In this document: piece after piece, positions 1-64,000 of the stretch
Layout of the letters: every line of letters starts with the position of its first letter
Position numbering within the stretch: position 1 is the first letter of the stretch
Assembly: GCA_016214605.1 (NCBI GenBank)
Contig: JACROD010000017.1
Coordinates: 1,183 to 65,182, forward strand
Reading direction: 5' to 3'
DNA length: 64,000 bases
Source: Candidatus Kaiserbacteria bacterium
Lineage (GTDB): Bacteria > Patescibacteriota > Minisyncoccia > Phycocordibacterales > UBA2100
Notes under the pieces: model-generated
Databases searched by the model: none
The model's input: the letters and a program-made list of their open reading frames with translations, nothing else
What the model was told of the DNA's origin: nothing
Translations under genes and position numbers: made by a program

Positions 1-537
1 GTCGCGCTCTTTGCCGTGGTCATGGTCGTTTCGGCGGGCGCACTTCTTTCTCTCGCGAGCGCCAATCGCAAGGCGCAGGCCCTGCAGTCCGTCATGAACA
101 ATCTCAATACCACGCTCGACAGCATGGTGCGCGCCATGCGAGAAGGATACACTTACGATTGTGAGCCGGCTGTGGCTGGTGTGGTTCCCGGGAAAGTGCA
201 TGACTGTATGAATGGAGACACACAGATCGCTTTTGAACCGCGTGGTGGCAATGCCGCCACGCAAGATCAACATGCGTATGCGTTTATCGCACCCAATGGA
301 GCACAAGCCGGCTACATCCAAAGATCCGAAGATGGTGGCGTGACATGGTCGCGTGTCACGGCTCCCGAAATATCCATTGTCGATATGAAGTTTTATGTGA
401 TAGGCACGACACCCGGCGACACCGTTCAGCCCAAGATAGTGATCGAGGTCAAGGGTGTAGCAGGGGGAGGCCAATCAAAGATCACATCGACCTTTCATAT
501 CCAAGCGACAGCCGTCCAACGCATTCTTGATATATGA
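1..537 (+). CDS. Type IV pilin-like (pseudopilin) protein, 5' end truncated by the window edge
   Basis: The reading frame is open from base 1. The first residues (VALFAVVMVVSAGALLSLASANRKAQAL) form the hydrophobic N-terminal helix typical of prepilins. It is followed by two more pilin-like genes. There is no recognisable catalytic domain. Confidence 0.35.
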   Translation, partial: VALFAVVMVVSAGALLSLASANRKAQALQSVMNNLNTTLDSMVRAMREGYTYDCEPAVAGVVPGKVHDCMNGDTQIAFEPRGGNAATQDQHAYAFIAPNGAQAGYIQRSEDGGVTWSRVTAPEISIVDMKFYVIGTTPGDTVQPKIVIEVKGVAGGGQSKITSTFHIQATAVQRILDI

Positions 538-1145
538 TGAACACACAACATACAAAAAACAGACAGCAAAAAGCAGGAAATACCAGAAGGTCCAATTCTA
601 CCCCTTCCCGCCAAGGTTTCACTCTAGTGGAGACTTTGATCGCGATCACTCTCTTGATGCTTGCCGTAGTCGAGCCGATGGCGCTCACGGCGCAGGCCCT
701 CAAGTCTGCGTACTATTCACGCGATCAGATCACTGCTTCCAATCTCGCACAGGAAGCTATCGAGACGGTGCGCAGTGTGCGTGATTCGCAGATACTTCAG
801 ATCGCGCTGAACCCTGCCGTTTCGGTGGATATTTTCGGACCGATCCCTGTCGACCAGGACTTTACGATCAGCACGACGGACAACACCATGACGGTCTGTA
901 ACGGTACATGTCCACCTCTACAGACCAACGGCACATTGTATGCTTATAGTGCCGGATGGACCAATACAGGATTCACGCGCACAGTACATGCCTGTTATGT
1001 TCAGCGGGTCGCTCCGTTCGATTGCAACGCGAATCCTTCCGATGAGATGCGTTTGAAGGTTACGGTCGTATGGCGGACTGCTTCGTATCCTGCCCGCTCG
1101 ATCACCATTTATGAGAACCTTTTCCGATGGGTGAGTAACACCTAA
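534..1145 (+). CDS. Prepilin-type N-terminal cleavage/methylation domain protein (type IV pilin-like)
   Basis: Contains the N-terminal motif GFTLVETLIAITLLML (G-F-T-L-x-E class III signal peptide) after a basic leader. The C-terminal part is Cys-containing and variable. The start overlaps the upstream stop by 4 nt. Confidence 0.6.
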   Translation: MMNTQHTKNRQQKAGNTRRSNSTPSRQGFTLVETLIAITLLMLAVVEPMALTAQALKSAYYSRDQITASNLAQEAIETVRSVRDSQILQIALNPAVSVDIFGPIPVDQDFTISTTDNTMTVCNGTCPPLQTNGTLYAYSAGWTNTGFTRTVHACYVQRVAPFDCNANPSDEMRLKVTVVWRTASYPARSITIYENLFRWVSNT

Positions 1146-1148
1146 TAT

Positions 1149-1721
1149 ATGAGAAAAAAAAGAACACAAGATGAGGTGCAGAAGATCGCAACAGAGCGCA
1201 AACTCTCGCGTCGGCAGGCAGGATTCACCTTGCTTTTGGCAGCGCTTGCGGCATCAATCGCGCTTACGCTCGGTTCATCGATCTTCAGCATTGCGACAAA
1301 AGAGGTACAGCTCTCATCGATCGGGCGAGACTCACAGTTCGCATTTTATGCCGCCGATTCTGCTGCAGAATGTGCACTGTACTGGGATATACGATATTCG
1401 TATTTTAGTACTTCGACCCCGCCTGATCCGCAAAATCAATACACGTGTAATGGCATAGCGTTGAATGCCGCCGGGCGGCCTGCGGCGAATAATCCGACAC
1501 CCTATCCTTATACGATGACATTTCAGATTGAACCAAATGGATATTGTGCAAATGTGTCCGTCCTCAAATGCGACGGACCCATCAGTTCTAATGGCACTTG
1601 CACACATGCGAGTCCCCCCTCGATCCGCACCGTCGTACGTGCCGACGGCTTCAATACGACATGCAATAAAATCTCGACGAGTCGGGATGCGCTCCAACGT
1701 TCCGTCGAACTCAACTTCTAG
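1149..1721 (+). CDS. Pilin-like / pseudopilin protein (degenerate prepilin motif)
   Basis: Has the leader RRQAGFTLLLAALAASIALTL. This carries the G-F-T-L prepilin cleavage motif followed by a hydrophobic helix, but lacks Glu at +5. The C-terminal domain is Cys-rich. It sits in the same tight operon as the two upstream pilin-like genes. Confidence 0.45.
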   Translation: MRKKRTQDEVQKIATERKLSRRQAGFTLLLAALAASIALTLGSSIFSIATKEVQLSSIGRDSQFAFYAADSAAECALYWDIRYSYFSTSTPPDPQNQYTCNGIALNAAGRPAANNPTPYPYTMTFQIEPNGYCANVSVLKCDGPISSNGTCTHASPPSIRTVVRADGFNTTCNKISTSRDALQRSVELNF

Positions 1722-3773
<2,052 letters not shown>

Positions 3774-3843
3774 TAGAGTGTGCTATACTAAACATTAGCT
3801 GAAGACATCCGTCTTCTCGCCAGCCTCTCAAAGGGAGGATTCG

Positions 3844-3981
3844 ATGAAAAAGCGACTGAAGAAATTGGCCTCCAGGGTCAAAGAGGTCGGCGAGAAGATC
3901 GGGGAATGGCTTGTGCCCGAACCCCCCGTTCTTCGTCCGGCTCCGATTTCTAGACGGCCGAATCCGTATAGGTATCGGTAA
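3844..3981 (+). CDS. Small basic hypothetical protein (45 aa)
   Basis: The ORF MKKRLKKLASRVKEVGEKIGEWLVPEPPVLRPAPISRRPNPYRYR is preceded by a strong RBS (AAGGGAGGA) 4 nt upstream of the ATG. No homology is recognised. Confidence 0.25.
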   Translation: MKKRLKKLASRVKEVGEKIGEWLVPEPPVLRPAPISRRPNPYRYR

Positions 3982-4045
3982 ATGCTCTTAAGAGCCCCCA
4001 TCAAACAAAGATGCGGGGCCCTTAGATTTTGTATATAGTAGGGGT

Positions 4046-4348
4046 ATGAGTGACGAAAAGCCCATTATCAATATCCGCGCGCTTGCGGAACTTTCGCGTT
4101 TGGCGGTGTCCGATGAAGAGATCGCCAAGCTCGAGAAAGAGATGCCGAGCATTCTCACTTTTGTCGAGACAATCCAAAAAGCCGACATCTCGTCGGCAGT
4201 CGCCGATACTTCGCTCCGTAATGTCATGCGCGCGGATGAGAATCCTCACGAGACCGGCAAGTACACGGAGGTGCTTTTGAGCGCCGCTCCCGCTCGAGAG
4301 GGAGATCGCATTGCAGTTAAACAAGTCATAACCAGGAAGAACAACTAA
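4046..4348 (+). CDS. gatC: Asp-tRNA(Asn)/Glu-tRNA(Gln) amidotransferase subunit C
   Basis: 100 aa. The N-terminal INIRALAELSRLAVSDEEIAKLEKEM is typical of GatC. It lies immediately upstream of gatA, and its stop is 1 nt before the gatA ATG. Confidence 0.8.
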   Translation: MSDEKPIINIRALAELSRLAVSDEEIAKLEKEMPSILTFVETIQKADISSAVADTSLRNVMRADENPHETGKYTEVLLSAAPAREGDRIAVKQVITRKNN

Positions 4349-4349
4349 T

Positions 4350-5786
4350 ATGGATTTGACGAAACTCACCATCGCAGAAGCTCGCCGCGCACTCGATGCC
4401 AAGGAGTATTCCGCCCTTGACCTCACCAATGCGTACCTCGATGTCATTCGCGTCAAGAATCCCGAGATCCATGCGTATCTCGAGGTGTGGGAAGAATCGG
4501 CGCGTGCAGAGGCAAAGCGTGCCGACGAAATGATCGCTCAAGGTAAGCAGATGCCGCTCACCGGTATTCCTATTGCGATGAAAGACAATATTCTCATCGA
4601 AGGCCGCATTGCGAGCGCAGCATCGAAGATCCTCGAAAACTACCACGCGTCTTACGATGCGACCGTGACCAAAAAGCTGAAAGTGCAGGGTGCAGTATTT
4701 CTCGGACGCGCCAACATGGACGAATTCGCCATGGGCAGCTCCACCGAAAATTCCGCCTTCGGCCCGAGCAAAAATCCTATCGATCTCTCGCGTGTACCGG
4801 GCGGATCATCCGGCGGCTCTTCGGCGGCGGTCGCGGCTTCCATGGCGCTCGCAGCACTCGGCTCCGACACGGGTGGCTCGATCCGCCAGCCGGCTTCGTT
4901 TACCGGGCTCGTCGGCCTCAAGCCGACCTATGGCGCGGTATCGCGATTCGGCCTCATGGCGATGGGTAGCAGTCTCGATCAGATAGGGCCGCTTACGCGC
5001 ACGACAGAAGATGCGAAGATACTTTTTGATGCGATCAAGGGCAATGATCCGCAGGACAGTACCTCACTGCCAGAAACTGGAAGGTCTGACCTTCCAAGCT
5101 TGGAAGGTCAGACCTTCCAGCGACCGAAGCGCATCGGCGTGCCGCGCTCATTCCTCGCCGAGGGTACCGATCCCGATATCCTCAAGCGTTTCGAAGGGCA
5201 GATACAGAAACTTGCCAAACAAGGATATGAGATCGTTGATATTGAAATGTCTCATGTCCCGTATTCGCTCGCGGTATATTACATCGTCATGCCGGCCGAG
5301 GTCTCGACCAATCTCGAGCGTTTCGACGGCATCCGCTACGGACTCTCCGTGCCTGCGGAAGGGATCAAAGAAGTGTACTCGAAGACGCGTGGCGCGGGTT
5401 TTGGCGCTGAGGCGCGGCGCCGCATTCTTCTGGGAACGTTCGTGCTCTCGTCCGGTTATGCCGATGCGTATTATCGCAAGGCGCGCGCCGTGCGCAGCCT
5501 TATCCGCGACGATTTTATGAAGGCTTTCGAGATCGTCGATGCGGTCGCGACCCCGACGTGTCCGGCGCCCGCGTTCAAATTCGGTTCAAAATCAGATCCG
5601 CTTGCCATGTATATCGAGGACATCTTCAGTACCCCCGCCAATCTCGCGGGTGTACCGGCAATATCCGTTCCGATGGGCGCGGTCAATCGCGACGGCGTTG
5701 ATCTGCCGGTAGGGATTCAGATAATCGCACCTCATCGCCGCGAGGACGTACTCTTTGCGATCGGGACAGATATTGAGCGTGCATAG
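4350..5786 (+). CDS. gatA: Asp-tRNA(Asn)/Glu-tRNA(Gln) amidotransferase subunit A (amidase family)
   Basis: 478 aa. Amidase signature GGSSGGSSAAVAA, GIPIAMKDNI, and overall GatA architecture. It contains an internal 42-bp perfect palindrome (see findings). Confidence 0.9.
   Translation: MDLTKLTIAEARRALDAKEYSALDLTNAYLDVIRVKNPEIHAYLEVWEESARAEAKRADEMIAQGKQMPLTGIPIAMKDNILIEGRIASAASKILENYHASYDATVTKKLKVQGAVFLGRANMDEFAMGSSTENSAFGPSKNPIDLSRVPGGSSGGSSAAVAASMALAALGSDTGGSIRQPASFTGLVGLKPTYGAVSRFGLMAMGSSLDQIGPLTRTTEDAKILFDAIKGNDPQDSTSLPETGRSDLPSLEGQTFQRPKRIGVPRSFLAEGTDPDILKRFEGQIQKLAKQGYEIVDIEMSHVPYSLAVYYIVMPAEVSTNLERFDGIRYGLSVPAEGIKEVYSKTRGAGFGAEARRRILLGTFVLSSGYADAYYRKARAVRSLIRDDFMKAFEIVDAVATPTCPAPAFKFGSKSDPLAMYIEDIFSTPANLAGVPAISVPMGAVNRDGVDLPVGIQIIAPHRREDVLFAIGTDIERA
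5078..5119. repeat. Perfect 42-bp palindrome (19-bp arm, AGCT spacer, 19-bp inverted arm) inside the gatA coding sequence
   Basis: tggaaggtctgaccttcca-agct-tggaaggtcagaccttcca. The second arm is the exact reverse complement of the first. Each arm is itself nearly palindromic about its centre. Confidence 0.9.
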
Positions 5787-5827
5787 ATGGTCAACGCACT
5801 GTTTTTGGTAAGGTATAATATATAGTA

Positions 5828-6529
5828 ATGAACGGAACGGATACCGTCTTTGGGTCGTTTGGCGTGATCGCGCAGTTTTTTGCACACGCGACTTTCCAAT
5901 GGCTGCCGGGTTCGATCAGTACCGCTTTTAGTCCCGGCGAGCCGGGGAGCCTCATACCGCCGATAGCGCCGGTCAGTAATCCGGTCGGTTTTGGGGAGAT
6001 GATCGGCTTCCTCAATCAGACATCTCTGGCGAGCACGCAGTATCCTTTGTATCAAAAATGGATCAGCTTCGTTGTGTTTTCGACGCTCGTCTCGCTCTGT
6101 CTCATCGCCTTTATCATCTATTGTTCGATGCGGATCAAGCAGATCAGAGCAAACGAGGAAGAAAAATTCGCCGCCTCAGCGCATACAATCACGTCGCAAG
6201 ACGTGTCGCGTACGCAGATGCGCTGGCACCGGATCACCGAACAGATCCACAGCGACGGCGAACAAAACTGGCGCCTCGCTATTCTCGAAGCGGACATCAT
6301 GCTCGGCGAACTGCTTGATGTACTCGGGTATCGCGGCGAGACGATGGGGGACAAGATGCGCAATGTCGAGCGTGCGGATTTCAATACGATAGACATGGCG
6401 TGGGAGGCACATCGCGCACGCAACAAAGTCGCGCACGAAGGCACGAGTCTCCTCTTGAACGCGCGCGAGGCACGCCGCGTTATCGCACTCTACGAACGGG
6501 TGTTTCGGGAGTTCCAATTCATCGAATAG
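5828..6529 (+). CDS. Membrane-anchored hypothetical protein with a HEPN-like C-terminal domain
   Basis: A predicted TM helix (WISFVVFSTLVSLCLIAFIIY) is followed by a soluble domain ending in AWEAHRARNKVAHEG, which carries an R-x4-H HEPN-type motif. The family assignment is tentative. Confidence 0.4.
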   Translation: MNGTDTVFGSFGVIAQFFAHATFQWLPGSISTAFSPGEPGSLIPPIAPVSNPVGFGEMIGFLNQTSLASTQYPLYQKWISFVVFSTLVSLCLIAFIIYCSMRIKQIRANEEEKFAASAHTITSQDVSRTQMRWHRITEQIHSDGEQNWRLAILEADIMLGELLDVLGYRGETMGDKMRNVERADFNTIDMAWEAHRARNKVAHEGTSLLLNAREARRVIALYERVFREFQFIE

Positions 6530-6595
6530 ATCTGTCAAACAAAGGCTGAAAGATCAGCGCTCGCTTCATGTATCGTTCATTGGTATGGCGTACTA

Positions 6596-7927
6596 TTGAG
6601 CGGCGCTATGGACAACCTTCATGATGATGGATCGCAGGTCATACCTCAGGGAGACCTTAGGCCCCGTCCACAAATAAATTCTACAGTTGTGGACGGTGCA
6701 CAAAGGGCTCTAACCACAAATAACGAGTACGTTATTTGTGGAAGACCCCTTAGGTGGGTCGGGACCGCCTTGATACTCGTGTCGATCATTATGCGTGCGT
6801 TCTCGTATCCGGTCACGACATCCGACTATACGGGTTTTTTGAGCAACTGGTTCGCTGTGCTCGCGATGCATCCCGGCCTCACCGCATTTCAAACCGTCTT
6901 TTCGGACTACACTCCGCTGTATCTCTATTTCTTGAAGGCGCTCACTTTTATTCCCGTATCGAGTCTCTATAGTATCAAGACGCTCACGCTGTGTTTCGAC
7001 ATTGTGATCACGGTCTTCGCCGTCTTGATCGTGCGCGCCGCTCAGAAAGGAGCGAGCATAGGTCAGCTGTATCTCTCCGGAGCGATCATGTTCGCTATCC
7101 CGACGCTTTTGATCAATAGTTCGCTGTGGGGGCAATCTGATGCGGTGTACGCGACAGGATGTATTGTGAGCCTGTACTACATACTCAAAGATCGCCCACT
7201 GCTTGCCGTACTCGCATTTGGATTTGCCGTCAGCGTCAAACTTCAGGCGATATTCTTTCTCCCGGTCCTGATAGGATACTTTATGCGCGCGAACGAAAAG
7301 TCGGAATGGTCGATCGTGCGGCTTGGGTATCTGCTTGTCGTCCCGGCGTTCTTCGTACTCACACTCGTGCCGGCGTGGCTCTCGGGGGGATCATTGTCGG
7401 CGCTCGCATTGACCTATGTGCGCCAGTCGGGGGAATATACTGATCTCAACATGTCTTCGCCGAGCGCGTTTGCGTTTGTACAACAGCATCTGCTCTCCAT
7501 ATCGGCACAAAACATACTCCTCTTCGTCGGGATCGGTGCGGCCGCTTTGTGCGCGCTCGGCATCGTCGCGGTAATGTCTTGGACGTCCGCTTCGACATCC
7601 CGTCGGATGATCATCATGCTCGCGTGCCTGTCCGCGCTCGCCGTGCCTTTTTTCTTGCCGCGAATGCATGAGCGGTACTTCTACCTTGCCGACATGTTCA
7701 GCGTACTCTATGCACTTTCGTATCCGCGCATGTGGTATGTACCCGCATTGATCGTATCGGCGTCACTTCTTTCATATGTGCCGTATTTGTCGGGGCAGGT
7801 CGCGCTGTTCTCAAGTCTACAGATCGATCTGAGAATCCCGGCGACGGTATTAGGATTGACGCTCGCGACCCTTTTCTATCAGCTCTTCGCATCGCAGCGA
7901 AGACAAGCAAAATTGTCGAGTGTATGA
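6596..7927 (+). CDS. GT-C fold integral membrane glycosyltransferase (DUF2029/GT87-like mannosyltransferase family)
   Basis: 443 aa with about 11 predicted TM helices. It has an acidic/aromatic first-loop motif (TSDYTGFLSNWF) typical of polyprenyl-phosphate-sugar dependent GT-C enzymes, and lies next to gtrA. Confidence 0.5.
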   Translation: MSGAMDNLHDDGSQVIPQGDLRPRPQINSTVVDGAQRALTTNNEYVICGRPLRWVGTALILVSIIMRAFSYPVTTSDYTGFLSNWFAVLAMHPGLTAFQTVFSDYTPLYLYFLKALTFIPVSSLYSIKTLTLCFDIVITVFAVLIVRAAQKGASIGQLYLSGAIMFAIPTLLINSSLWGQSDAVYATGCIVSLYYILKDRPLLAVLAFGFAVSVKLQAIFFLPVLIGYFMRANEKSEWSIVRLGYLLVVPAFFVLTLVPAWLSGGSLSALALTYVRQSGEYTDLNMSSPSAFAFVQQHLLSISAQNILLFVGIGAAALCALGIVAVMSWTSASTSRRMIIMLACLSALAVPFFLPRMHERYFYLADMFSVLYALSYPRMWYVPALIVSASLLSYVPYLSGQVALFSSLQIDLRIPATVLGLTLATLFYQLFASQRRQAKLSSV

Positions 7928-8337
7928 CCGATGAACACCGAGAGATGATTCGTCAATTCTTCACTTTTGCGGTCATTGGCGTCGCAAATACAGCCATAGA
8001 CTTCGCGATCTATGGCCTGCTGACGCGCCATGTCGGCGTGTTCGACTACCGCACGCCGGGGCGCTATGTAGCAAACGTCATTTCTTTCGGCATCGCGACC
8101 ACATTCAGTTTCTACTGCAATCGCATCTGGACATTCCGCCGTCGCTATCCTGCGCAGATGACGGAGGTGGCACGTTTCTATACGACGACCGTGAGCGGTT
8201 TGCTGTGGAACACCGCGATCTTGTTTGTTTTGAGCAGTATGGCCGGGATCAACGATCTCATCGCCAAGCTCTGTGCGACATTGTTTAGCATGATCTGGAA
8301 TTTCTTTTTCAAAAAATACTGGGTGTTTGCGAAGTAA
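7924..8337 (+). CDS. gtrA: GtrA family membrane protein (polysaccharide synthesis / flippase-associated)
   Basis: 137 aa, 4 TM helices. Motifs FFTFAVIGVANTAIDFAIYGLL and FYCNRIWTFRR match the GtrA-like family. The start overlaps the upstream stop (ATGA). Confidence 0.7.
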   Translation: MTDEHREMIRQFFTFAVIGVANTAIDFAIYGLLTRHVGVFDYRTPGRYVANVISFGIATTFSFYCNRIWTFRRRYPAQMTEVARFYTTTVSGLLWNTAILFVLSSMAGINDLIAKLCATLFSMIWNFFFKKYWVFAK

Positions 8338-8340
8338 GGA
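8312..8340 (+). repeat. Direct repeat copy 1 (3' end of gtrA including its stop codon)
   Basis: aaaaaatactgggtgtttgcgaagtaagga is repeated with 2-3 mismatches at 8704-8735. Confidence 0.8.
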
Positions 8341-8703
8341 TTATGTACACAAAGTATCTTTCCCTTCTGCTCAAACGCGCCAACGTACCCGTCGTGATCT
8401 TGGATGAATTCGCTCGCAAACTTCGTCTGAATCCTCAAAAATAAAAAAACCCCCGGATACGCCGGGACGTATCAAGGCCCCCCTTCTTGTTTATAAAGAC
8501 ATAATATATCCTGTTTCATTCGTGTCAATGGTTTGGCGTGTTAGTAACGGGATTTCAGGGTATCATCTGCGAGAGCATAGACGAACCTTCGATAGGCAAC
8601 AAGATTTTTAGATGAGTACTTTGTGTGGATGTATAATTATTACCACATGGAAACTTACCAACCAAAAAACCAAGAATATTCTTTCATAAGAAAATCATAT
8701 CGC

Positions 8704-8735
8704 GAAAGATACTGGGTGTTTGCGAAGTAGGGATT
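8704..8735 (+). repeat. Direct repeat copy 2 (duplicate of the gtrA 3' end)
   Basis: gaaagatactgggtgtttgcgaagtagggatt. It flanks a roughly 360-bp low-GC non-coding segment and abuts the HEPN/MNT pair. Confidence 0.8.
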
Positions 8736-9063
8736 ACACCACGATACCGTGCGCGCGGATCTCTTCTATAACGGGAGAGTTGCTTTGTTCCAGGTCCTCA
8801 GGCGAAAGCGGGTACGGTTCGATGCGGATATCCGCAAAGCGCGTCTTTTTCCAAAGAGTCTGCATCTCTTCCACATCGTCATGGCCGAACTGCGGCGACA
8901 CGACGGCAAGATCAATATCACTGCGAGGATTTGCCAGTCCTTTTGCGTATGAACCAAACAGAATCATCTTCTGCACGGGAATGCCGGAGGACTCCACGAC
9001 GCTTCGAAAACGAGCGGCGCTTTGCAGGACGTCTTGATCTATTGTTATTGTGTTTTGAGCCAT
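8734..9063 (-). CDS. Minimal nucleotidyltransferase (MNT) antitoxin, Pol-beta superfamily
   Basis: 109 aa. Motif LFGSYAKGLANPRSDIDLAV (GS...DxD) matches the polymerase-beta type nucleotidyltransferase fold. It overlaps the upstream HEPN gene by 19 nt. Confidence 0.75.
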   Translation of the reverse strand: MAQNTITIDQDVLQSAARFRSVVESSGIPVQKMILFGSYAKGLANPRSDIDLAVVSPQFGHDDVEEMQTLWKKTRFADIRIEPYPLSPEDLEQSNSPVIEEIRAHGIVV

Positions 9064-9431
9064 ACAAGGATATGTTCGGTTTCGCGCAGATAGTTTTCCG
9101 TATATTCCGTGGTCGCCTTCTTGTAAAATTGCGACTTGAATTCATCATAGCGGCCTTTGATGTTGAAGGTGTTGATTTCCGCCAAGCTCTCTTGCATGGT
9201 ATCGGAAAGCTGCAATCCGGCGTCAGACGCCAGGCGTTGCAGGTTGTGATCATAGGCGGCGTTTGCGTTTGTCTTGCGGACAACGAGCGCCTTCAAGAGT
9301 TTCTCAATCGCAAGATGACAGAAAAAGAGTGCGTAGGTATTGCGGTTTGAGGCAAGAAGCATCTGCGCGACCGCGAAGTCCTCACCGCTCTTCTCGCGCC
9401 AGAATTGCTGGATGTGTTCAGTATCAAACAT
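9045..9431 (-). CDS. HEPN domain protein (toxin partner of MNT; HepT-like)
   Basis: 128 aa. HEPN-like helical protein (HLAIEKLLKALV ... NIKGRYDE) in the classic HEPN-MNT two-gene arrangement. Confidence 0.7.
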   Translation of the reverse strand: MFDTEHIQQFWREKSGEDFAVAQMLLASNRNTYALFFCHLAIEKLLKALVVRKTNANAAYDHNLQRLASDAGLQLSDTMQESLAEINTFNIKGRYDEFKSQFYKKATTEYTENYLRETEHILVWLKTQ

Positions 9432-9681
9432 ATAATGTCATACTACCGCGTTTCCATGGATTTATCCATGCCTCCTCGTGTTGCGCCCAGTGTTCACCAA
9501 AAGATCACGAATGCAAACGTGATCTTTTTCTCTTGGTACGAATCAGTGCGAAAAACAAGGCTCGGAATCTTCATGAGATTTGCTCTTGCGCGATTATTTT
9601 TGCCGGGCAAAAATAGTGAAGGTTTTATGAATCGGGATGGAGCGATTCGTCGCGCCGTTCCATAGACAATAAAAAATAAGT

Positions 9682-11445
9682 ATGTATTCAAAAGCAAAAA
9701 TTATCGACCTACAGAATGTGTCTCGCGTCTTCATCGTGTGTCTCACGGCAATCGTACTGTCGTTCGTGCACCCCGGCATCGCGAGCGCGGCTTCGGTCAA
9801 TCCTTGGTGGCCGGTAGACGGCGCGCACATGACGGGCGTTCAGCCGTTCAAGGCCGAGCTCTCGGGCGTCTCGGTCGATCAATACCAAATGTACTGGCAA
9901 GTCGACGGCGGCGGGCAGGTCGCGATGGACTCCAACTACACCGGCTATCCGCACAAAGAAGCATCGGTCAACGTCACGCTGTGGACATGGCGCGGGGCGG
10001 GGCCGTACACGGTGACCTTCGTCGCCAAGCAAAACGGCGCGATAGTCGCACAGCAATCGGTCTCGATATACAACGACGCATACACGCCGACTGTGACGAC
10101 ACCCATTGCGCCGACCCCGGCGCCTGCACCCGCTTCATCTGCACCGGTAGTATCGATCACGCAACCGGCGCCTGTACCGGCTCCCACTCCAGCCCCGACG
10201 CAAGTACAGATCAATGTCTGGTGGCCGACTGCAAACGCGACCGTGAGCGGCGTGCAACCCTTCAAGGCGATGATCGCCGGTATGGATACTTCGACGTATA
10301 GCATGTACTGGCAAGTCGACGGCGGTACCTTGAGCGTCATGAGCAACGACAACACCGGGTATCCCCACAAGGAAGCTTCGGTCAATGTCGGCGCGTGGAA
10401 TTGGAATGCGAGCGGGAACTACATGGTCACCTTCACCGCGAAAAACGCAAGCGGAAGCGTGATCGGACAGGTGAGTATTCCGGTACACATTCCCGTCACG
10501 ACGATCACCCAGTCTCCGCAAAATGCTACGGCGGGCACGGTCTCGCAACCAGCGACGACCTATAGCGGCAATCCGCTTGCAGGCATGACATTCTGGGTCA
10601 ATCCCCATTCGTCTGCCGCCTCACAAGCAGCCGCATGGAGCTCAAGCGACCCGACCGATGCGGCGCTCATGCGGATGCTCGCGGCACAGCCGACTGCGCA
10701 ATGGTTCGGCGGTTGGAATAGCAACATCCAAAACGACGTGCACGCCACGGTCGCGAGCGCACAAAGCGCCGGTGCTGTGCCTGTGCTTGTTGCGTACAAC
10801 ATCCCGTTTCGTGATTGCGGCGGATATTCTGCCGGAGGAGCCACAAGCTACGCAGCGTATACGAGCTGGATACAATCCTTCGCGGCAGGTATCGGCAGTG
10901 CCAAAGCCGTCGTGATCCTCGAGCCCGATGCGCTCGCGACGATCTCGTGTCTCTCGTCGAGCGATGCACAGACGCGGCTCACACTCCTCACCAATGCGGT
11001 AACGACGCTCAAGACAAACAGCAACACCAAAGTGTACATCGATGCCGGACACACGGGCTGGATCGATCATGCGCAGATGGCCAATGAACTGCGATCAGCA
11101 AATGTCGCTCACGCAGACGGATTCGCGCTCAACGTCTCCAACTTCGGTTGGACGAGCGACAACACCGCCTATGGCACTCAGATCTCCAATGACCTCGGCG
11201 GCGCGCACTTCGTGATCGACACCTCGCGCAACGGCCTCGGATCCACGCCCGATAATCAATGGTGCAATCCGGCGGGTCGCGGTATAGGTACGCATCCGAC
11301 CACGGCGACCGGCAATTCGCTGATCGATGCGCTCCTCTGGCTCAAAGTTCCCGGCGAATCCGACGGCAATTGCAACGGCGGTCCAAATGCCGGCACTTGG
11401 TGGTCCTCCTATGCCGTCGGTCTAGCCCAGCGAGGCGTGCAGTAA
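9682..11445 (+). CDS. Secreted glycoside hydrolase family 6 (endoglucanase/cellobiohydrolase-type) with two N-terminal tandem beta-sandwich-like domains
   Basis: Signal peptide. Two roughly 100-aa repeats (WWP...GVQPFKA...MYWQVDGG...GYPHKEASVNV...) are separated by a Pro/Thr/Ala linker. The catalytic domain carries GH6 signatures YNIPFRDCGG and VVILEPDALA, plus WLKVPGESDG. Confidence 0.8.
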   Translation: MYSKAKIIDLQNVSRVFIVCLTAIVLSFVHPGIASAASVNPWWPVDGAHMTGVQPFKAELSGVSVDQYQMYWQVDGGGQVAMDSNYTGYPHKEASVNVTLWTWRGAGPYTVTFVAKQNGAIVAQQSVSIYNDAYTPTVTTPIAPTPAPAPASSAPVVSITQPAPVPAPTPAPTQVQINVWWPTANATVSGVQPFKAMIAGMDTSTYSMYWQVDGGTLSVMSNDNTGYPHKEASVNVGAWNWNASGNYMVTFTAKNASGSVIGQVSIPVHIPVTTITQSPQNATAGTVSQPATTYSGNPLAGMTFWVNPHSSAASQAAAWSSSDPTDAALMRMLAAQPTAQWFGGWNSNIQNDVHATVASAQSAGAVPVLVAYNIPFRDCGGYSAGGATSYAAYTSWIQSFAAGIGSAKAVVILEPDALATISCLSSSDAQTRLTLLTNAVTTLKTNSNTKVYIDAGHTGWIDHAQMANELRSANVAHADGFALNVSNFGWTSDNTAYGTQISNDLGGAHFVIDTSRNGLGSTPDNQWCNPAGRGIGTHPTTATGNSLIDALLWLKVPGESDGNCNGGPNAGTWWSSYAVGLAQRGVQ

Positions 11446-11447
11446 GA

Positions 11448-12946
11448 TCACTGACGCGCGAGCGGCGTGTCGTATCGCAACTGATACACGTACAGATCAA
11501 GGTCGCGGGAGAAATGCTCAGTGCCGATCCGGCGATAATGCTGATCGAAGTATGATTTAATCGTCTGTTCGTATCCTTGATCGTAGCTCAAGACGAGCCA
11601 TGCTTTCTGATAGCCGTCCGTGAGCGTAGCGACTTGTGCGGGGAGCTGTGCAGGAGAGAATGCGGGTATCGGACCGGTATCGTAGCGGTTCCATATCGGC
11701 AGTGTCGCGAGTGTCGCGGGAGAATGATAGTAGTATTCTATCGGATAGATCGTAAACGGCGTGGAGAGTATGATCGTATCTTGCGGTCCGGCATGTTCGT
11801 TGATGTATGTCACTACCTGCCGATAATTCTCTTTGACCGGTGTCGCGGGGCTCTGGATCTGTATCACGAGCCCCGCGACCATGACGATCGCGACGCTCCA
11901 CCGCGCCGCTTGCGCCAATCGCGGCGGATATGCATCGAAAAAGTGCGCCAACACCAGATACAATGACGGAACGGTAAAGATGAGGTAGCGGCTGACGAAT
12001 ACGGGCGTTAAGACGAAACTTCCGATAAAGAGGGCGGCGAACGAGCATATGATAGTGTACAAGAAATACTCGGTCTCGAAACGGAATCTTGCGCCGCGTC
12101 GCAGCGCGAGAAATACCAAGATCACGGTGATCGGCCAGAGCGATACGAAGATCGTGTTGAGTGTATCGTCTTGAAATCCGAACACGAACTGGGAGAATGT
12201 ATTGAAGAGATCGACGGTCGTTGGAGGCATCAAGAGGGGAAGTTGCATCCCAGCTTCTTTCAGTGCGTACACATACCACACCCATGGCGCGAATGAAAAG
12301 ACGAGTACGGCCGCGACGATGCTGAATCGCGCCAACGACCGCGGAGGAAACAACGAGCGGTGCAGGAAATAAAATACGGCTTGCGCCGCCAAGCTCAAAA
12401 AGAACAGATAGTGCGTATAGATGCCGAGCATCGCGGTCGTCCCGTAGCCGATCCATATGCGAGCGCTGCCTTGCTTGATGATCCGCAGGAAGAAGAATTG
12501 ATTGAGTATGATGAGCAGAGTGAAGAGCGCATACATGCGTATCTCATTGCCGTACCAATTCATGAATGGAGAGAGGCCGAAGAGGACCGACGCATACAGT
12601 CCCGTCGAACGGGAATACGCAAGGCGTCCCAGTATATAGATTGCGGGGATCGACAGGATATAGAACACGAGCGAGAGCGAGCGTGCGGCGGCGACAGAGC
12701 TGCCGAACGCGACGCGCCACATATGCAGCAGTATGTGGAAGAGCGGCACATGCACATCCTTGGCGACGATCATCAGTAGCGCGGACGGACTCCGGCCCGA
12801 TTCCCAGAGGCTCTGTGCTTCATCGAGTCGCAAGCTCTGCGGCAAGAGAAAGAAGACCGAGACGGCGGCGCAAAAGATCATGGTCGACATGAGTATGATG
12901 ACTGTGCTCCAAAAATGCCGTCTTTCTCGCGGCGGATTAATCTGCA
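11448..12946 (-). CDS. GT-C membrane glycosyltransferase of the ArnT/PMT (GT39/GT83-like) family
   Basis: Multi-TM protein. The first periplasmic loop has LRLDEAQSLWESG (DE motif), and the C-terminal soluble domain is present. The ORF-track start (13064) overlaps the upstream gene, so the start is probably the ATG at 12946. Confidence 0.6.
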
Positions 12947-14532
12947 TATGAACTTTGCGTTTGCATAAGCTGTCCCGGGCTGAGGATATCTTCTCTCCGC
13001 AAGGCTTCCTCGGCGGATCTTTGTACGGCGACGGCGGCGTTTGCTTTCTCCGGCCATGACGCATAGATAAAGGGTATAAAGATCGTCACGTTGAAGAGGG
13101 CCCACATGCTGTTGTTGAGGAGCGATGCAGTCACTCCTTCTCGGTCGTATGCGACCACTATCCCGACCAATGCGAGCGCGCAGTAGAACAAGTGCCATTT
13201 GACGATCGGAAGGAAGTTTCCTTCGAGCGCTCGTTTCGACGTGACAAGAAAATCATTTTTCCTCCCGGTGAGTGCCGCGAAAAACGCCGCCGTGTGAATG
13301 CTGAACGATCCCATGGAAAAACCGAGCGACCGGAAGGTGAAGTGTGCGTTCGATACGCGCTGAATGACATAGAATGTCAGGAAGATATAGGGAAGAAAGA
13401 TGGCGGCGAGAAGCATGCTATTCATCTGTACCGCGACCGCTCCCGTATAAAAGAATGCGATCGGCAAGAGCGCATCGATCATAACGACGATGCCGGAAAG
13501 GTAGAAACTTGCCGAAGAGAGATATTGTATGCGCTGCGCTCCGGTGAGGCCGCGCATAAAGAGCGGATTGTAGCGGAAAATGACGTCGAATGCGCCGCGC
13601 GCCCAGCGGAACTGCTGTGTCGAATATGAGCGCAGATCTTCCGTCGCGAGACCCTCTGCCAGTACTTCGGGCACGTATACCGATCGATACCCTCGCGCAT
13701 GCATAAGCAGGCCGGTGACGAAGTCTTCGGCGATACTGTCGGTCTTCATGCCGCCGACCGTCGCGAGCGCCGCACGTGAGATGACCATGTTGGTGCCGCA
13801 GAGGGTCGCGCTATTGAGGCGATTCTTGCCCTTGCAAATGGGCCCGAAGAAAAGCTCCTGCTGTTCCCATGAGCCGTTGGTGAGGTGACTCTTTTCGAGA
13901 TTCTTGTAGAACTGCGGCGTCTGCACGAACGCGACCTTATCATCGACGAAATACGGCACGGTCTTTGCGAGGAAGTCGGCATGCGGCACATGATCCGCGT
14001 CGAAGATGGCGATGAGCGGGCTTCGCGTGAGCGACAGCGCGTGATTGATGTTGCCGGCCTTCGCGCCTCCGGGTATCTGTCGCGTGATGCACGAGACACC
14101 GAGACGCGCGGCCAATGTCTCCATGTCGCGCCAATTCTTTTTGCCGGCGACGTACCCATCATTCAAGATATATACCTTGAACGATGGGTACGTCATCTGC
14201 TTGGCGGCGCGCACCGTTGCTTCCATGATCTCGATGGATTCGCCCGCAGCGGTGATATATACGTCGACCGAAGGACGCAGCAGCGTATTGCGCGGTGCGA
14301 TGTGGCGGGTGTCCCATACCGTGTAGAGGAACGTGAGCACTTGCCACAAGTGAAACGCCTCACCCGCGATGAGAAAACCGAACAGTATGCGATTTCCCGG
14401 CATGAAGAAAAAGGTGATCGCTATAAAATAAGTGATCGCCATGATCGCGTTGAAGGCAAGAAGCACGCGGGGCGATTCCGTCCTGAGAAAAGAATGTTTC
14501 CGGTCGCTCATGTCGTAAACATATTTCATAGG
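12937..14532 (-). CDS. Processive family-2 beta-glycosyltransferase, cellulose synthase (BcsA/CesA)-like, no PilZ domain
   Basis: Motifs DGY, FDADHVP (DxD), ATEDL (TED) and QQFRWARG (QxxRW), with TM helices on both sides. The likely start is MKYVYDMSDRK at 14532. The longer ORF-track start overlaps the GH8 gene. Confidence 0.75.
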   Translation of the reverse strand, partial: PMKYVYDMSDRKHSFLRTESPRVLLAFNAIMAITYFIAITFFFMPGNRILFGFLIAGEAFHLWQVLTFLYTVWDTRHIAPRNTLLRPSVDVYITAAGESIEIMEATVRAAKQMTYPSFKVYILNDGYVAGKKNWRDMETLAARLGVSCITRQIPGGAKAGNINHALSLTRSPLIAIFDADHVPHADFLAKTVPYFVDDKVAFVQTPQFYKNLEKSHLTNGSWEQQELFFGPICKGKNRLNSATLCGTNMVISRAALATVGGMKTDSIAEDFVTGLLMHARGYRSVYVPEVLAEGLATEDLRSYSTQQFRWARGAFDVIFRYNPLFMRGLTGAQRIQYLSSASFYLSGIVVMIDALLPIAFFYTGAVAVQMNSMLLAAIFLPYIFLTFYVIQRVSNAHFTFRSLGFSMGSFSIHTAAFFAALTGRKNDFLVTSKRALEGNFLPIVKWHLFYCALALVGIVVAYDREGVTASLLNNSMWALFNVTIFIPFIYASWPEKANAAVAVQRSAEEALRREDILSPGQLMQTQSSYAD

Positions 14533-15785
14533 CTTGCTTGATCTAGTGATAATCGGGGAAGGGATGCGGCGATGTTTGGGAGGAGGTCGTTGTACAATGC
14601 GATGCCGAACCATGCCCAGTTGTCGCCGTAGTACGACATGTCGGTATTCCACGTATTGTTATCGGGGCTGAACAAGCTTTCCAGCTTCGTCGTGTACACG
14701 ACGGGCGCGAGTGAGGGATCGACCGTCATGAAATATCCGATCGTGCCGCCGTACATGGCCGGCGATTCATGCGCTGTGCCGGTCGCCGTCGATCCGTCGT
14801 GCGCGTATGTCGCGTACAGAAAGCTGTTTTTGTTCCATTCTTCCGAAAGGAACGAGAATCTCTTGAGTATGGCTTGGTCGTGCGAGTCGTGGAACCATTG
14901 CCAGTCGAGCGTAAGCCGCCACGGCAGCCGCAAGGCGTTGTATCCGAAATCGGTCGTGGTCTCGGGAGTGTCATGCAAAGGTTCGATCGCGCCGGTCTGC
15001 TTGTGGATGCGTATCCAGTCGGGTGGCAGATCGGCGCTCTTTTTCTTGTCGAGGGTGCTATCCGATGCGCGCGCGATCAGATCATATGAACTATCGACAA
15101 GCTCCAGCCATGGGTGTGCGGTGTCGATCCGGGCGAAAATGCGAAAAGCAGCCGGATTCAAATAGGACGGATTGACCGCCGCCCATGGAGACGTCGAAGT
15201 CTTCTCAAGGCTGTCGGCTGTGAGATATGGTGTCCCTTGTATGGTGATGACCTCGGCATTCCAGATAGCCGCGATGGTCGTGCTCGCACTCTCGAGGTAC
15301 GCGGGATCTTGCCAGCGTGCATATGCGAACACAAGCGACAACGCGATATCCACGTCTGCATCAGATGCGCTCGTCATTCCGCCTTGGTCGGCGAGTATTC
15401 CGTAGGTGCCGTCGCCCTGCTTTCCGTAGAGCCATGCAAACACATGATCGGGGCGTTCGAGCGCGCGGTGCGTCCAACCCCACGAAGTGTCGAATGTCTC
15501 CTTGTCTCCCATCCAGACGGCGCGCATCATCGTATAGCTTTGTCCTTCGGACGTTGTTGTATTGTTGTGGCCTGGATCGATCGTGCGTCCGTCGCTCGCA
15601 ACATACACTTTTTTGTAACTGTTCCACAATGCGGACAACATCTGTGGAGGCGAAAAGACGAGCGCTTTACTCCCTTGATGAACGCTAAAATAGCCGCCTC
15701 CGGCCACGCCAGCGATCATCACGGCGCCCAAAAGACAGTTCGCGACTCGGGATCTTTTCATGTTATATGCGGGCCTGTTCATCAT
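14526..15785 (-). CDS. Glycoside hydrolase family 8 endoglucanase (BcsZ-like)
   Basis: N-terminal TM/signal. Has TSEGQSY and the GH8 signature ASDADVDIALSLVFAYARW. Confidence 0.8.
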   Translation of the reverse strand: MMNRPAYNMKRSRVANCLLGAVMIAGVAGGGYFSVHQGSKALVFSPPQMLSALWNSYKKVYVASDGRTIDPGHNNTTTSEGQSYTMMRAVWMGDKETFDTSWGWTHRALERPDHVFAWLYGKQGDGTYGILADQGGMTSASDADVDIALSLVFAYARWQDPAYLESASTTIAAIWNAEVITIQGTPYLTADSLEKTSTSPWAAVNPSYLNPAAFRIFARIDTAHPWLELVDSSYDLIARASDSTLDKKKSADLPPDWIRIHKQTGAIEPLHDTPETTTDFGYNALRLPWRLTLDWQWFHDSHDQAILKRFSFLSEEWNKNSFLYATYAHDGSTATGTAHESPAMYGGTIGYFMTVDPSLAPVVYTTKLESLFSPDNNTWNTDMSYYGDNWAWFGIALYNDLLPNIAASLPRLSLDQASL

Positions 15786-16549
15786 AGCGATCTTGGGTTG
15801 GCGTGAACCATATCTTGGTGCGGAATGGACGGCGCAATAAGAGAAGCCGAACCCAGTTCACTCATATAAAGGGACAGAAGTTCGCGGATCGCGCGGAAGA
15901 TGACCGACGGTTTTGCTCCGGTCGGCGATCCATAGATGCGTGGTAAATGAGAGACCGGTACTTCTTTGATCGGGATGCCGCGCCGCATCAATCGGACCAA
16001 AAGTTCCGCATTGACCATCGCGCCGTCGGACGTGATCCGTATTTGTTTGATCACGGAGCGCTCGAATAGCTTGAACGCGCAATCAATATCGCGTATCCGC
16101 AGGCCGAAAAAGATCCTATTGAGAATATTCCAGCCCTTTGCATTGACCAGCCGCATGAACGAATCGCGCCGCGGTGCACGGTATCCTGTTACAACACAGT
16201 ACTCAGGCACATGGATCACCAAATGCTCCAGTTCCAAGAGGTCGAATTGCATATCGGCATCCGTGAAAAACACGTATTGCATGCGCGCTTCTTGGAATCC
16301 TGTCTTGAGCGCGGCACCATAGCCCTGGTTTGTCGGGTGATGCACGGTGCGGACCTCCGTATGGCGCTGGGCGAGCAGATCGGCGAGTGCGGGAGTTGCA
16401 TCGGTGCTCCCGTCGTCGATAATCACTATTTCATACGCTTTCACATACGGGCATTGCCTCGCAACGTCAATCGCGCGCTCCACCATGGAGACGATATTCC
16501 GCTCCTCATTGAAGGTGGGAAAGAAGATACTGATCGATATTTGTCGCAT
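15782..16549 (-). CDS. Family-2 glycosyltransferase, polyprenyl-phosphate sugar synthase (DPM1/GtrB-like)
   Basis: 255 aa. Motifs IVIIDDGSTDAT and FTDADMQFD (DxD). It is the first gene of a minus-strand operon that continues into the GH8, BcsA-like and GT-C genes. Confidence 0.75.
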   Translation of the reverse strand: MRQISISIFFPTFNEERNIVSMVERAIDVARQCPYVKAYEIVIIDDGSTDATPALADLLAQRHTEVRTVHHPTNQGYGAALKTGFQEARMQYVFFTDADMQFDLLELEHLVIHVPEYCVVTGYRAPRRDSFMRLVNAKGWNILNRIFFGLRIRDIDCAFKLFERSVIKQIRITSDGAMVNAELLVRLMRRGIPIKEVPVSHLPRIYGSPTGAKPSVIFRAIRELLSLYMSELGSASLIAPSIPHQDMVHANPRSL

Positions 16550-16727
16550 ATATTCCCGAGTGTATGCGTCGGATCATTAAGTTTGGCTGAAGTATGCATG
16601 GCTCATTTGGATTCTGAATTTAAAATCAAAACATGAACGGCGGCTTTCAGGTGTTCATTAACCCAAAACTCACGTGTGCTCGTTCATATTGCGACCATTA
16701 TCGCGTAATTATTTTTCATGATCGAAT

Positions 16728-19358
16728 ATGACCACTAAACACCTGCATCTCATGATCGCCTTCGCGGCCCTTATCAGCGTGCTCTTTTCATGTGCCGGCA
16801 CTTCATACGCGGCCGCGGTCGTGCCTGCCGGTTTCCAGATCAATACGATCGTGAGCGGATTGAATCTCCCGACGTCATTCACGTTTGCTCCCGACGGCCG
16901 CATGTTTATCACCGAAAAATCGGGAACCGTACGGATATTCAAAAACGGCCAGCTTCTCTCGACCCCTGTCATACGCTTACCCGACTTGAATGATTTTGGC
17001 GATCGGGGACTTGAATCGATCGCACTCGATCCCGATTTCTCCCACAACGGCTATATGTATGTGGCATATACGTATGAGAACACGCCGGGGCAAAATTACA
17101 CCGGACCAAAGACCGGGCGCATCGTGCGATTCACGGTTGTCGGCGACACGGCCGATTTCAACAGTCGCGTTGTGATATTGGGCACGGTCGGAGGTGATGC
17201 GGCACATCCTTCGTGTTCGACGTTTGCCATAACGAACGATTGCATCCTCTCGGACGCCAGTACCCATTCGATGGGGGATATGCACTTCGGGCCCGACGGC
17301 AAGCTCTATGCGAGCCTTGGCGACGGTGCAGGGTACACCGGTGTGGACCCGCTCGCTCTCTTTGCGCTCGACACCCGTGCGCTTGCCGGCAAAATCGTGC
17401 GCATCAATACCGACGGCACCGGTGTCTCGGACAATCCATTCTATACCGGCAACGCCCATGACAACCAGTCGAAGATATGGACGTCTGGTCATCGCAACAG
17501 CTACCGTTTCAGCTTCCGATCGACCGACGGGAAGCTCTTTTTCGGCGAAGTGGGGTGGTCCACGTGGGAAGAGATAGACATCGGCGTCAAAGGGGCCGAC
17601 TACGGCTGGCCATGCCGTGAAGGATATGTCGCGACTGCATACAATTGCACGCCGCCGACTTCATGGACCGACCCTATCTACGTATTCGATCATACTACCG
17701 GGACGGCATCGGTGATCGGTGGCATTTTCCCTGCGGCAGGCGTGTATCCTGCGCAATACACCGGCAATTACTTCTTTGGCGATTACAGCAACGACCGCAT
17801 CAAGCGTATGGTGCTCAACGGCGACGATACCGTCGCGTCGGTCGAGGATTTCATCACGGGCGCCGGCGGGCCGGTCGATTTCGTTCCCGGTCTCGACGGC
17901 ACGATCTACTATTCTTCGATCAATACCGGCCAGATCAGGCAGATCGCGTTTTCAAACGCGAACCGTCCGCCGGTCGCAAGAGTGAGCGCGAATCCGATGA
18001 CCGGTGTGCCGCCGTTTTCCGTGCATTTCTCGGGTGCCAATTCGAGCGATCCCGACAACGATCAGATCACCTATCGGTGGGATTTCGGCGACGGAAGCAC
18101 TGTATCTACTGCGGTGAGTCCCGATCATGTCTATTCATCGTTGGGCACGTACACCGCGACACTCACCGTGACGGATTCTCATGGGGCTGTCGGTACTGCG
18201 ACCGCCGGTATCATCGTGACAAACACCCCGGTGATCAATGCGCTTCCGCATGTGACGCAGACGGTCCAATCTCCCGTGCCGCCCAATGCCGTGGGGCGCG
18301 ACGTGCTGGTCACGAGCACGATAACGAACAGCGGCGCCGCGAGTCCGTTCATCATTGATTTTGAGATCTATAATACGAGCGGACAGCTAGCCGCGCAGAA
18401 GATCTATAACGGGCAAACGATCCCCACGGGAGGACATGCCGACTATGCGATCGACTGGTTTCCCGGCACGGTCGGCGACTACACGGTCAAAGTCGGATTG
18501 TTCAAGGCCGGCTGGGTGGGCATGTACGAGTGGAATGATCAAGCGCTCTTGCTGCATATAGTCGATCGCGCCGCGACAGAATCCTCCTTTGCACATCAGG
18601 GTACGACACTGTCGCCCGCATCTCCCGCGGTTGGGAATGCGGATCTGATCACCAGCACGATCACCAATACCGGTGGCGCAGGATCGGCCTTGGTGGATAT
18701 GGAAGTGTACAAGGATGGGATCAAGGTCGGACAGAAATTCTTTAACGATCAGGTCTTTGCCGCAGGACAATCAAGAGATTTCTCGTATTCATTCACACCG
18801 CTTGCCGCTGGCACGTATACGGTTTCGATCGGCGTGTTCAAGCCGGGCTGGACGGGTATCTATGCATGGTTCGATCAGGTAGCCGCGTTCAGTACTATGA
18901 GTGCGGATCAGAGTGTGTCTATTTATCAGGATGCGCTGGCACCGGGCTGGTACAATTGGTCGTGGGGCAGTACGCAGGATTTCTCCGACACCTCACTCGT
19001 ATTCGCGGGAACGAATGCAATGAGGGTCGCCTATGATGCGCCGTGGGGCGGTCTCTTCCTCCATCACGCGGGCATCAATACATCCGGCAAGAGAGCGCTC
19101 TCCTTCGTTATCGCCGGATCAGGCGGCGGCGGGCAAAATCTCCAGATCTATACCTTCGACAGCAACGGCGTACAATCGTCGGTCAAGAACCTCTCCGCGT
19201 ATGTGCCTGATGGGACCATAATTGCAAATACCTGGAAACAGGTCTCCATCCCGCTTGCGGATATCGGTGCGGATAACAAGGCGATAAGCGGTATTATCGT
19301 TCAGTCGGCAGGTGCGGCAAGCGCCCGCGTCGATATCGACGCGATGCAAATACAGTAA
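16728..19358 (+). CDS. Large secreted multidomain protein: PQQ-dependent sugar dehydrogenase-like beta-propeller, PKD domain, two repeated ~100-aa Ig-like domains and a C-terminal CBM-like domain
   Basis: Signal peptide. SGLNLPTSFTFAPDGRMFITEKSGTVRIF matches the soluble glucose/sorbosone dehydrogenase family. PKD signature PPFSVHFSGANSSDPDNDQITYRWDFGDGS ... YTATLTVTD. Two paralogous repeats (ITSTITN[ST]G ... FKAGW / FKPGW). Confidence 0.65.
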   Translation: MTTKHLHLMIAFAALISVLFSCAGTSYAAAVVPAGFQINTIVSGLNLPTSFTFAPDGRMFITEKSGTVRIFKNGQLLSTPVIRLPDLNDFGDRGLESIALDPDFSHNGYMYVAYTYENTPGQNYTGPKTGRIVRFTVVGDTADFNSRVVILGTVGGDAAHPSCSTFAITNDCILSDASTHSMGDMHFGPDGKLYASLGDGAGYTGVDPLALFALDTRALAGKIVRINTDGTGVSDNPFYTGNAHDNQSKIWTSGHRNSYRFSFRSTDGKLFFGEVGWSTWEEIDIGVKGADYGWPCREGYVATAYNCTPPTSWTDPIYVFDHTTGTASVIGGIFPAAGVYPAQYTGNYFFGDYSNDRIKRMVLNGDDTVASVEDFITGAGGPVDFVPGLDGTIYYSSINTGQIRQIAFSNANRPPVARVSANPMTGVPPFSVHFSGANSSDPDNDQITYRWDFGDGSTVSTAVSPDHVYSSLGTYTATLTVTDSHGAVGTATAGIIVTNTPVINALPHVTQTVQSPVPPNAVGRDVLVTSTITNSGAASPFIIDFEIYNTSGQLAAQKIYNGQTIPTGGHADYAIDWFPGTVGDYTVKVGLFKAGWVGMYEWNDQALLLHIVDRAATESSFAHQGTTLSPASPAVGNADLITSTITNTGGAGSALVDMEVYKDGIKVGQKFFNDQVFAAGQSRDFSYSFTPLAAGTYTVSIGVFKPGWTGIYAWFDQVAAFSTMSADQSVSIYQDALAPGWYNWSWGSTQDFSDTSLVFAGTNAMRVAYDAPWGGLFLHHAGINTSGKRALSFVIAGSGGGGQNLQIYTFDSNGVQSSVKNLSAYVPDGTIIANTWKQVSIPLADIGADNKAISGIIVQSAGAASARVDIDAMQIQ

Positions 19359-19450
19359 AATATCCCGGTAATGAACAATAATGAAGAATTCATTATTTCT
19401 TCATAATCGGGCTGGTATGATAGAGAGGCGCTTCAGAGCGACGCAATTCC

Positions 19451-20722
19451 ATGTCTTTTCGCCAGATTTTACAGGATATTCGCGATACCATCCGTGTCAT
19501 CATGACGCTGACGTGGGAGCGCCGCAATGTCTTCAAGGAGCTGCATGAGAAGAATGCCGAACTCCGGCGGGCCCTCACCAAGACGCGGCTAGAGGATCAT
19601 GCAAAAAGCGAATTTCTCGCAATCCTTGGACATGAATTGCGCAACCCGCTCGCGCCCATCATCAGCACTCTGGAGCTGCTCCAGGTCGATGAGAAGGATC
19701 ATGATCGAGCGTCACTGATTTCAGACGCGCAACAACAGGCGGCGATCCTGAAGCGTCTGCTCGACGACCTGCTCGACATATCCCGCATCACGCATGGAAA
19801 ATTCGATCTCAAGAAAGAGCCGCTGACGCTGCAAACGGTGCTTGAGCAGTCGATCGCGAGCATGAAGCCGTTTCTGGAAGACCAGCAGATCGCCTTTTCG
19901 GTCTCATTGCCGTCCGAACCATTGTGGGTATACGGCGATCCTGCGCGCCTTGTACAGATCTTCAACAATCTACTCCATAATGCTGGCAACTGCACACCGC
20001 ATCACGGGAGTGTGACGCTTGCTCTCAAGCAAGAGGGTGCCGAAGGCGTCATACAAGTCGCTGACACGGGCGTAGGTATTGATCCCGCGCTCCTCGATAG
20101 TATCTTTGAAGCGTTCATAAGCATCAATCCAGCCTCCCAGGTACGGACCGGACTTGGGATCGGATTGTCTTTGGTCAAACGCTTGACCGAGCTGCATGGG
20201 GGCCGAGTACAGGCACAGAGCCGAGGCAAAGGTTTCGGGAGTACCTTTACCGTACGATTGCCTCTCTTGAAACATGATTCACCGTTGAGGGTTGCCACTG
20301 CGGCCGGATCGGGCCAGATGAAGCCATCGACCGTCTTCAAGATCCTCCTGGTCGATGACAATGAGATCGCGGCGCGCGGTATGGGGAAGCTCCTCGAGTA
20401 TAAAGGGCATCAGGTCTGCTTGCGGTATACGGGAAAGAGCGCGCTTACAGCCATTCCCGTTTTCCAGCCGGATGTCATATTGCTCGATATTGGACTGCCC
20501 GATATCAGCGGATATGATGTGGCGCGTCAGGTACTGCGTGCGACATCGCAAGCGCCTCGTCCGGTATTGATCGCGCTCACCGGATTCGGACAGGTGCGGG
20601 ATAAGAAAGCCGCCGCAGAGGCGGGCATGGAATACCATCTCACCAAACCCGTCAGCATCGCCGATATCGAGGCGATCCTTGCGCGCATCGCGTCCGAGCG
20701 ACGAGACCGCAAACATTCATGA
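19451..20722 (+). CDS. Hybrid sensor histidine kinase (HisKA + HATPase_c + C-terminal receiver)
   Basis: H-box FLAILGHELRNPLAPI. N/G boxes (LLHNAGNCT, GVGIDPALL, GLGIGLSLV). Receiver domain KILLVDDNEIA ... LLDIGLPDISG ... K. Confidence 0.8.
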   Translation: MSFRQILQDIRDTIRVIMTLTWERRNVFKELHEKNAELRRALTKTRLEDHAKSEFLAILGHELRNPLAPIISTLELLQVDEKDHDRASLISDAQQQAAILKRLLDDLLDISRITHGKFDLKKEPLTLQTVLEQSIASMKPFLEDQQIAFSVSLPSEPLWVYGDPARLVQIFNNLLHNAGNCTPHHGSVTLALKQEGAEGVIQVADTGVGIDPALLDSIFEAFISINPASQVRTGLGIGLSLVKRLTELHGGRVQAQSRGKGFGSTFTVRLPLLKHDSPLRVATAAGSGQMKPSTVFKILLVDDNEIAARGMGKLLEYKGHQVCLRYTGKSALTAIPVFQPDVILLDIGLPDISGYDVARQVLRATSQAPRPVLIALTGFGQVRDKKAAAEAGMEYHLTKPVSIADIEAILARIASERRDRKHS

Positions 20723-20835
20723 AAACTTCACGATACATTTTGCATAATGCACGGGACGGAATAGTCCACGGGGAGGTCGTTATCGTCATTGATGCTCTGA
20801 CCAATTTAACAATGGTATAATTACAATAGGATTTT

Positions 20836-21510
20836 ATGAAAGTACTTCTTGTGGAAGATGACGCGAAGCTCGCGGATTCGATCAAGCGCGGTCTTGAGCT
20901 TGAAGGATACGCGGTCGATGTTGTGCCCGATGGAAAGAAGGCGCTCACGCGCGTGTCGCTTCATCGTGATGATTATGACATCGTGATCCTCGATCTCATG
21001 CTTCCGTCGATGGACGGCCTCGCCGTATGCAAAGAGATGCGGGCGAAGGACATCACGCTGCCCGTACTGGTCCTTACGGCGCGCTCCGAGGTCGAGAGCA
21101 AGGTGAACCTCCTTCTTTCAGGAGCCGACGATTACCTCGTGAAGCCGTTCTCATTCGCCGAACTCTCAGCGCGTTTGCAGGCGCTTCTGCGGCGGCCGCA
21201 TGAAAACCTGCCGGAGATCCTGGAGGCAGGCGATATCAAGCTCGATCTGGGCACCCGGCGTGTATCGCGCGCGGGCACCACCATTCCGCTCACGCTCAAG
21301 GAATTCGGATTGCTCGAGTACTTCATGCGCCACTCGAATCAGGTCGTGAATCGGGAGGATATTCTTAATCATCTTTGGGATTTCAATTATGTCGGATTTA
21401 GCAACGTGGTGGACGTCCATATCAAAAATCTTCGACGCAAACTCGGCGGGAAAAGCGGCGATGGAATCCTCGAAACGGTTCGCGGGATCGGATACCGGCT
21501 CCGCGCATAG
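20836..21510 (+). CDS. OmpR-family response regulator (REC + winged-helix DNA-binding)
   Basis: MKVLLVEDD ... DIVILDLMLPSMDG ... C-terminal trans_reg_C region (LTLKEFGLLEYFMRH ... VRGIGYRL). Confidence 0.85.
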   Translation: MKVLLVEDDAKLADSIKRGLELEGYAVDVVPDGKKALTRVSLHRDDYDIVILDLMLPSMDGLAVCKEMRAKDITLPVLVLTARSEVESKVNLLLSGADDYLVKPFSFAELSARLQALLRRPHENLPEILEAGDIKLDLGTRRVSRAGTTIPLTLKEFGLLEYFMRHSNQVVNREDILNHLWDFNYVGFSNVVDVHIKNLRRKLGGKSGDGILETVRGIGYRLRA

Positions 21511-21523
21511 GCCGAAGTCTGAT

Positions 21524-21745
21524 ATGCTACAGAAACAATTCATCGAGAATGCCGCGCATGATCTGCGCACGCCGCTTTCGGTTATCCGGATGAACGCCGA
21601 GATGGCACTCTTGTCTTTACATGAAGGATCGGAACTGAGATCGACGTTTTTGGGCATTATCGAAGAGGTCGATCGTATGTCGAAGATGCTGAGTGAGCTT
21701 GTATCTCAGGCGGCGTTTTCTGACACGCAACGCGATCAAGTATAA
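21524..21745 (+). CDS. Orphan HisKA (DHp) domain-only protein, a possible remnant of the cognate sensor kinase
   Basis: 74 aa. The H-box ENAAHDLRTPLSVI is followed by the second DHp helix and then a stop. No HATPase domain is present. It lies directly downstream of the OmpR-like regulator. Confidence 0.45.
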   Translation: MLQKQFIENAAHDLRTPLSVIRMNAEMALLSLHEGSELRSTFLGIIEEVDRMSKMLSELVSQAAFSDTQRDQV

Positions 21746-22079
21746 TCAATACGACGATTCACTCTCATCTCATGCGTGGTGCGTATCATTATTGATAGAT
21801 AAGAAAAGAGATCTTTCATGATCGTATCGCGTATCGCGATAGACGCTTTGGAAGGCGTGGTGCATCTGGGCCCGGATGCACGCATGCGCCAAACGACCCG
21901 ATCATTACGAAGCGAACTTTAGAGGCACCTTAAAAAGAGATGCGTCATATGCAACAAACGCTCTTTGGAGTCAGTGAGCGCTCAGAAGACGAGCGTCGTA
22001 TGCTGACAGTATGAGCCGGAGGCCGTCAACACTACAGCTGTGTGGACGGCCTCCGGCGCGTATGGCCATGCTACACTAG

Positions 22080-23729
22080 GTGCGTATGGAAAATATCCCA
22101 AGGCAATGGCTCGAGGCGATTGCACAAAACGCGGCGACAGCCGTGATCATCCTTGATAAGCAGCGGATCATACGATACGCCAACGATGCCGCAGTGCGCA
22201 TGGCGGAGCGCAGCGGTAAGAGCAATAGTGATCTGATCGGCACATGCTACGACGATATCCTCAAGCTGAGCGTCGTCCGGAATGAGAAGGGGGACAGAGC
22301 TGATCCTGCATCGTTTCCCACTCATCTGGCTCTTGAGCAGGGTATCGAGACCAACCAAAAACTCTTCGAGCAAGTCTATGCGCTCCGGCACTACTGGCTC
22401 AGTATTTCATGCATTCCTCTTTTCAATGAGCACGGAGCGGTCGAGTATGCGGTGGCGTATTTCCGCGACATCTCGGAGGAAAAACTGCACGCAGATCAAT
22501 TGGCATTCCTCGTCGCCTCGTCGAAGATAACGTCCGTCCAAAGCGACGCGGAAATACTTCTCATGGAAAATGTCCGATTGATCACGCCTTCGCTCGCGGA
22601 TTGGTGTGCTATCGACGTGATCAATCCCATGGGCCAGTTCATTCGGCTGCCCGTAGCGGGTGCGAACGAGCCGCATGCAGTATCGGGGCCGATCGACGGC
22701 ATATCATGGGAACCGGAGAACACGACTTGCATGGGTACGGTCCTCACGAGCGGTACATCAGAGCTGTATTCCGTGTTGCGGCAAAAAGAAAAATTCCGGG
22801 AAGTGGTGCCACAGCAATGCCTGCATCTCGTGCATGGCTTGGAAGCGAGCTCTCTGATAGTCATTCCGATCAAGATGCGCGGGAATATCGTCGGGGCGCT
22901 CTCGCTTGCATATACCACTTCGGGCCGTCACTATACGCAGGAGGACCTTGTCTTTATGGAAGATTTTTGCCATCATCTCGGTCTCATCATCGAAAATGTT
23001 CGTCTCTATCACGAACTTGAAAAAGCCGGCCAAGAGAAGGACGTGTTTCTCGCGGCTCTATCGCATGAATTGCGCAACCCTCTCGCGCCGATCAAGAGTT
23101 CGATCGAGCTTCTGAAGATGAAACAGTCCGAAAAAGAGAGTATCGAAGAACTGTCCATCATCGAACATCAATTCGACCATATCACCAAGCTGGTAAACGA
23201 TCTCTTAGACGCGAGCCGGTACTCGTTCGGGAAGATCCATTTGGATCATGAGCGTATATCGCTCAATGAAGTGATTAAGCAGGTGATCATGTCCAACCAG
23301 GGACTGCTCGATAAACAGCGCCTGCATTTGGACGTCTCGTTGCCCCCGGAGGATATCATGCTGTATGCGGATTGGACGCGGATCGAACAAGCGTTGACGA
23401 ACATTCTGCACAATGCCGAGAAATTCACGCCGGAAGGCGGGAGCATTGTTATCAATGCGCATAAAGAAGGCGAGAACGCAGTCATAACCATTGCCGATAC
23501 GGGTATCGGCATAGAAGCGGGCGAGGCGGCACGTATCTTTGACGGCAGCCTGCGCATGCGGCAGAGTAAGTATCCCAGTAGAGGGCTTGGTATCGGTCTC
23601 CTGCTCGTTCGCGAGATCGTACAGCTTCACGGTGGCCGCATCGAAGCGGCGAGCGAGGGCTTAGGTAAAGGTAGTACCTTTACGATCACGTTGCCGCTCA
23701 CTCAGGGTGGCAAGACTCACCGCGCCTAA
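22080..23729 (+). CDS. Sensor histidine kinase with PAS and GAF sensory domains
   Basis: PAS-like N-terminus, a GAF-like middle section, H-box FLAALSHELRNPLAPI, then HATPase_c (ILHNAEKFT, DTGIGIEAGE, GLGIGLLLV). No TM helices, so probably cytoplasmic. Confidence 0.8.
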   Translation: MRMENIPRQWLEAIAQNAATAVIILDKQRIIRYANDAAVRMAERSGKSNSDLIGTCYDDILKLSVVRNEKGDRADPASFPTHLALEQGIETNQKLFEQVYALRHYWLSISCIPLFNEHGAVEYAVAYFRDISEEKLHADQLAFLVASSKITSVQSDAEILLMENVRLITPSLADWCAIDVINPMGQFIRLPVAGANEPHAVSGPIDGISWEPENTTCMGTVLTSGTSELYSVLRQKEKFREVVPQQCLHLVHGLEASSLIVIPIKMRGNIVGALSLAYTTSGRHYTQEDLVFMEDFCHHLGLIIENVRLYHELEKAGQEKDVFLAALSHELRNPLAPIKSSIELLKMKQSEKESIEELSIIEHQFDHITKLVNDLLDASRYSFGKIHLDHERISLNEVIKQVIMSNQGLLDKQRLHLDVSLPPEDIMLYADWTRIEQALTNILHNAEKFTPEGGSIVINAHKEGENAVITIADTGIGIEAGEAARIFDGSLRMRQSKYPSRGLGIGLLLVREIVQLHGGRIEAASEGLGKGSTFTITLPLTQGGKTHRA

Positions 23730-23819
23730 TGCCGCCAAGCGTGCATACGGTGGTGACCCCAGGATATCGCCTTACGACCCCGCTTCCTAGAATGTCCATT
23801 TTCATATACATCTCATGAC

Positions 23820-25364
23820 GTGAGGCGCATTATCGTATGTATGCGCCGTATACTCATGCTCGAGGACTCTGCGACCGATGCGGAGCTTATAGAGCGCAAA
23901 CTCAGCGAATCCGGTCTGGTCTTTACGGGGCGACGCGTATCTTCGAAGTCCGGGTTTCTCCAAGCAATCAAAGATAAGGATGAAGCGCCCGACATCATAC
24001 TCGCCGACTACACGCTCCCGTCTTTTCTTGGCAGCGAGGCGCTTGCGTTTGCCAAAGAATATTGTCCGGACACACCGTTCATATTCGTGACGGGTACGAT
24101 GGGCGAGGAGAGGGCTATTGAGGCGCTCAAGAGCGGGGCGACCGATTACGTGCTCAAAGAGCGGCTCTTCCGGCTACCCGGTGTCGTTAATCGCGCCTTG
24201 GAAGAAGTGCAAGAGCGCAAGCGTCTCAAGCTGGTAGAGGCGCGAGAAAAGGAGGCTGAGCATGAGATCTTCGAGGCGAATCGTGCAAAAGACGATTTTT
24301 TGGCGCTGCTCTCGCATGAGCTTCGCAATCCTCTGGTGCCGCTTCTGATCAATGCCGAACAGATAGCAGGAGAGACGGAGGATCCGGCGACTCAAGAGCG
24401 TGCGCAAGCGATCTATCGGCAGGCTTACCACATGTCCAAACTTTTGGACGATCTCCTGGACGTCACGCGCATCACGCAAGGCAAGATCACACTCAAGAAA
24501 CAGCCCGTCAATCTCAAACGGATCGTTGAAGAGGCGGTCGAGATGGTCCGGCCGCTTGCTGATGAACGGGAACATACAATCGTCGCGGAGCACGTCGAGG
24601 CGCTTCGCCTCAATGCCGATCCGGTACGGCTCGAACAGATTTTGGTGAATCTCTTGAATAATGCCGTCAAGTACACGGACAAAGGAGGTCTGATCGAGAT
24701 CATGGCACATCGGGAGGATGACAATGTGGTCATCACGGTCAAAGATACCGGGGTCGGCATCACTCTCGATCTGCTTCCGCGCGTTTTCGACCTTTTTGTC
24801 CGCGGCGGGCATTCGCTTGCGCGCACATCAAGCGGACTCGGCATCGGTCTCACGCTGGTCAAAAGACTGGTCGAACTGCACGGAGGTGTGGTCTATGCGA
24901 CAAGCGAAGGTCCCAACCGCGGAAGTACATTCTCGGTTCGTTTACCCATTGGAAATGAAGAGAGAGATGTCGCGCATAAGAGCCGTTCGTTGTCGCGGAA
25001 TGCCGCGCAGGGGACACCCCATCGGAATGTACTCGTCGTGGACGACAATCGTGATCTGACCGATGCCCTCGGGTCGGCCTTGCGCGCCGCCGGACATACG
25101 GTGCATGTGGCGTATGACGGCAAAGAGGCGATACGCATCGCTGAGAAGACGCAACCGCAAGTCGTTTTGCTTGATATCGGATTGCCGGACATGGACGGGC
25201 TCTCGGTCGCACGGACGCTCCGTCGGCAATTCGGACGTTCGATGGAACTTATTGCATTGAGCGGGTACGGACAGGAGAAGGATAAACAGAAGGCTTACAA
25301 GGCAGGATTTGACCGCTATATCGTCAAACCGATCGGGGTCAAGGAATTGCAGGAGATCGTGTAA
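23820..25364 (+). CDS. Hybrid histidine kinase, REC - HisKA - HATPase_c - REC
   Basis: N-terminal receiver (LMLEDSATD ... ILADYTLPSF ... K). H-box LALLSHELRNPLVPL, HATPase_c, and a C-terminal receiver (VLVVDDNRDL ... LLDIGLPDMDG). The start codon is uncertain (23820, 23841 or 23856). Confidence 0.8.
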   Translation: MRRIIVCMRRILMLEDSATDAELIERKLSESGLVFTGRRVSSKSGFLQAIKDKDEAPDIILADYTLPSFLGSEALAFAKEYCPDTPFIFVTGTMGEERAIEALKSGATDYVLKERLFRLPGVVNRALEEVQERKRLKLVEAREKEAEHEIFEANRAKDDFLALLSHELRNPLVPLLINAEQIAGETEDPATQERAQAIYRQAYHMSKLLDDLLDVTRITQGKITLKKQPVNLKRIVEEAVEMVRPLADEREHTIVAEHVEALRLNADPVRLEQILVNLLNNAVKYTDKGGLIEIMAHREDDNVVITVKDTGVGITLDLLPRVFDLFVRGGHSLARTSSGLGIGLTLVKRLVELHGGVVYATSEGPNRGSTFSVRLPIGNEERDVAHKSRSLSRNAAQGTPHRNVLVVDDNRDLTDALGSALRAAGHTVHVAYDGKEAIRIAEKTQPQVVLLDIGLPDMDGLSVARTLRRQFGRSMELIALSGYGQEKDKQKAYKAGFDRYIVKPIGVKELQEIV

Positions 25365-25406
25365 GTAACACTAAAGACCATAAAACAAAGAACATATACG
25401 ATACCT

Positions 25407-26339
25407 ATGAAAAACTTTCTGACTATGTGGAGAAACGACAGGCGTGCGGCGATCCTCTACGGTATTGTCGCGGTATTGTCGATGGCGTATCTGATAGTGC
25501 TCTTTTTTGAGCCGGTTCCTGTCGGCCCGCAAGCGTTTGGACTCAGCCTCATGGCACGGGTACTGCTCCAGATCACGGTCGCGGCACCGATCGTATTGAT
25601 CTGGTTTGTGGGCATCGCATCGATCGCGGGAAGTCTGCGTCACGCCGGTGGCGTCATCGATCCCGCGCTCAAGACGCGCTATCGGATGCTTGGGCTCGCA
25701 CTCGGCTTTTTGGTCGGCGGATTGATCATGGGGACGCTCATCGGAAGCGTACAATCATATTTCCCGGGCGTCGCTGGTATCCAGCGCATGAGCACGATCC
25801 TGGCGAACTATATGTACGTCTTTCCTCCGCTCGCCGGCTTCCTCTCTCTGTATCAAAGCGCGCGCGCTGGCAACGGCAAAAGACCGTTCGATCAAAACAG
25901 CGTGGTCGCGGGACTGCTCGCGGTCATCGTGGGAGTGCTGTGGACCGGCATTATCTTCACCAACACAGGGAGGCAGACATCCTCGATCCCCGGCATCCAG
26001 CCGAGCTTCTTTCTCAGTGATGCGGCTATCATCGTAAGTATCGTTATCCCGACCGTTGTATCGTGGTTCTTTGGGATCTTGGCGGCGCTCGTGTTCTCGG
26101 ATATTTCCATCAGCACGACCAATCGCGATCACGCACTTTCGAGGCTCGTGTCGGGCATCTGGTTCCTCATCTTCAGCTACATTATCATCCTTGGACTGCT
26201 CTCCGCGGGCGGGGAGCGACTGCTTCGCTTAGGGTTGTGGGGCGTATTGATCGTGATCTACCTCTTTCTGCTCGTCCTTCTCGCTGCACATTGGCGCATT
26301 GCATCGGCCGTCCATCGATTGACCGATAAAGACATATGA
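25407..26339 (+). CDS. Polytopic membrane protein of unknown function (about 8 TM helices)
   Basis: Hydrophobic throughout with no recognisable catalytic motif. It is embedded between two kinase genes, and its stop overlaps the downstream kinase start. Confidence 0.5.
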   Translation: MKNFLTMWRNDRRAAILYGIVAVLSMAYLIVLFFEPVPVGPQAFGLSLMARVLLQITVAAPIVLIWFVGIASIAGSLRHAGGVIDPALKTRYRMLGLALGFLVGGLIMGTLIGSVQSYFPGVAGIQRMSTILANYMYVFPPLAGFLSLYQSARAGNGKRPFDQNSVVAGLLAVIVGVLWTGIIFTNTGRQTSSIPGIQPSFFLSDAAIIVSIVIPTVVSWFFGILAALVFSDISISTTNRDHALSRLVSGIWFLIFSYIIILGLLSAGGERLLRLGLWGVLIVIYLFLLVLLAAHWRIASAVHRLTDKDI

Positions 26340-27424
26340 ATATCGCCAATAAAACGATTTTGATCCTGATCGCGTTTGCGCTTGTGCCGCTCGCTCTGGC
26401 TGCCGCATTCATGTATACGACGGGAAATGAATGTTTCCGCGAGCAAACGTACCAGAGCTCTTTTCTGCTATTCTCTTTCATGGTCGCTCTTGCGAGTATT
26501 TTCTTCGGACTCCTCGCTGCAAAGGCGCTCACCGATCCATTGCGCCTGCTTGCGGCGGCCGTCGCCGACTTTGCTGCACATCCCGATCAGTCTCTATCGG
26601 CGCCTGTGATCGCGCCGGACGGACATGACGAAGTGGGTGCCTTGCGCGATGAATTCCATATCATGTCCGAAAAGATCCGACATTATCACGAAGACCTCGA
26701 AGACGAGGTAAAGAAGCGGACTGCGGAACTCGAAGCCTTCAGCTATTCGGTGTCGCACGATCTGCGCGCACCACTGCGGGCCATGGACGGGTTCGTAAAG
26801 ATGCTCGATGAAGATTACGGCAAAGATTTTGACGAAGAGGGGAAGCGCATCATCGCGGTCATCCAAACCAACGCCAAGCAGATGGGCAAGCTCATCGATG
26901 ATCTACTCTCGTTCTCGCGGCTCGGGCGGCAAGACGTCACCAAGACGCGCATCTCGATGAAGCCGTTGGTGCAGAGCGTCTACATCGAGATGCAGCGATC
27001 TGATCCCGGTCATGTGACGGATATCACTATAACGGAGATGCCCGATGCGTTTGCCGATCCCAATATGATACGGCTCGTGTGGACGAACCTGCTCTCCAAT
27101 GCGATGAAATTCTCGCATATGCGGGAAAAGGCGCATATCGAGATCGGCGGCACAGAAGAGGCTGACACGGGCACGGTGTCTTATTTCGTCAAGGACAACG
27201 GCGTCGGTTTCGACATGAAGTACGTCGATAAACTGTTTAATGTGTTCCAACGGCTCCATCCGGCATCGGAATTCGAAGGTACCGGCATAGGACTCGCCAA
27301 TGTCCGGCGCATCGTCGAGCGTCACGGCGGATCCGTGCGTGCCCGAGGCGAGGTCGATAAAGGTGCCACCTTTTATTTCACACTTCCCTCACCGAAGGAA
27401 GCGGATATGAGCGAGTATGATTAA
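26336..27424 (+). CDS. Membrane sensor histidine kinase (2 TM + HisKA + HATPase_c)
   Basis: H-box [18 protein letters not shown] boxes ([25 protein letters not shown]). Confidence 0.8.
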
Positions 27425-27872
27425 TGATACCAATTACAACGCAGTAGATATCTTGCTCGTCGAGGATAATCAGAACGACAGCGAGCTCACCTTGCGCGCC
27501 CTGCGCAAGCACAACCTCGCCAATCACATCCACACCGTCGAAGACGGCGAGGCGGCGCTCGAATTCATCTTTTGCACCGGACGATATGCGAGTCGAGACA
27601 TCGTCATTCCGCCCAAGGTCATTTTGCTCGACCTCAAGTTGCCAAAAGTGAACGGGCTTGAGGTATTGAAAAAGATCAAATCCGATGAGCGGACGAAGTC
27701 TATTCCTGTGGTCATCCTCACTTCATCCGCAGAAACGAGCGATCTTGAAAGTGCATATCTGCTGGGGGTCAATAGTTACCTCGTCAAGCCAGTCGATTTT
27801 GAGAAGTTTATACGCGTCCTCGGCGATGCGGGACTATATTGGTTGTTGATTAATAGATCTCTGCGACTTTGA
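27417..27872 (+). CDS. Single-domain CheY-like response regulator
   Basis: [16 protein letters not shown] ... [12 protein letters not shown] ... [10 protein letters not shown] ... YLVKP. There is no output domain. It overlaps the upstream kinase stop. Confidence 0.8.
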
Positions 27873-28049
27873 ATAGAGAGTGTGGTGCCGGTAGAACGAC
27901 CGTCATCATTGCATCCTCTTTCCGAAGATGTGTCCTCACATTATTCTCATGTTCTTTTGATAAAAATAAGCTTGGTGCAACAAGGCGCGTGCGGCATGCC
28001 TTCGCGCACCATTGATCATGAGACGCCAAAGGAAGGAGAGGATACAACC

Positions 28050-28316
28050 ATGGAGATATTCAATGCCGATACCTTCAGACACCTCACATGCACGATCGAT
28101 CCGTTTGTCCGCGGATGGGAGACCGAGGACAGCATGAAAAAAATCGATCAGGAGACCATCCATGAATGCGTCCAAAAGGCGGAGCGGCTCGTCATGGAAG
28201 GATCCTCTCTTGAGGATTTTTTCCGCGAGACGGACAAGACGTTGTTGTTGGAAGTCCAGGAATTTTGGCGCGACAAGTGGATCCAACATAGTTTTGCGGA
28301 ACGAGGATTTGCTTAA
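28050..28316 (+). CDS. Small hypothetical protein (88 aa)
   Basis: ATG preceded by the strong RBS AAGGAAGGAGAGG. It lies within a longer ORF-track ORF (27882..28316) whose upstream part has no RBS. No homology is recognised. Confidence 0.35.
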   Translation: MEIFNADTFRHLTCTIDPFVRGWETEDSMKKIDQETIHECVQKAERLVMEGSSLEDFFRETDKTLLLEVQEFWRDKWIQHSFAERGFA

Positions 28317-28507
28317 GCGGGATCAGCGGCATATGCCGCGGAATGTTGTTCTTTGAACTTTGGCGGCCGCGTTTCACGCGGCCGCTTCCTTTGATACCGT
28401 CTCGTGGACTGAAGCGCAGGTGAAGACATGTGACGTATGGGTTCATGCAAACTTTTACCTCCCGCGTGTATCTTGATGGTATGTGAAGGCCGAGACTTCG
28501 CATACGC

Positions 28508-28714
28508 TTGTTTGCAGAGTCGAGCATTATTAAAACAATAAAACAACTATCTATGTGGCAAGATTGGACAAATGCGATCTTGGGTCTCTTGATAATCGGA
28601 ATTGCTTTTCTCGGATTACAGGGTTCCCAATCGACGTGGACGTTCGCAGCCATCGGTCTGCTCGTCGCTGTGATCGGTTTTTGGGGAGTCAGCGAGCAAG
28701 GCAAACAGCAATAA
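28508..28714 (+). CDS. Small two-TM membrane protein (hypothetical)
   Basis: The hydrophobic segment WTNAILGLLIIGIAFLGL ... FAAIGLLVAVIGFWGV would give two TM helices. The start is uncertain (TTG at 28508 or ATG at 28553). Confidence 0.3.
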   Translation: MFAESSIIKTIKQLSMWQDWTNAILGLLIIGIAFLGLQGSQSTWTFAAIGLLVAVIGFWGVSEQGKQQ

Positions 28715-28827
28715 GCGAGTATTCGTTTTTGCGTCGTGCACTGTACTCGGCAGAGCACCACATTGCTGCGTTTGGCAATTTCCGACGAAGAAGCGCATCG
28801 GTGCTTGATTCCCCGTAACGCACCACC

Positions 28828-28861
28828 AAGATCAAGACCACCGAAAGGTGGTCTTGATCTT
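28828..28861. terminator. Perfect 15-bp-stem hairpin between a small ORF and tRNA-fMet, a putative terminator or processing hairpin
   Basis: aagatcaagaccacc-gaaa-ggtggtcttgatctt, followed on the + strand by ttgcttgtt. Confidence 0.4.
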
Positions 28862-28867
28862 TGCTTG

Positions 28868-28939
28868 TTGCGGGGGCGGGAATTGCACCCGCGACCTCAA
28901 GGTTATGAGCCTTGCGAGCTACTACTGCTCCACCCCGCG
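28868..28939 (-). tRNA. tRNA-Met (CAT), probable initiator tRNA-fMet
   Basis: CGCGGGGTGGAGCAGTAGTAGCTCGCAAGGCTCATAACCTTGAGGTCGCGGGTGCAATTCCCGCCCCCGCA(A). Cloverleaf with a C1xA72 mismatch typical of bacterial initiator tRNA and anticodon loop CTCATAA. CCA is not encoded. The D-loop lacks the usual GG and the T-loop is TGCAATT. Confidence 0.65.
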
Positions 28940-29087
28940 ATACCCTCAGAAGATACCACAATCTTTCATATTTCTCCACTAGCGTCTTTTATTGGAAGCC
29001 GAGAATAACCCCGCAGCTTGCTGCGGGGTTGAGAGGCTAATAGATTTGAAGCGGCGGCGGCCGCTACACCTTCCAAAAAAACAGCCT

Positions 29088-29150
29088 GGTGTCGCCCGCG
29101 CAATACCTCGCAGCTTGCTGCGAGGATGCGACGGGCGACCTGTTTTATTG
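29088..29150. terminator. Bidirectional rho-independent terminator (long GC hairpin with T-runs on both sides)
   Basis: aaaaaaacagcctggtgtcgcccgcgcaatacctcgcagcttgctgcgaggatgcgacgggcgacctgttttattgg. It serves the minus-strand gene ending at 29145. Confidence 0.55.
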
Positions 29151-29483
29151 GTATATGACCGCGCCGATGGCGACGGTGGTATTGACCATGATCCAACCGA
29201 TGTAGGTGATTTTGATCACCGTGTTTTTATGCACGAAGCCATAGATGATAAAGGGAATGTCAAGTGTCGCGAATGCTGTCCAGGAGAACACTGACACGCT
29301 GCCAGCGCTGTGGAAGTAGTAAATCTCCCAGATTTGCGGGATGGTCATAATAGGTCCGATGATCCCTGCGGCGATTGCCGTTATGTCGAGGAATCTGATC
29401 CATGGATGCGGAGAAGGGTAGGGATCAAGCGCTTTGCTGGCGCGTTTACGCCGATTGATATGGTGCAGAACACCTCCTTTCAT
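29145..29483 (-). CDS. SemiSWEET / PQ-loop family small sugar transporter (3 TM)
   Basis: 112 aa. PQ motif in the first TM (GIIGPIMTIPQIWEIY) and three predicted TM helices, consistent with bacterial semiSWEETs. Confidence 0.5.
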   Translation of the reverse strand: MKGGVLHHINRRKRASKALDPYPSPHPWIRFLDITAIAAGIIGPIMTIPQIWEIYYFHSAGSVSVFSWTAFATLDIPFIIYGFVHKNTVIKITYIGWIMVNTTVAIGAVIYQ

Positions 29484-29599
29484 GAATGAATTGTATCATT
29501 ACCACACGAAGATTGACGGGTGTTGACGTATGGTAGACGTACTTGACAATGTATGGTACATTATCTGCAGTCTCAACGAGAAAGAGAAGGAGTATTGGT

Positions 29600-30508
29600 A
29601 TGTGTGTCCAGAATGCTGTCTTTAACGAGAAGACACAACTTGAATTTGTGATCTTTAGCCGCGCGTTTGGATGCAAAGATCGCGCAGCGTGGCAAGGGGT
29701 GACACAGGAGGCATTGGATCGGCGGACAGCGTGGATCATGGAGCGGGTTGTGTCTGAAGACATCAGCGAGCACATGAACAAAGTGTATGAAAGGACGGCG
29801 GAGCAATGCGCGGCAAATCAAGCGCATCAATTCGTTATCCCAGAACTTTTCGAGTTTGTTTCGCTGTTCAATGATGGAGAACTGGTACTCGACATGGGAT
29901 GCGGCAATGGGCGTGACGCGTTCTTCATGTGTTCGTCCGATCAAGCTTATCGCGCGAGCGTTATGCGGAGTACTGTCGATCCGTCAACGATGCCGACACA
30001 GGCACTGCGTGTCAAAGCGATTGACGCGTCCGCACACATGATCAAAATCGCCGAGAGAGTCGCGAAAAGGGTGGATGCGAGCGGGGCGGTCAGATTACGA
30101 TACCCGCCGATCTTCAAACAGGCGGATATGCACGATATGAGCGGGTGGGCGAGACTCCAGCAGGGCTGGTTCGCAGGCGTCTGGTCGTGTGCATCGTTTC
30201 TGACACATACGCCGCGGCAGTGGATTGAGCCGACACTTAGACAGATCGCATGTCTCTTGAAGAGAGGAGGCATCTTCGCAGTGAGCTACACGCAGCGACA
30301 AAGGGACGGTGGATACGACCATCTCAAAATCTCCTCTACCGGAGAGATCAATTACTTTTCACATCCGGATCCGAGCGAGATATGCAAGCTCGCGGCCAAG
30401 TGCGGCCTCTTGCCGATCAGGCCTCCACGGACGAGTGACTATGTCGGTGCAGGCGGCGACGTGGTGCAAGACCTCTTCGTTACGCAATTCTTCCGCAAGG
30501 AAATGTGA
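29600..30508 (+). CDS. Class I SAM-dependent methyltransferase
   Basis: Motif I VLDMGCGNGRDAFFM. RBS AAGGAG upstream of the ATG at 29600. The ORF-track start at 29543 has no RBS. Confidence 0.65.
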   Translation: MCVQNAVFNEKTQLEFVIFSRAFGCKDRAAWQGVTQEALDRRTAWIMERVVSEDISEHMNKVYERTAEQCAANQAHQFVIPELFEFVSLFNDGELVLDMGCGNGRDAFFMCSSDQAYRASVMRSTVDPSTMPTQALRVKAIDASAHMIKIAERVAKRVDASGAVRLRYPPIFKQADMHDMSGWARLQQGWFAGVWSCASFLTHTPRQWIEPTLRQIACLLKRGGIFAVSYTQRQRDGGYDHLKISSTGEINYFSHPDPSEICKLAAKCGLLPIRPPRTSDYVGAGGDVVQDLFVTQFFRKEM

Positions 30509-30751
30509 ATACGATAAGGCCGCGACCCATGTAGGGTCGCGGCCAATCTTTTTACTATTCGAATTCGGCCCCAAGGAACTACGGCACCGTGATGAGACCA
30601 ATTTTTCTTAGCGGTAGCCGCTTTAGAAAAATGGCCATGCCCTTGTGGTTCAGAATCCAGCAGGATTCTGCCTTTTTGTCCAAATTGACAATCAGACGAG
30701 AATCACTAGTATGCGAACAGGTCAGATCTTTGATTCCATCACAACAGAAAG

Positions 30752-31876
30752 GTGGCTCCCATGACTCCCCAAAAACGCCCGTTCAGTTCCGGTCCGACTG
30801 GCACGCCGGTGACGGAAAGTATCATCCAATCAATCCGCGATTTTAGGGGTACCGGCATCTCAGTTCTGGATTTTCCACACCGCGAGGAGCTCATTCTCGA
30901 CAGGATGAAGGCATTCGACAGTCTCATGCGGCGGATCGTCGGCATATCCGACGAGTACGCGATCATTCCGTTTTCGTGCGGTTGTAGCGATCATTTCAAT
31001 CTCTGGATTACCAACGTTTTGAGAGTCGGAGCACGGCCGCGCAAGATCGCCTATTTGCGCTCGGGTTTTTGGAGCGATAAGGCGCTCGCAGAGGCGCAGC
31101 GCCTCGAAAAGGTTGGCGAATGTGAAGTCTCCGTTATCGAGCATGCAGACCCACAGTTTCGTTCCTTGCCGGACATGTCCTATCTGCAAATGCGTCGGCC
31201 GCTCGATGCGGACTTTCTCTACGTGGTGGCGAATGAAACGACGCAAGGCGTACGGCTTCCATATGAGACGATCACATCAAACCTTCCGTTCCATGTCGTC
31301 GCGGACTTCAGTTCGTGTTTTCTGGAAGGGCCGCTCGACGTCAGTAAGTACGGGATTATTTTTCTCGGCGCCCAAAAGGGTCTTGGGCCGGCTGGTCTTT
31401 CCATCGTTATCATCCGTCGGGATCTCATCGGCCAGAAGGACAATCCGCACGTTCCACTGTCGAAATCGTACGCCGTTCAAGCGAAGGAAGGGGGGCTGTA
31501 CAATACTCCCAACTTTCTTGCTATCGAGAGCGTGTGTCTGATGCTCGAATGGATCGAAAAACATGGCGGACTCACTGCCATGGAAGCTCAGAGCAAGGAG
31601 CGTGCCGCATACGTGTATGGCGCGATCGGCGCTAGTAAGCGTTTCTATGCTCCTGTCGTGGAAGCGGCGCGCAGTAGGACAAATCCAGTCTTTTGTCCTT
31701 ATGAGCTGATCCACTTTGAGCAATTCCTCTCGTTTTGTAAGGAGCGGGGGATCGAGTTCGTCAAAGGACACCGAAGCGCAGGAAACTCGCTTCGCCTCGG
31801 TTTGTTCAACGGCAAACCCATGGAAAGCGTATATGCGTTTGGTAAGACGCTTGAAGAATTCGAGCGGACCGCGTGA
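30752..31876 (+). CDS. serC: Phosphoserine aminotransferase (class V aminotransferase)
   Basis: Matches SerC segments FSSGPTG ... VVADFSSCFLEGPLDVSKYGIIFLGAQKGLGPAGLSIVIIRRDLIG (E. coli has [47 protein letters not shown]). Confidence 0.8.
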   Translation: MAPMTPQKRPFSSGPTGTPVTESIIQSIRDFRGTGISVLDFPHREELILDRMKAFDSLMRRIVGISDEYAIIPFSCGCSDHFNLWITNVLRVGARPRKIAYLRSGFWSDKALAEAQRLEKVGECEVSVIEHADPQFRSLPDMSYLQMRRPLDADFLYVVANETTQGVRLPYETITSNLPFHVVADFSSCFLEGPLDVSKYGIIFLGAQKGLGPAGLSIVIIRRDLIGQKDNPHVPLSKSYAVQAKEGGLYNTPNFLAIESVCLMLEWIEKHGGLTAMEAQSKERAAYVYGAIGASKRFYAPVVEAARSRTNPVFCPYELIHFEQFLSFCKERGIEFVKGHRSAGNSLRLGLFNGKPMESVYAFGKTLEEFERTA

Positions 31877-31882
31877 CATCAG

Positions 31883-31934
31883 CCCCGCACCATCTTTCGC
31901 TCAAAAGCGAAAGATGGTGCGGGGCCCCTTTTTT
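31883..31934 (+). terminator. Rho-independent terminator after serC
   Basis: An 18-bp perfect stem (ccccgcaccatctttcgc-tcaaaa-gcgaaagatggtgcgggg) followed by ccccttttttcc. Confidence 0.75.
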
Positions 31935-31996
31935 CCTGCAAAATAGCAACACACTATTCGTTTGCTTGTTCGGCGTCGCTTTATATAATTCCTCCT

Positions 31997-32710
31997 ATGA
32001 TAGAGGCTCGGGATCTGACCAAAATATACGGCGCACATACGGTGGTCGACGGCATTTCGCTTGCCATCAAAAAAGGCACCATCTTTGGATTCTTGGGTCC
32101 CAACGGAGCCGGCAAGACGACGACCATCAAGATGCTGGTCGGCCTCAACAAGCCGACCAAAGGTACCGTGCGTATCGACGGCAAGGATCCGGCGGAGCAT
32201 CGCATGCGCGAAAACATCGGTTTTATGCCCGAGTCCCCGGTCTTTTATGAGCACCTGACCGGCTACGAATTCCTCAAATTTTGCGGAGATCTCTTTCATG
32301 CGAAGGCCAAGTCGCAAGGTTACTATTTCGATATCCTGAAAAAAGTAGGCCTATCCGAGGCGCGCGACCAAATGATCAAATATTATTCAAAAGGAATGAA
32401 GCAGCGTATGGCGTTTGCGCAGGCGATCGTCAATGATCCCGATTATCTCTTTCTCGATGAACCGCTCGACGGCCTCGATCCGATTGGCAGGCGCGAACTC
32501 AAAAAAATAATCAAATCCCTCAACAAAGAAGGCAAGACGATATTCTTCAATTCACACATTCTCTTCGACACCGAAGAGCTCTGTCACGAGATCGGCATTC
32601 TCAATCGCGGGACTTTGATCTATAGCGGTCCGATCGAAGCATTTACCAAGGGTCGCTCACTCGAAGAGCAGTTCGTGACGAGTATCGAAAAAATATCAAA
32701 ACCACTATGA
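31997..32710 (+). CDS. ABC transporter ATP-binding protein
   Basis: Walker A GPNGAGKTT, Q-loop, signature YSKGMKQRMAFA, Walker B LFLDEPLDGLD. Confidence 0.85.
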   Translation: MIEARDLTKIYGAHTVVDGISLAIKKGTIFGFLGPNGAGKTTTIKMLVGLNKPTKGTVRIDGKDPAEHRMRENIGFMPESPVFYEHLTGYEFLKFCGDLFHAKAKSQGYYFDILKKVGLSEARDQMIKYYSKGMKQRMAFAQAIVNDPDYLFLDEPLDGLDPIGRRELKKIIKSLNKEGKTIFFNSHILFDTEELCHEIGILNRGTLIYSGPIEAFTKGRSLEEQFVTSIEKISKPL

Positions 32711-33483
32711 ACACCATCTTCCTGCAAAATGTACTCACGGTCGCCAAGAACACGTTCAAGGAAACGGTTCGCAACAAGATACTCTACGGAATCTTGGCCT
32801 TTGCCCTCGTGTATATGCTCTTCACACTTTTTCTCGGATCGATTTCGCTCGGCGAGGATCTGCATGTGATCCGTAGTCTCGGACTCGCCGGCATCTATCT
32901 ATTTAGCATCATCATCACGGTGTTTCTCGGAAGCTCACTGCTCTACAAAGAGATCGAGCGCAAGACACTCTACTTCGTACTATCAAAACCCGTGTCGCAT
33001 GCGCATCTCGTGCTCGGCAAATTTTTCGGATTGCTTGCGAGTGTCGCGGTCGCGGTCGCGGGCATGGCGCTCGTGTATCTTTCGGTGGTCGCTTTCAAAG
33101 GCGGCGGCTTTGATGTATTGGCGCTCCTCTCTATTTTTTACCAGATGCTTGAAATGGCCCTCCTGATCGCGCTCTCGATCTTCTTCTCTACATTTTCCAT
33201 GCCACTTATGTCGACGCTCTATGCGGTCTTGATCATTTATATCGGACACTCACTCGACCTACTGGTGAGCTCTGTCGCAAAAAGTAGTGTGGCTGCGAAG
33301 GCGATCGTGAAGGTGATCTATTATCTGCTGCCCAACCTGTCAAAATTCGACATCAGGGATCTGGTGGCCTACGGCACGCATATTCCATTTACCCAGACGT
33401 TGCTCGTGATCGCCTATGCACTGGTCTATATCGTTGTCCTCCTGTACATGGCATCCTACCTCTTTGAAAAGCGTGAACTATGA
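32707..33483 (+). CDS. ABC-2 type transporter permease (6 TM)
   Basis: Polytopic membrane protein whose start is coupled to the ATPase stop, as is typical of ABC-2 exporter permeases. Confidence 0.6.
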   Translation: MNTIFLQNVLTVAKNTFKETVRNKILYGILAFALVYMLFTLFLGSISLGEDLHVIRSLGLAGIYLFSIIITVFLGSSLLYKEIERKTLYFVLSKPVSHAHLVLGKFFGLLASVAVAVAGMALVYLSVVAFKGGGFDVLALLSIFYQMLEMALLIALSIFFSTFSMPLMSTLYAVLIIYIGHSLDLLVSSVAKSSVAAKAIVKVIYYLLPNLSKFDIRDLVAYGTHIPFTQTLLVIAYALVYIVVLLYMASYLFEKREL

Positions 33484-34268
33484 CACGGATCAGTATCGTC
33501 GTCGCGCTCCTCTTCGGAGTCGTTTTCGCCCAGTTCCTGTATGATTCAAAAAAACAGCCGGAAGGTTTCGCGCCGATTGTCGTGTTTCCTGTCCCGGTAC
33601 TTCGTTCCGCAGATCTCGGACTCCACTCCGCTTTCGGCTCTTTGATCTGGCTCAACGCCGTCCAAGAGGTCGGGACGGTCGACGGATCGTATGAGGGATT
33701 GGTCGAGGATATCAAGGCCATCAATGCGCTCGATCCCTTATTCGCATACCCGTATGCCTTTGCTGAGCTCGTCTTGCCGGCACTCGATAGATCAAAGGTT
33801 TATGATGCGGTCTCGATCGGCAAGCAAGGTGTCGCTTCTGTTTCGGATTGGCGCATCCCTTTTTATCTTGCGAGCACCTACATGATCTATCTGGATGATC
33901 GGGAAAGTGCCTTGGAGTATTTTCAGATAGCGGCGCGTACGCCTGGGATCCCAACTCCGATACAGGGCACTGCCTTAAACTTCGGCACCCAAAAAGACAA
34001 ACGAGCACAAACCAAGGAGATATGGAATGCACTCTATCAAAGTACCGATGACGAGATTCTCAGGGATCGTGCGCAAGCGAATCTCGTACATATCGACATT
34101 CTCGAAGCTCTTGAGAAGGCGATCGCCGTCTATAAGCAAAGGAAGGGGGTGTTCCCAGCGAGCGTTGACGATCTCGTGACCGCAGGAATCTTGAAGGCGA
34201 TTCCGCAGGATCCGCTCGGATTCATGTTTACGATTGACGAGAAAGGCGCGATCGCCTCGCACCTTTAG
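33480..34268 (+). CDS. Membrane-anchored hypothetical protein (N-terminal TM, helical repeat-like soluble domain)
   Basis: 262 aa. The N-terminal hydrophobic anchor is ISIVVALLFGVVFAQF. Its start is coupled to the upstream permease stop. No motif is recognised. Confidence 0.45.
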   Translation: MTRISIVVALLFGVVFAQFLYDSKKQPEGFAPIVVFPVPVLRSADLGLHSAFGSLIWLNAVQEVGTVDGSYEGLVEDIKAINALDPLFAYPYAFAELVLPALDRSKVYDAVSIGKQGVASVSDWRIPFYLASTYMIYLDDRESALEYFQIAARTPGIPTPIQGTALNFGTQKDKRAQTKEIWNALYQSTDDEILRDRAQANLVHIDILEALEKAIAVYKQRKGVFPASVDDLVTAGILKAIPQDPLGFMFTIDEKGAIASHL

Positions 34269-34497
34269 GCTTAGGACATATAAAAAGAGATGGCGATCTC
34301 ACTCAATAGCAACAGTAGAAATATCACCGCTGCATATGCGAGCATGGTCCAAGAAAATGTCAGGATCGTATGCCCGATCGCAAAAATAAGAAAAATGGTC
34401 GCAAGGACCAAAAGTCCGGAATTGATGGTGAGGATCATGGGGACCATTACCCACAGTGTACCAAAAAAGCTGAATATGGTATATTCTTATCTCACAT

Positions 34498-34570
34498 GCC
34501 GGCGTAGCTCAGTGGTAGTAGCATCGCACTCATAAAGCGAAGGTCACAGGTTCGATCCCTGTCGCCGGCA
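34498..34570 (+). tRNA. tRNA-Met (CAT), elongator type, or tRNA-Ile2 if lysidinylated
   Basis: GCCGGCGTAGCTCAGTGGTAGTAGCATCGCACTCATAAAGCGAAGGTCACAGGTTCGATCCCTGTCGCCGGCA. A 7-bp acceptor stem, T-arm GGTTCGATCC and anticodon loop CTCATAA. No CCA. Confidence 0.75.
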
Positions 34571-34657
34571 CTAGCAGTCGCTCGCGGCCAATGGTCGCAC
34601 GAAGGTTCTTGAGGCCCACATAAATGGTTATAGTAATGTACTGTCATGGTATAATTT

Positions 34658-35344
34658 ATGCGCATGACAAAGAAGACCCTCGACCAAGACTTCTTCAAGA
34701 ATTGGGCCCCGACCATGGCCTATGTGCTTGGATTTTTTGCCGCCGACGGCACGATGATCAAAAATAAGCGAGAGGGACATTTCATAGAGTTTCACATTAC
34801 TGATCGTAAGCTACTCTTTGATATACGACGCGCCGTAAGTTCTAATCACAAGATTGCCATACGTGTACGAAATCCAAAATGGAAACTAGGATATCGGTTG
34901 CAGATAGGATCCAAGAGATGGTTTTCCGACCTCCAGAGATTGGGTTTTTCTTCTCGTAAGAGTAATGTAATGCTCTTCCCAAATGTGCCGGATGAATTTC
35001 TCGGTTCGTTTATACGGGGTTATTTTGACGGAGATGGATGCGTATATTTCAAAAATCTGAAGTTTGCCGACCGTAAGAAGGCTCGATGGATATTAATGTC
35101 TGTTTTTACGTCAGGCAGTCGACAATTTCTCATGCAACTTCACACTGCACTGAAAAGACATGGTGTGCAGGGAGGGTCTATTCGAAATAAAAAGAGCGGG
35201 TATGACCTCTCCCTGAGCCACAAAGATAGCCTTGCATTATATCGTCTTATGTATGATACTGTGTCCGATACAAGCATTATGTTGCCCAGGAAATATCGTT
35301 TATTTACTAAGGCGATTAATACATTGTATCCTTTGCGGCCGTAG
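34658..35344 (+). mobile_element. Free-standing LAGLIDADG homing endonuclease (double-motif)
   Basis: 228 aa with two LAGLIDADG motifs (LGFFAADGT and IRGYFDGDGCV). Local GC is lower than in the flanks. The stop codon TAG lies inside the acceptor stem of the downstream tRNA-Asp. Confidence 0.8.
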
Positions 35345-35409
35345 CTCAACTGGTTAGTAGCACCCGCCTGTCACGCGGGAGGTTGCCGGTTCAAGTCCGG
35401 TCGGCCGCG
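35335..35409 (+). tRNA. tRNA-Asp (GTC)
   Basis: GCGGCCGTAGCTCAACTGGTTAGTAGCACCCGCCTGTCACGCGGGAGGTTGCCGGTTCAAGTCCGGTCGGCCGCG. Anticodon loop CTGTCAC, discriminator G. Confidence 0.8.
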
Positions 35410-35414
35410 CATAG

Positions 35415-35446
35415 AAAAAGCCCGCCGTAAAAGGCGGTGCTTTTTC
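35415..35446 (+). terminator. Putative rho-independent terminator after tRNA-Asp
   Basis: aaaaagcccgccgtaaaaggcggtgcttttt. The stem is imperfect. Confidence 0.5.
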
Positions 35447-35628
35447 ATGTGTGTCCGGAGTGACAGCGCCTTCGCACCCGTGACCCCGCAGCGATCCGAG
35501 TCTGGTCATATTCCGTTTGAAGTTCGAAGGTATAAAGGGAATGACTGATAATTTCGTCAAGAAAATATTCAAAAAACAAAGAACGAACACTACGAAGTGT
35601 CCGTTCCAGGTTTTCTTTGGATGAGGTA

Positions 35629-35835
35629 TCATTTGGGCTCGTCCCCATCTTTGTTCGTAAACTTGGGATCGCAGCCGTATCCCGCCCCTTGCCAGAGCAG
35701 GATACGGTGCTTCTCGCAGCAGTAATACTTTTTCAGGCCGCGGATGATGTCCGGCGGATCATACGTCACTTGCGAGCAGACATTGCAAAAGCCGGACGGT
35801 TGCGGTTCGCCTCCGGATTTTTCCGATTTGAACAT
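35629..35835 (-). CDS. Small Cys-rich (zinc-ribbon-like) hypothetical protein
   Basis: 68 aa with a CNVC ... YYCCEKH Cys pattern. RBS GAGGAGAG upstream of the ATG. Confidence 0.4.
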   Translation of the reverse strand: MFKSEKSGGEPQPSGFCNVCSQVTYDPPDIIRGLKKYYCCEKHRILLWQGAGYGCDPKFTNKDGDEPK

Positions 35836-35926
35836 GTGCTCTCTCCTCGAATGAAGATTCTATGACTAAGTATCACCTGCCGTACCAATAGTGCAAGTCT
35901 GTAGTAGCGCATGATATGCTATCTCC

Positions 35927-36214
35927 ATGGAAGGACCGACTCAAAAAATATTTCGAGCGATCGTAAAGGGGCGCGTGCAAGGCGTGCTTTACAGAGATTT
36001 TGCCCAGCGCAAGGCGCGGGCACTGGGTCTCACTGGCACGGTCCAAAATCTGCGTGACGGCTCGATAGAAATATTTGCTCAAGGCGACGAGAAGAAGCTC
36101 AAGGAATTCCTCGAGAAGCTCAAACGCGGGTCCCTTTTTTCAAAAGTCGAGAGCATAGAGGTCGCTTGGCAGGAGACCGATAGGGAACGGGATGATTTTG
36201 TGATCTTGTATTGA
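35927..36214 (+). CDS. acyP: Acylphosphatase
   Basis: 95 aa. VKGRVQGVLYRDF ... GLTGTVQNLRDGSIEIFAQG matches the acylphosphatase signatures. Confidence 0.75.
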   Translation: MEGPTQKIFRAIVKGRVQGVLYRDFAQRKARALGLTGTVQNLRDGSIEIFAQGDEKKLKEFLEKLKRGSLFSKVESIEVAWQETDRERDDFVILY

Positions 36215-36285
36215 CCCGTGAGTGTATAGTTGGTACTATCTTTGCATACGGCTGAGCCGCACTTTATTCGGATAGACAAATACAT

Positions 36286-36636
36286 ATGGAACGAGATCAG
36301 CAATTTTTGGAATTCGTGGTCAAATCTTTAGTAGACAATCCAGATGACGTCAAGATTGATCGCATAGTCGATGAGATGGGGGTTCTCCTCAAGCTCTCCG
36401 TACATCGCGACGATATGGGCAAGATCATTGGCCGTTCGGGTGCGACCGCCAAGGCGATCCGCACGATCCTGCGCGTGGTCGGCATGAAGAACGACGCTCG
36501 CGTCAACCTCAAGATCGAAGAGCCGGAGGGCAGCACCCGCAGCGACAACGGCGCTTCCAACGACGAGCCTACGGGTCCGATCGACCGCTCAGTCGATGAT
36601 CTCATCGACGAGCTTAAGGGCGGAACTGCGGCATAA
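36286..36636 (+). CDS. KH-domain RNA-binding protein (YlqC/UPF0109 family)
   Basis: LVDNPDDVKIDRIVDEMGVLLKLSVHRDDMGKIIGRSGATAKAIRTILR, which is a KH fold with the GxxG loop. It lies directly upstream of trmD, as in rpsP-KH-rimM-trmD clusters. Confidence 0.7.
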   Translation: MERDQQFLEFVVKSLVDNPDDVKIDRIVDEMGVLLKLSVHRDDMGKIIGRSGATAKAIRTILRVVGMKNDARVNLKIEEPEGSTRSDNGASNDEPTGPIDRSVDDLIDELKGGTAA

Positions 36637-36641
36637 TCGCA

Positions 36642-37295
36642 ATGGTGCACTTCCACATCGTCACACTCTTTCCTGAATCGATCGAGCCGTATTTAAAGGC
36701 CTCGATCATCGGCAAGGCCCAAGAGAAAGGGAAGATAAAAGTCTCTTTTTACGATCCGAAGGATTTTCCTTCGAGGAAGTTTGATCGCGTCGATCGCCGG
36801 CCATACGGTGGCGGACCTGGTATGGTCCTCGAGCCCGAGGCTGTGCTTCGCGCGGCGATGAAGGCAATAGGAAAAAAGAAATCCGTCGAGGTGATCTTTT
36901 TCTCCACCGGCGGAGCGCAATTCGACGAACCAATGGCCCAGAAGCTTGCCAAGAAAAAAGACATCGTATTCATCTGCGGTCACTACGAAGGTGTCGACGC
37001 GCGGGTTGGTGAGATACTCAAGGCACGGCTCGTGACCATGGGTCCGTACGTGCTCACCGGCGGTGAGCTTCCTGCTGCGACCATGATAGACGCGATCAGT
37101 CGCCACGTAAAAGGTGTGCTCGGCAAAGAAGAATCGCTTGAATCTTCGCGTGTATCGAGTCCGGATGTCTACACTCGCCCCGAAGTATTTGTATGGAAAA
37201 AGAAAAAGTATCCCGTACCAGAGGTGCTGCTCTCAGGTCATCACGCGAAGATCGATGCCTGGAAAAAAGAACGTCGCAATGCAAAACATGAATAA
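36642..37295 (+). CDS. trmD: tRNA (guanine37-N1)-methyltransferase
   Basis: MVHFHIVTLFPE ... RPYGGGPGMVL ... FICGHYEGVDARV are TrmD SPOUT motifs. Confidence 0.85.
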   Translation: MVHFHIVTLFPESIEPYLKASIIGKAQEKGKIKVSFYDPKDFPSRKFDRVDRRPYGGGPGMVLEPEAVLRAAMKAIGKKKSVEVIFFSTGGAQFDEPMAQKLAKKKDIVFICGHYEGVDARVGEILKARLVTMGPYVLTGGELPAATMIDAISRHVKGVLGKEESLESSRVSSPDVYTRPEVFVWKKKKYPVPEVLLSGHHAKIDAWKKERRNAKHE

Positions 37296-37956
37296 AGAAA
37301 AGCAGAGCGAGCGTCGCGCGCGGGCGCGAAAGATCGTCGCTTATTTGAAAAAGGCATACCCTGCGCCCAAGACCGAGCTCATTTACAAGACGCCGTTTCA
37401 GCTCGTGGTCGCAGTGATGCTCTCCGCGCAGTGCACTGACAAGGTCGTGAATCGCGTGACAGCGGAGCTTTTTAAGAAATACAAAACACCTAAAGATTTT
37501 GCCACCGCGAAGCCGCTGGTCTTTCAAAAAGAGATTGGCTCCATTCCTTTTTTCCGCAACAAGACCAAGGCGATCATTGCGGCCGCCAAAATTGTCCAAG
37601 ACAATTTTGGCGGCCGCGTGCCGCGCACGGAATCGGAATTGATCACGCTCCCTGGTGTCGCCTACAAGACCGCGCATGTGGTACTCGGCGAGCTCTATGA
37701 TATATGGGAGGGGATTCCGACCGATACGCACGTGAAGCGTTTTGCATATCGCTTCGATCTCTCCGACAATACTGATCTCAAGAAGATCTCCAAAGATCTC
37801 GAAGCGCTGACACCGAAGAAAGATTGGAAATATGTGAATAATGGTCTTGTGCTCTATGGGCGCTATGTATGCCCGGCACGCAAGCATGACTGTGCGGTAC
37901 ATCCGCTTACAAAAATTTGGAGGCCAGCGAATGATCGCTGGCCTCTGGCGCGTTAG
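37281..37956 (+). CDS. nth: Endonuclease III family DNA glycosylase (HhH-GPD)
   Basis: HhH motif LITLPGVAYKTAHVVL and a conserved Asp. The C-terminus has only two Cys (CPARKHDC), so the FeS loop is atypical. The ATG at 37281 overlaps the trmD end. Confidence 0.7.
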
Positions 37957-37979
37957 CCGTTGACGACGGCTTTCCCAAT

Positions 37980-38339
37980 CTACTCTTTCGGAAGGAGTGT
38001 TCCCCAAAGCGTTCCCTTTTTCCTGATCCGCGCGAAGAGCACATTGGGATCGAATTCCTTGCGTTCGTTTGCAGAAAGGCCGCTGGTAAGTCGCTCCCAG
38101 GCTGCCACGACGCAGATTCGTCCGAGCGTTTTGGGGTCGAATGAACTTCCCTTTGCGGACGTTTCCACTCGAGTGATGAAAGTAAGCTTGTCGCTTTCCG
38201 GCACTGGCAAGGCCGCAAGCCACTCCTTCTGGACTTTATCGCCGAGCTTTTCTTCAAACCTTTCAAGCCCGGCTTCGGTGACTTCCTGTCCGTTTGGCAG
38301 TTTGACTTTGCGTTGGACTTTTTTGTTGCTCATACGCAT
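37980..38339 (-). CDS. Hypothetical protein (120 aa)
   Basis: RBS AAGGAG 1 nt before ATGCGTATG. No recognisable domain. The longer ORF-track start is unlikely. Confidence 0.4.
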   Translation of the reverse strand: MRMSNKKVQRKVKLPNGQEVTEAGLERFEEKLGDKVQKEWLAALPVPESDKLTFITRVETSAKGSSFDPKTLGRICVVAAWERLTSGLSANERKEFDPNVLFARIRKKGTLWGTLLPKE

Positions 38340-38427
38340 TCTCCTTATCACGAACAATATACTGGTGGGTACTATACCGATTTTCTGAGGTTTAGCAAGA
38401 GGTGCATGACTCGTGTAGGATAGCGGC

Positions 38428-39297
38428 ATGAGGCAACAGGAACGAATCGTGGCATTTCAAAGGGCAGTGTGGAAACACTACCGTGCAGATGGCCGCCACG
38501 ATCTGCCGTGGCGTCAGCCTACGTTAAAGCTTCGGTATGGCAAGCAAGACTTTGACCCCTACAAGATCCTTGTCTCCGAGGTGATGCTCCAGCAGACGCA
38601 GGTCCCGCGCGTGCTTGAAAAATACAAGGAATTTCTCAGGGCGTTTCCCACCGTGCATGCGCTCGCACGGGCGCCGCTTGCCGATGTGCTGCGTGTGTGG
38701 AGCGGGATGGGGTACAACCGCCGGGCGAAGTATTTGCGCGAGGCAGCGAAGGTGATTGTGGGTGAATATGGCGGCCGCGTCCCCAAGGACGCGGCCACCC
38801 TGCGCACCATTCCCGGGATCGGCCCGTACACGGCATCCGCCGTACTCATCTTTGCCTTCAACACCCCTGATACGATGATCGAGACCAACATCCGTGCGGC
38901 CTTCATATACCATTTTGCTTCCGGCAAGGCCGGAAGCACCCTGCGTGGCCTTGGCGGAGCAGAGCGGTTGATAAATGACCGCGATCTATTGCCGCTTATC
39001 ACCAAGGCCGCCGAGGGCCAAGACCCGCGAGAGTGGCACTGGGCGCTGATGGACTACGGGAGTCATCTCAAAAAGATCCACGGCAATCCTGCGCGCAAAA
39101 GCGCTCATCATGTGAGGCAATCAAAGTTTGAAGGCTCCATCCGCCAAGTCCGCGGTGCGATCCTTCGTGAGCTTCACAAAGGACCGTCCTTTGTGAAGGG
39201 TTTGCCGTTTGAAAAAGCAAAGGTCCAAAGCGCGCTCGCAGGGCTCGCGCGCGACGGGCTTGTCAAGAAAGAGAAGGGGAAATGGAGGATTTCTTGA
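38428..39297 (+). CDS. HhH-GPD DNA glycosylase, MutY/EndoIII-like, lacking the FeS cluster Cys residues
   Basis: ILVSEVMLQQTQVPRVLEKYKEFLRAFPT and IPGIGPYTASAVLIFAF match MutY/Nth HhH-GPD motifs. There is no C-x6-C-x2-C-x5-C cluster. Confidence 0.65.
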   Translation: MRQQERIVAFQRAVWKHYRADGRHDLPWRQPTLKLRYGKQDFDPYKILVSEVMLQQTQVPRVLEKYKEFLRAFPTVHALARAPLADVLRVWSGMGYNRRAKYLREAAKVIVGEYGGRVPKDAATLRTIPGIGPYTASAVLIFAFNTPDTMIETNIRAAFIYHFASGKAGSTLRGLGGAERLINDRDLLPLITKAAEGQDPREWHWALMDYGSHLKKIHGNPARKSAHHVRQSKFEGSIRQVRGAILRELHKGPSFVKGLPFEKAKVQSALAGLARDGLVKKEKGKWRIS

Positions 39298-39316
39298 TGT
39301 GTGCTATATTTTGCAT

Positions 39317-39574
39317 ATGGATGACAACACAACAGACATGCTGGAGATTGTGAATTTTATCAAGGATAACATGGTCACGAAGAGTGATCATGACGAGCTT
39401 GTTGCGAGGGTGGATCGTATGGAAAAGAAAATGGATGATGGCTTTTCAGGCCTCAAAAGCAGAGTGGGTGGATTAGAAAACCGCATCGACAACGAATCCG
39501 CTCGTACTACCGACCTCGAAAACCGCGTCAGAGTAGTCCTCCCCAGTCTCCCCGCCGCTCCTGAGCGAGTGTAA
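39317..39574 (+). CDS. Small coiled-coil hypothetical protein
   Basis: 85 aa beginning at the internal ATG MDDNTTDML. The ORF-track ORF starts earlier, inside the upstream gene. Confidence 0.35.
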   Translation: MDDNTTDMLEIVNFIKDNMVTKSDHDELVARVDRMEKKMDDGFSGLKSRVGGLENRIDNESARTTDLENRVRVVLPSLPAAPERV

Positions 39575-39594
39575 TCCTCAAAATATACAAAGGT

Positions 39595-39623
39595 AAAAAG
39601 CGCGGATCTAATCCGCGCTTTTC
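39595..39623. terminator. Bidirectional rho-independent terminator
   Basis: aaaaagcgcggat-cta-atccgcgctttt, with A-run and T-run flanks. It lies between convergent genes. Confidence 0.7.
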
Positions 39624-39643
39624 GGTGGTTTACTTGATCAGGA

Positions 39644-39850
39644 TTAGAAATGACCTTGCGACAGTTTGATGCCGTGGTTCTTTTCCCATTCAGCCCAAGC
39701 CGTCTCTTGCTTAGCCGTCTCTTCGGCGACAATCTCTTCAAGGGCTTGCTCGTAACTTATCCCCTTTTTTGTTGCTATTTCCTGAAGAATTAGTCTGCCT
39801 CTTTCGAAGTCCGCTTCAACAGACGCTTCATCCTTGTAAGCTGGGTACAT
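39644..39850 (-). CDS. Small acidic hypothetical protein
   Basis: 68-aa ORF followed by a terminator. No domain is recognised. Confidence 0.35.
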   Translation of the reverse strand: MYPAYKDEASVEADFERGRLILQEIATKKGISYEQALEEIVAEETAKQETAWAEWEKNHGIKLSQGHF

Positions 39851-39943
39851 GTGTGATTCCTTTCAGGTTTTGAAGAGAGAGTTGCTCGAAGGGTGTGTGG
39901 AACACTCACCTAATCACATTTTTATACTTAGCTTCGGATTATG

Positions 39944-41902
39944 TCAAATACTCACAATGACCGGAATCACAATCGGGCGCTTCATGGTCCTTTGGACGAG
40001 GAATTTAGAGACGCTCTCGGCAAGGTCTTCGCGGGCATCATCGAGATCGGCTGAGCGTGGATTCTTCATCGAGGTCTCGACGCTCTTGCGGACGATGAGG
40101 CGGGTCTGATCCATGAGGTCTTTATTGTCGCGGAGATACACGAATCCGCGCGAGATGATGTCGGGGGATTTGTGGAGCTTGCCGGTGCGGCGGTCTACCG
40201 TGGCGACGACGACGCAGAAGCCTTCCTGACCGAGCGCCTTGCGGTCGCGCATGAGCACATCGGAGAGCTCGGATACAGTATGGCCTTCGACGACGCGCAG
40301 TTCGGCCGGCGCTTTCATGGAGAGTCTGGTGACCTTTTCACCCGCCTTGATATCGATGATCGAGCTGTTGTCGGGCACGCAGATATTGGCGGCTGGCACA
40401 CCGAGTTCTTCGGCGATGTCGGCGTGCACGCGGAGCATGTAGTGGTATCCGTGGACGGGGACAAAGAATTTGGGGCGGATCTGTTTGTGGATCCACACTG
40501 CTTCTTCGCGGTTGCCGTGGCCGGAGGCGTGCACGTCGGATGAGTGGTAGGTGATGATGCGAGCACCTTGGCGCGAGAGATTGTCCTTGAGCTTCTGTAC
40601 CGAGCGCTCGTTGCCGGGGATCACCGACGACGAAAGGATGATGGTGTCGGTTGGGTTGATGCGGATGTATTTGTGGGTCTTGTTGCCGATACGCATGAGC
40701 GAGGCGAATTCGTCGCCCTGGGCACCGGTCGCGAGGATGACGAGCTTCTCTGGCGGGTATTGCTCGATATTTTCGACAGCGACGAGTGTGTCATCCTTGT
40801 GTTTGAGCATGCCGATCTCACGCACAATCTCGAGATTCGCCTTCATTGAGCGTCCGTCGACGACGATTTTTTTGCCGATACGTTCGGCGATCTCGACAAT
40901 GTGCATGAGGCGCTCCAGATGTGAGGCAAACATGCCGATGATGAGGCGTCCGCGGTTTTGGTTGGTGATGAGGTCTTCGAGGGTCGCATGGACGTTGCGC
41001 TCAGGGATCGAGAAGCCGGGGCGCTCGATGTTGGTGCTATCCATGAGGAGTGCGAGCACTTTACGGTCTTTGAAGATACTAAACTCGCGTTTTTCGAGAT
41101 CGCTCGGATCTCCCTGGCCGTCATGGTCGAGTTTGATGTCGCCGGTGAAGACCACATCCCCCCATGGGGTCTCAATGATGATACCCATCGAATCCGGCAC
41201 GGTGTGTGTGACGCCGAAGAATCGGATGTTGGTATTGCCGAGCCGGATTACTTCGGTTTTCTCGACTTCGCGGATGACGGTCGGGGGCAGATGGGCGAAT
41301 TCTTCCTGACGGCGCTTGATCATCATGCCGGTCAGTTTGCGTGTGTAGATCGTCGGATTGCCGATGCGGTCGATAATGTAGGGGATGCCGCCGATGTGGT
41401 CGAGATGGCCGTGCGAGATGAGGAGGCCGCGGATCTTGTGGCGGCGCTCTTCGAGATAGCCGGTGTTGGGGAGGATGTAGTCGATGCCGGGAGTGTCTCC
41501 TTCGCCGAATCCGAATCCGCAGTCGAGAATGAAGATGTCATCACCGATCTCGATCGCGGTCATGTTGCGGCCGATCTCTTCGACACCGCCGAGCGGTATG
41601 ATGCGTACGACATCCGGTGCGGGTGCGGGGATGACCGGACTCGCGGAGCGGCGGCGAGCATCGCTCGGTGTTTGGTGTTCGAGGCGAGTCTTGCCGCGTT
41701 GTCGCGGAGGGTGGCTCGAGCGTGAACTGCCGAAGCGTGGACGCGGACGCCCGTCCGGTCGTGTTCCTGGTCGTGGACGGGATGTTCCTGGACGCGGTGC
41801 ACCGGGGCGGGCGGCACCTGCTCCTGATGCTGGTTTGCGGCCGTCTCGCGGCGAATCTGGCCGAGCTCCGGGTGCGGAGCCTTGGTTTCTTTGTGGTCCC
41901 AT
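39944..41902 (-). CDS. rnj: Ribonuclease J (metallo-beta-lactamase / beta-CASP) with an N-terminal Arg/Pro/Gly-rich extension
   Basis: HGHLDHIGG motif. The RNase J start matches IIPLGGVEEIGRNMTAIE. The body is beta-CASP plus a C-terminal domain. The first 90 aa or so are low complexity (RPG-rich), so the true start is uncertain. Confidence 0.85.
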   Translation of the reverse strand: MGPQRNQGSAPGARPDSPRDGRKPASGAGAARPGAPRPGTSRPRPGTRPDGRPRPRFGSSRSSHPPRQRGKTRLEHQTPSDARRRSASPVIPAPAPDVVRIIPLGGVEEIGRNMTAIEIGDDIFILDCGFGFGEGDTPGIDYILPNTGYLEERRHKIRGLLISHGHLDHIGGIPYIIDRIGNPTIYTRKLTGMMIKRRQEEFAHLPPTVIREVEKTEVIRLGNTNIRFFGVTHTVPDSMGIIIETPWGDVVFTGDIKLDHDGQGDPSDLEKREFSIFKDRKVLALLMDSTNIERPGFSIPERNVHATLEDLITNQNRGRLIIGMFASHLERLMHIVEIAERIGKKIVVDGRSMKANLEIVREIGMLKHKDDTLVAVENIEQYPPEKLVILATGAQGDEFASLMRIGNKTHKYIRINPTDTIILSSSVIPGNERSVQKLKDNLSRQGARIITYHSSDVHASGHGNREEAVWIHKQIRPKFFVPVHGYHYMLRVHADIAEELGVPAANICVPDNSSIIDIKAGEKVTRLSMKAPAELRVVEGHTVSELSDVLMRDRKALGQEGFCVVVATVDRRTGKLHKSPDIISRGFVYLRDNKDLMDQTRLIVRKSVETSMKNPRSADLDDAREDLAESVSKFLVQRTMKRPIVIPVIVSI

Positions 41903-41968
41903 AAGTTGTGTTTGCCCGGGTATATATGACCCGGATCCATTAGTCGATAATATTGCTAATAATGTGTT

Positions 41969-43837
41969 TTAAATCTGTGTATTCGCGCTTGCGAAGATAC
42001 TCCACACGCGTTCGGTCTCTGTATACCACTGATATACGTTGAGGAAGCGTTCTGCCGGGGTCGTGATCGCACCGGTCTCAACACCGTGCAGTGATGCAGG
42101 TAGTATATAGACAAAAGCGGGAGAATACAAGAAGACCGCCGGGACGTCCTTTTTGAGGATAGTAGTGAATTGCTGGTAGATCGCCTTGCGGTCTTTGTCG
42201 TCATGGGTGCTGCGGGCCTTGGTGAGGAGACTGCTGGCCTGTGAATTGGCATACATAGAAAGATTGAGGCCGGGATCATTGCGCTGACTGGAGTCCCAAA
42301 AGGCGAATAGATCCGCGCTGCGCCCCACTACTTCACCGAAGAGGATCGCATCATAGTTGCGTGGTCGCAAAATGGTCGAGTTGAAGTCGGAAATAGGGTA
42401 TACGTATACGTCGACTGTGATCCCTGCTGCCTGCCAATCTGCGGCGACCGCATGCGCGGTCGCGACGAGCTCGGGTTCGTCTGCGGTCGCAAGTGTGAAA
42501 TGAAGCGTTAGTTTGCCTTTTTCCCAAGTGTTCGTCTCGGTGTTGAATTTCCATCCGCCATTTTGCAGGATCGTGCGTGCCTCTTCGGTGTGGCGTGAGT
42601 CGCTCGTGGTGGATGTGGGAGCGATCCCCGCTTCCTTTAATGCTTCTGTAGACGGGGTCGCGGGCGAGACATCACCAAAGATCCCTTGTGGAATAGGGCC
42701 GTCCAATACGGCGCCATAATCTTGGAGTGCGTTCCGGACTAAGGCCTGTTTGTCGACGGCAGCATCAAGCGCTTTGCGTGCGGCGAGATCGACGAGAGCC
42801 GGATTATGGCTTTGGTTGAAAAAGACACCGAAGACGCGCGGCAAGATCGATTTTGCCAGAGCTGCATCTTTGCGATCCTTTAAGATTGCCACATCGCTCG
42901 GATCGACACCTGCGATCGCGTCGACACTCCCACCCAAAAAGGCTTTGTTGAGCGCGTCTGTATTGGGATAAAAGACAAGAGAGATCGTTGCTATGTGTGC
43001 TTTGCCGAGGGTAAAGTGAGAGAAGGGTTTAAGATCGTAGCGTGTTACTGATCCTGTTTTGTCGGTATTTACGCGGTCGATCATGTACGGACCGCTGCCT
43101 ATGGGGTGCGTATTGAGAGCATTGTAAGCGAAATCCTGATCGGATATTCCATCCCAGAGATGCTTCGGCAGAATGCCCATTGTCGTATCTTCCATAAAAG
43201 GTGTGTATGCATGTGGGAGTTTGAAAACCACCGTGCGCGCGTCTGGAGTCGTTATGGTGACGCCGACCCAATCCGCTTGGCGCGGGCTTTTGAGTGCGGA
43301 GTTTTGGGTCGCTCGTATGGTGAATGCGACGTCTTCGGAGGTGACCGGTGTGCCGTCTTGAAAGGTTGCATCAGAACGCATTTTGAATGTATAAGTCGTG
43401 CCGTCCTCTGAGATGGAGTAACTTTCGGCCAGGTCGGGGACCATTGATCCATTCGGCATAGCACGCATGAGGCCGGAGTAGATGAGCTCTGTCATGTCTT
43501 TGTCGGGACCTGAGATCGCAAGGACAGGATTCACGAATCGTGCAGGGCCGATTTCGCCTTCGACGAAAGAGCCCCCATATTTTGGTATGGTGACAAGCAT
43601 AGTGTCGCTCAAATGGACGATGAGTATGAACGTGCTTAATGCGATCAAGCCCGAAAATATATAGAGAGCCAAGCGTTCGCTCGGCGAAAATTGCCGCATG
43701 AGCTGGCTGAGATATTCAAATCGGCGCCAAGAAATACTGGCTTTGCCAGCAAACGGATATTGCTCGCCTGTCCTCACAGGCGGCAAAGGGGATTCTTGAG
43801 GCGTTGTTTCAGGGGAATGGGAATAAGATTCTTCCAT
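41969..43837 (-). CDS. ABC transporter substrate-binding protein, family 5 (oligopeptide/nickel type), membrane-anchored
   Basis: 622 aa. N-terminal TM anchor, then an SBP_bac_5-like core (YSGLMRAMPNGSMVPDLAESYSISEDGTTYTFKMR). Confidence 0.75.
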   Translation of the reverse strand: MEESYSHSPETTPQESPLPPVRTGEQYPFAGKASISWRRFEYLSQLMRQFSPSERLALYIFSGLIALSTFILIVHLSDTMLVTIPKYGGSFVEGEIGPARFVNPVLAISGPDKDMTELIYSGLMRAMPNGSMVPDLAESYSISEDGTTYTFKMRSDATFQDGTPVTSEDVAFTIRATQNSALKSPRQADWVGVTITTPDARTVVFKLPHAYTPFMEDTTMGILPKHLWDGISDQDFAYNALNTHPIGSGPYMIDRVNTDKTGSVTRYDLKPFSHFTLGKAHIATISLVFYPNTDALNKAFLGGSVDAIAGVDPSDVAILKDRKDAALAKSILPRVFGVFFNQSHNPALVDLAARKALDAAVDKQALVRNALQDYGAVLDGPIPQGIFGDVSPATPSTEALKEAGIAPTSTTSDSRHTEEARTILQNGGWKFNTETNTWEKGKLTLHFTLATADEPELVATAHAVAADWQAAGITVDVYVYPISDFNSTILRPRNYDAILFGEVVGRSADLFAFWDSSQRNDPGLNLSMYANSQASSLLTKARSTHDDKDRKAIYQQFTTILKKDVPAVFLYSPAFVYILPASLHGVETGAITTPAERFLNVYQWYTETERVWSIFASANTQI

Positions 43838-43881
43838 AACAGCACATGTGTAACACCCTGCTCCGAAAGAGAGAGTGTTGT

Positions 43882-44136
43882 TTAATAGCTAATGATGATG
43901 TTGAGCAATGCCGAAAGCGCAAACAAAATGCCGAGCACGATTGTGGCGTTGAAGAGGGTCTTCTCCAAGCCGCGACGGGTGTGAAAACCCGACGAGAAAT
44001 TATCCGCCCCGAAGGCTCCGCCCAAGGATGCTCCCGTGCGCTGCAAAAGCACGGTGACGATAAGAAGCGCAGAGAGTATGATCTGCGCGTATGGCAATAT
44101 ATGGACGAGATAGGCCATGTAGAAAAATAGTAGCAT
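43882..44136 (-). CDS. secG: Preprotein translocase subunit SecG
   Basis: LLIVTVLLQRTGASLGGAFG ... TRRGLEKTLFNATIVLGILFALSALLNI matches the SecG pattern (LLQ..kg.GLgg.fGg ... rg.e..L.r.T..la..F...sl). The start is chosen at the internal ATG. Confidence 0.65.
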   Translation of the reverse strand: MLLFFYMAYLVHILPYAQIILSALLIVTVLLQRTGASLGGAFGADNFSSGFHTRRGLEKTLFNATIVLGILFALSALLNIIISY

Positions 44137-44210
44137 AGGTGATGGGAATCGCAAAATAGATAGCGGGCGGTTTTCCCCAGGGGAAAACCGCCCGCCTAAT
44201 GACCTGCCGT

Positions 44211-44444
44211 TTAACAGAAGTAGCCGATACACGCCGGATGGGCGAGGCTCGCCTGGCCCGGTGTGTAAGTTCGATTTGGCGAAAAGATGATCTGGTCAAT
44301 CTCGAGACATTGGGAATCAACCCGATAGGCTCGATGACGCTTCACGTCTTGGTACCAAAAGTACCAAAACACACCTACAATCAAGAGGAAAACGAGAATG
44401 CATCCAGAATAAACTGCCAATGATGAACGTTCATCGTTCGTCAT
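44211..44444 (-). CDS. Small membrane protein (hypothetical, 77 aa)
   Basis: RBS AGGAGAAGG before the ATG. One TM helix (CILVFLLIVGVFWYFW). Confidence 0.35.
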   Translation of the reverse strand: MTNDERSSLAVYSGCILVFLLIVGVFWYFWYQDVKRHRAYRVDSQCLEIDQIIFSPNRTYTPGQASLAHPACIGYFC

Positions 44445-44649
44445 GTTCCTTCTCCTGCAACGGGCCGACATGAGTGCCAATAACATCATACACAAGAGTA
44501 GATGATCTGTCAACTTTACCTCAAAATCAGGGGATTTTTGCCTATTTTTGACCGCATAACACAAAGCGTCTCATGTCACGTCTCGACAGGTTCGGGGACC
44601 TGGTATACGCTGTTTTCACTAAGCGTTCATCCGCAAAACCTCCACAAGT

Positions 44650-45279
44650 ATGTCGTTTTCTATTCATTTCTCGCGTATGCCCCTTTTTGTCGCTGTAATT
44701 ATAGCTACAGCCGCTTTTTTGCCTTCTGCGGCCTCAGCCGCCGTCGTCCCGGCACGGCTTTCGGGCTCCAATTACGGTATGGAAGATCGGGTGCGCGAAT
44801 ACTTCGCGGATATTCCGGTGATGATCGAAATCGCTCGTTGTGAATCCCAATTCATCCAATACGGCAAGAGTGGTCGTCCGCTGCATGGTGGTACTGGCAC
44901 TATGATCGGTCTTTTCCAGATCAGCGAGGTGTTGCATCGTGACGTGGCGGATAATTTTGGTTGGGATATCGATACTCCGGAAGGCAACATGTCGTATGCG
45001 CGCTATCTCTATGAGCAGCATGGCACGGCACCCTGGCTCGATTCCAAATCTTGCTGGAACGCTCCGGCGAGTGCCGCACGATGGAAGGTTGCGACACAGG
45101 CAGCGAGCAGAGAGGTCGTAGCGACATCTACCGAACAGCTCGGGGGTGGAGGTGAAGGTTCCTCAACATCAATTATCGATATCCGAGATAAGTTTCTGGT
45201 CTTGCTCGCAAAATTGAGTGTGTACCAGGCAGGTTTGTCCGTACAGACAGGTCAAGAATTGGCGAGTGCGGGCGTATAA
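44650..45279 (+). CDS. Secreted transglycosylase-like (Rpf/SLT-like) domain protein
   Basis: Signal peptide. IARCESQF ... GGTGTMIGLFQISEVLH ... W resembles the transglycosylase-like CESxx ... GLxQI motif. Confidence is low. Confidence 0.4.
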   Translation: MSFSIHFSRMPLFVAVIIATAAFLPSAASAAVVPARLSGSNYGMEDRVREYFADIPVMIEIARCESQFIQYGKSGRPLHGGTGTMIGLFQISEVLHRDVADNFGWDIDTPEGNMSYARYLYEQHGTAPWLDSKSCWNAPASAARWKVATQAASREVVATSTEQLGGGGEGSSTSIIDIRDKFLVLLAKLSVYQAGLSVQTGQELASAGV

Positions 45280-45386
45280 TGCGCATCCTCGCGTATGAGG
45301 TGAATGCAAAGGACCCTTGAGTCCGTTCGTATATTGCTCTATGATGCATGACACGTAACATTATCAGTTCTAGCTATCTATTTTGT

Positions 45387-45713
45387 ATGAAAAAAGAAAC
45401 AAAGAGTTCAGCGGCCGCATTGAATATCCGCCCACTCGGTGATCGCGTCTTGGTGCGTCCCGAAGATCATGCGGACGCAAAATCTCCTTCAGGGATCATC
45501 ATTCCCGACACGGCGCGCAAAGAAAAGCCCGAACGCGGTATCGTGGTCGCGGTAGGCGAAGGCAAGCGCACCGATCGCGGCGAGGTGCTCCCGATGCATA
45601 TCAAGGTAGGCGATACTATCATATTCGATCGATACGGTTTTACTGAGGTAAAGATCGACGATACAGATTACTTCATCGTGTCCGAGTCCAACATCCTTGC
45701 GATCGTTAAATAG
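45387..45713 (+). CDS. groES: Co-chaperonin GroES
   Basis: LNIRPLGDRVLVRP ... SGIIIPDTA ... GIVVAVGEG ... VGDTIIF. The start is at the internal ATG and the ORF-track start is upstream. Confidence 0.85.
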   Translation: MKKETKSSAAALNIRPLGDRVLVRPEDHADAKSPSGIIIPDTARKEKPERGIVVAVGEGKRTDRGEVLPMHIKVGDTIIFDRYGFTEVKIDDTDYFIVSESNILAIVK

Positions 45714-45756
45714 AATTTCGAACTTACGAGACCCTAATGGCTAACAACATATTCCT

Positions 45757-47403
45757 ATGGCAAAACAAGTTATTTTCGAAGAAGATGTGCGCTCAGCGCT
45801 CAAGCGCGGCGTCGATGTGATCGCCGCCGCCGTGCGTATCACGCTCGGGCCCCGTGGGCGCAATGTCGCTCTCGACAAGTCATGGGGCTCTCCCGTCATC
45901 ACCAATGATGGCGTCTCGATCGCCAAAGAGATCGTGCTTGCCGACAAGTTCGAGAACATGGGCGCTTCGATCGTCAAAGAGGTCGCCACCAAGACCAACG
46001 ACAAGGCCGGCGACGGTACGACCACAGCGGTCGTGCTGACCCAGGCGATCGTGCACGAAGGTCTCAAGCGCACGGCGCTTGGTGCCAATGCGGTCATGGT
46101 GCGTCGCGGTATTGAAGCTGCTGCCAAGGACGCCGTCGAGGAGCTCAAGAAAATGGCAAAGCCGATCAAAGGCAAACAAGACATCCGCCAAGTCGCGACC
46201 ATCTCGGCTGAATCCGAAGACCTTGGCAAGACGATAGCTGATATCGTCGACAAGGTCGGCAAAGACGGCGTGGTCACGGTCGAAGAATCCCAGTCGCTCG
46301 GCATCGAGTCTGATTTTGTGGAGGGCATGGAATTCGACAAAGGCTATGTCTCGGCGTACATGATCACCAATGCCGACCGCATGGAAGCCGAAGCCAAAGA
46401 CGCGCCGATCCTCATCACCGACAAAAAGATCTCGACCGTCAAAGACATTCTTCCGTTGCTCGAAAAGCTCGCCCAAAGCGGCAAGCGAGACCTCGTCATC
46501 ATCGCAGATGATGTGGACGGCGAGGCGCTCACGACGTTTGTCCTCAATAAACTGAAAGGCGTATTCAATGTACTCGCGATCAAAGCGCCGGGATATGGCG
46601 ACCGCAAGAAAGAAATGCTCGCCGATATTGCCGCGACCGTGGGTGCGCAGGTGATCTCCGAAGATGTGGGTCTCAAACTCGAAAGCGCGGATATATCCAT
46701 GCTCGGCAAGGCACAGCGCATCGTCGCGACCAAGGATTCGACTGTGATCGTCGGTGGCAAAGGCAAGAAATCCGATATCGATGCGCGCGTGTCTCAGCTC
46801 AAAGCACAGCTCGAAAACACCGATTCAAAGTTCGACAAAGAAAAGCTCCAGGAACGTGTGGCCAAGCTCACGGGTGGCGTTGCGGTCATTCGCGTCGGCG
46901 CTTCGACCGAGACCGAGATGAAGTATCTCAAAGACAAGATCGAGGATGCGGTCAACGCGACCAAGGCGGCGATCGCCGAGGGGATCGTAGCCGGCGGCGG
47001 CGCAGCACTTGCCAAGGTTGCCGATAAGCTCGGCAAAAAGATCGATGCCAAGGCACATGATGAGTATACGATCGGCTATCGCATCTTGCTCACGGCACTT
47101 TCTGCCCCTTTGCTCCAGATCGCCAAGAATGCCGGTCGCGAGGATGGTGCCGTAATTCTACGCGAGGTTATCAAGAAAGGCGGTGCTTTCGGCTACGATG
47201 CATCCGGCGTATCGGATGAGCCTAGAATCGTAGATATGATCGAAGCGGGCATCATTGATCCGGTCAAGGTGACACGCAGTGGTGTCGAGAATGCCGCTTC
47301 GGCGGCGGCGGTCTTGCTTACGACCGATGCGGCCGTAGCAGATATCCCCGAAGAAAAGAAAGACTTGCCGGGCGGAATGCCGGGGGGTATGGGCATGGAC
47401 TAA
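45757..47403 (+). CDS. groEL: Chaperonin GroEL
   Basis: 548 aa. [11 protein letters not shown] ... GPRGRNV ... DGTTTA ... ends with a [10 protein letters not shown] tail. Confidence 0.95.
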
Positions 47404-47486
47404 AAACAAAAGCACCCCCTTAATTTCTAACGTAAATGGTTCCCGGCCCCATATTCCTCACAAATTAGATGCATCTCACCTAAGAC

Positions 47487-48308
47487 ATGAAAGAAAACAC
47501 ATTCGAGTCGATAAAAAGAATTGATGAAAACGGCAGGGAATATTGGTCTTCACGGGAGCTTGCCAAAGTACTGGAGTATGCAGACTACCGTAAATTCCTC
47601 AATGTTACAGACAAAGCAAAGGTGGCGTGTGAAAATAGTGGAGAAGTTATCCACAACCATTTTGTCCATACGGACGAAATGGTTCCGATTGGTTCAGGGG
47701 CCGAAAGGCCTGTAGACACGATCTTTCTTTCTCGGTATGCTTGCTATCTGATCGTCCAAAACTCCGATCCGACTAAAGTCGTCGTGGCAAAAGGTCAGAC
47801 GTACTTTGCGATCCAGACTCATCGACAGGAGAAGGCAGATAACTTGATCGAAGACCACAACCGCGTCTTCCTCCGTGAGGAGATGAAGAAGCACAACACG
47901 AGCCTGATCCAGACGGCGTCTCAGGCAGGTGTAGAAAGCTTCGCCATCTTTCAAAACGCTGGATATAAGGGCTTGTACGGGGGACGTACGATGCAAGATA
48001 TACACACAAAAAAGAAACTGAAGAAGTCACAGAAGATTCTTGATCACATGAACAGTGAAGAACTTGCCGCCAACCTCTTCCGAGCTACCCAAACAGACGC
48101 AAAGATCAAGCGTGAAAATATCAGAGGCCAAGGGAGTGCAAACCTAGCACACTACGAGGTCGGTCAGAAGGTTCGTGCCACGATTGCCAATCTGGGCGGA
48201 ACAATGCCGGAAGAACTCCCGACCCCTGATGCTATCGGTAAAGCACAAACGCGAATAAAGAAGGCGCAGGGAGTAAAGAAACTTGGAAAAGGGAAAGGTA
48301 CTCTGTAA
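47487..48308 (+). CDS. DinD-like (DNA-damage-inducible protein D / Bro-N-like) protein
   Basis: FESIKRIDENGREYWSSRELAKVLEY ... TRYACYLIVQNSDP ... AKGQTYFAIQT resembles E. coli DinD (... GQEFWSARELAPLLGY ... TRYACYLVVQNGDP ... AQTYFA). Confidence 0.55.
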   Translation: MKENTFESIKRIDENGREYWSSRELAKVLEYADYRKFLNVTDKAKVACENSGEVIHNHFVHTDEMVPIGSGAERPVDTIFLSRYACYLIVQNSDPTKVVVAKGQTYFAIQTHRQEKADNLIEDHNRVFLREEMKKHNTSLIQTASQAGVESFAIFQNAGYKGLYGGRTMQDIHTKKKLKKSQKILDHMNSEELAANLFRATQTDAKIKRENIRGQGSANLAHYEVGQKVRATIANLGGTMPEELPTPDAIGKAQTRIKKAQGVKKLGKGKGTL

Positions 48309-48534
48309 AAATAACAGCAACTACAAACTTAGGTAGAGATAAAACTTCATTTTTCGTACAGGGGTGCGGGAGCATTCTGGTAAATATGCAAAGATCATAC
48401 ACCGACAAGAAAAAGACCTTGCGGCAGACGGATCATTTGACGACCCCGCCTCGTCTCGAGGGCAAGGCAAAAAATGCCGGCATGAATCCGGTCCGCAAGA
48501 AGAAAAAAATGACGGGAGAAACTGAAGAGAAAAA

Positions 48535-49155
48535 ATGACATTTTACGACAGAAGCGAAGCGGGCAGACTCCTTGCAAAAAAACTTGGCGCTTACCGCCGC
48601 GCGGATGCGGTCGTCCTCGCGCTTCCGCGCGGCGGCGTGGTGCTCGGATATGAGGTCGCGCAAGACCTGGATCTGCCGCTCGACATCATCGCGGTGCGAA
48701 AAATAGGGCATCCGAACAATCCCGAATTTGCCGTATGCGCTGTCGATGAGCATGGAACGTTATTGTGCGATGAAGCCGGTCGTGCGTCGCTCGATCCCGA
48801 CTGGCTACGGCAAGAAGTGATGCGCGAGCAAAAAGAATCGCAACGCCGCAACAAGGTCTATCGGCAAGGCAAGAAGCCTCTATCGATCACCGGCAAGACG
48901 GCGATCATCGTCGATGACGGGGTCGCGACGGGCCTTACCATGCGGCTCGCGATCATGGCGGTGCGATCGCAGAAACCGAAGCGTATTGTAGTAGCGGTGC
49001 CGGTCGCACCGTTTGAACCGGTCGAACAGATCAGCGAGCAAGCGGACGAGTCTGTAGTGCTCACCCCGCCCGAAGATTTCCTCGGAGCCGTCGGTACCCA
49101 CTACGAGCGGTTTGCGCAAGTGAGCGACGATGAGGTCATCCGGTTGCTGAGTTGA
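48535..49155 (+). CDS. Predicted phosphoribosyltransferase (PRTase fold)
   Basis: PRTase PRPP-binding loop TAIIVDDGVATGLT. Overall layout similar to YhgH/ComF-less stand-alone PRTases. Confidence 0.7.
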   Translation: MTFYDRSEAGRLLAKKLGAYRRADAVVLALPRGGVVLGYEVAQDLDLPLDIIAVRKIGHPNNPEFAVCAVDEHGTLLCDEAGRASLDPDWLRQEVMREQKESQRRNKVYRQGKKPLSITGKTAIIVDDGVATGLTMRLAIMAVRSQKPKRIVVAVPVAPFEPVEQISEQADESVVLTPPEDFLGAVGTHYERFAQVSDDEVIRLLS

Positions 49156-49204
49156 CGTGATATTCAACAAAGGTTATTTGGGATACATTGAGTCAATGCT
49201 AAAA

Positions 49205-49430
49205 TAGTCGCGGGATAGCGAGAGTTGGTATTTTTCGGCTTTTGCCGGAAACGGGAGTCGTGCGATAAGTCCGTCATCCGCCTTGTGCGGTGGATCGTCT
49301 GAAAGGATGAAGGTGCGGTAAAAAGCGACAACCGGCTCACGGGTGTACCAAGAGCCCATTCGGGGAGGTGAACGAAAGGCGAAGCGGGCGACGAAATCCC
49401 GCCTATCTTCAAGTAACCGGTTATCCCGAC
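49205..49430 (+). ncRNA. rnpB: Candidate strongly reduced RNase P RNA (rnpB-like) or other structured ncRNA
   Basis: Order-preserving matches to bacterial RNase P conserved regions. CR-I-like GATAAGTCCGTCATCC (cf. GGAAAGUCCGGGCUCC). P11/12-like GGATGAAGGTGCGGTAAAAAGCGACAACC (cf. GGGUGAAANGGUGCGGUAAGAGCGCACC). CAAGAGCCCATTCGGGG (cf. CAAGGCCAAAUAGGGG). AGGTGAACGAAAGGC (cf. AGAUGAAUGACUGUC). CR-V-like AACCGGTTATC (cf. AACCCGGCUUAUC). The P1 ends pair (GTCGCGGGATA / TATCCCGAC). The region is about 225 nt, far shorter than the usual 330-400 nt, and the P5-P9 region is nearly absent. Confidence 0.45.
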
Positions 49431-49458
49431 AAAAAACTCCCCGCTCGGGGAGTTTTTT
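49431..49458. terminator. Rho-independent terminator (bidirectional A-run/hairpin/T-run)
   Basis: aaaaaactcccc-gctc-ggggagtttttt, immediately after the candidate ncRNA. Confidence 0.7.
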
Positions 49459-49611
49459 GTCGTTGGACCACCAACCTAGGATTGCACCTGCTTCATATGG
49501 TCGTCTATTGACACCGATATAATGTGTATGGTATACTGAAACCAGCTGATGGATCAAGGGATTCCCTCGCGATTCCAGGACAGCTCATTTACAAACTACA
49601 GGAGACTGACC

Positions 49612-50319
49612 ATGCCGAAAGGTATGCTCGGGAATAGCGAAGTGCTCCGCCGCATCATGAGCGGACCGTTCGCCGACCTCGCCGTTAAACTCAATAGCGA
49701 AGACTCGGATGAGTGGGAGGCAGCCCTCGGAACTTTCTTGCGCAAGGAGCCCACGTGGGTGGGCGGCGCAGTTGCCAATGTCGAAAAGGTGAAACCCCCG
49801 ACCCTCGTCCTCATCCAGACGGCGACTCTCGGCAAGATCGAGGGCAAGGAGACCCGCAGTTGCTTCGCCGGCGCCATCTGGGGCTATCGGGACAGTGACA
49901 TAGACCGCTGGTTTCCCGCGCGACAGATCGCGCAAACGGCCGGTTCGGTCGGAGTCTATCAGCTTCAGAATCCGAAAGGCACCGCCTTCCGGGAAATGGC
50001 GCTGGCGGCTCTGAAAGCCTCACCCGATACCTCCAACGACCAACTCGCCAAGATGCTGAAGGAGCGCGGACTCACGTTCACGATCCAAGCCATCGAACGA
50101 CTGGTCGAAAGGCAGGAAAGCGGCGAGGACGTCGGTTTGCGTACCGATGGTTACGCGAACCTTGCGTTCGCTGAAGACGCGAACGGGAGCGTCTCGGTTC
50201 TCCGTGTCGGCCGCAGCGTCGACGGGTGGGGCGCCTACGTCTACCGGTTCGGCGACGGCGGCAGGTGGCGTGCCGAGTACCGTCTGCTTCTCCGCAACTC
50301 GGTCACTGCGACGCTCTGA
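49612..50319 (+). CDS. DGR target protein (variable protein) with the C-terminal variable repeat
   Basis: 235 aa. RBS AGGAG before the ATG at 49612. The last roughly 36 codons coincide with the VR, and the TR-encoded version is rich in AAC codons. There is no signal peptide. The N-terminal domain has unknown fold. Confidence 0.7.
   Translation: MPKGMLGNSEVLRRIMSGPFADLAVKLNSEDSDEWEAALGTFLRKEPTWVGGAVANVEKVKPPTLVLIQTATLGKIEGKETRSCFAGAIWGYRDSDIDRWFPARQIAQTAGSVGVYQLQNPKGTAFREMALAALKASPDTSNDQLAKMLKERGLTFTIQAIERLVERQESGEDVGLRTDGYANLAFAEDANGSVSVLRVGRSVDGWGAYVYRFGDGGRWRAEYRLLLRNSVTATL
50189..50295 (+). repeat. DGR variable repeat (VR), at the 3' end of the target gene
   Basis: 107 bp aligned without gaps to the TR at 50578-50684. 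All 17 mismatches fall at positions that are A in the TR (AAT->CGT, AAC->GGC, ACG->GCG, A->T and so on). The 3' 24 bp gccgagtaccgtctgcttctccgc is identical (IMH-like). Confidence 0.85.
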
Positions 50320-50577
50320 CACTTGGACCCTTGCATTGGTCCCGTACCCCGCACTTCTGGAAACGGAAGTCGCGGGGTATATTTATGCATGAACACGCTG
50401 GCATCTCCGGTCTGGCTTTTGTTTTGGACTTGAGGTGGCGAGGTTCGCACTTCTTCAAAAAAAGAAGAGAGTTGGTGCGCTGTGCTCGCGGGCTTGCGGC
50501 CCCACATCAGATACAGCCCGGAGAGTATTCTATGGGCAGTGGCCTTCGCGGGCGTCATGGATGGCACGGCGCACGAA

Positions 50578-50684
50578 GCGTCTCGGTTCTCAATGTCAAC
50601 CGCAACGACGACAGGTGGAACGCCAACGTCAACCGGTTCGACGACGGCAACAGGTGGAATGCCGAGTACCGTCTGCTTCTCCGC
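50578..50684 (+). repeat. DGR template repeat (TR), non-coding, between the target gene and avd/RT
   Basis: A-rich template with five AAC and one AAT codon-equivalents that are substituted in the VR. No ORF covers it in frame with a plausible start. Confidence 0.85.
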
Positions 50685-50708
50685 CACTCACTCCTTTCTC
50701 CCCTAGCC

Positions 50709-51050
50709 CTATGCTCGGGGAGTTTTCGTTTCCAAATACTCCTTCCAACCGACGAGCATTTTGCTCGCCTCTACGAGCGGAGCCGAGAGATGTGCATATT
50801 GTTTGTCTGTGACCATGTCGATTTCCCAGCCGACAAGCAAAAAGAACTTTACCAAATCAAGGCGAACCACGGCGGCTTCAATTGCCGTTACTTTTTGTTG
50901 CCCCGATAGATAGCTGGCGCGGAAGGCCCATTCGAGCGTGGCAAGAAACAACTCATCTATCTTCTCGCCGAGCGTGCGTCGTTGTGTTTTAGCGATGTGC
51001 GGCAGGAGCCCTTGCCAGAGGCCGTAGGAATCTTTCAATACCAACACCAC
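50709..51050 (-). CDS. avd: Avd-like accessory variability determinant (four-helix-bundle protein / 23S rRNA IVS protein family)
   Basis: 113 aa. LKDSYGLWQG (cf. FKDLxVWQKA), then helical segments ending ... ASKMLVGWKEYLE (cf. KMLNGLIKSL) typical of the bAvd family. It is divergent from the RT. Confidence 0.6.
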   Translation of the reverse strand: MVLVLKDSYGLWQGLLPHIAKTQRRTLGEKIDELFLATLEWAFRASYLSGQQKVTAIEAAVVRLDLVKFFLLVGWEIDMVTDKQYAHLSAPLVEASKMLVGWKEYLETKTPRA

Positions 51051-51102
51051 GGGGACGAATTTTGGTTGCTGAATCGTGCGGGGGGGGGGTACGCTTTGAA
51101 GA

Positions 51103-52158
51103 ATGAGCGGAATCCGGTTTATCCATACCTATGAGGATATCATTTCTGTAGAAAATTTGCTCGCGGCATGGCGGGAATTTTTGAGAGGCAAACGCAAGAA
51201 GGATGACGTGCGCAAGTTTCAATACCATCTCTCCGACAACATCCTCGCGCTCCATCGCGACCTTAAGGACAAAACATACCGCCATGGCGCATACGAAGCC
51301 TTCAAGATCAATGACCCCAAGCCGCGCGATATCCACAAGGCGACGGTGCGCGACCGCCTGCTCCATCACGCGATCTACCGACACCTCTATCCATTTTTCG
51401 ACCACACCTTCATCGCGGATTCGTATTCATGCAGAAGAGGGAAGGGTACACACAAGGCGATGGATCGTTTCAGGTCATTCGCATACCAAGTATCCAAGAA
51501 TCACACGCGCACGGTATGGGTCTTGAAATGCGATATCAAGAAGTTTTTCGCATCCATCGACCAAGCCACACTGTTTGCTATCGTCGCGCGATACATCCCC
51601 GACAAGGACATCAGCCGACTCATTGGCGAGATCATCGGGAGTTTCCAGACCCACACAACTATGCCTATAGGACGATCTGTGTGTATGGAAAAGAGAAAAG
51701 GATTACCGCTCGGTAATCTCACTTCGCAACTGCTCGTGAACATCTATATGAATGAGTTCGACCAGTTCGTGAAGCACAAACTCAAAGCAAGACACTATGT
51801 GCGTTATGCCGACGATTTCGTGGTCATGAGTACGGATCGAGTATGGCTTGAAGGACTGATCCCGCTTATCGCGCGATTCCTCGACGAGCGCCTTGCGCTT
51901 TCGCTCCATCCAAACAAGGTCTCAATCGCAACACTTGCATCCGGTGTCGATTTCTTGGGATGGGTGCATTTCTCCGATCATCGGGTACTACGAACGACGA
52001 CAAAGCGTCGAATGTTGCGGCGCACCGCAGACCTTGAAAAAGACGACCCCACCGTACGGTCTTATCTTGGGATGCTGAGCCATGGTAATGGGGAGAAATT
52101 ACGGGACATGGTAACGAAAACAGTTTTTGCTTTACGCGAACCGAGCAAGCTAAAGTGA
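51103..52158 (+). CDS. Diversity-generating retroelement reverse transcriptase
   Basis: 351 aa. RT motifs 1-7 with YADD (RYADDFVVM). DGR hallmark motif 4 GLPLGNLTSQLLVNIYMNEFD (I/LGxxxSQ in place of the QGxxxSP of other RTs). N-terminal ENLLAAWREFLRGKRKK. No maturase/X or endonuclease domain. Confidence 0.85.
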   Translation: MSGIRFIHTYEDIISVENLLAAWREFLRGKRKKDDVRKFQYHLSDNILALHRDLKDKTYRHGAYEAFKINDPKPRDIHKATVRDRLLHHAIYRHLYPFFDHTFIADSYSCRRGKGTHKAMDRFRSFAYQVSKNHTRTVWVLKCDIKKFFASIDQATLFAIVARYIPDKDISRLIGEIIGSFQTHTTMPIGRSVCMEKRKGLPLGNLTSQLLVNIYMNEFDQFVKHKLKARHYVRYADDFVVMSTDRVWLEGLIPLIARFLDERLALSLHPNKVSIATLASGVDFLGWVHFSDHRVLRTTTKRRMLRRTADLEKDDPTVRSYLGMLSHGNGEKLRDMVTKTVFALREPSKLK

Positions 52159-52266
52159 TAGAAAGCCACCTCTCACGAGAGGGTTGTGTATAGGAAATGT
52201 GGAACAATATGCAACCCATAAACAGATCAAGGACAAGAATGAAAAGGTAGGGTATAATCGTGCGAT

Positions 52267-52383
52267 ATGGCAAAAAGACCGAATCAGGATATTAAAAACA
52301 AGACCTCACGTTCACACAAGACGAAAAAGCGTCTTGCGGCGAAGGTTGCAATGAAAGCTGCACGTAAACCGAAACAAAAATAA
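52267..52383 (+). CDS. Very small basic protein (38 aa), possibly ribosome-associated; speculative
   Basis: MAKRPNQDIKNKTSRSHKTKKRLAAKVAMKAARKPKQK. TATAAT lies 8 nt upstream of the ATG, suggesting a leaderless or short-leader mRNA. It is followed by a strong terminator. Confidence 0.3.
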   Translation: MAKRPNQDIKNKTSRSHKTKKRLAAKVAMKAARKPKQK

Positions 52384-52402
52384 GATTTGGGTGTTTTTAT
52401 AA

Positions 52403-52443
52403 AGCAGGCCGACGCGCCTCAGGCGCGTCGGCCTGCTTTTTTG
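52403..52443 (+). terminator. Rho-independent terminator
   Basis: agcaggccgacgcgcc-tcag-gcgcgtcggcctgc followed by tttttt. A 16-bp perfect stem. Confidence 0.8.
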
Positions 52444-52489
52444 GCCTGCTTTTTGGATCGCAAAGACCTTTCCGTGTTACAATATCTAA

Positions 52490-53464
52490 ATGAAAATATA
52501 CATAACCCGCATTATTCCCAATAAAGGTATCGCGCTGCTCAAAGAGCGCGGCTTCGAAGTAGTCATGAATCCCGAGGACCGCGTCCTTTCTCGAGAGGAG
52601 CTCATTGTCGCGCTCAAAGCCGACCGCTACAATGCGGTGCTCTGCCTCCTCACCGACAAGATCGACGCCGAGATCATGGATGCGGCGGGCCCGCAGTGCA
52701 AGATATTTGCCAACTATGCGGTCGGTTTCGACAATATAGATCTCGCGGCGGCGAAAGCGCACAATGTATTGGTAAGCAACACGCCGGGCGTGCTCTCCAA
52801 TGCCGTCGCCGAACACACCTTTGCGCTCATGTTTGCGGTCGCACGCCGTGTGGCCGAATCCGATCGATTCATCCGCAAGGGTTCATTTGAGGGTTGGGCG
52901 CCGATGATGTTGCTCGGCAACGAGATTATGGGCAAGACGCTTGGTATCATAGGACTCGGTGCGATCGGATCGCGCGTGGGACATAGTGCCGCCAAGGGAT
53001 TTGATATGAAAGTGATCTATCACGATATGAAGCGCTCCGAGATGTTTGAGCAGGATTGCGGCGGATCATTCCGCGAGAATGTCGATGATATTTTCAAAGA
53101 AGCTGATTTTGTCTCGATGCATGTGCCGCTCTTGCCGACGACCCAGCACATGGTCAACGACGCGCGCTTGCGCATGATGAAAAAGACCGCCTACCTCATC
53201 AATACCGCCCGCGGTCCGGTGGTAGACGAAGCCGCACTCGTGAAGGTCTTGCAGGAAGGCACAATCGCCGGTGCCGGTCTCGATGTCTTTGAGCACGAGC
53301 CGCAATTCGCCCCGGGACTCACCGATCTCGCCAATGTCGTACTCACGCCGCATACCGCATCTGCGACCATAGAGACACGCGACGCCATGAGCGAACTTGC
53401 CGCAAAAAATATCGTCGAGGCGCTTGAGGGGCGCACTCCGCCGACCTTGGTCGTGATGAAATAA
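52490..53464 (+). CDS. D-isomer specific 2-hydroxyacid dehydrogenase (glyoxylate/hydroxypyruvate reductase or PGDH-like)
   Basis: NAD-binding GIIGLGAIGSRVG. Catalytic R/E/H arrangement (NTARGPVVDE ... LDVFEHEP ... TPHTAS). Confidence 0.8.
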   Translation: MKIYITRIIPNKGIALLKERGFEVVMNPEDRVLSREELIVALKADRYNAVLCLLTDKIDAEIMDAAGPQCKIFANYAVGFDNIDLAAAKAHNVLVSNTPGVLSNAVAEHTFALMFAVARRVAESDRFIRKGSFEGWAPMMLLGNEIMGKTLGIIGLGAIGSRVGHSAAKGFDMKVIYHDMKRSEMFEQDCGGSFRENVDDIFKEADFVSMHVPLLPTTQHMVNDARLRMMKKTAYLINTARGPVVDEAALVKVLQEGTIAGAGLDVFEHEPQFAPGLTDLANVVLTPHTASATIETRDAMSELAAKNIVEALEGRTPPTLVVMK

Positions 53465-53512
53465 TCGGAAAGAAATAGAAAAACCACCGCGAACGTTCAG
53501 ACGTTCGCGGTG

Positions 53513-53830
53513 TCATGAGGCCTTCAGTGTGAAGTAATAGTCGGGATCGAGATATTTGGTGTTGATCTCGTGCACGATCTGCGGGGGATCAAGCTTGCCA
53601 AAGAGATACTGCCAAGATTCTTCCTGGAGTTTTGTCGGTACTTTGCTTATCTTCTCGCCGCGTACCTGCTCTGAAAGATCCGGGTATTGGGGCGTCTCGA
53701 TCTGTCGACATGCGACCCTGATCCCATGGAAAGGGTGCCATACGTTGATCTGTCGCGCAATATTGGTGGCGTAGAGATGACCAAAGATGTGATGCCATGC
53801 ATAATGCGCGCGCATCGTCAGTGTTATCAT
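53513..53830 (-). CDS. Small HNH-like hypothetical protein
   Basis: RAHYAWHHIFGHLYATNIARQINVWH has an HH ... N ... H spacing reminiscent of HNH nucleases. The start is uncertain (53830 or 53815). Weak call. Confidence 0.3.
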   Translation of the reverse strand: MITLTMRAHYAWHHIFGHLYATNIARQINVWHPFHGIRVACRQIETPQYPDLSEQVRGEKISKVPTKLQEESWQYLFGKLDPPQIVHEINTKYLDPDYYFTLKAS

Positions 53831-54088
53831 GTTCGGTTCTTTGGTCGGACCCTTATGCCTGCGTGGTCGGCGATGATGGCGGCTCTTTATCGTATCGGAG
53901 ATGGCATCAAGTCGTTTTTCTTGCGGGATGGGCGGCGGATCGCGCATGTGTCACCTCCATGTGCTCGTACCTTCTATGGTGCTCTCTGTAGTATATCGCA
54001 TGCACAGGAGAGTGCCGATCCGTGTTTTGTTGACCGATCGTGGTGCGGGTGGTACTGTCGCGACAGAAGAAATTCTTGAAATGGAGAG

Positions 54089-54616
54089 GTGGTTGTGATG
54101 AAAAAGATCATCCGTTCTGGACTTAAGTCTACCATTGTATATCTCGGAATATTTGGATCATCTTTGGTTCAGCCTGCGATCTCTGCCGAAGGTAAATACG
54201 ATCCGCTCCCACCCCCTAAAGAAGGCACTCTCTCCTGGGATCTCGAGCAGGGGATGCCTTATTGGGTGTTGCCCGGAACGGAATACACCAGTAGGATCAG
54301 GGCTTGTAAGGATCGACGGGAAATTGAAGAAATTCAAAAAGTGCTGGTCGCCCACAAGGGGGACCTAAAGAGGGGGGTGGAATTAGGCGCTCAGTTGTCC
54401 GACCGTCTTGTATCGGAGCACAAGTGTGTGGTGTTTCCGCTCCCGATCGATTATACAATCGTCGAGATCACGTCCACAAACCGAGTGGTCAATATCAGTC
54501 CTGATCCGGCTCTTACTCAGAAGCGTATGTTGGGGATGGTCGAGATCAAGATCAATGGTTCTCAGAATCTCTTTATGAGCGTCATGTTGCCGTATGATGT
54601 CGAGTTTTCTATATAG
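54089..54616 (+). CDS. Secreted hypothetical protein
   Basis: Signal peptide (KKIIRSGLKSTIVYLGIFGSSLVQPAISA). RBS GGAGAGGTGG. No domain recognised. Confidence 0.45.
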   Translation: MVVMKKIIRSGLKSTIVYLGIFGSSLVQPAISAEGKYDPLPPPKEGTLSWDLEQGMPYWVLPGTEYTSRIRACKDRREIEEIQKVLVAHKGDLKRGVELGAQLSDRLVSEHKCVVFPLPIDYTIVEITSTNRVVNISPDPALTQKRMLGMVEIKINGSQNLFMSVMLPYDVEFSI

Positions 54617-54633
54617 ACCGGCACCGGCAAACC

Positions 54634-54676
54634 ATAGGGCGCCTTGCACGCAGTGCAAGGCGCCCTATTCTTTTGC
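54634..54676 (+). terminator. Rho-independent terminator
   Basis: atagggcgccttgcac-gca-gtgcaaggcgccctat followed by tcttttgctttttgg. Confidence 0.8.
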
Positions 54677-54705
54677 TTTTTGGTGCTATACTTATGTGCA
54701 TATGT

Positions 54706-54947
54706 ACTACAATCACATGATGGATGGTTTTGGTATGGGTTTCCCGGGTTCTTTTGTGCCGCTCGTGTTGGCATTATTTATTTGGAGCGTCTTCTGGAAG
54801 GGGCTTGCGCTCTGGCACAGTGCGCGCCGCGGCGAGCAATGGTGGTTCATTGCTTTTCTCTTTATCAACACGATCGGGATTCTTGAGATCATCTATCTCT
54901 TCATCTACGCCAAGTACAAGCTCGACAATCTTTTTACCAAAAAATAA
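54706..54947 (+). CDS. Small two-TM membrane protein (DUF-type, hypothetical)
   Basis: MYYNHMMDGFGMGFPGSFVPLVLALFIWSVFWKGLALWHSARRGEQWWFIAFLFINTIGILEIIYLFIY. The ORF-track start (54594) overlaps the terminator and is unlikely. Confidence 0.45.
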
Positions 54948-54962
54948 CACCTTTACAGACAC

Positions 54963-54991
54963 AAAAAGCGCCGCTTACGCGGCGCTTTTTG
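54963..54991. terminator. Bidirectional rho-independent terminator between convergent genes
   Basis: aaaaagcgccgc-ttac-gcggcgcttttt. Confidence 0.8.
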
Positions 54992-55010
54992 TTGAAATCG
55001 ACTTGTCGAT

Positions 55011-55214
55011 TTACGCGACCTTGCTCACCTTGACTGCGTTGGGGCCCTTAGGGCTCTCACCGACTTCAAAGCTCACGTTGTCACCTTCACGAAGCTCATC
55101 GAAACGAGCGTTCACGAGTTCGTTCGAGTGGAAGAAAAGATCCTTTTCTTGCCCCTCGATCTTGATGAACCCGAAACCCTTATCGGTGAGTCGTGCAATT
55201 ATGCCTGTTTGCAT
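55011..55214 (-). CDS. Cold-shock protein (CspA family, CSD)
   Basis: MQTGIIARLTDKGFGFIKIEG ... DLFFH carries the RNP1/RNP2 motifs of cold-shock domains. Confidence 0.85.
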   Translation of the reverse strand: MQTGIIARLTDKGFGFIKIEGQEKDLFFHSNELVNARFDELREGDNVSFEVGESPKGPNAVKVSKVA

Positions 55215-55396
55215 GATGATATTGCGAAGAGTGGATAAAATATCAAGTCAGTGCGCCGAAGATGGAGATTCGAGCCTAGGTCTCTAAGAGTCAGCTCTGC
55301 GATTGATCCAATAAAGATAGCATGCCTCATATATTTTGTCAAGCATTTTACGCTGGTTATCCCCATATCCAGCCGAGTACGGTATACTGATGCTTC

Positions 55397-56410
55397 ATGA
55401 CCAAAAACAGCTCCGGTATGCGGGTTTTCTTGTATCCGACGATCGCGGGAGTCGTTGGGCTCGTCGCGGTACTCTTATCGAGCGGCTTGTCGGCCTTCTT
55501 TACCGCATTGCTTCTCGTACTGCTTGAAGTGACTTTGAGCTTCGACAATGCGATCGTCAACGCCAAGGTCTTGAAGGGGATGTCGGCCGTATGGCAGCAG
55601 CGTTTCCTCACGTGGGGCATCGCCTTGGCGGTCGTCGGCACGCGCGTGGTCTTGCCGATATTGATCGTGAGCGCCGTGGCGATGCTCTCGCCGGTGGCAG
55701 TCGCATACATCGCTTTCGCAGATAGTGCCGCTTATGCGCAGCTGCTTCAGCATTCGCATCATGCGATCGCAGCTTTCGGCGCAGCTTTCTTGCTGATGGT
55801 ATCGCTCAAGTTCTTCTTTGATGTCGAAAAAGAATTGCACTGGATCGATGTGATAGAAAAGCAGCTTTCCAAATGGGGCAACATCGAAGCTGTCGAAGCG
55901 GCGCTCGTGCTAACCTTCCTACTCATAGTTTCCGCAGCCGTGCCGCATGAGAGCACTACTATTCTCGCAGCAGGCGCGATCGGTATCGTCGTCTTCATAC
56001 TTATGGAGGGGATCACCTCGACTATGAGCGCGGGAGCTTCTCGTATGGCCCACGGCGGCTTTGCGGCTTTTATGTATCTCAACACGCTCGACACTGCTTT
56101 CTCACTCGACGGCGTGGTGGGGGCATTTGCCATCACGACTGATCTCCTCACGATCGCAGTGGGCTTAGGTATCGGCGCATACTTCGTGCGTTCGATGACC
56201 GTCTATTTGGTGCGCGAGGGGACGATGGCGACCTTGCCGTACTTGGAGCATGGCGCGCACTGGGCGATCTTTGGTCTCGGCTGTGCCATGGCACTCTCGC
56301 TCATCACACCGATCCCCGAAGCCGTGACCGCCGGAATCGGCATCATCTTCATCGGCGCTTCGTACATCTCTTCAATACAAGAGCGCACACTTGTTCAAGG
56401 ACATTCATAG
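55397..56410 (+). CDS. TerC/DUF475-like integral membrane protein
   Basis: Polytopic, with LEVTLSFDNAIVNA (S-x-D-N-A motif characteristic of the TerC/DUF475 family). Confidence 0.5.
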   Translation: MTKNSSGMRVFLYPTIAGVVGLVAVLLSSGLSAFFTALLLVLLEVTLSFDNAIVNAKVLKGMSAVWQQRFLTWGIALAVVGTRVVLPILIVSAVAMLSPVAVAYIAFADSAAYAQLLQHSHHAIAAFGAAFLLMVSLKFFFDVEKELHWIDVIEKQLSKWGNIEAVEAALVLTFLLIVSAAVPHESTTILAAGAIGIVVFILMEGITSTMSAGASRMAHGGFAAFMYLNTLDTAFSLDGVVGAFAITTDLLTIAVGLGIGAYFVRSMTVYLVREGTMATLPYLEHGAHWAIFGLGCAMALSLITPIPEAVTAGIGIIFIGASYISSIQERTLVQGHS

Positions 56411-56444
56411 AGTCGGTTTTTTTCGTGGGGTATACTGATGGTAT

Positions 56445-57485
56445 ATGGACCCCAAGACTTCGCAGTTCTATTTTCTCCTTGCGCTTTTAGGGGCATCTTT
56501 TCTGTTCGCAGTCTTGATCTTTTGGCCTTTCCTCGCGGCGCTCGCACTCTCTCTCGTATTTGCCGTGGTTCTTCGGCCTCTCCACAAAGACATCTCGTCG
56601 CACATGCCAAAGCTTCCCGGCATCGCCACCCTCTTCACACTTTGTGTTGGTATCGTTGGTATTCTTCTACCGCTCGTGATCTTGGGTGTACTCTTGGTGA
56701 GTCAGGCCGAATCTTTGTATTTCACCCTCACGCAAGGGAGCGTGAAAGCATACCTCCAGATACCGTTCTACAACATCGATCATATGATCAATACCTACCT
56801 CCCCGGGACGCATTTTTCGGATGCATTCTCTCCTGATATCGATACATACCTAAAGCGCGGACTTGAGTGGATCATACAGAATATCGGCGTCGCATTCTCG
56901 ACTGCCGCATCGCTTTTCATCGGATTTTTCGTCTTTTTCTTCGGACTCTATTATCTTTTGCGCGATGGTGCGGTCCTCAGACATACGGTTATCCGCTTGA
57001 GCCCGCTTGATGATAAGCAAGATGAAGCGATTCTTGATCGTTTGGAGTTGGCGATCAATTCGGTCATCAAAGGCAGTCTGTCCGTCGCGCTCATTCAGGG
57101 GATACTGACCGCGATTGGCTTCACGGTGTTTGGTGTGCCAAACGGCATCCTATGGGGTACGATCGCGGCGATGGGCGCGCTCATTCCCGGTGTGGGGACG
57201 ACGATCGTGTTTGTCCCTGCCGTCATCATCCTCTACTTTACCGGCAACATGTTCGCCGCGATCGGACTCTCTGTGTGGGGTACGTTTGCGGTGGGGCTTA
57301 TTGATAACTTCCTCGGTCCGCGTCTTATCAGTAATAGAATGCACATGCATCCGCTCTTTATATTGCTCGCGGTCCTTGGCGGCGTGTCATTCTTTGGTCC
57401 CGTCGGTATATTTTTGGGGCCGCTCGTAGTTTCGTTCTTTTTGACCATGCTTTTTATCTATTCGGATCTCGCGAAGAAGAAATAG
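56445..57485 (+). CDS. AI-2E family transporter (UPF0118/PerM-like)
   Basis: 346 aa. 8 TM helices with a large central loop. N-terminal FYFLLALLGASFLFAVLIFWPFL ... typical of PF01594. Confidence 0.75.
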   Translation: MDPKTSQFYFLLALLGASFLFAVLIFWPFLAALALSLVFAVVLRPLHKDISSHMPKLPGIATLFTLCVGIVGILLPLVILGVLLVSQAESLYFTLTQGSVKAYLQIPFYNIDHMINTYLPGTHFSDAFSPDIDTYLKRGLEWIIQNIGVAFSTAASLFIGFFVFFFGLYYLLRDGAVLRHTVIRLSPLDDKQDEAILDRLELAINSVIKGSLSVALIQGILTAIGFTVFGVPNGILWGTIAAMGALIPGVGTTIVFVPAVIILYFTGNMFAAIGLSVWGTFAVGLIDNFLGPRLISNRMHMHPLFILLAVLGGVSFFGPVGIFLGPLVVSFFLTMLFIYSDLAKKK

Positions 57486-57615
57486 GGCGCTTGGCCCCTC
57501 GGAAGGGTCCCCGCCGAAGCTATTGACAAACACAAAAAAACGTTTACACTGTCGTGCAGTGTCTCAAAAGTCTGAATCGGCCACGTGGTCGATGCAAAGA
57601 AAGCAGGAGGAAGTG

Positions 57616-57738
57616 ATGAGTAATAAGAAGATGCCTTATGTATTTTGGGCACTGTTCGTATTCGCTGCCGTGGTCGCCTATGCGACAGGATCACAGCGTC
57701 ATACGCCTCATGCGCCAATGGTGCTCATCGACCAGTAA
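57616..57738 (+). CDS. Small single-TM peptide (40 aa), hypothetical
   Basis: Strong RBS AGGAGGAAG 8 nt upstream. MSNKKMPYVFWALFVFAAVVAYATGSQRHTPHAPMVLIDQ. Confidence 0.3.
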   Translation: MSNKKMPYVFWALFVFAAVVAYATGSQRHTPHAPMVLIDQ

Positions 57739-57862
57739 AAGGTCGGGCAGAAGCCAAGAGAAGCGTCCTTGCGGACGCTTCTACCTTTTGCACCGGGAGG
57801 GATCATCAGTATACTGTCATGCGGAATAGTTCTTCACATGTCACATCGAAAAAGGAGGGCGC

Positions 57863-58762
57863 ATGCGCTCTGTAGTAGCTATCTCGCGAAGAAAACTGTG
57901 TGCGGGTGCGGTGGCCTCGCTCGCAAGTACTTTTTCGCCTTCGTCTGTCATAGCGAGGGAAGGCCGGTCATCGCAGGAGAAATTCTCGGTCACCGAGAGT
58001 AACATCCGGCGCCTGATCACGGATCATATTCGCCTCGCATCCCCTCATGAGGTGCACAAGCGCACGTGTTCGGATGATCGGGTCGAAGAAGATGACGGAG
58101 CGACGGCCGTGTTTGGTGCCGATGGCGGTGCGCTGGCGGATATGCTCGTACTGATCCGTGAACTCAATGATCAGGGTATTCGTATCGCACAAAAAGACGC
58201 GATCGATGCTTTCTTCGAAACAGTCGGCGGATCTCCGCGGTTCTGTTATCACACGGATGAGGAGACCGACGGAAAAGACGGGCGCGGGTGCGCGCATTGT
58301 CGCCTCGTTCAGGAGCAATCCAAACGATACGGACTTACGCCGGAACTGGCAGACCTGTTTCGTCAGACACTTCTTAATGTCGAGGCGAGACCCGATGTGC
58401 TCAAGGGTAAGCACGAACCGGTAATGCTCTTGAGCCTGTATCAGACGAGTGCGATCAAGTTGGATGGTTCGGGTGCCTTAATACTCGATCATCGTATGCA
58501 TGTGGATGGTCAGCAGGTCCAGGCGTTTGTGTATCGTCCCGATCTCATGTGGCGGCAGATCAATTCGCTTGCAGGCACGTTGATGCGATATTCTTCGACG
58601 CTCCGATCTTTGGGGATGACCGAGGATATGATCGCAGGAAGGCTGTGGAATATTCAACGGCATAGCTTCGCGGTCACTGCCGGAGAAATAGCCTCCAAGA
58701 TCCCGCATGTGATCGCGCGTGTGGATAGTGATCTGGTGTGCAGAATGGTGCGGATCACATAA
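57863..58762 (+). CDS. Hypothetical secreted/lipoprotein-like protein
   Basis: N-terminal signal-like region (RRKLCAGAVASLAS). No recognised domain. Confidence 0.4.
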   Translation: MRSVVAISRRKLCAGAVASLASTFSPSSVIAREGRSSQEKFSVTESNIRRLITDHIRLASPHEVHKRTCSDDRVEEDDGATAVFGADGGALADMLVLIRELNDQGIRIAQKDAIDAFFETVGGSPRFCYHTDEETDGKDGRGCAHCRLVQEQSKRYGLTPELADLFRQTLLNVEARPDVLKGKHEPVMLLSLYQTSAIKLDGSGALILDHRMHVDGQQVQAFVYRPDLMWRQINSLAGTLMRYSSTLRSLGMTEDMIAGRLWNIQRHSFAVTAGEIASKIPHVIARVDSDLVCRMVRIT

Positions 58763-58845
58763 TCCGCAATAGGTCGACGCCTGAGTGCGCCGACCTATTT
58801 CTATACGTGGATAAATAAGTCGAATGCTTTATACTGAATGTCACT

Positions 58846-61587
58846 ATGGATTCAGATGGGCGGGAACACAAAAAAGAACAGGCGTGGTATACACATTCCA
58901 TCGAGAGTATTTTTGAAGAATTAAAGTCAGGCGAACATGGTCTCTCTGCTATAGAGGCTGCGCGTCGCCTCGCACAGGCCGGTCCCAATACATTGCCGGA
59001 TGCCAAGGTTGACGGACATTTCATCGTATTTCTGCGGCAATTCCAGAGTCCGCTCATCTATGTGCTGCTCGCGGCGGCGCTCGGGGTCTTTCTCACTTCT
59101 GATCCCGCTGATACCGGTATCATCCTCTTTGTCCTTATTTTCAATGCGATCATCGGTACCGTCCAGGAAGGCCGCGCCCAAAACACGCTCCTCGCGCTCA
59201 AAAAATTCACCGAGACGCAGGCGACCGTAGTGCGCGACGGCCGTGAGCTGATCATCCCGGATCGCGAGGTCGTCGTCGGCGACGTGATCATATTGCAAGA
59301 AGGTGCCAAGATCCCGGCTGATGCACGCATCATCATGGTGCACAATCTCAAGATCGACGAAGCGTCGCTCACCGGCGAATCCGTCCCGGTCGGGAAGATG
59401 TCCGAGGTGCTTCATGGTACTGAGAGGAGTGTCGCCGAGCAGAAGAACATGGTTTTCAAGGGCACGCACGTCACGACAGGTGCCGGTCGTGCGATCGTGA
59501 TCGCGACCGGGCTCTCCACCTCGATCGGCCGCGTGGCCGCAGAGATAAGCTTGGTAGATACCGAGATCCCGCTCAAGGCCAACATCAGACATTTAGCTTA
59601 TGGGATCATCAAGGTCGTCGGCGTGATGGTGGTCGTCCTGTTCGTCATCGGGATCATGCTCGGCCACCCACCGCTCACTATGTTTGCGACGGTCGTCTCG
59701 CTCGCAATCTCGGTGATCCCCGAAGGGCTCCCCATCGTACTCACGCTGGTACTTGCGACCGGCGTGTGGCGCATGTCCAAACGCAACGTCCTCGTCAAAA
59801 AACTCCAGGCGATTGAAGCGCTCGGACAAGCGCAGGTGATCGCAGTCGACAAGACCGGCACTATTACGAAAAATGAGCAGGTCATCCAAGAAGTCTGGAC
59901 AGGAGGCGTATCCTACGATATCGGCGGGGTCGGCTACGAGGCCACCGGCGAGGTGAGTATCAAAGAGGAGGCTATCGTCCCGGCCGATCACCCGGATCTG
60001 CTTTTTGCCGGCAAGATCGCAGCGCTCTGCGCGAGTGCGCAGGTCATGTATTCCGAAGAAGAAAAGATTTGGCGTGTCTCGGGTGATCCCACCGAGGCGG
60101 CAATGTTCGTCTTTGGGCAGAAGGTTGGATTCAATAAAGGTGACGTCGAGCAGGAGTCGCCGATGATCTCTGAGATCCCCTTTGATTACAAACTCAAATA
60201 TCATGCGACGATCCATTCGGTCGAGGGCCCGCCTTCGCCTCAGGCTACGGCGAGACAAAGCAAAAATATACTGACCGTCGTCGGGGCGCCCGAACAGGTC
60301 TTGGCGCTCTGCAAACATATCCGTCACGGAGATGGCGCATCGGCGCTTACCGCGGAGAAAAAGGAAGAGCTCGAAAGCGCGCTTACTCATATGTCGTCCA
60401 AGGGTCTGCGCGTGCTCGCGTATGCGACCACTGTGGGCGGGCCCGATGTGATCGCGCCCGAAGAGATTCACAGTCTCACCTTCGGAGGATTTTTTGGCAT
60501 GAAAGACGGCCTTCGTGCAGAGGTCGAGGATGCAATGGCTCGTGCGCATGCGGCGGGCATTCGCGTCGTCATGATCACCGGCGATCATGTGCTCACGGCG
60601 CGCGCCGTCGCCACGGAGGCAGGGATATTCCAGGAGGGCGACGAAGTATGCACCGGCGAACAGATCGACCAGATGACGAGTACGCAATTGGCCGCGAAGC
60701 TCGGTACGGTATCAGTCTTCGCACGCGTGACGCCCGAACACAAACTCCACATCATCCAAGCATACCGGGCGCGCGGCGAGATCATCGCCATGACAGGCGA
60801 CGGGGTCAACGATGCGCCGTCTCTCGTCGCGGCGGATCTCGGAGTCTCCATGGGCAAGATCGGTACCGAGGTCGCCAAAGAAGCGTCCGACATTGTACTC
60901 TTGGATGACAATTTTGGCAGTATTATTTCCGCCGTCGAAGAGGGGAGAAGTATCTACAAGACGATCAAAAAGGTCGTGCTTTATCTCTTTTCTACCAGCT
61001 TGGGCGAAGTACTCACAATCGCGGTCGCACTCGTCATCGGCTATCCTTTGCCGCTACTCGCCGCGCAGATCATCTGGCTCAATTTTGTCACCGATGGATT
61101 CTTGGATGTATCGCTCGCGATGGAGCCCAAGGACAAAGACCTCTTGTCGCGCACCTATGCTCATCCCAAGGGTCATATCGTCGATCGCCTCATGATGCAG
61201 CGGATCGTGGTGATGGCGATCCCGATGATGATCGGTACGCTCTTCCTCTTCTCCTTCTATATCGCCGACGATATGACCAAGGCGTGGACGATCTCGCTCA
61301 CCACACTCGCGATGTTTCAGTGGTTCAATGCATGGAACTGTCGTTCTGAGACCGAATCGCTATTCAGGACGAATCCTTTTTCCAACAAATTCTTGATCAT
61401 GGCGACGGTGACCGTGATATTCCTGCAAGTGCTTGCCGTCTATACGCCATTCTTGCAAAATCTCCTGCACACCATGCCGCTCACGCTCGGTGAATGGCTG
61501 ATGATCGTCCCCGTCGCCGCGACGGTGATCGTGGTAGAAGAGATTCGCAAGTGGTGGTATCGAGGGCGAATAGCGCGAGGTGCATGA
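58846..61587 (+). CDS. Cation-transporting P-type ATPase, type IIA-like (Ca2+/Mg2+ family)
   Basis: 913 aa. Cation_ATPase_N region, TGES (LTGES), phosphorylation site DKTGTIT, PEGL, and GDGVNDAPSL hinge. 10 TM. Confidence 0.85.
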   Translation: MDSDGREHKKEQAWYTHSIESIFEELKSGEHGLSAIEAARRLAQAGPNTLPDAKVDGHFIVFLRQFQSPLIYVLLAAALGVFLTSDPADTGIILFVLIFNAIIGTVQEGRAQNTLLALKKFTETQATVVRDGRELIIPDREVVVGDVIILQEGAKIPADARIIMVHNLKIDEASLTGESVPVGKMSEVLHGTERSVAEQKNMVFKGTHVTTGAGRAIVIATGLSTSIGRVAAEISLVDTEIPLKANIRHLAYGIIKVVGVMVVVLFVIGIMLGHPPLTMFATVVSLAISVIPEGLPIVLTLVLATGVWRMSKRNVLVKKLQAIEALGQAQVIAVDKTGTITKNEQVIQEVWTGGVSYDIGGVGYEATGEVSIKEEAIVPADHPDLLFAGKIAALCASAQVMYSEEEKIWRVSGDPTEAAMFVFGQKVGFNKGDVEQESPMISEIPFDYKLKYHATIHSVEGPPSPQATARQSKNILTVVGAPEQVLALCKHIRHGDGASALTAEKKEELESALTHMSSKGLRVLAYATTVGGPDVIAPEEIHSLTFGGFFGMKDGLRAEVEDAMARAHAAGIRVVMITGDHVLTARAVATEAGIFQEGDEVCTGEQIDQMTSTQLAAKLGTVSVFARVTPEHKLHIIQAYRARGEIIAMTGDGVNDAPSLVAADLGVSMGKIGTEVAKEASDIVLLDDNFGSIISAVEEGRSIYKTIKKVVLYLFSTSLGEVLTIAVALVIGYPLPLLAAQIIWLNFVTDGFLDVSLAMEPKDKDLLSRTYAHPKGHIVDRLMMQRIVVMAIPMMIGTLFLFSFYIADDMTKAWTISLTTLAMFQWFNAWNCRSETESLFRTNPFSNKFLIMATVTVIFLQVLAVYTPFLQNLLHTMPLTLGEWLMIVPVAATVIVVEEIRKWWYRGRIARGA

Positions 61588-61835
61588 TGTATTTTGTCTA
61601 CATCTTAGAATGCGCCGACGATACGCTCTATGTCGGGATTACCACTGATCTGAAGCGGCGCATCGAAGAACACAATCACGACAAGAAAGGTGCCCGCTAC
61701 ACCAGAGGACGCCGCCCGGTCCGAGTGGTGTATTCAGAAGAATGCGACACCAAGAGCATAGCCCTCAAAAGAGAATTGGAAATAAAATCCTGGTCCCGCG
61801 GGGAGAAATTGGGGTTGATCGGAAAATTGCGGTAA
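61584..61835 (+). CDS. GIY-YIG nuclease family protein (YhbQ/UPF0213-like)
   Basis: MMYFVYILECADDTLYVGITTDLKRRIEEHN is a GIY-YIG motif (YFVYIL ... LYVGIT ... R ... EH). The ATG overlaps the upstream TGA (ATGA). Confidence 0.7.
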   Translation: MMYFVYILECADDTLYVGITTDLKRRIEEHNHDKKGARYTRGRRPVRVVYSEECDTKSIALKRELEIKSWSRGEKLGLIGKLR

Positions 61836-61843
61836 AATAAATC

Positions 61844-63790
61844 ATGCACGAACACGGCCACACACATCATCAACATGATGTCGGGTCATCGGTGAGTCGT
61901 GATGCGGGGGTAGATAAGCATGCCGGGCACCACACGGCGGATTTCTTGAAGAAGTTTTGGGTGGTGCTCACGCTCACGATCCCGATCATTGCATACTCCG
62001 ATCTCCCCATGCTTTTCTTCGGATGGATGGCACCGGCGTTTTCCGGCTCCGCGTATCTCTCGCTTGTGCTCGGCAGCGTCATCTTCTTTTATGGCGGACT
62101 TGTCTTCTTGCGCGGAGCGGTGAGCGAGCTCAGGGCGCGCTTGCCCGGCATGATGACTTTGATCGCGCTCGCCATCACGACTGCGTATCTCTACAGTGTC
62201 GTCACGGTCTTCGTCGGCGGTATGTCGCTCTTTTGGGAGCTCTCGACCTTGATCGCGGTGATGCTCCTCGGACATTGGATCGAAATGCGGGCAGTCATGG
62301 GTGCTTCAGGAGCACTCAATGCGTTGGCCAAGCTACTGCCCGACACCGCCGACGTCGTGCGCGAGGGCGCGACGCAGACGATTTCCGTATCAGCATTGAG
62401 ATCGGGAGATATCGTGATCGTGCGACCCGGCGGCAAGATCCCTGCCGATGGAGAAGTGATCGAAGGCCGTTCGGAGATCGACGAATCCATGCTCACCGGC
62501 GAGTCCAAGCCGGTACCCAAAGATATCGGTGCGGTGGTCGTCGCCGGATCAATCAATGGCGATGGGACGCTCCGCATTCGCGTGTCCCATATCGGGGAGA
62601 GCACGTTTCTCGCCGGTATCATGCGATTGGTCGCCGAGGCCCAAAGCTCCAAATCGCGCTTGCAGATGCTCTCCGATCGCGCCGCTTTTTGGCTCACAAT
62701 GCTTGCTGTGGGGGCGGGAGCGATCACTTTTGTCGCATGGATCTTTGCCCAGGCGGGTGTCGGATTTGCTACTGAGCGTTTGGTCGCCGTCTTGGTGATC
62801 GCGTGTCCTCATGCGCTTGGGCTCGCGATCCCGCTCGTAGCCGCGATCTCGACCACGATGGCCGCGCGCAATGGCCTCCTCATCAAGAAGCGCATCGCAC
62901 TCGAGGCGGCGCGCAAGGTGACCGTCGTCGTGTTCGACAAGACGGGGACCCTGACCCAAGGGCGATTCGCGGTCACCGATTCGAGCTCAGATGATGCGCT
63001 CGCGCTCGCCGCATCCGTCGAGGCGGGTTCAGAGCATTCGATAGGCAAGGCGATCCTGGAAGAAGCTCGTAGGCGCAAGCTCGACATACGTGAGAGTCAG
63101 GATTTTCGACGCATCCCCGGGGTGGGAGCGGAGGCGCTCGTCGACGGTGCGCGGGTTTTCGTCGGTCATCGAGGTAATGAGTCGATCCGTGTCGAAGTTG
63201 CAGGCAAAGAGATCGGTACGATCAAGGTAGCGGATACGATACGACCGGAAGCGCGCGATGCTGTACGATCGCTCAAGGCGATGGGCCTCAAGATCGTGAT
63301 GATCACCGGTGATGCCGAGGACGCCGCGCGGGTGGTAGCGCAAGAGCTCGGGATCGATCAGTATTTTGCGCGTGTCCTGCCGGGCCAAAAGGCCGACAAA
63401 GTACTTTTGTTGCAAAAAGAAGGAGCGACGGTCGCCATGGTGGGCGACGGGGTCAATGATGCGCCGGCGCTCGCGCAAGCGGATCTTGGTATCGCGATCG
63501 GCGCGGGCACCAATGTCGCGATCGAGTCGGCGGGGATCATCCTCGTCCGTAGCGACCCGCGCGATATCGCCAAGGTGATCAGACTCTCCCGTCTCACCTA
63601 TACCAAGATGATCCAAAATCTCTTTTGGGCGAGCGCGTACAATGTAATCGCGCTCCCCATCGCCGCAGGGGCGTTGTTCTCCTGGGGGATCATCCTCCAG
63701 CCGGCAGTAGCTGCTATATTCATGTCCGCCTCGACCGTGATCGTCGCGGTCAATGCGTCTCTATTGGGCCGAAAGAGTCTGAGTGAGTAG
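61844..63790 (+). CDS. Heavy-metal P1B-type ATPase, CopB-like (CPH motif, His-rich N-terminus)
   Basis: N-terminal MHEHGHTHHQHD His-rich stretch. TM CPH motif (IACPHALGLAIPL), DKTGTLT, GDGVNDAPAL. Confidence 0.85.
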   Translation: MHEHGHTHHQHDVGSSVSRDAGVDKHAGHHTADFLKKFWVVLTLTIPIIAYSDLPMLFFGWMAPAFSGSAYLSLVLGSVIFFYGGLVFLRGAVSELRARLPGMMTLIALAITTAYLYSVVTVFVGGMSLFWELSTLIAVMLLGHWIEMRAVMGASGALNALAKLLPDTADVVREGATQTISVSALRSGDIVIVRPGGKIPADGEVIEGRSEIDESMLTGESKPVPKDIGAVVVAGSINGDGTLRIRVSHIGESTFLAGIMRLVAEAQSSKSRLQMLSDRAAFWLTMLAVGAGAITFVAWIFAQAGVGFATERLVAVLVIACPHALGLAIPLVAAISTTMAARNGLLIKKRIALEAARKVTVVVFDKTGTLTQGRFAVTDSSSDDALALAASVEAGSEHSIGKAILEEARRRKLDIRESQDFRRIPGVGAEALVDGARVFVGHRGNESIRVEVAGKEIGTIKVADTIRPEARDAVRSLKAMGLKIVMITGDAEDAARVVAQELGIDQYFARVLPGQKADKVLLLQKEGATVAMVGDGVNDAPALAQADLGIAIGAGTNVAIESAGIILVRSDPRDIAKVIRLSRLTYTKMIQNLFWASAYNVIALPIAAGALFSWGIILQPAVAAIFMSASTVIVAVNASLLGRKSLSE

Positions 63791-63825
63791 CGGTCGCGTG
63801 TGTTACAATCCCTCGATGAAAATCT

Positions 63826-64000
63826 TATTTCTCGACACGGAGACCACCGGCAATGAGCCAGGGAAAGACCGACTTTGTCAGGTATGCTGGGCTGTAGATG
63901 GTGTCTATCACACTGAATACTTCAAACCGCCGGTCCCGATATCGGTCAAATCGATGAGTATCACGCACATCACGAATAAAATGGTCGACGACAAGCCGCC
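63826..64000 (+). CDS. DnaQ-like 3'-5' exonuclease (DEDD family), 3' end truncated by the window edge
   Basis: MKILFLDTETTGNEP is the Exo I motif (DxE) of DEDD exonucleases. It continues beyond the window. Confidence 0.5.

Follow-up and report, generated by a model that had tools for sequence, protein, structure and literature searches.

Orphan bacterial noncoding RNAs with complex folds, among them the raiA motif RNA, OLE, ROOL and GOLLD, are uncommon, and past examples have proved to be ribozymes, RNP scaffolds or global regulators. The RNase P RNAs of CPR bacteria, for their part, are diverged: Rfam thresholds failed to detect 10 of 35, which came to light only when RF00010 was applied down to 5 bits (Lui et al. 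2021, PMC8172020). The stretch of DNA analyzed here (the window, 64 kb) lies on a contig of Candidatus Kaiserbacteria, a CPR bacterium, and carries an element upstream of a DGR target gene that an earlier note had put forward as a candidate minimal RNase P RNA. We present evidence that the element at 49212-49461 (+) is probably a stand-alone, strongly structured small RNA belonging to a family not described in Rfam 15, rather than an RNase P RNA, a component of the DGR or the leader of the gene that follows it.

Two homologues of the element were found, one in a Jorgensenbacteria MAG (L020, JACRFG01; nhmmer E = 2e-19) and one in a JGI metagenome contig (L075, Ga0209542_10017373; nhmmer E = 1.5e-13), and the 64-kb window and both of these loci hold one copy each. 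The core of the window copy is 79% identical to that of either homologue and the two homologues are 92% identical to one another, so that the three sequences effectively represent two lineages, and the covariation that they offer is therefore thin and cannot decide between competing helices. Note that the competing pairs are helix i and P2c, P-alpha and a P4-like pairing, and hairpin g and P2c. The flanks of the three copies are unrelated, with identities of approximately 50-57%, which is background, even between the two homologues. In both homologues, which come from AT-rich genomes, the GC content of the RNA (53-55%) is 11-13 points higher than that of the flanks (40-43%). The copies differ in length at the tips of hairpins, and insertions are found only at the tips of Pe and Pj.

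In the window, the element forms a compact unit at 49178-49461 (+) comprising a sigma-70-like promoter, a closing helix between the two ends of the RNA, several further helices inside it and an intrinsic terminator of 14 bp, and the RNA would measure approximately 216 nt from P1 to P1 (approximately 220 nt), or approximately 250 nt with the terminator included. The features of the unit are as follows.

49178-49205 (+): promoter-like site, TTGGGA, 16 nt, TG-n-TAAAAT (extended -10)
49212-49219 (+): P1 5' strand GGGAUAGC, predicted 5' end of the RNA; pairs with 49420-49427
49225-49231 (+): P2c 5' strand UUGGUAU; pairs with GUACCAA at 49345-49351
49232-49251 (+): hairpin Pc, UUUUCGGC / GCCGGAAA with loop UUUU; in the MFE fold of all three copies
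49252-49261 (+): P-alpha 5' strand CGGGAGUCGU; pairs with GCGACAACCG at 49325-49334
49262-49274 (+): internal-loop strand GCGAUAAGU, then P-beta 5' strand CCGU; includes the CR-I-like AAGUCCG at 49267-49273
49276-49295 (+): hairpin Pe, AUCCGCC-UUGUGC-GGUGGAU; stem sequence conserved in all three copies
49296-49309 (+): hairpin Pf, CGUCU-GAAA-GGAUG; GNRA-type loop
49310-49324 (+): junction AAGGU, P-beta 3' strand GCGG and loop UAAAAA; the string read earlier as P11/P12-like
49325-49344 (+): P-alpha 3' strand GCGACAACCG, then conserved linker GCUCACGGGU; includes a second CR-V look-alike, AACCGGCUCAC, at 49330-49340
49345-49351 (+): P2c 3' strand GUACCAA; partner of 49225-49231
49355-49364 (+): hairpin Ph, CCC-AUUC-GGG
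49370-49410 (+): variable hairpin Pj, GAAcGAaAGG ... CCUaUCUUC
49415-49425 (+): the CR-V-like AACCGGUUAUC; linker plus most of the P1 3' strand
49420-49427 (+): P1 3' strand GUUAUCCC; partner of 49212-49219
49428-49461 (+): intrinsic terminator of the bidirectional type, A-tract, CUCCCC-GCUC-GGGGAG, U-tract; 14-bp hairpin in the MFE fold

As judged from its sequence, the element upstream of the DGR target gene looks like a genuine gene for a small RNA that is transcribed on its own and highly folded. The RNA would be transcribed from its own extended -10 promoter, the counterpart of which in the Jorgensenbacteria copy (TTGTTA-16-TGgTATTAT) ends 7 nt ahead of P1. In both of these copies P1 starts 6-7 nt past the -10 element and thus fits the expected start of transcription, and the 5' end of the transcript is predicted to be the first base of P1. 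The 3' end is predicted to lie at the terminator that abuts the 3' strand of P1. The earlier note had proposed that the RNA has complementary ends that could make P1 and is followed by a strong terminator, and both proposals were borne out. In particular, GGGATAGC (49212-49219) pairs with GTTATCCC (49420-49427) over 8 bp in all three copies, with one pair altered on both sides (G-C to A-U) and three altered on one side, and a 14-bp hairpin with a U-tract was found at 49428-49461. This hairpin, which directly follows P1 and has a similar counterpart in each homologue (13 of 13 pairs retained), was missed by a simple terminator scan because the U-run belongs to the stem.

The full unit of the window copy folds better than shuffled sequences (MFE z = -3.4; none of 200 shuffles as good), and the z-scores of the homologues are -2.7 and -4.6. 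With the terminator removed, the core of the window copy shows a modest gain over shuffles (z = -1.7). The plus strand has an MFE of -102.1 kcal/mol, versus -86.1 kcal/mol for the minus strand. The main support for the fold is comparative. Of 180 cells compared over the three copies, 98.3% are paired, and seven changes affecting both sides of a pair are spread over seven of the eight helices; slid controls give 0-2 such changes and only 2 of 500 shuffles reach seven. All of the helices backed by compensatory changes are nested.

In the model that we propose, the 5' domain would be closed by P2c and would contain hairpin Pc and a long arm, the arm running from P-alpha through a conserved asymmetric internal loop (GCGAUAAGU / UAAAAA) and P-beta to a three-way junction with Pe and the GNRA-capped Pf. 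The 3' domain, which is more variable, would carry hairpins Ph and Pj. P2c has a compensatory U-A to C-G change in both homologues, and enforcing it costs 2.4-4.9 kcal/mol relative to the MFE. Helix i (GAGUUGG/CCGGCUC), which is present in the MFE fold of the window copy, was not adopted, since both homologues have an A-C mismatch in it and P2c turns the same variation into a compensatory change. Pc has a U-A to A-U swap, and its loop is GAAA in the homologues; P-alpha has two positions altered on both sides (G-C/A-U and C-G/U-G/U-A); and Pf has a compensatory U-A to C-G change, with a GAAA loop in the window copy and the metagenome copy. P-beta joins CCGY to GCGG (49315-49318) in the consensus fold, and because its pairs are invariant there is no covariation for or against it. 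In the metagenome copy, a self-pairing insertion of approximately 35 nt sits exactly at the tip of Pe. Ph is longer at the same place in the homologues (CUCAGCC/GGUCGAG in the Jorgensenbacteria copy and CUCGGCC/GGCCGAG in the metagenome copy), and its second pair, read by eye, is C-G in the window copy and U-A in the homologues. The Pj helix was also read by eye, because the alignment is poor there; hairpins of other length and sequence occupy its position in the Jorgensenbacteria copy (GAGAU/AUCUU) and in the metagenome copy (GAGAGA/UCUCUC, with a long tip). Several short stretches of sequence are conserved too: AGUCCG, GGUGCGGUAAAAAGC in the junction region at 49310-49324, and GGCUYACGGGU are each kept in all three copies.

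The strings on which the RNase P reading had been built are all present, namely AAGTCCG (49267-49273), GGATGAAGGTGCGGTAAAAAGCG (49305-49327) and AACCGGTTATC (49415-49425), together with CAAGAGCCCATTCGGGG at 49350-49366 and AGGTGAACGA at 49367-49376. Nevertheless, covariance-model searches for RNase P, tmRNA, SRP and 6S RNAs, which the note had named as the check on its proposal, matched no Rfam family in any copy at E<=10. The whole 64-kb window contains no match to an RNase P RNA at the gathering score, and searches with Rfam 15, RNase P models included, gave no relevant or credible match at E<=10, whether on segments of 521 nt and 233 nt from the window or on either homologue, a null result to be read with the caveat that some CPR genomes needed thresholds down to 5 bits (PMC8172020). 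Unrelated matches of approximately 12 bits were still reported at that search size, and E. coli rnpB, used as a positive control, scored 318.6 bits.

The motifs fared differently once the homologues were aligned. In the CR-I-like AAGTCCG, AGUCCG is invariant in all three copies and its CCG pairs in P-beta in the best consensus fold; compared with CR-I (GAGGAAAGUCCGG), RAGUCCG is kept in all three copies and is preceded by GUGYRAU rather than by an A-rich J3/4. The string proposed to be P11/P12-like, GGTGCGGTAA, corresponds instead to the P13 hairpin of type A RNAs (GGugcgGUAAGAGcgcaCC), which is not universal, and the 3' strand of that hairpin, with its complementary CGCACC, is missing from all three copies. 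In comparisons with E. coli rnpB and with the RF00010 consensus, only AAAGGUGCGGUAA exceeds background, as a match of 13-21 nt that approximately 1% of shuffles reach; it aligns to J12/13 and the 5' strand of P13, and we found no P10-P12 specificity domain with CR-II and CR-III. Hence the claim that several segments resemble universally conserved regions of RNase P RNA comes down to one similarity in a non-universal region. The CR-V-like AACCGGTTATC is not conserved, as both homologues carry the unrelated CCGCUCGCUG at the aligned position. We found no CR-V/P4 3' strand (ACAGAA-CCCGGCUUA) directly 5' of the P1 3' strand, where AACCGGUUAUC aligns with CCGCUCGCUGU in the homologues, and no A-rich J2/4 at 49415-49425. 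A look-alike of P4, in which AG(U)CCG pairs with CGGCU (49333-49337) and leaves a bulged U, is possible in all three copies with invariant pairs only; it overlaps P-alpha and P-beta and sits nested inside P2c. RNase P RNA requires a P2/P4 pseudoknot (in the order P2-5', P4-5', P2-3', P4-3'), and the fact that the supported helices are all nested counts against RNase P. Thus, on the tests of model, CR-V, P13 partner, pseudoknot and universal presence we rejected RNase P RNA as the identity of the element; with the homologues in hand and the motifs assigned to their true helices, the motif-by-motif resemblance, plausible at first sight, dissolves.

The RNA also appears to be rare. An exact 18-mer common to two copies gave 21 matches in 185,579 GTDB species genomes, one of which, the Jorgensenbacteria copy, is homologous; the metagenome copy differs at 2 of the 18 positions and would be missed by this pattern. 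By our own estimate 21 is close to the number expected by chance. The matches in Niastella and Aquimarina lie within coding sequence that reads NEGAVKS and were discarded as not homologous (the Niastella gene is presumably a SusC-type receptor), as was a further match in coding sequence (L026). A pattern of two anchors that are invariant in all three copies gave 46 matches among 241 million JGI metagenome records, and only the metagenome copy was true. Four pattern scans of IMG/VR gave no true match, blastn against phage and plasmid collections gave only short chance matches, and a covariance model of the family itself (R1) found only the three known copies in 741 kb of collected loci. No copy was present at thirteen Kaiserbacteria-type loci around relatives of the upstream phosphoribosyltransferase, which cover a small part of those genomes. 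The near-universal presence expected of an essential RNase P RNA is thus not seen, although one match per collection, obtained with exact patterns of limited sensitivity, is suggestive only. These searches suggest that the RNA is rare and sporadic, being known from three representatives in CPR (Paceibacteria-type) genomes. Note that exact patterns would not have caught divergent members, so that the family may be more frequent than these figures indicate.

The adjoining DGR, which the earlier note had called, is real, with its VR at 50188-50300, TR at 50577-50689 and RT at 51103-52158. A tie between the DGR and the RNA, however, did not hold up. None of 57 loci with related DGR reverse transcriptases carries a copy (those designated L097-L105 were checked by covariance model as well), the RNA shows no similarity to VR or TR, and no RT was found among the nine neighboring ORFs scanned in the metagenome contig (11.8 kb) or in the Jorgensenbacteria contig (2.8 kb), whose single large ORF encodes a primase-helicase. 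A TOTE conflict system (TPR, OB, TBP, Effector) beside the Jorgensenbacteria copy was followed as a lead and dropped because we found no RNA component described for TOTE. Neighboring genes differ at each of the three loci, with no synteny, and no conserved partner gene was found across them. What lies downstream differs likewise: the DGR target gene in the window, xseA approximately 240 nt away in the metagenome contig, and, in the approximately 280 nt of contig left in the Jorgensenbacteria MAG, no ORF of at least 60 aa on the strand of the RNA. The RNA is not part of the neighboring DGR and is not the leader of the downstream gene.

The failure of the RNase P tests, together with the lack of a match to any described family, leads us to read the element as a rare, new orphan RNA of CPR bacteria, and its occurrence in non-syntenic, variable neighborhoods of three CPR genomes, together with its rarity, as that of an accessory RNA that has probably spread horizontally. 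Its invariant junction and loop sequences would most likely form a surface to which a protein or a second RNA binds, in keeping with an RNP or regulatory role, and our best guess is that it may be an accessory protein-binding or catalytic RNA.

We weighed this reading against others. That the element is an RNase P RNA in extremely reduced or rewired form, in which AG(U)CCG (49268-49273) and CGGCU (49333-49337) make a P4-like helix with a bulged U, GGCUYAC stands for CR-V, Pc for P3 and Pf for a GNRA-capped P9-like hairpin, we consider very unlikely. This reading draws on the invariance of AGUCCG and GGCUYAC in all three copies, on the bulged U that their pairing leaves, as in P4, and on the GGCUUAC of both homologues, which is the RF00010 consensus; moreover, the order of P1, a hairpin, AAGUCCG, two hairpins (one GNRA-capped), an A-rich joiner and GGCUYAC recalls the catalytic domain, the divergence of CPR RNase P RNAs makes them easy to miss, and the 13-nt match to RF00010 is reached by few shuffles. 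Yet no RNase P model was matched at a search size at which matches of 12 bits were reported; the P4-like pairs are all invariant and overlap P-alpha, which has two compensatory positions, and P-beta; and they are nested in P2c, whereas the 3' side of RNase P RNA runs P2-3', J2/4, P4-3', P1-3' and makes a pseudoknot. Approximately 90 nt (Ph and Pj) intervene between the P4-like pairing and P1-3', there is no place for P5/P7, P10-P12 or P15/L15, the 13-nt match is to a non-universal P13 whose partner strand is absent, and the CR-V originally proposed is unconserved. In addition, for an essential RNA with 79% conservation between Kaiserbacteria and Jorgensenbacteria many pattern matches would be expected, whereas each collection gave one. 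A related idea, which rests on the invariant AG(U)CCG / GGCUYAC pairing with its bulged U beside A-rich joiners, is that the RNA belongs to a new CPR class descended from, or converging on, the catalytic core of RNase P, and would act as a rewired ribozyme of approximately 216 nt on the 5' ends of tRNAs or other RNAs, as an accessory enzyme or as a substitute for a canonical rnpB in a few Paceibacteria; to this, too, we attach only a slim chance.

A housekeeping regulatory RNA, 6S-like or another global RNP, that is widespread in Paceibacteria and too divergent for exact patterns is unlikely, if less so. The strong promoter, terminator and end-to-end closing helix are typical of 6S and abundant stable RNAs, pattern scans miss single mismatches (the metagenome copy was invisible to the first pattern), and a core that is 79% identical between genomes 11-12 GC points apart indicates strong purifying selection. 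Against it, neither 6S RNA (RF00013) nor any other Rfam model matches at E<=10; the MFE and consensus folds are multi-branched, with short hairpins, rather than long, rod-like and opened by a central bubble; the anchors invariant in three copies gave only one more copy in the 241 million metagenome records; and the absence of a copy at the thirteen Kaiserbacteria-type loci points the same way, weakly, given the small part of the genomes covered. ARAGORN found no tmRNA or tRNA-like structure in the window region or in either homologue; tRNAs do occur elsewhere in the window, at 28868-28939, 34498-34570 and 35335-35409. FMN, cobalamin and ykkC riboswitches, SRP helix 8, group II intron domain 5 and the hammerhead were considered and discarded, as no model matched and the motif order, compared by eye, did not fit. 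A structured region with an intrinsic terminator upstream of a gene on the same strand could also be a cis-acting leader, in which a riboswitch or attenuator would act through the terminator on expression of the DGR target gene, but we regard this as extremely improbable: the contexts differ from locus to locus, with no constant class of downstream gene, the target gene has a near-consensus promoter of its own (TTGACA-18-TATACT, 49508-49537) past the terminator, no riboswitch model matches and no alternative antiterminator pairing is evident. It is also highly improbable that there is no RNA gene at all and that the element is a conserved DNA element (the end of a mobile element or MITE, an attachment site or a protein-binding region) or a small protein gene. 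The inverted repeats at its ends (P1), its sporadic distribution and its variable, defense-type neighborhoods would suit a DNA element; however, each locus holds a single copy, and a search of the window for attachment sites or duplications returned only chance 11-mers and a shared terminator motif, with no flanking repeats. The compensatory changes, moreover, keep RNA pairing, including G-U pairs that are valid on one strand only, the plus strand gives the more stable fold, and promoter and terminator bracket the element precisely. As for a protein, no reading frame is open across all three copies. The earlier note had judged two minus-strand ORFs (49164-49412 and 49174-49557) to be probable artefacts, and with this we agree: both exist, but neither has a Pfam match, a search of 5.8 billion proteins turned up no relative of the 127-aa minus-strand ORF, and no homologue was found with a protein query made by concatenating the six-frame translations of the three copies.

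If the orphan RNA that we favor is real, it would be a previously undescribed multi-helix RNA of approximately 216 nt in CPR bacteria, whose genomes are so tiny that any conserved noncoding element is likely to matter. With three sequences and a family that is apparently rare, its present value is that of a lead rather than a result. Correcting the RNase P reading matters in its own right for genome annotation, as in many CPR genomes the RNase P RNA is difficult to locate.

Set beside known systems, the RNA resembles type A RNase P RNA (RF00010) in having its own promoter and terminator, a P1 made from both ends, an early hairpin where P3 would stand, an AGUCCG and a GGCUYA that are both conserved and whose pairing would leave one U bulged, a hairpin with a GNRA cap, and a 13-nt identity to J12/13-P13. 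It differs from RF00010 in that it matches no model, has no P2/P4 pseudoknot and no P5/P7, P10-P12 or P15, carries a P13-like string without its 3' strand, places an extra 90-nt 3' domain before P1-3', and is rare rather than universal; at approximately 216 nt it would, to our knowledge, be shorter than any known bacterial RNase P RNA. With 6S RNA (RF00013) and abundant stable RNAs it shares an independent gene of approximately 200 nt, an end-to-end closing stem, a promoter and a terminator that are both strong, and conservation of primary sequence that does not reach beyond a narrow clade, whereas in place of the long interrupted duplex with a central bubble of 6S RNA it has at least eight short helices in a multi-branched fold, and it does not match the 6S model. 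Like the RNA parts of DGRs (the TR transcript and spacer), it adjoins a DGR cassette on the same strand, and its terminator is of the same type as the one that follows TR; unlike them, it lies upstream of the target gene and not between TR and RT, and it has no similarity to VR or TR. Finally, although it matches none of the raiA motif RNA, OLE, ROOL and GOLLD in Rfam 15 and is so far confined to CPR bacteria, it has in common with these RNAs a multi-helix fold, highly conserved junction nucleotides, a stand-alone gene, a patchy distribution and the lack of an assigned function.

We consider it rather probable that the stretch at 49212-49461 (+) of the window encodes a structured small RNA that stands alone and belongs to no Rfam 15 family, seen so far in three CPR (Paceibacteria-type) genomes, in variable, partly defence-type neighbourhoods. 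An earlier note had proposed a minimal RNase P RNA at 49205-49458. The strings that it quoted are all present where it placed them, as is the diversity-generating retroelement (DGR) that it described beside the RNA. The features of this part of the window are as follows.

48535-49155: phosphoribosyltransferase (PRTase) gene, whose product is 100% identical to a Candidatus Kaiserbacteria protein in NCBI
49178-49205 (+): promoter-like site, TTGGGA-16-TGcTAAAAT
49212-49219 paired with 49420-49427 (+): helix P1, which closes the RNA and was foreseen from complementary ends
49428-49461 (+): terminator hairpin, also foreseen, of 14 bp with an A-tract and a U-tract, directly after P1
49549-50319 (+): DGR target ORF
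50188-50300: DGR variable repeat (VR), 85% identical to the template repeat
50577-50689: DGR template repeat (TR), 85% identical to the variable repeat
51103-52158: DGR reverse transcriptase

The window is a chromosome fragment of a candidate phyla radiation bacterium and otherwise carries ordinary cellular genes (for example NAD-dependent ligase, RNase J, GroEL and P-type ATPases). A Bro-N domain protein (47487-48308, +), encoded two genes upstream of the RNA, matches PADLOC PDC-S13 (E = 7e-110), where PDC stands for phage defence candidate, as well as a model for Type I specificity subunits, which places a defence-type gene beside the RNA and the DGR. A glycoside hydrolase family 6 (cellulase-type) protein (9682-11445, +) lies near a cellulose-synthase-like family 2 glycosyltransferase (12937-14652, -), a pair that we think is unusual for a small CPR genome. 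Just downstream of the TR, the terminator-like motif GCTCGGGGAGTTTT (50713-50730, +) repeats exactly the 3' half of the terminator that ends the RNA, and CAAAAAACTCC, a similar motif, occurs again at 59796; terminators of this type appear to be common in the source genome. The DGR target ORF has a near-consensus promoter, TTGACA-18-TG-n-TATACT (49508-49549, +), which ends 11 nt before the ATG, so that its mRNA may be leaderless or nearly so.

The plus strand of the RNA has a minimum free energy of -102.1 kcal/mol (z = -3.4, with 0 of 200 shuffles as good) as against -86.1 kcal/mol for the minus strand. Note that without the terminator the core reaches a z of only -1.7, so that the case for this RNA does not rest on folding energy alone. 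The two minus-strand ORFs over the RNA do look like artefacts, as had been suspected: they exist but have no Pfam match, a search of 5.8 billion proteins gave no relative of the 127-aa ORF, and no reading frame is open throughout all three copies of the RNA.

Two true homologues were found by DNA pattern scans and then scored with nhmmer.

2305-2545 of L020: homologue in a Candidatus Jorgensenbacteria MAG, E = 2e-19
7152-7446 of L075: homologue in a JGI metagenome contig, E = 1.5e-13

All other pattern matches were chance ones, several of them inside coding sequence reading NEGAVKS. The cores are 79% identical when the window copy is set against either homologue and 92% identical when L020 is set against L075, whereas the flanks (145-150 nt on each side) fall to a background of 50-57%, even between L020 and L075. 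Conservation is thus sharply confined to the RNA unit, which in the AT-rich L020 and L075 has a GC content of 53-55% against 40-43% in the flanks. The terminator is kept in all three copies, and in L020 an extended -10 promoter ends 7 nt upstream of P1.

RNAalifold (n = 3), an exhaustive search for common helices and constrained folding agree on a model in which all helices are nested. In it P1 (8 bp) encloses the entire RNA, and P2c (UYGGUAU/GUACCRA) closes a 5' domain that contains hairpin Pc and a long arm composed, in order, of P-alpha, an invariant asymmetric internal loop (GYRAURAGU / UAAAAA), P-beta (CCGY/GCGG) and a three-way junction bearing hairpins Pe and Pf (GAAA loop). The 3' domain consists of hairpins Ph and Pj, both of them variable in length and in sequence. 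Counted on the alignment, 98.3% of cells are paired, and seven pairs have both bases changed, with each of seven helices contributing one or two; controls with partners slid by 1-3 columns gave 0-2 such changes, and seven were reached by 2 of 500 shuffles. L075 carries two insertions of roughly 25-35 nt, each able to pair with itself (7222-7262 and about 7362-7393), precisely at the hairpin tips of Pe and Pj; variable-length expansion of this kind is typical of real structured RNAs. Helix i of the window's minimum-energy fold, a GCUY...RAGC hairpin and a P4-like pairing are alternatives to parts of this model. Because there are only two effective lineages, the comparison is supportive of the nested fold, not conclusive; sequence and comparison support the predicted transcription unit and fold.

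No neighbouring gene is common to the three loci. The window copy lies among the PDC-S13/Bro-N gene, the PRTase and the DGR. Directly upstream of the L020 copy, gene 57-2222 (+) encodes a 721-aa primase-polymerase/helicase fusion of TOTE type that matches Pfam AEP-TOTE and PADLOC CRISPR-associated PrimPol (E = 4e-79). The L075 copy has AbiEii, SocA/Panacea antitoxin, M15 peptidase and GIY-YIG genes upstream and xseA downstream. By the synteny route, PRTase relatives lacked such an intergenic element. One of them (P0027, on ENA groundwater contig L155) has a sub-threshold T-box leader match (4213-4458, -; 27.9 bits, E = 5.6e-4) in a 1-kb gene-free gap downstream, with a terminator; this match is unrelated to the window RNA. 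Another (P0004, on JGI contig L002) has a reverse transcriptase gene (60-1040, +) about 9 kb upstream, and retroelements may be common near the PRTase gene in these genomes. A link between the RNA and the DGR did not hold up, as copies occur in 0 of 57 loci with related reverse transcriptases. A repeated mobile element does not fit either: each locus holds a single copy, and flanking repeats are absent. The RNA was not found in known phages or plasmids. Nor is it the leader of a downstream gene, since the downstream context differs at each locus and a separate TTGACA-18-TATACT promoter, located past the terminator, serves the DGR target gene. The copies contain no tRNA or tmRNA, and the fold is not 6S-like and has no 6S model match.

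An 18-mer that the Kaiserbacteria and Jorgensenbacteria copies share without a mismatch had one true match in 185,579 species genomes, and two anchors invariant in the three copies yielded one further copy in 241 million metagenome records, although exact-pattern scans miss variant copies. A widespread housekeeping RNA that such scans under-sample is conceivable but unlikely. Being rare and without synteny, the RNA would be accessory and horizontally spread. Our guess is that its invariant junctions would bind a protein or another RNA; there is also room for a catalytic role.

The RNase P identity proposed in the earlier note fares poorly, and we regard even a rewired ribozyme of that type as very improbable. 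Rfam 15, searched at E<=10 with its RNase P and other models, gave no credible match on any of the three copies (unrelated matches of about 12 bits are still listed at that search size), while E. coli rnpB, the positive control, scored 318.6 bits. In CPR bacteria RNase P RNA can diverge so far that a 5-bit threshold is sometimes needed (Lui et al., PMC8172020), and this negative is therefore strong but not absolute. Apart from the GGugcgGUAAGAGcgcaCC stretch (13-21 nt), no sequence similarity to RF00010 or E. coli rnpB rises above background; read earlier as P11/P12-like, this stretch corresponds in the RF00010 alignment to hairpin P13, an element that many bacteria lack and whose 3' strand is missing in all three copies. 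The proposed CR-V, AACCGGUUAUC, is mostly the 3' strand of P1 and is not kept in L020 or L075. A better look-alike, AACCGGCUCAC (49330-49340; GGCUUAC in the homologues), could form with AG(U)CCG a helix that, like P4, has a bulged U. This pairing fails as P4: all of its pairs are invariant, it overlaps P-beta and P-alpha, of which the latter has two compensatory positions, and about 90 nt separate it from the 3' strand of P1. Moreover, the RNA offers no place for P5/P7, P10-P12 or P15, and a distribution of one true match each in species genomes and metagenomes, even with variants missed by exact patterns, is unlike that of an essential RNA. Finally, the 3' side of RNase P RNA runs P2-3', J2/4, P4-3', P1-3' and so forms a pseudoknot, whereas the P4-like pairing of the window RNA is nested inside P2c.

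What the first reader, a model, noticed from the sequence alone, without database searches (positions are those of the whole stretch)
49612..52158. Complete diversity-generating retroelement with textbook adenine-specific TR/VR divergence
Four components are present within 2.5 kb. (1) An RT (51103-52158) with the YADD box and the DGR-specific motif 4 LGNLTSQ. (2) An Avd-like four-helix-bundle gene (50709-51050, minus strand). (3) A 107-bp non-coding template repeat (50578-50684). (4) A 107-bp variable repeat (50189-50295) forming the last ~36 codons of a 235-aa target gene. Gap-free alignment of TR and VR gives 17 mismatches, and every one is at an adenine of the TR (for example TR aat->VR cgt, aac->ggc, acg->gcg, aac->tac). 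There are zero mismatches at C, G or T positions. The TR contains the AAC/AAT codon pattern typical of DGR templates. The 3' 24 bp are identical, as expected for IMH/IMH*. I read this directly from the sequence. It is the strongest candidate for a hypervariable-protein system in this window. The target protein has no recognisable signal peptide or known C-type-lectin sequence signature, so its ligand-binding fold and function are open.
Basis: seen in the sequence. Interest (0 to 1): 0.9.

Follow-up and report, generated by a model that had tools for sequence, protein, structure and literature searches.

The report
Patescibacterial DGR with upstream template-RNA leader
This is a genuine, complete diversity-generating retroelement of a type already known from Patescibacteria, so the element is ordinary, but its template repeat is preceded by a conserved structured RNA that does not seem to have been described.

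Summary
TR (50578-50684) and VR (50189-50295) align without gaps. There are 16 mismatches, not 17, and all are at TR adenines (p about 2e-13). All TR adenines sit at codon positions 1 or 2.

The order target-TR-(avd)-RT is the published architecture B3. The source is a Candidatus Kaiserbacteria MAG, which fits the published Patescibacteria DGR clade. This is a new member of a known kind.

Three extras came from about 30-40 related loci:
- A roughly 185-nt covariation-supported structured leader lies directly 5' of TR, and is absent from Rfam. With a hairpin and U-run just 3' of TR, it suggests a discrete RNA of about 340 nt whose scaffold is upstream, not downstream as in BPP-1.
- A hairpin with a GAAA loop lies downstream of VR.
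- A conserved poly-G run of variable length (G6-G12) lies in the avd/RT promoter region.

Near-identical relatives differ only in VR, which points to natural diversification.

The parts
49508..49537 (+). Sigma-70-like promoter of the target gene (TTGACA, 18 nt, TATACT, with TG before the -10)
   Evidence: 11 of 12 consensus matches. This is a consensus match only. It argues for the 49612 ATG rather than the 49549 ATG as the start.
49612..50319 (+). Target (variable protein) gene, 235 aa. The N-terminal ~60 aa are poorly conserved. Residues ~60-230 are predicted as a divergent C-type-lectin/FGE-like domain.
50189..50295 (+). Variable repeat (VR), codons 193-228 of the target
   Evidence: It has 16 differences from the TR, all at TR adenines.
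50345..50379 (+). 15-bp hairpin with a GAAA tetraloop (50360-50363), about 45-50 nt downstream of VR. Candidate DGR target-recognition hairpin or cruciform, and possibly the terminator of the target gene.
   Evidence: DNA fold. The stem covaries and GNRA-type loops (GAAA, GCAA) recur in relatives. Guo et al. 2011 (PMC3240598) describe GC-rich stems with 4-nt GRNA loops downstream of VRs.
50378..50383 (+). -10-like box TATATT, directly after the hairpin. Inferred promoter of the TR RNA, with a start near 50390.
   Evidence: T43 and A44 are invariant, T45 and A46 are at least 90% conserved, and position 6 is T in most of the 31 aligned loci (C in a minority). Function is inferred.
50390..50574 (+). 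Conserved structured leader of the TR RNA. P1 50396-50440. A-run 50457-50471. Long-range duplex S3, 50475-50486 with 50563-50574, ending 3 nt before TR. S4 50489-50503. S5 50516-50537.
   Evidence: nhmmer finds it in about 45 loci. Alignment A2. RNAalifold predicts 36 pairs, 24 of them with compensatory changes. Pair counts: 96% paired against 38-49% when partners are slid, and 159 doubly changed cells against 17-34. Window coordinates. No Rfam match. The core is kept in loci with other target families.
50578..50684 (+). Template repeat (TR), non-coding, with 24 adenines, 8 of them pairs in AAY codons in the VR reading frame
50698..50732 (+). Hairpin just 3' of TR (arms 50699-50703 and 50717-50721) followed by the U-run GTTTTCGTTTC. 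Inferred intrinsic terminator of the TR RNA and/or an Avd-binding stem-loop. It overlaps the last codons of avd on the other strand.
   Evidence: The stem covaries (5-11 doubly changed sequences per pair). The U-run is nearly invariant. Synonymous-codon identity in avd rises from about 0.4 to 0.6-1.0 only over its last ~7 codons.
50709..51050 (-). avd-like accessory gene, 113 aa, GTG start
   Evidence: NCBIfam DivGenRetAVD E 1.8e-8 and Pfam bAvd E 5e-6, both below the curated cut-offs. All 9 homologues match bAvd. The single-sequence model has four helices. Top Foldseek hits are 2rld and BPP-1 Avd 4dwl and 8ub7_B, with probability 0.84-1.0 but E 0.05-0.5.
51066..51095 (+). avd/RT divergent promoter region: -35-like TTGCTG (51066-51071), an 18-nt spacer ending in a G10 run (51080-51089), and -10-like TACGCT (51090-51095), 7 nt before the RT ATG
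   Evidence: The G run is present in all 22 distinct related loci examined, with lengths from G6 to G12. The distance from the -10 end to the ATG is 7 nt in 15 loci. Function is inferred.
51103..52158 (+). DGR reverse transcriptase, 351 aa, with YADD and LGNLTSQ
   Evidence: Pfam RVT_1. Best PDB relative is BPP-1 bRT 8ub7 at E 1.3e-44 over residues 7-323. The group II model scores 149 bits against a cut-off of 300.

Best explanation
This is a chromosomal diversity-generating retroelement of a Candidatus Kaiserbacteria (Patescibacteria) genome, with the gene order target-VR, hairpin, leader-TR, (avd, opposite strand), RT.

Most likely mechanism:
1. A discrete non-coding RNA of about 340 nt is transcribed from a -10-like box at 50378. 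It carries a 185-nt structured leader, the 107-nt TR and a terminal hairpin with a U-run ending near 50732.
2. The RT is made from its own promoter, probably as a leaderless mRNA, and acts together with Avd.
3. RT and Avd bind this RNA and reverse-transcribe the TR, misincorporating opposite its 24 adenines.
4. The cDNA replaces VR in the target gene. This recodes up to 17 codons, about 4e14 possible proteins, on the C-terminal strands of a C-type-lectin-like domain. The identical 3' block (IMH-like) and the downstream GAAA hairpin guide integration.

Shown here:
- the anatomy of the cassette;
- adenine-only divergence between TR and VR;
- the affinity of the RT with DGR RTs;
- conservation of the cassette across related loci;
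- covariation in the RNA helices;
- VR-restricted differences between near-identical relatives.

Inferred: the transcription boundaries, the roles of the leader, hairpins and poly-G run, present-day activity in this genome, and what the target protein binds. My guess is that the leader is the RT/Avd-binding scaffold that BPP-1 carries 3' of TR as the spacer (Sp). The 12-bp duplex S3, which abuts the 5' end of TR, would then play the part of the BPP-1 reverse-transcription stop duplex.
For: - TR/VR: 16 of 16 mismatches are at TR adenines, p 1.7e-13. The pattern occurs at no other site in the window.
- Codon usage: TR adenines fall only at codon positions 1 and 2 (11 and 14, none at position 3), with 8 AAY codons. 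Among the 17 mutable codons only the two AGG codons (205, 218) could mutate to a stop, TGA.
- RT: bRT 8ub7 at E 1.3e-44 against at best 2e-21 for retron-type and group II RTs. The YADD and LGNLTSQ motifs are present.
- Avd: HMM matches, and the fold's top hits include BPP-1 Avd.
- Conserved cassette: the same gene order with adenine-only or nearly adenine-only mismatches occurs in L001, L006, L008, L009, L012, L016, L018, L189, L190 and L191.
- Natural diversification in relatives: one 90% cluster (P0004, P0069, P0070) differs at 12 alignment columns, all within the last 50 residues and none elsewhere. Another cluster shows 30 against 5.
- Leader RNA: searches give 24 of 36 pairs with compensatory changes, and no shuffle or slid control approaches the observed values.
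- S3 is fully compensated in L189 and L191, which carry a different or only distantly related target. The leader therefore goes with the RT/avd clade and not with the target family.
- 3' boundary: only 24 nt separate TR from the avd stop codon. Extra synonymous constraint in avd is limited to the last ~7 codons, under the hairpin and U-run.
- BPP-1 comparison: Handa et al. [quoted passage not shown]
- Published context: architecture B3, TR-(avd)-RT, in Wu et al. (PMC5758913). A Patescibacteria-restricted DGR clade whose targets lack recognisable domains in Roux et al. (PMC8144416).
Against: - No reads were available, so present-day diversification in this genome is not shown.
- The window's own target protein has a single database member.
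- The Avd HMM scores are below the curated cut-offs.
- Single-sequence folding of the proposed RNA is no better than shuffles, z -0.5. The structure therefore rests on covariation.
- No priming site could be identified. The leader-TR pairs predicted by RNAalifold never covary.
- The order of elements in the leader (stem-loop, A-run, duplex strand) is not a simple permutation of BPP-1 Sp.
- The promoter and terminator calls are consensus matches only.
Confidence: 0.9

Rival explanations
1. The cassette is an intact-looking but currently silent or fossil DGR. The TR/VR differences record past activity, and the VR is now fixed.
For: The window's target protein has only one member and one contig in the database. 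Decayed relatives exist. L003-L005 keep the target but have no TR, avd or RT within 5-6 kb. L010 keeps the target and leader but has lost TR, avd and RT. P0016 has an identical VR in two independent samples.
Against: All ORFs are intact and the catalytic YADD is present. The 25-nt 3' block and the 14-nt 5' block are still identical between TR and VR. There are no non-adenine differences inside the repeat. Close relatives show VR-only variation.
Confidence: 0.2
2. The conserved 5' leader is real RNA structure but is not the RT/Avd scaffold. It would instead be a regulatory or stability element, such as a riboswitch-like or processing 5' region of the TR transcript. The priming and RT-binding elements would then lie elsewhere, for example in the short segment 3' of TR or supplied in trans.
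For: No primer strand or leader-TR pairing with covariation was found. The order of elements differs from BPP-1 Sp. A covarying stem-loop does exist just 3' of TR, where Handa et al. place the Avd-binding stem-loop.
Against: The leader travels with the RT/avd clade across unrelated targets. It ends in a 12-bp duplex abutting the TR 5' end, like the BPP-1 stop duplex. No other constrained RNA is available 3' of TR. About 140 nt of Sp is indispensable in BPP-1.
Confidence: 0.3
3. The RT belongs to a group II intron or a retron, as the public annotation suggests ('group II intron reverse transcriptase domain-containing protein'), and the repeat is unrelated to it.
For: The NCBI name of P0071. The best NCBIfam hit is the group II RT/maturase model, but at 149 bits against a cut-off of 300.
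Against: BPP-1 bRT is the best solved relative by more than 20 orders of magnitude in E-value. No group II intron or other RNA family was detected by Rfam in the window or the locus. The RT is only 351 aa, with no maturase or endonuclease extension. An adenine-specific TR/VR pair and an Avd gene lie next to it.
Confidence: 0.01
4. The repeat is an ordinary segmental duplication that has diverged by chance.
For: None beyond the existence of a direct repeat.
Against: All 16 differences fall on the 24 adenines of one copy (p 1.7e-13). They affect only codon positions 1 and 2. The same bias recurs independently in at least nine other loci.
Confidence: 0.005

Closest known systems
Bordetella phage BPP-1 DGR (mtd-avd-TR-brt), the prototype
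   Same: - The RT is the closest solved relative (8ub7, E 1.3e-44).
- There is an Avd-like four-helix protein.
- Divergence between TR and VR is adenine-only, with AAY codons.
- The VR encodes the C-terminus of a C-type-lectin-type protein.
- A GC-rich hairpin with a GAAA loop lies downstream of VR.
- A duplex involves the segment just 5' of TR, and a stem-loop lies just 3' of TR.
   Different: - The element is chromosomal in a Patescibacterium, not in a phage.
- avd is on the opposite strand and lies between TR and RT.
- There is no 140-nt spacer RNA 3' of TR: only 24 nt to the avd stop, and no hidden constraint in antisense avd.
- A 185-nt structured leader lies 5' of TR instead.
- The hairpin lies about 45-50 nt from VR, against 4-34 nt in the published phage set.
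- The target has no sequence similarity to Mtd.
CPR/Patescibacteria DGRs: 'CPR set' and architecture B3, TR-(avd)-RT, of Wu et al. 2018 (PMC5758913); DGR clade 2 of Roux et al. 2021 (PMC8144416); Paul et al. 2017
   Same: - The gene order with reversed avd is the same.
- The host is a Patescibacterium and the DGR is cellular rather than viral.
- The target has no transmembrane or recognisable domain.
- The VR could not be assigned to a fold by sequence. Wu et al. list such cases as 'UVR' classes.
[quoted passage not shown]
   Different: - I could not check whether this exact VR class is one of their UVR1-6, because the supplements are not held and Paul et al. is not in the library.
- No RT phylogeny was run against their clade references.
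- The papers I could read do not mention the 5' leader RNA or the poly-G tract.
Treponema denticola TvpA (2y3c) and FGE-type C-type-lectin-fold variable proteins
RT-10 motif and BPP-1 Sp RNA (Weinberg et al. 2017, PMC5737381; Handa et al. 10.1101/2023.10.23.563531)
   Same: Both are structured RNAs attached to a DGR template repeat and presumed to serve the RT.
   Different: RT-10/Sp lies between TR and the RT gene, 3' of TR. The element here lies 5' of TR. It matches no Rfam family even at E up to 10.

Membership tests
Diversity-generating retroelement (DGR) | RT of the DGR lineage (closest to bRT; motif 4 [LIV]GxxxSQ; YxDD) | tested here: met
   8ub7 bRT at E 1.3e-44 over residues 7-323, against at best 2e-21 for retron-type and group II RTs. 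LGNLTSQ and YADD are in the sequence. No formal phylogeny was run.
Diversity-generating retroelement (DGR) | TR/VR pair whose differences are at TR adenines | tested here: met
   16 of 16 mismatches are at TR adenines, p 1.7e-13.
Diversity-generating retroelement (DGR) | VR inside (usually at the 3' end of) a protein-coding target; TR non-coding near the RT; TR adenines at codon positions 1 and 2 (AAY) | tested here: met
   The VR is codons 193-228 of 235. TR adenines number 11, 14 and 0 at codon positions 1, 2 and 3. There are 8 AAY codons. The TR lies 418 nt upstream of the RT.
Diversity-generating retroelement (DGR) | IMH/IMH*-like 3' block and a GC-rich inverted repeat with a 4-nt loop downstream of VR only | tested here: met
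   A 25-nt identical 3' block is followed by divergence from 50296. A 15-bp hairpin with a GAAA loop lies at 50345-50379, after VR and not after TR, and is conserved in relatives. Its function was not tested. The distance from VR is larger than the published 4-34 nt.
Diversity-generating retroelement (DGR) | Avd accessory protein | tested here: met
   NCBIfam DivGenRetAVD at E 1.8e-8 (34.6 bits, cut-off 80) and Pfam bAvd at 27 bits (cut-off 40). 9 of 9 homologues match bAvd. The four-helix model's top hits are 2rld and BPP-1 Avd 4dwl and 8ub7_B. Met at sub-threshold scores.
Diversity-generating retroelement (DGR) | Ongoing VR diversification in a population | not testable with these tools
   No reads were available for the window. 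In relatives, members of 90% clusters differ only or mainly in the VR.
C-type-lectin-fold DGR variable proteins | VR residues displayed on a CLec/FGE-like domain | tested here: inconclusive
Architecture B3, TR-(avd)-RT (Wu et al. 2018) | Order TR, avd on the reverse strand, RT | tested here: met
   with the definition.
DGR clade 2 of Roux et al. 2021 (Patescibacteria-restricted) | RT falls in that clade of their RT tree | not tested
   Only the taxonomy is consistent. The source is a Candidatus Kaiserbacteria MAG, and the named homologues are from Patescibacteria.
BPP-1-type DGR RNA (avd segment-TR-Sp) | About 140 nt of structured spacer 3' of TR carrying the primer strand, stop-duplex strand and RT-binding stem-loop | tested here: not met
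   There are 24 nt between TR and the avd stop. Only a hairpin and U-run are conserved there. Synonymous constraint in antisense avd is flat except over the last ~7 codons. A structured leader lies 5' of TR instead.
Group II intron | Intron RNA domains flanking the RT ORF; maturase domain | tested here: not met
   There is no Rfam group II hit. The TIGR04416 model scores 149 bits against a cut-off of 300.
Retron | msr/msd RNA and a retron-clade RT | tested here: not met
   Retron RT models score 62 bits or less against cut-offs of 235 or more. There is no Rfam retron RNA hit.

The most novel reading that the evidence does not exclude
In this very large Patescibacteria DGR clade, the template RNA may be organised the other way round from the BPP-1 paradigm. 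The RT/Avd-binding scaffold, including the duplex that abuts the 5' end of TR, would come from a 185-nt structured leader upstream of TR, not from a spacer downstream. The RNA would be a free-standing transcript of about 340 nt ending at a terminator inside the tail of avd. In addition, RT expression may be tuned or phase-varied by a conserved poly-G run of variable length in the spacer of its promoter.
Probability: 0.4. Interest if true: 0.65.

Novelty: new member of a known kind. Interest (0 to 1): 0.45.

Why it matters
As a DGR, this adds one more instance to a clade that is already catalogued. It also shows that public annotation still mislabels the parts: the RT is called a group II intron RT and the target a hypothetical protein.

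The more useful result is comparative. More than 40 proteins form a compact target family of about 230 aa. The family gives a confident model that looks like a minimal, divergent C-type-lectin fold. This is a candidate for the 'new C-Lec variants in CPR' that Roux et al. anticipated.

The RNA result could matter more. The only mechanistic model of DGR reverse transcription rests on a spacer RNA 3' of TR. Here a covariation-supported RNA sits 5' of TR, and nothing comparable sits 3'. The RT has at least 8000 database homologues (E<=1e-20). If the leader is the RT/Avd scaffold, it shows how the ribonucleoprotein can be rebuilt with a different topology. It would also give a small, defined RNA for reconstitution and for engineering. 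The poly-G tract raises a testable idea that hypermutation itself can be switched on and off.

Tried and rejected
- Sequence searches of the target against Pfam, NCBIfam and PDB found nothing.
- Foldseek of the target model against PDB found nothing significant. The afdb50 library was unavailable.
- Searches with Avd alone and with an Avd profile against PDB sequences found nothing.
- Rfam gave no family in the locus, either at gathering thresholds or at E up to 10.
- A scan of viral contigs with a leader motif returned 120 loci. None matched the leader HMM beyond the motif itself. The pattern was too loose and A-rich, so this says nothing about viral occurrence.
- Literature gaps: Paul et al. 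2017 is not in the library, and the Wu et al. supplements are not held. I therefore could not tell whether this VR class equals one of their UVR1-6.
- The P0072 look-up was not on record.
- Leader-TR pairings proposed by RNAalifold (GUUG with CAAC inside the mutagenised part of TR, and UGGAA with UUCCA in antisense avd) never covary. The first also lies upstream of mutated sites, so I do not count them.
- I considered pairing between the leader A-run and the U-run 3' of TR. Inspection by eye showed some matching G/C and U/A changes but also exceptions (L016, L018, L033, L042, L064), so it is left open.
- I considered a BPP-1-like spacer hidden in antisense avd. I rejected it because synonymous-site conservation is flat except under the hairpin and U-run.
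- Single-sequence folding energy is not informative here (z -0.5).
- The 49549 ATG was considered as the start of the target. It is less likely because it lies only about 12 nt after the promoter's -10 box and lacks a ribosome-binding site.
Full report
**1. Observation**

I read 49300-52500 and listed the ORFs. All four components are at the stated coordinates.

TR/VR alignment:
- VR 50189-50295 and TR 50578-50684 are both on the + strand and align without gaps.
All 16 are at adenines of the non-coding copy.
- That is 16 of the TR's 24 adenines. None of its 83 other bases differs. The hypergeometric probability is 1.7e-13.
- The identical 3' block is 25 nt and the identical 5' block is 14 nt.
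- The repeat finder extends the pair to 113 nt (50188-50300 and 50577-50689).
- A pattern made from the TR with every A as N, allowing up to 3 mismatches, matches only these two sites in the 64 kb. None is expected by chance. The window therefore holds one VR.

In the target reading frame, the TR adenines fall at codon positions 1, 2 and 3 in counts of 11, 14 and 0. There are 8 AAY codons. Among the 17 mutable codons only the two AGG codons (205, 218) can mutate to a stop (TGA). Those 17 codons allow about 4e14 protein variants.

**2. The proteins**

RT (51103-52158, 351 aa):
- It matches Pfam RVT_1.
- Its best solved relative is the BPP-1 DGR RT (8ub7) at E 1.3e-44 over residues 7-323. Retron-type and group II RTs reach at best 2e-21.
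- The NCBIfam group II model scores 149 bits against a cut-off of 300, and the retron models score far below theirs.
- YADD and LGNLTSQ are present.
- Rfam finds no intron, retron or other RNA family in the locus.

Avd-like protein (minus-strand ORF 50709-51050, 113 aa):
- It matches NCBIfam DivGenRetAVD (E 1.8e-8) and Pfam bAvd (E 5e-6), both below the curated cut-offs.
- All nine homologues I aligned match bAvd.
- A single-sequence AlphaFold model gives four helices with pLDDT 73.
- Its top Foldseek hits are 2rld and BPP-1 Avd (4dwl, 8ub7_B, 8ube_D), with probability 0.84-1.0 but weak E-values.

Target (49612-50319, 235 aa):
- It has a sigma-70-like promoter at 49508-49537 and AGGAG 7 nt before the ATG.
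- It has no Pfam, NCBIfam or PDB sequence hit.
- It is 100% identical to hypothetical protein HZC00_02825 of a Candidatus Kaiserbacteria MAG.
- It has 43 homologues, nearly all of about 220-240 aa; those with a source name are from Patescibacteria.
- The alignment shows an unalignable N-terminal ~60 residues, a well-conserved core, and a C-terminal scaffold, GSVSVLxVxRxxGRWxAxVxRLGxGxRWxAxxRLLLRNS. The x positions in that scaffold are the TR-adenine codons.

Target model:
- An AlphaFold model built from this alignment has pLDDT above 94 for residues 60-230.
- Foldseek against PDB finds nothing significant.
- I read this as a divergent C-type-lectin/FGE-like fold, moderately supported.
- The neighbours are GroEL, a Bro-N protein, a phosphoribosyltransferase and a 2-hydroxyacid dehydrogenase. 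The context is chromosomal, not phage.

**3. Relatives**

- Look-ups and scans gave 68 loci carrying a relative of the target, some of them duplicates.
- The cassette target(+), TR(+), avd(-), RT(+) recurs in MAGs labelled Adlerbacteria, Paceibacterota, Zambryskibacteria, 'Saccharibacteria' and others.
- Their TR/VR pairs again differ only at TR adenines: 14 of 14, 15 of 15, 20 of 20 and 17 of 17, with one locus at 16 of 18.
- Members of 90%-identity protein clusters differ almost only in the VR. P0004, P0069 and P0070 differ at 12 columns, all within the last 50 residues and none elsewhere. Another cluster shows 30 against 5. This is indirect evidence that the family diversifies in nature.
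- Some relatives are decayed. L003-L005 keep the target but have no TR, avd or RT nearby. L010 keeps the target and leader only.
- The RT clade is much larger than the target family. There are at least 8000 homologues at E below 1e-20, and the top 120 are 65-78% identical.
- RT relatives with another target (L189, a different 217-aa protein with a 127-nt VR and 13 of 13 adenine mismatches) or a very distant one (L191) keep the same layout.

**4.

(a) Hairpin downstream of VR.
- A 15-bp hairpin with a GAAA loop lies at 50345-50379, about 45-50 nt past VR.
- In relatives the stem covaries and the loop is mostly GCAA or GAAA.
- Guo et al. (PMC3240598) showed that a GC-rich hairpin or cruciform with a 4-nt GRNA loop downstream of VR is needed for efficient retrohoming in BPP-1. 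They found such hairpins widely among phage-related DGRs, 4-34 bp from VR.

(b) A -10-like box. TATATT at 50378-50383 follows the hairpin directly and is nearly invariant.

(c) A structured leader, about 50390 to 50574.
- It is strongly conserved. nhmmer finds it in about 45 loci.
- In a 31-sequence alignment, RNAalifold predicts 36 pairs, 24 of which have compensatory changes.
- Pair counting gives 96% of cells paired, against 38-49% when partners are slid by 1-3 columns. There are 159 doubly changed cells against 17-34. No shuffle out of 500 reaches any observed measure.
- In the window the helices are P1 (50396-50440), S4 (50489-50503), S5 (50516-50537), and a 12-bp long-range duplex S3 (50475-50486 with 50563-50574) that ends 3 nt before TR.
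- An invariant A-run and AGUUGG (50457-50474) precede S3.
- L189 and L191 keep the A-run, S3 (fully compensated), S4 and S5. The leader therefore goes with the RT/avd clade and not with the target.

(d) A hairpin and U-run just 3' of TR.
- A covarying hairpin (50699-50721) is followed by a nearly invariant U-run (50722-50732). Together they overlap the last avd codons on the other strand.
- Synonymous-codon identity along avd is flat at 0.39-0.47, except over the last ~7 codons, where it is 0.6-1.0.
- No further constrained RNA is therefore hidden in antisense avd.
- The single-sequence MFE of 50390-50732 reproduces P1, S3, S5 and the terminal hairpin, but it is no more stable than shuffles (z -0.5). 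The structure rests on covariation, not on energy.

(e) A poly-G run in the avd/RT intergenic region.
- The 52-nt region holds a G10 run (51080-51089) between a -35-like TTGCTG and a -10-like TACGCT. The -10 box ends 7 nt before the RT ATG.
- A G run is present in every one of the 22 distinct related loci examined, with lengths from G6 to G12.
- The closely related loci L006 and L021 (identical over the leader and TR region) carry G11 and G9.
- Where a TTGnnn can be read, the spacer is mostly 16-19 nt. The length of the G run tends to make up for the length of the rest of the spacer.
- The distance from the -10 box to the ATG is 7 nt in 15 loci.
- This suggests a leaderless RT mRNA and a promoter spacer prone to slippage. 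I did not test either idea further.

**5. Mechanism**

The DGR reading is secure. Mutagenic retrohoming goes from the TR RNA, through an RT-Avd complex, into VR. It recodes a surface of a C-type-lectin-like protein.

What differs from the BPP-1 paradigm is the RNA. In BPP-1, the essential 140-nt spacer (Sp) lies 3' of TR. According to Handa et al. (bioRxiv 10.1101/2023.10.23.563531), it provides:
- the Avd-binding stem-loop;
- the primer strand;
- one strand of the stop duplex, whose other strand is the segment just 5' of TR;
- a stem-loop followed by A-minor adenosines;
- the thumb ring;
- the RT-binding stem-loop.

Here only a stem-loop and U-run follow TR. By contrast, the 5' leader supplies a 12-bp duplex abutting the TR 5' end, a variable stem-loop followed by invariant adenosines, and further helices.

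My best guess is that the leader is the functional counterpart of Sp, placed on the other side of TR. The TR RNA would then be a free-standing transcript of about 340 nt. I could not find the primer. The element order is also not a simple permutation of Sp. I therefore give this about 0.4-0.5.

**6. Comparison with what is known**

- The order TR-(avd)-RT is architecture B3 of Wu et al. 2018 (PMC5758913).
- Their 'CPR set' includes VR classes that could not be assigned to a fold (UVR1-6).
- Roux et al. 2021 (PMC8144416) describe a Patescibacteria-restricted cellular DGR clade. Its targets lack recognisable domains, and they predict new C-Lec variants there.
- Weinberg et al. 2017 (PMC5737381) found the RT-10 motif in the BPP-1 spacer. 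The leader here matches no Rfam family.
- In the papers I could search, I found no description of a 5' leader or of the poly-G tract. The search was limited, and Paul et al. 2017 was not available.

**7. Verdict**

The element is a new member of a known kind, and public annotation mislabels it: the RT as a group II intron RT and the target as hypothetical. By itself it is of modest interest. The conserved 5' leader RNA, the short 3' end of the TR RNA and the variable poly-G tract raise the interest, because they can be tested and they bear on how DGR ribonucleoproteins are built and controlled.

Noticed in passing
window 50390-50574 (also L001 6778-6942, L006 6767-6937, L016 5623-5805, L189 ~3311-3430, L191 ~3458-3572): A conserved structured RNA of about 185 nt lies directly 5' of the TR. 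It has five covarying helices, including a 12-bp long-range duplex that ends 3 nt before TR, and an invariant A-run followed by AGUUGG. It matches no Rfam family and is kept in loci whose targets are unrelated.
   Followed up: yes
window 51080-51089 (avd/RT intergenic 51051-51102); the same position in 21 other loci: A homopolymeric G run is conserved in position but varies in length (G6-G12). It lies between a -35-like TTGCnn and a -10-like TAnnnT, which ends 7 nt before the RT ATG. It is a candidate slippage-prone promoter spacer, and the RT mRNA may be leaderless. The closely related loci L006 and L021 (identical over the leader and TR region) carry G11 and G9.
   Followed up: partly
window 50698-50732: A covarying hairpin and a nearly invariant U-run lie on the + strand just after TR and overlap the last ~7 codons of avd on the - strand. 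Synonymous-codon identity in avd rises only there, which marks the probable 3' end of the TR RNA.
   Followed up: yes
L003-L005 (target at 6001-6699 or 72-770) and L010 (target 5001-5531, leader 5561-5772): These look like decayed cassettes. In L003-L005 the target gene and a remnant of the downstream hairpin remain, with no TR, avd or RT within the flanks. L006, which has the same upstream genes (DnaG, sigma-70, PDDEXK, DsbA), has TR and avd followed by the first 22 codons of the RT at the contig end. L010 keeps the target and leader, and the sequence then diverges.
   Followed up: partly
proteins P0047, P0061, P0062, P0020, P0048, P0052: Some database 'target proteins' end in TR-encoded sequence. 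They show N-rich VR positions, or a C-terminus that continues into the region downstream of TR. These are probably assembly collapses of VR onto TR, and they would inflate apparent VR diversity if taken at face value.
   Followed up: partly
window 49612-49790 (target residues 1-60): The N-terminal ~60 residues of the target family cannot be aligned between homologues and have low pLDDT. This variation does not depend on the DGR. There is no signal peptide or hydrophobic segment.
   Followed up: no
window 51103-52158 and 49549-50319 (public records P0071, P0001): The public annotation calls the RT a 'group II intron reverse transcriptase domain-containing protein' and the target a 'hypothetical protein' with the longer 256-aa start. 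The locus is therefore not annotated as a DGR.
   Followed up: no
window 8312-8343 / 8705-8736; 28999-29034 / 29096-29131; 59351-60855 / 62475-63502: The repeat scan found other repeats. One is a 32-nt direct repeat at 94% identity, 393 nt apart. Another is a pair of hairpin-like 36-nt repeats (78% identical, 97 nt apart) near tRNA-Met. There are also two diverged paralogous coding stretches about 2.6-3.1 kb apart.
   Followed up: no

Follow-up and report, generated by a model that had tools for sequence, protein, structure and literature searches.

The DGR in the window (the whole 64,000-nt stretch of DNA analysed here, from a Candidatus Kaiserbacteria genome) is a typical representative of the DGR clade found in Patescibacteria (CPR), with the fixed order of target gene and variable repeat (VR), template repeat (TR), inverted avd and reverse transcriptase (RT). 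The reading that we prefer, with a probability of about 0.6, is that this CPR-clade B3 DGR is transcribed as separate units, and that its TR RNA is self-contained and resembles a circular permutation of the Bordetella DGR RNA. The inversion of avd would then create no antisense conflict, since the locus seems to consist of several separate units of transcription.

The TR (50577-50689) and the VR (50188-50300), both on the plus strand and 113 nt long, differ at 17 positions, 16 of which are TR adenines. These 16 mismatches all fall on codon positions 1 or 2 of the target ORF, and the remaining one (C/A at 50685/50296) lies near the 3′ end. Two DGR hallmarks are thus present, namely a TR/VR pair with nearly all of its differences at TR adenines and a VR at the 3′ end of a coding target gene. 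The target gene (49612-50319, plus strand, 235 aa) had no match in Pfam or NCBIfam, and a promoter scan placed a strong sigma-70-like site upstream of it at 49508-49537. The RT (51103-52158, plus strand, 351 aa) is 100% identical to a Candidatus Kaiserbacteria protein. It matches RVT_1 (E = 3e-23), and its translation contains LGNLTSQ and YADD, which fit the signature of DGR-type RTs (an RVT_1 domain, the [LIV]GxxxSQ motif and YxDD). Its best NCBIfam match, a related group II intron RT, stayed under that model's cut-off.

[quoted passage not shown] The ORF, at 50709-51050 (113 aa, GTG start), covers the Pfam bAvd and NCBIfam DivGenRetAVD profiles nearly fully, in both cases under the cut-off (bAvd, E = 5e-6 and 27 bits against a 40-bit cut-off; DivGenRetAVD, E = 1.8e-8), and bAvd was matched by all 38 aligned avd orthologues (best E = 2.5e-15). 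A single-sequence AF2 model contains four helices (pLDDT 73), in line with the four-helix bundle of the bAvd family, and its best fold matches in the PDB were the Avd-like IVP protein 2rld and Bordetella Avd (4dwl, 8ube), all of them weak (E = 0.05-0.5, TM about 0.55-0.6). PDB sequence searches, whether started from Avd alone or from a profile of 38 sequences, brought no useful match. The 64 kb window holds no plus-strand avd elsewhere, and 50709-51050 is its sole Avd-like ORF.

The first-pass annotation had also placed a plus-strand TR, an avd on the opposite strand and a plus-strand RT in that order, all of which are where it put them, and it had rightly contrasted them with the Bordetella-type order avd-TR-RT, in which all elements are co-directional. 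Its description of the layout as unusual did not survive comparison. The TR-(avd)-RT core order with avd on the reverse strand, as found in the window, is the published architecture B3, which accounts for 90% of CPR DGRs (Wu et al. 2018, NAR 46:11) in a set that derives from Paul et al. 2017, and a CPR-restricted DGR clade 2 has been described by Roux et al. 2021. RT homologues at E<1e-20 number at least 8000. We carried out the gene-order comparison that the annotation had called for with 80 related loci, nearly all from Patescibacteria MAGs, in which RTs share 58-69% and avd genes 27-46% identity. avd was inverted directly upstream of the RT in 73/73 loci with enough upstream DNA, and the TR lay on the RT strand in 55/55 loci with a detectable TR. 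The distance from the TR end to the avd stop had a median of 11 nt (range -9 to +25 nt). Gene order by itself is therefore not new, being the published standard for CPR DGRs.

Immediately after the TR, the plus strand carries a hairpin at 50698-50722 (arms CTCCCCTAGC/GCTCGGGGAG; nine pairs, one mismatch) followed by TTTTCGTTT at 50723-50731, so that a GC-rich hairpin stands directly before a U-run, as in an intrinsic terminator. This hairpin at the TR/avd junction had been noticed before, with a range (50698-50726) that takes in the first four Ts. The hairpin loop contains the avd stop codon (50709-50711), and the last ~7 avd codons are encoded by the complement of the hairpin 3′ arm and the U-tract. 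The arrangement is conserved: the hairpin is followed at once by a T-run in 47/52 loci, the U-tract is maintained among relatives as GAGTTTTGTTTT, and the hairpin covaries, with 93.2% of cells paired (32-71% in slid controls) and 32 compensatory cells (3-13 in slid controls). In the window the U-tract is interrupted (TTTTCGTTT).

Constraint on the nucleotide sequence ends at the same place. Across 71 avd genes, third codon positions have an entropy of about 1.8-2.0 bits, and this includes the codons of invariant Gly, Ala and Pro. The one exception is the last ~6 codons, complementary to the U-tract, where entropy drops to 0.7-1.2. Synonymous sites in avd are unconstrained apart from these codons, and there is therefore no plus-strand RNA element inside avd. 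Plus-strand sequence constraint stops at the U-tract, and there is no nucleotide-level conservation beyond it. The hairpin and U-tract may thus form an intrinsic-terminator-like 3′ end of the TR RNA, as predicted from sequence; to our knowledge, no study has characterised intrinsic termination in CPR bacteria. The first-pass annotation had left two alternatives, a short DGR RNA that ends near 50700 or an avd whose expression is coupled or antagonistic to TR RNA production. The conserved hairpin and U-tract and the stop of constraint favour the short RNA, and for coupling or antagonism through antisense we found no support beyond the ~25-40 nt by which the two 3′ ends overlap.

The second conserved RNA element lies on the other side of the TR. 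A structured domain at 50475-50574 (plus strand) abuts the TR and consists of P1 (50475-86/50563-74, 12 bp), P2 (50490-93/50499-502), the single-stranded J2/3 (50503-15, AAAUACGAUACA) and P3 (50516-19/50534-37). The 20 pairs of the three helices are 97.0% paired across relatives (33-50% in slid controls) and show 281 compensatory cells (23-72 in slid controls), values that were reached in 0/500 shuffles. P1 alone is 96.6% paired, with compensatory changes at 10 of its pairs. A covariance model matched the window at 50457-50586 with 95.6 bits and gave exactly one plus-strand match per locus in 67 loci and the window, including 16 loci outside the seed, with no further match in 632 kb. TR/VR homology begins a median of 3 nt after the P1 3′ strand, with a P1-to-TR spacing of -1 to +10 nt. 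In the DGR region Rfam gave no match, whether the whole window was scanned at the gathering threshold or 50300-51110 alone at E<=10. When the transcript predicted for the window was folded as a single sequence, the result (z = -0.34) was uninformative, as expected. A pairing of the P3 loop GAGAGU with ACUCUC at the TR end was considered and dropped, as loci with insertions show an extended hairpin of the loop's own.

Upstream of this domain the window is less typical. Relatives usually have two distal hairpins, of which the window lacks the first; its distal 5′ hairpin (CATCTC...GAGGTG, 50402-50438, plus strand), recognised by eye, contains a degenerate version of the 12-nt loop that is conserved in the family. 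Relatives also share TTTG.TA.AAT about 125-135 nt upstream of the leader, a candidate -10 box for the TR RNA. The corresponding tentative box in the window (TATATT, 50378-50383, plus strand) must be called weak, since a consensus promoter scan of 50320-50577 found none and so did not pick it up. Between the VR/IMH and this point, the plus-strand sequence can be read as inverted repeats, GGACC/GGTCC at 50325-50342 and a GC-rich target-gene hairpin at 50345-50379; in relatives, the region downstream of the VR/IMH holds a hairpin and a T-run that merge into the TR-RNA promoter.

Directly 5′ of P1 lies a leader (AAAAAAAGAAGAGAGTTG, 50457-50474, plus strand), proposed here as a primer-like strand, which is complementary to a tail 3′ of the TR (CCACTCACTCCTTT, 50684-50697, plus strand). 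This tail, the putative partner of the leader in a helix P0, overlaps the last 6 nt of the TR (IMH* region). Column-wise support for the pairing is modest (60% paired, against 40-52% in slid controls). Column-based covariation is blurred by indels here, and we therefore relied on a duplex-energy test, in which cognate leader-tail pairs averaged -6.1 kcal/mol and non-cognate pairs -4.1 kcal/mol (permutation p<0.0002, n = 44). Relatedness can affect this test too: a nonsense control pairing also reached p=0.003, with a weaker effect. Individual compensatory examples were also found. The local hairpin CTTCA-AAAAA-TGAAG, tried as another partner for the leader, had no cognate advantage (p=0.15). 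We propose that the leader pairs with the tail. Priming could then take place from the 2′-OH of G50474, where the leader meets P1, and G50683 would be the template base copied first.

Taken together, the preferred reading divides the locus as follows. The target gene would have its own promoter and hairpin. The TR RNA would be a self-contained non-coding RNA of roughly 340 nt with its own promoter, starting at about 50390, carrying the structured domain directly 5′ of the TR, and ending at about 50731 at the hairpin and U-tract that overlap the last avd codons; both transcript ends are predictions. avd and the RT would be transcribed divergently from a control region of ~50 nt with a poly-G tract. 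Within the TR RNA, the elements of the Bordetella spacer would have moved 5′ of the TR in the same order. The leader would act as the primer-like strand and be followed by the 12-nt strand that pairs just upstream of the TR, P1 being the counterpart of the 'cPRT stop' duplex. Then would come P2 as the small stem-loop, a single-stranded AA-ACGNUACA in place of the A-minor adenosines and thumb ring, and P3 as the larger, RT-binding stem-loop. Only the hairpin just after the TR, likened to the Avd-binding stem-loop, would stay 3′ and double as terminator. With these elements in the same order 5′ of the TR and the hairpin alone 3′ of it, the RNA looks circularly permuted, and with a primer strand, a stop-duplex strand and RT-contacting elements all before the template, priming would be expected from the 5′ leader. 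We infer both the permutation and the implied 5′ priming from sequence comparison. In the literature that we searched, we found no answer to how a DGR RNA works with an inverted avd in the position of the spacer.

The pattern AA.ACG.UACA, right after the small stem-loop, is common to the CPR family and Bordetella at 9/12 positions. In the BPP-1 genome (42.5 kb), where 0.05 occurrences would be expected, it is found a single time, precisely at Sp80-90, although this match was noticed post hoc. By analogy, P1, P2 and J2/3 may be functionally equivalent to the Bordetella elements. A quoted statement in the literature differs from the partner that we propose for P1, and we counted it against the preferred reading.

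We consider it quite improbable that a long DGR RNA extends from the TR across all of avd, antisense to it, in the direction of the RT, so that TR RNA production and the expression of avd would be coupled or antagonistic. Bordetella requires about 140 nt of RNA beyond the 3′ end of the TR (TR + 140-nt spacer; cryo-EM; Handa et al. bioRxiv 10.1101/2023.10.23.563531), some overlap of the TR RNA with the avd mRNA, at the hairpin at least, is unavoidable, and the minus strand has no U-tract after the hairpin, so that avd transcripts may read into the TR in antisense. This reading is countered, however, by the terminator-like element conserved directly after the TR, by the free synonymous sites of avd, which leave no conserved plus-strand element there, and by the candidate equivalents of the Bordetella spacer 5′ of the TR. 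It is also unlikely, in our view, that the hairpin is only an Avd-binding stem-loop and not a terminator, with the stop-duplex and priming partners located 3′ of the TR, as they are in Bordetella, and with a 5′ domain that is unrelated and serves as a leader or regulatory RNA. Putative Avd-binding stem-loops just 3′ of the TR, together with upstream/downstream duplexes, have been described in 207/278 avd-containing DGRs, CPR included (Handa et al. bioRxiv 10.1101/2023.10.23.563531), and speak for it, but the partner with which the P1 3′ strand strongly covaries lies further upstream, not downstream, the U-tract is itself conserved, and nucleotide-level conservation goes no further than that tract.

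We likewise give only a slim chance to an inversion of avd without functional meaning, a rearrangement frozen in the CPR DGR ancestor with the 5′ block conserved by common descent. Simple inheritance also predicts a layout common to all relatives, but the spacings from TR end to avd stop and from P1 to TR have stayed tight despite the divergence of RT and avd, and pairing in the helices has been preserved across many compensatory changes, which calls for selection at the level of RNA structure.

Simple-sequence-repeat (contingency) switches are located in promoters or 5′ coding regions, for example in Neisseria and Haemophilus. The avd/RT control region has a repeat of this hypermutable type in such a position, a G10 tract at 51080-51089 (plus strand) followed by the TAnnnT hexamer TACGCT at 51090-95, 7 nt before the RT ATG. 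A G>=6 tract is present in 66/74 relatives and other simple repeats occupy the same place in 5, and the remaining 529 kb contain only 2 runs of G/C>=8; protein P0117 belongs to the variant without a tract. Tract length ranges from G6 to G14 between species, and no length differences were seen among near-identical contigs encoding the same RT (G10 in 5 contigs, G11 in 4). The frame from the poly-G tract is open into the RT in 25/66 loci, about the one third expected by chance, which makes this frame test uninformative. We put forward only tentatively, and rate as less likely than not, the wider proposal that CPR DGRs combine a permuted RNA with retron-like 5′-leader priming, an Avd-binding hairpin that serves as terminator in the last avd codons, and a conserved hypermutable repeat that switches the diversification machinery on and off.

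Neither Rfam 15 nor the literature searched yielded a description of the 5′ RNA domain, the terminator-like hairpin or the poly-G tract, all of them features of the whole family; the RT-1 to RT-19 motifs of Weinberg et al. 2017 lay outside this comparison. A self-contained TR RNA with a 5′ scaffold would provide a specific RNA that can be put to the test in the largest natural clade of DGRs, and a compact alternative design for engineered DGR mutagenesis. It also suggests that the three-dimensional arrangement of RT, Avd and RNA in the Bordetella cryo-EM structure could have been kept despite a different connectivity. If the poly-G tract does switch, bacteria with small genomes would gate hypermutation stochastically.

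Among known systems, the B3 DGRs of CPR bacteria are the closest to the window locus, which has the same gene order, orientation and host lineage (Patescibacteria) without any gene-order difference, and whose RT family has thousands of members in Patescibacteria. Contingency switches share with the window a long homopolymer between divergent genes, directly upstream of a -10-like hexamer, and with the relatives the occurrence of other repeat types at the same place in some of them; they differ in that no length polymorphism was seen among near-identical contigs. The msr-msd RNA of retrons resembles the proposed TR RNA in topology only, with a structured 5′ part followed by the template and with ends joined by a terminal duplex, so that an adjacent 2′-OH could prime. 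This is an analogy and not membership, since retrons have an RT of another clade and neither a TR/VR pair nor Avd.

The DGR of BPP-1 (architecture B1) shares with the window an RT with Avd, A-specific TR-to-VR differences, a hairpin right after the TR and a 12-nt strand that pairs with a segment just 5′ of the TR, followed in the same order by a small stem-loop, AA-ACGNUACA and a larger stem-loop. In BPP-1, avd is co-directional and upstream of the TR and the scaffold is 3′ of the TR, whereas in the window the scaffold is 5′ of it: a duplex like the 'cPRT stop', then a stem-loop, adenosines and a single-stranded ring all precede the TR, and only the hairpin and U-tract follow it as conserved structured RNA on the TR strand before the RT. 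The Bordetella primer is A56, whereas a G at the leader/P1 junction is predicted for the window, and the CPR RNAs carry one or two extra distal hairpins relative to the Bordetella RNA.

The complete diversity-generating retroelement (DGR) occupies 49.5–52.2 kb of the window. On the plus strand, a target open reading frame (ORF; 49612–50319) carries the 113-nt variable repeat (VR; 50188–50300) at its 3′ end, and 276 nt further along this strand is the template repeat (TR; 50577–50689, also 113 nt). The avd candidate, a 113-codon ORF on the minus strand (50709–51050), ends 19 nt past the TR and is separated by a 52-nt gap from the plus-strand reverse transcriptase gene (RT; 51103–52158), which has an RVT_1 match (E = 3e-23) and the motifs LGNLTSQ and YADD. 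TR and VR differ at 17 positions over 113 nt; sixteen of the mismatches fall at TR adenines, always in codon position 1 or 2 of the target frame, and the seventeenth is a C/A mismatch close to the 3′ end (50685/50296). The first-pass annotation had placed an inverted avd between TR and RT, which is confirmed by these coordinates and by matches to Pfam bAvd (E = 5e-6) and NCBIfam DivGenRetAVD (E = 1.8e-8), each covering nearly the full profile and each under its curated cut-off. All 38 aligned avd orthologues match bAvd (best E = 2.5e-15). As to whether the ORF might be something other than avd, or a plus-strand avd might lie elsewhere, the product is Avd-like with a four-helix single-sequence AlphaFold model, whose best PDB fold matches, all weak (E 0.05–0.5, TM 0.55–0.6), are to Bordetella Avd (4dwl and 8ube) and to 2rld, a protein that is itself Avd-like; a search of the 64 kb window, both strands included, with a clade-specific Avd profile found no second such ORF.

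Several other features neighbour the DGR. A protein with a Bro-N domain, which is frequent among phage and mobile-element proteins, is encoded 1.3 kb upstream (47487–48308), adjoining groEL (45757–47403). A non-coding stretch of ~270 nt (within 49178–49475) separates a phosphoribosyltransferase gene from the target gene and contains a promoter-like site (49178–49205) and a strong terminator (AAAAAACTCCCCGCTCGGGGAGTTTTTT, 49447–49475) with a stem similar to that of the hairpin that follows the TR. The stretch may be an unclassified small RNA, and its Rfam matches at E ≤ 5 were at chance level only. Just downstream of the RT (52230–52435) is a strongly basic 38-aa ORF (MAKRPNQDIKNKTSRSHKTKKRLAAKVAMKAARKPKQK) with its own promoter-like site (52230–52258) and terminator (52420–52435), which showed no Avd likeness in the search of the window for Avd-like ORFs.

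The layout had been called unusual, a description that does not survive comparison with related DGRs. A protein from a Candidatus Kaiserbacteria bacterium is 100% identical to the window RT, which has at least 8000 database matches at E < 1e-20. Scanning one genome per species yielded 80 related loci (RT identity 58–69%), nearly all with Patescibacteria MAG labels; DGR clade 2 is confined to Patescibacteria (Roux et al., 2021). An avd homologue lies directly upstream of the RT on the opposite strand in 73/73 loci with at least ~200 nt of upstream DNA, the remaining 7 of the 80 being cut by a contig end, and the TR is on the RT strand in all 55 loci with a detectable A-biased TR/VR pair. In these 55, the TR ends a median of 11 nt from the avd stop (range −9 to +25), with the VR a median of 338 nt upstream. 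Gene order and orientation are the same throughout the comparable loci. The window layout is ordinary and lineage-typical because this arrangement, common to its relatives, is the published architecture B3 (Wu et al., 2018; PMC5758913), TR-(avd)-RT, in which avd is encoded in reverse, and the window DGR is a further member of a well-populated class. Some relatives carry extra A-biased repeat copies downstream of the RT (L011, 5009–5933; L033, 5678–5786; L053, 6470–6604; L068, 2461–2565); those in L011 form a second TR/VR pair, and the others are remote VRs belonging to second target genes. The specialist interest of this DGR class lies in its probable short TR RNA, with a proposed scaffold 5′ of the template, and in a repeat tract, and not in the gene order.

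With avd inverted, a TR transcript reaching the RT would be antisense to avd, and it had been proposed either that the DGR RNA is short, ending near 50700, or that avd expression is coupled or antagonistic to TR RNA production. The hairpin reported at the TR/avd junction is present (50698–50722, CTCCCCTAGC-cctat-GCTCGGGGAG, then TTTTCGTTT) and holds the avd stop codon (50709–50711) within its loop. Its consensus, aaCTCTCTTCATTT-CTCYCC...GGRGAG-TTTTGTTTTG, is the most conserved feature 3′ of the TR, and 47/52 loci have a stable hairpin directly followed by a T-run. Of the cells for the six outer pairs, 93.2% are paired (32–71% with a slid partner), with 32 compensatory cells against 3–13 in slid controls. 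It looks like a one-way plus-strand terminator, because the minus strand has no U-run after the hairpin. When 71 avd genes are aligned by codon, the entropy of third positions is ~1.8–2.0 bits throughout, also where a codon specifies an invariant Gly, Ala or Pro, and falls to 0.7–1.2 solely over the final ~6 codons, which are complementary to the U-tract. Plus-strand nucleotide constraint in this alignment therefore ends at the U-tract, and by this measure avd hides no spacer-like RNA element.

TR RNA probably does not run antisense through avd, because the hairpin is conserved, avd synonymous sites are free and the conserved RNA lies 5′ of the TR. These three comparative lines favour the short RNA and speak against antisense passage, except for an overlap at the 3′ ends: since the hairpin loop contains the avd stop, and the final ~7 avd codons are encoded opposite the hairpin 3′ arm and U-tract, TR RNA and avd mRNA are predicted to share ~25–40 nt. 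The hairpin lacks a minus-strand U-run, so avd transcripts might in turn read antisense into the TR. It is possible that such convergent transcription has effects, although the sequences give no pointer to them.

The conserved RNA was found by aligning the VR-to-TR interval of 54 loci. A non-coding block begins ~230 nt before the TR with a T-rich run and a TTTG.TA.AAT box that resembles an extended −10 promoter. One or two hairpins with a common 12-nt loop (CGRYYACGGYTT) come next (~100–230 nt upstream of the TR in relatives; for example, 3160–3300 in locus L036), followed by an A-rich leader (AAAAAATGAAGATACTTG) and a three-helix domain reaching up to the TR. Most relatives have two distal hairpins, in what would be the opening part of the TR RNA, with the shared loop motif CGGTTACGGCTT / CGACCACGGTTT; the window and loci L020, L052, L072 and L080 have one, which is degenerate in the window (50402–50438, plus strand). 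RNAalifold (52 sequences) folds the domain into a 12-bp closing helix (P1) and helices P2 and P3, with 97.0% of cells paired (33–50% in slid controls), 281 compensatory cells (23–72 in slid controls) and double changes at 18/20 pairs; none of 500 shuffles equalled these values. A covariance model built from this alignment matches 67 loci, 16 of them outside the seed, and the window (50457–50586, 95.6 bits), always once per locus, on the RT strand and upstream of the TR, with no further match in 632 kb. The P1 3′ strand ends a median of 3 nt before TR/VR homology starts. In the window, all on the plus strand, the leader spans 50457–50474, P1 50475–50486/50563–50574, P2 50490–50493/50499–50502, the single-stranded J2/3 50503–50515, and P3 50516–50519/50534–50537. 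Rfam 15 has no match to the region 5′ of the TR even at E ≤ 10. The position of the TR-RNA promoter in the window is uncertain: a scan found no consensus site, and TATATT (50378–50383) is a candidate element.

The leader has a complement in the tail, which runs from the TR end to the hairpin (AAAUGAAGA with UCUUCAUUU in the consensus); UUG and the CAA of the TR-terminal CGCAAC are likewise complementary. Compensatory leader/tail combinations occur in L008 (AUAAAGU/ACUUUAU), L053 (GUGAAGC/GCUUCAU), L019 (AUAUAGAAUCG/CGAUUCUCUAU) and L049 (AUUUAGUU/AACUAAAU). Cognate duplexes average −6.1 kcal/mol against −4.1 for non-cognate ones (permutation p < 0.0002, n = 44), a test in which a nonsense control pairing also had an effect, though a smaller one (p = 0.003); counting columns in a fixed register gives modest values (60% paired vs. 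40–52%). A rival local hairpin as the leader's partner showed no cognate advantage (p = 0.15). In the window, 11/14 positions of leader 50461–50474 can pair with tail 50684–50697; in this register the branch would form at G50474 and copying of the template would start from G50683, which lies 5′ of the only non-adenine TR/VR mismatch (50685). A role for the leader as primer strand is plausible, at about even odds.

Between avd and RT lies a G10 tract (51080–51089), which in the 64 kb window is the sole G/C run of at least 8; TACGCT comes next, with the RT ATG 7 nt further on. Runs of at least six G occupy this site in 66/74 related loci (G6–G14; at least 8 in 64 of the 66), another simple repeat in five ((GGCT)7–10 in three, (GATTGCT)11 and (GT)17 in one each), and the tract is interrupted or missing in three; the remaining 529 kb contain two G/C runs of at least 8. 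A TAnnnT hexamer that recurs past the tract, ~7 nt before the ATG, suggests the −10 box of a short-leader RT mRNA, and on the avd strand the tract sits a few nt upstream of the conserved avd start. The swap of one hypermutable tract for others at the same site is a signature of contingency switches, and we hypothesize that the tract may act as a phase-variation switch for the DGR machinery. Near-identical contigs showed no tract-length differences (G10 in 5 contigs, G11 in 4), ~1/3 of loci, the chance level, have an RT frame that stays open across the tract, and our literature search turned up no paper that connects such repeats to DGRs. The tract is wholly absent from a sub-lineage (L004 and L086–L094, RT protein P0117) in which the RT is called with an N-terminal extension overlapping avd, and which could serve as a natural “locked” comparison for this hypothesis.

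The TR RNA of this Patescibacteria (CPR) clade can be compared with that of Bordetella phage BPP-1, in which an 11-nt avd segment just upstream of the TR is one “cPRT stop” strand, and the spacer (Sp) 3′ of the TR contains, in order, an Avd-binding stem-loop (Sp3–33), the primer strand (Sp53–56, with the 2′-OH of A56 priming), the second stop strand (Sp59–70), a small stem-loop (Sp71–78), adenosines (Sp79–81), a single-stranded thumb ring (Sp82–94) and the RT-binding stem-loop (Sp95–139) (Handa et al., bioRxiv 10.1101/2023.10.23.563531). BPP-1 Sp49–91 reads GGUGGUCA-GC-CGGUUCUGUCCU-GCUUCGGC-GAACACGUUACAC, and the CPR consensus runs from the leader (...GAUACUUG) through the 12-nt P1 5′ strand, hairpin P2 and AAAUACGAUACAG to hairpin P3. 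The order of elements is alike, each RNA has a 12-nt stop strand whose partner is the segment immediately 5′ of the TR, and the leader's polarity fits priming as in Bordetella, its 3′ end facing the TR body with the stop strand next. After the small hairpin both share AA.ACG.UACA (9/12 positions), a match noticed post hoc; the pattern has a single occurrence in the BPP-1 genome (42.5 kb; at Sp80–90; 0.05 expected) and in CPR loci is confined to J2/3. The primer/stop/ring block is attached 3′ of the TR in Bordetella, whereas in the CPR clade it precedes the TR and only the post-TR hairpin with its U-tract remains 3′; the Bordetella RNA has nothing that corresponds to the distal hairpins. The likely answer to the antisense question would be a short TR RNA, complete in itself, whose scaffold lies 5′ of the template. 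We infer that the CPR RNA is a circular permutation of the Bordetella design, in which nothing would be required downstream of the hairpin, so that an inverted avd can occupy that place.
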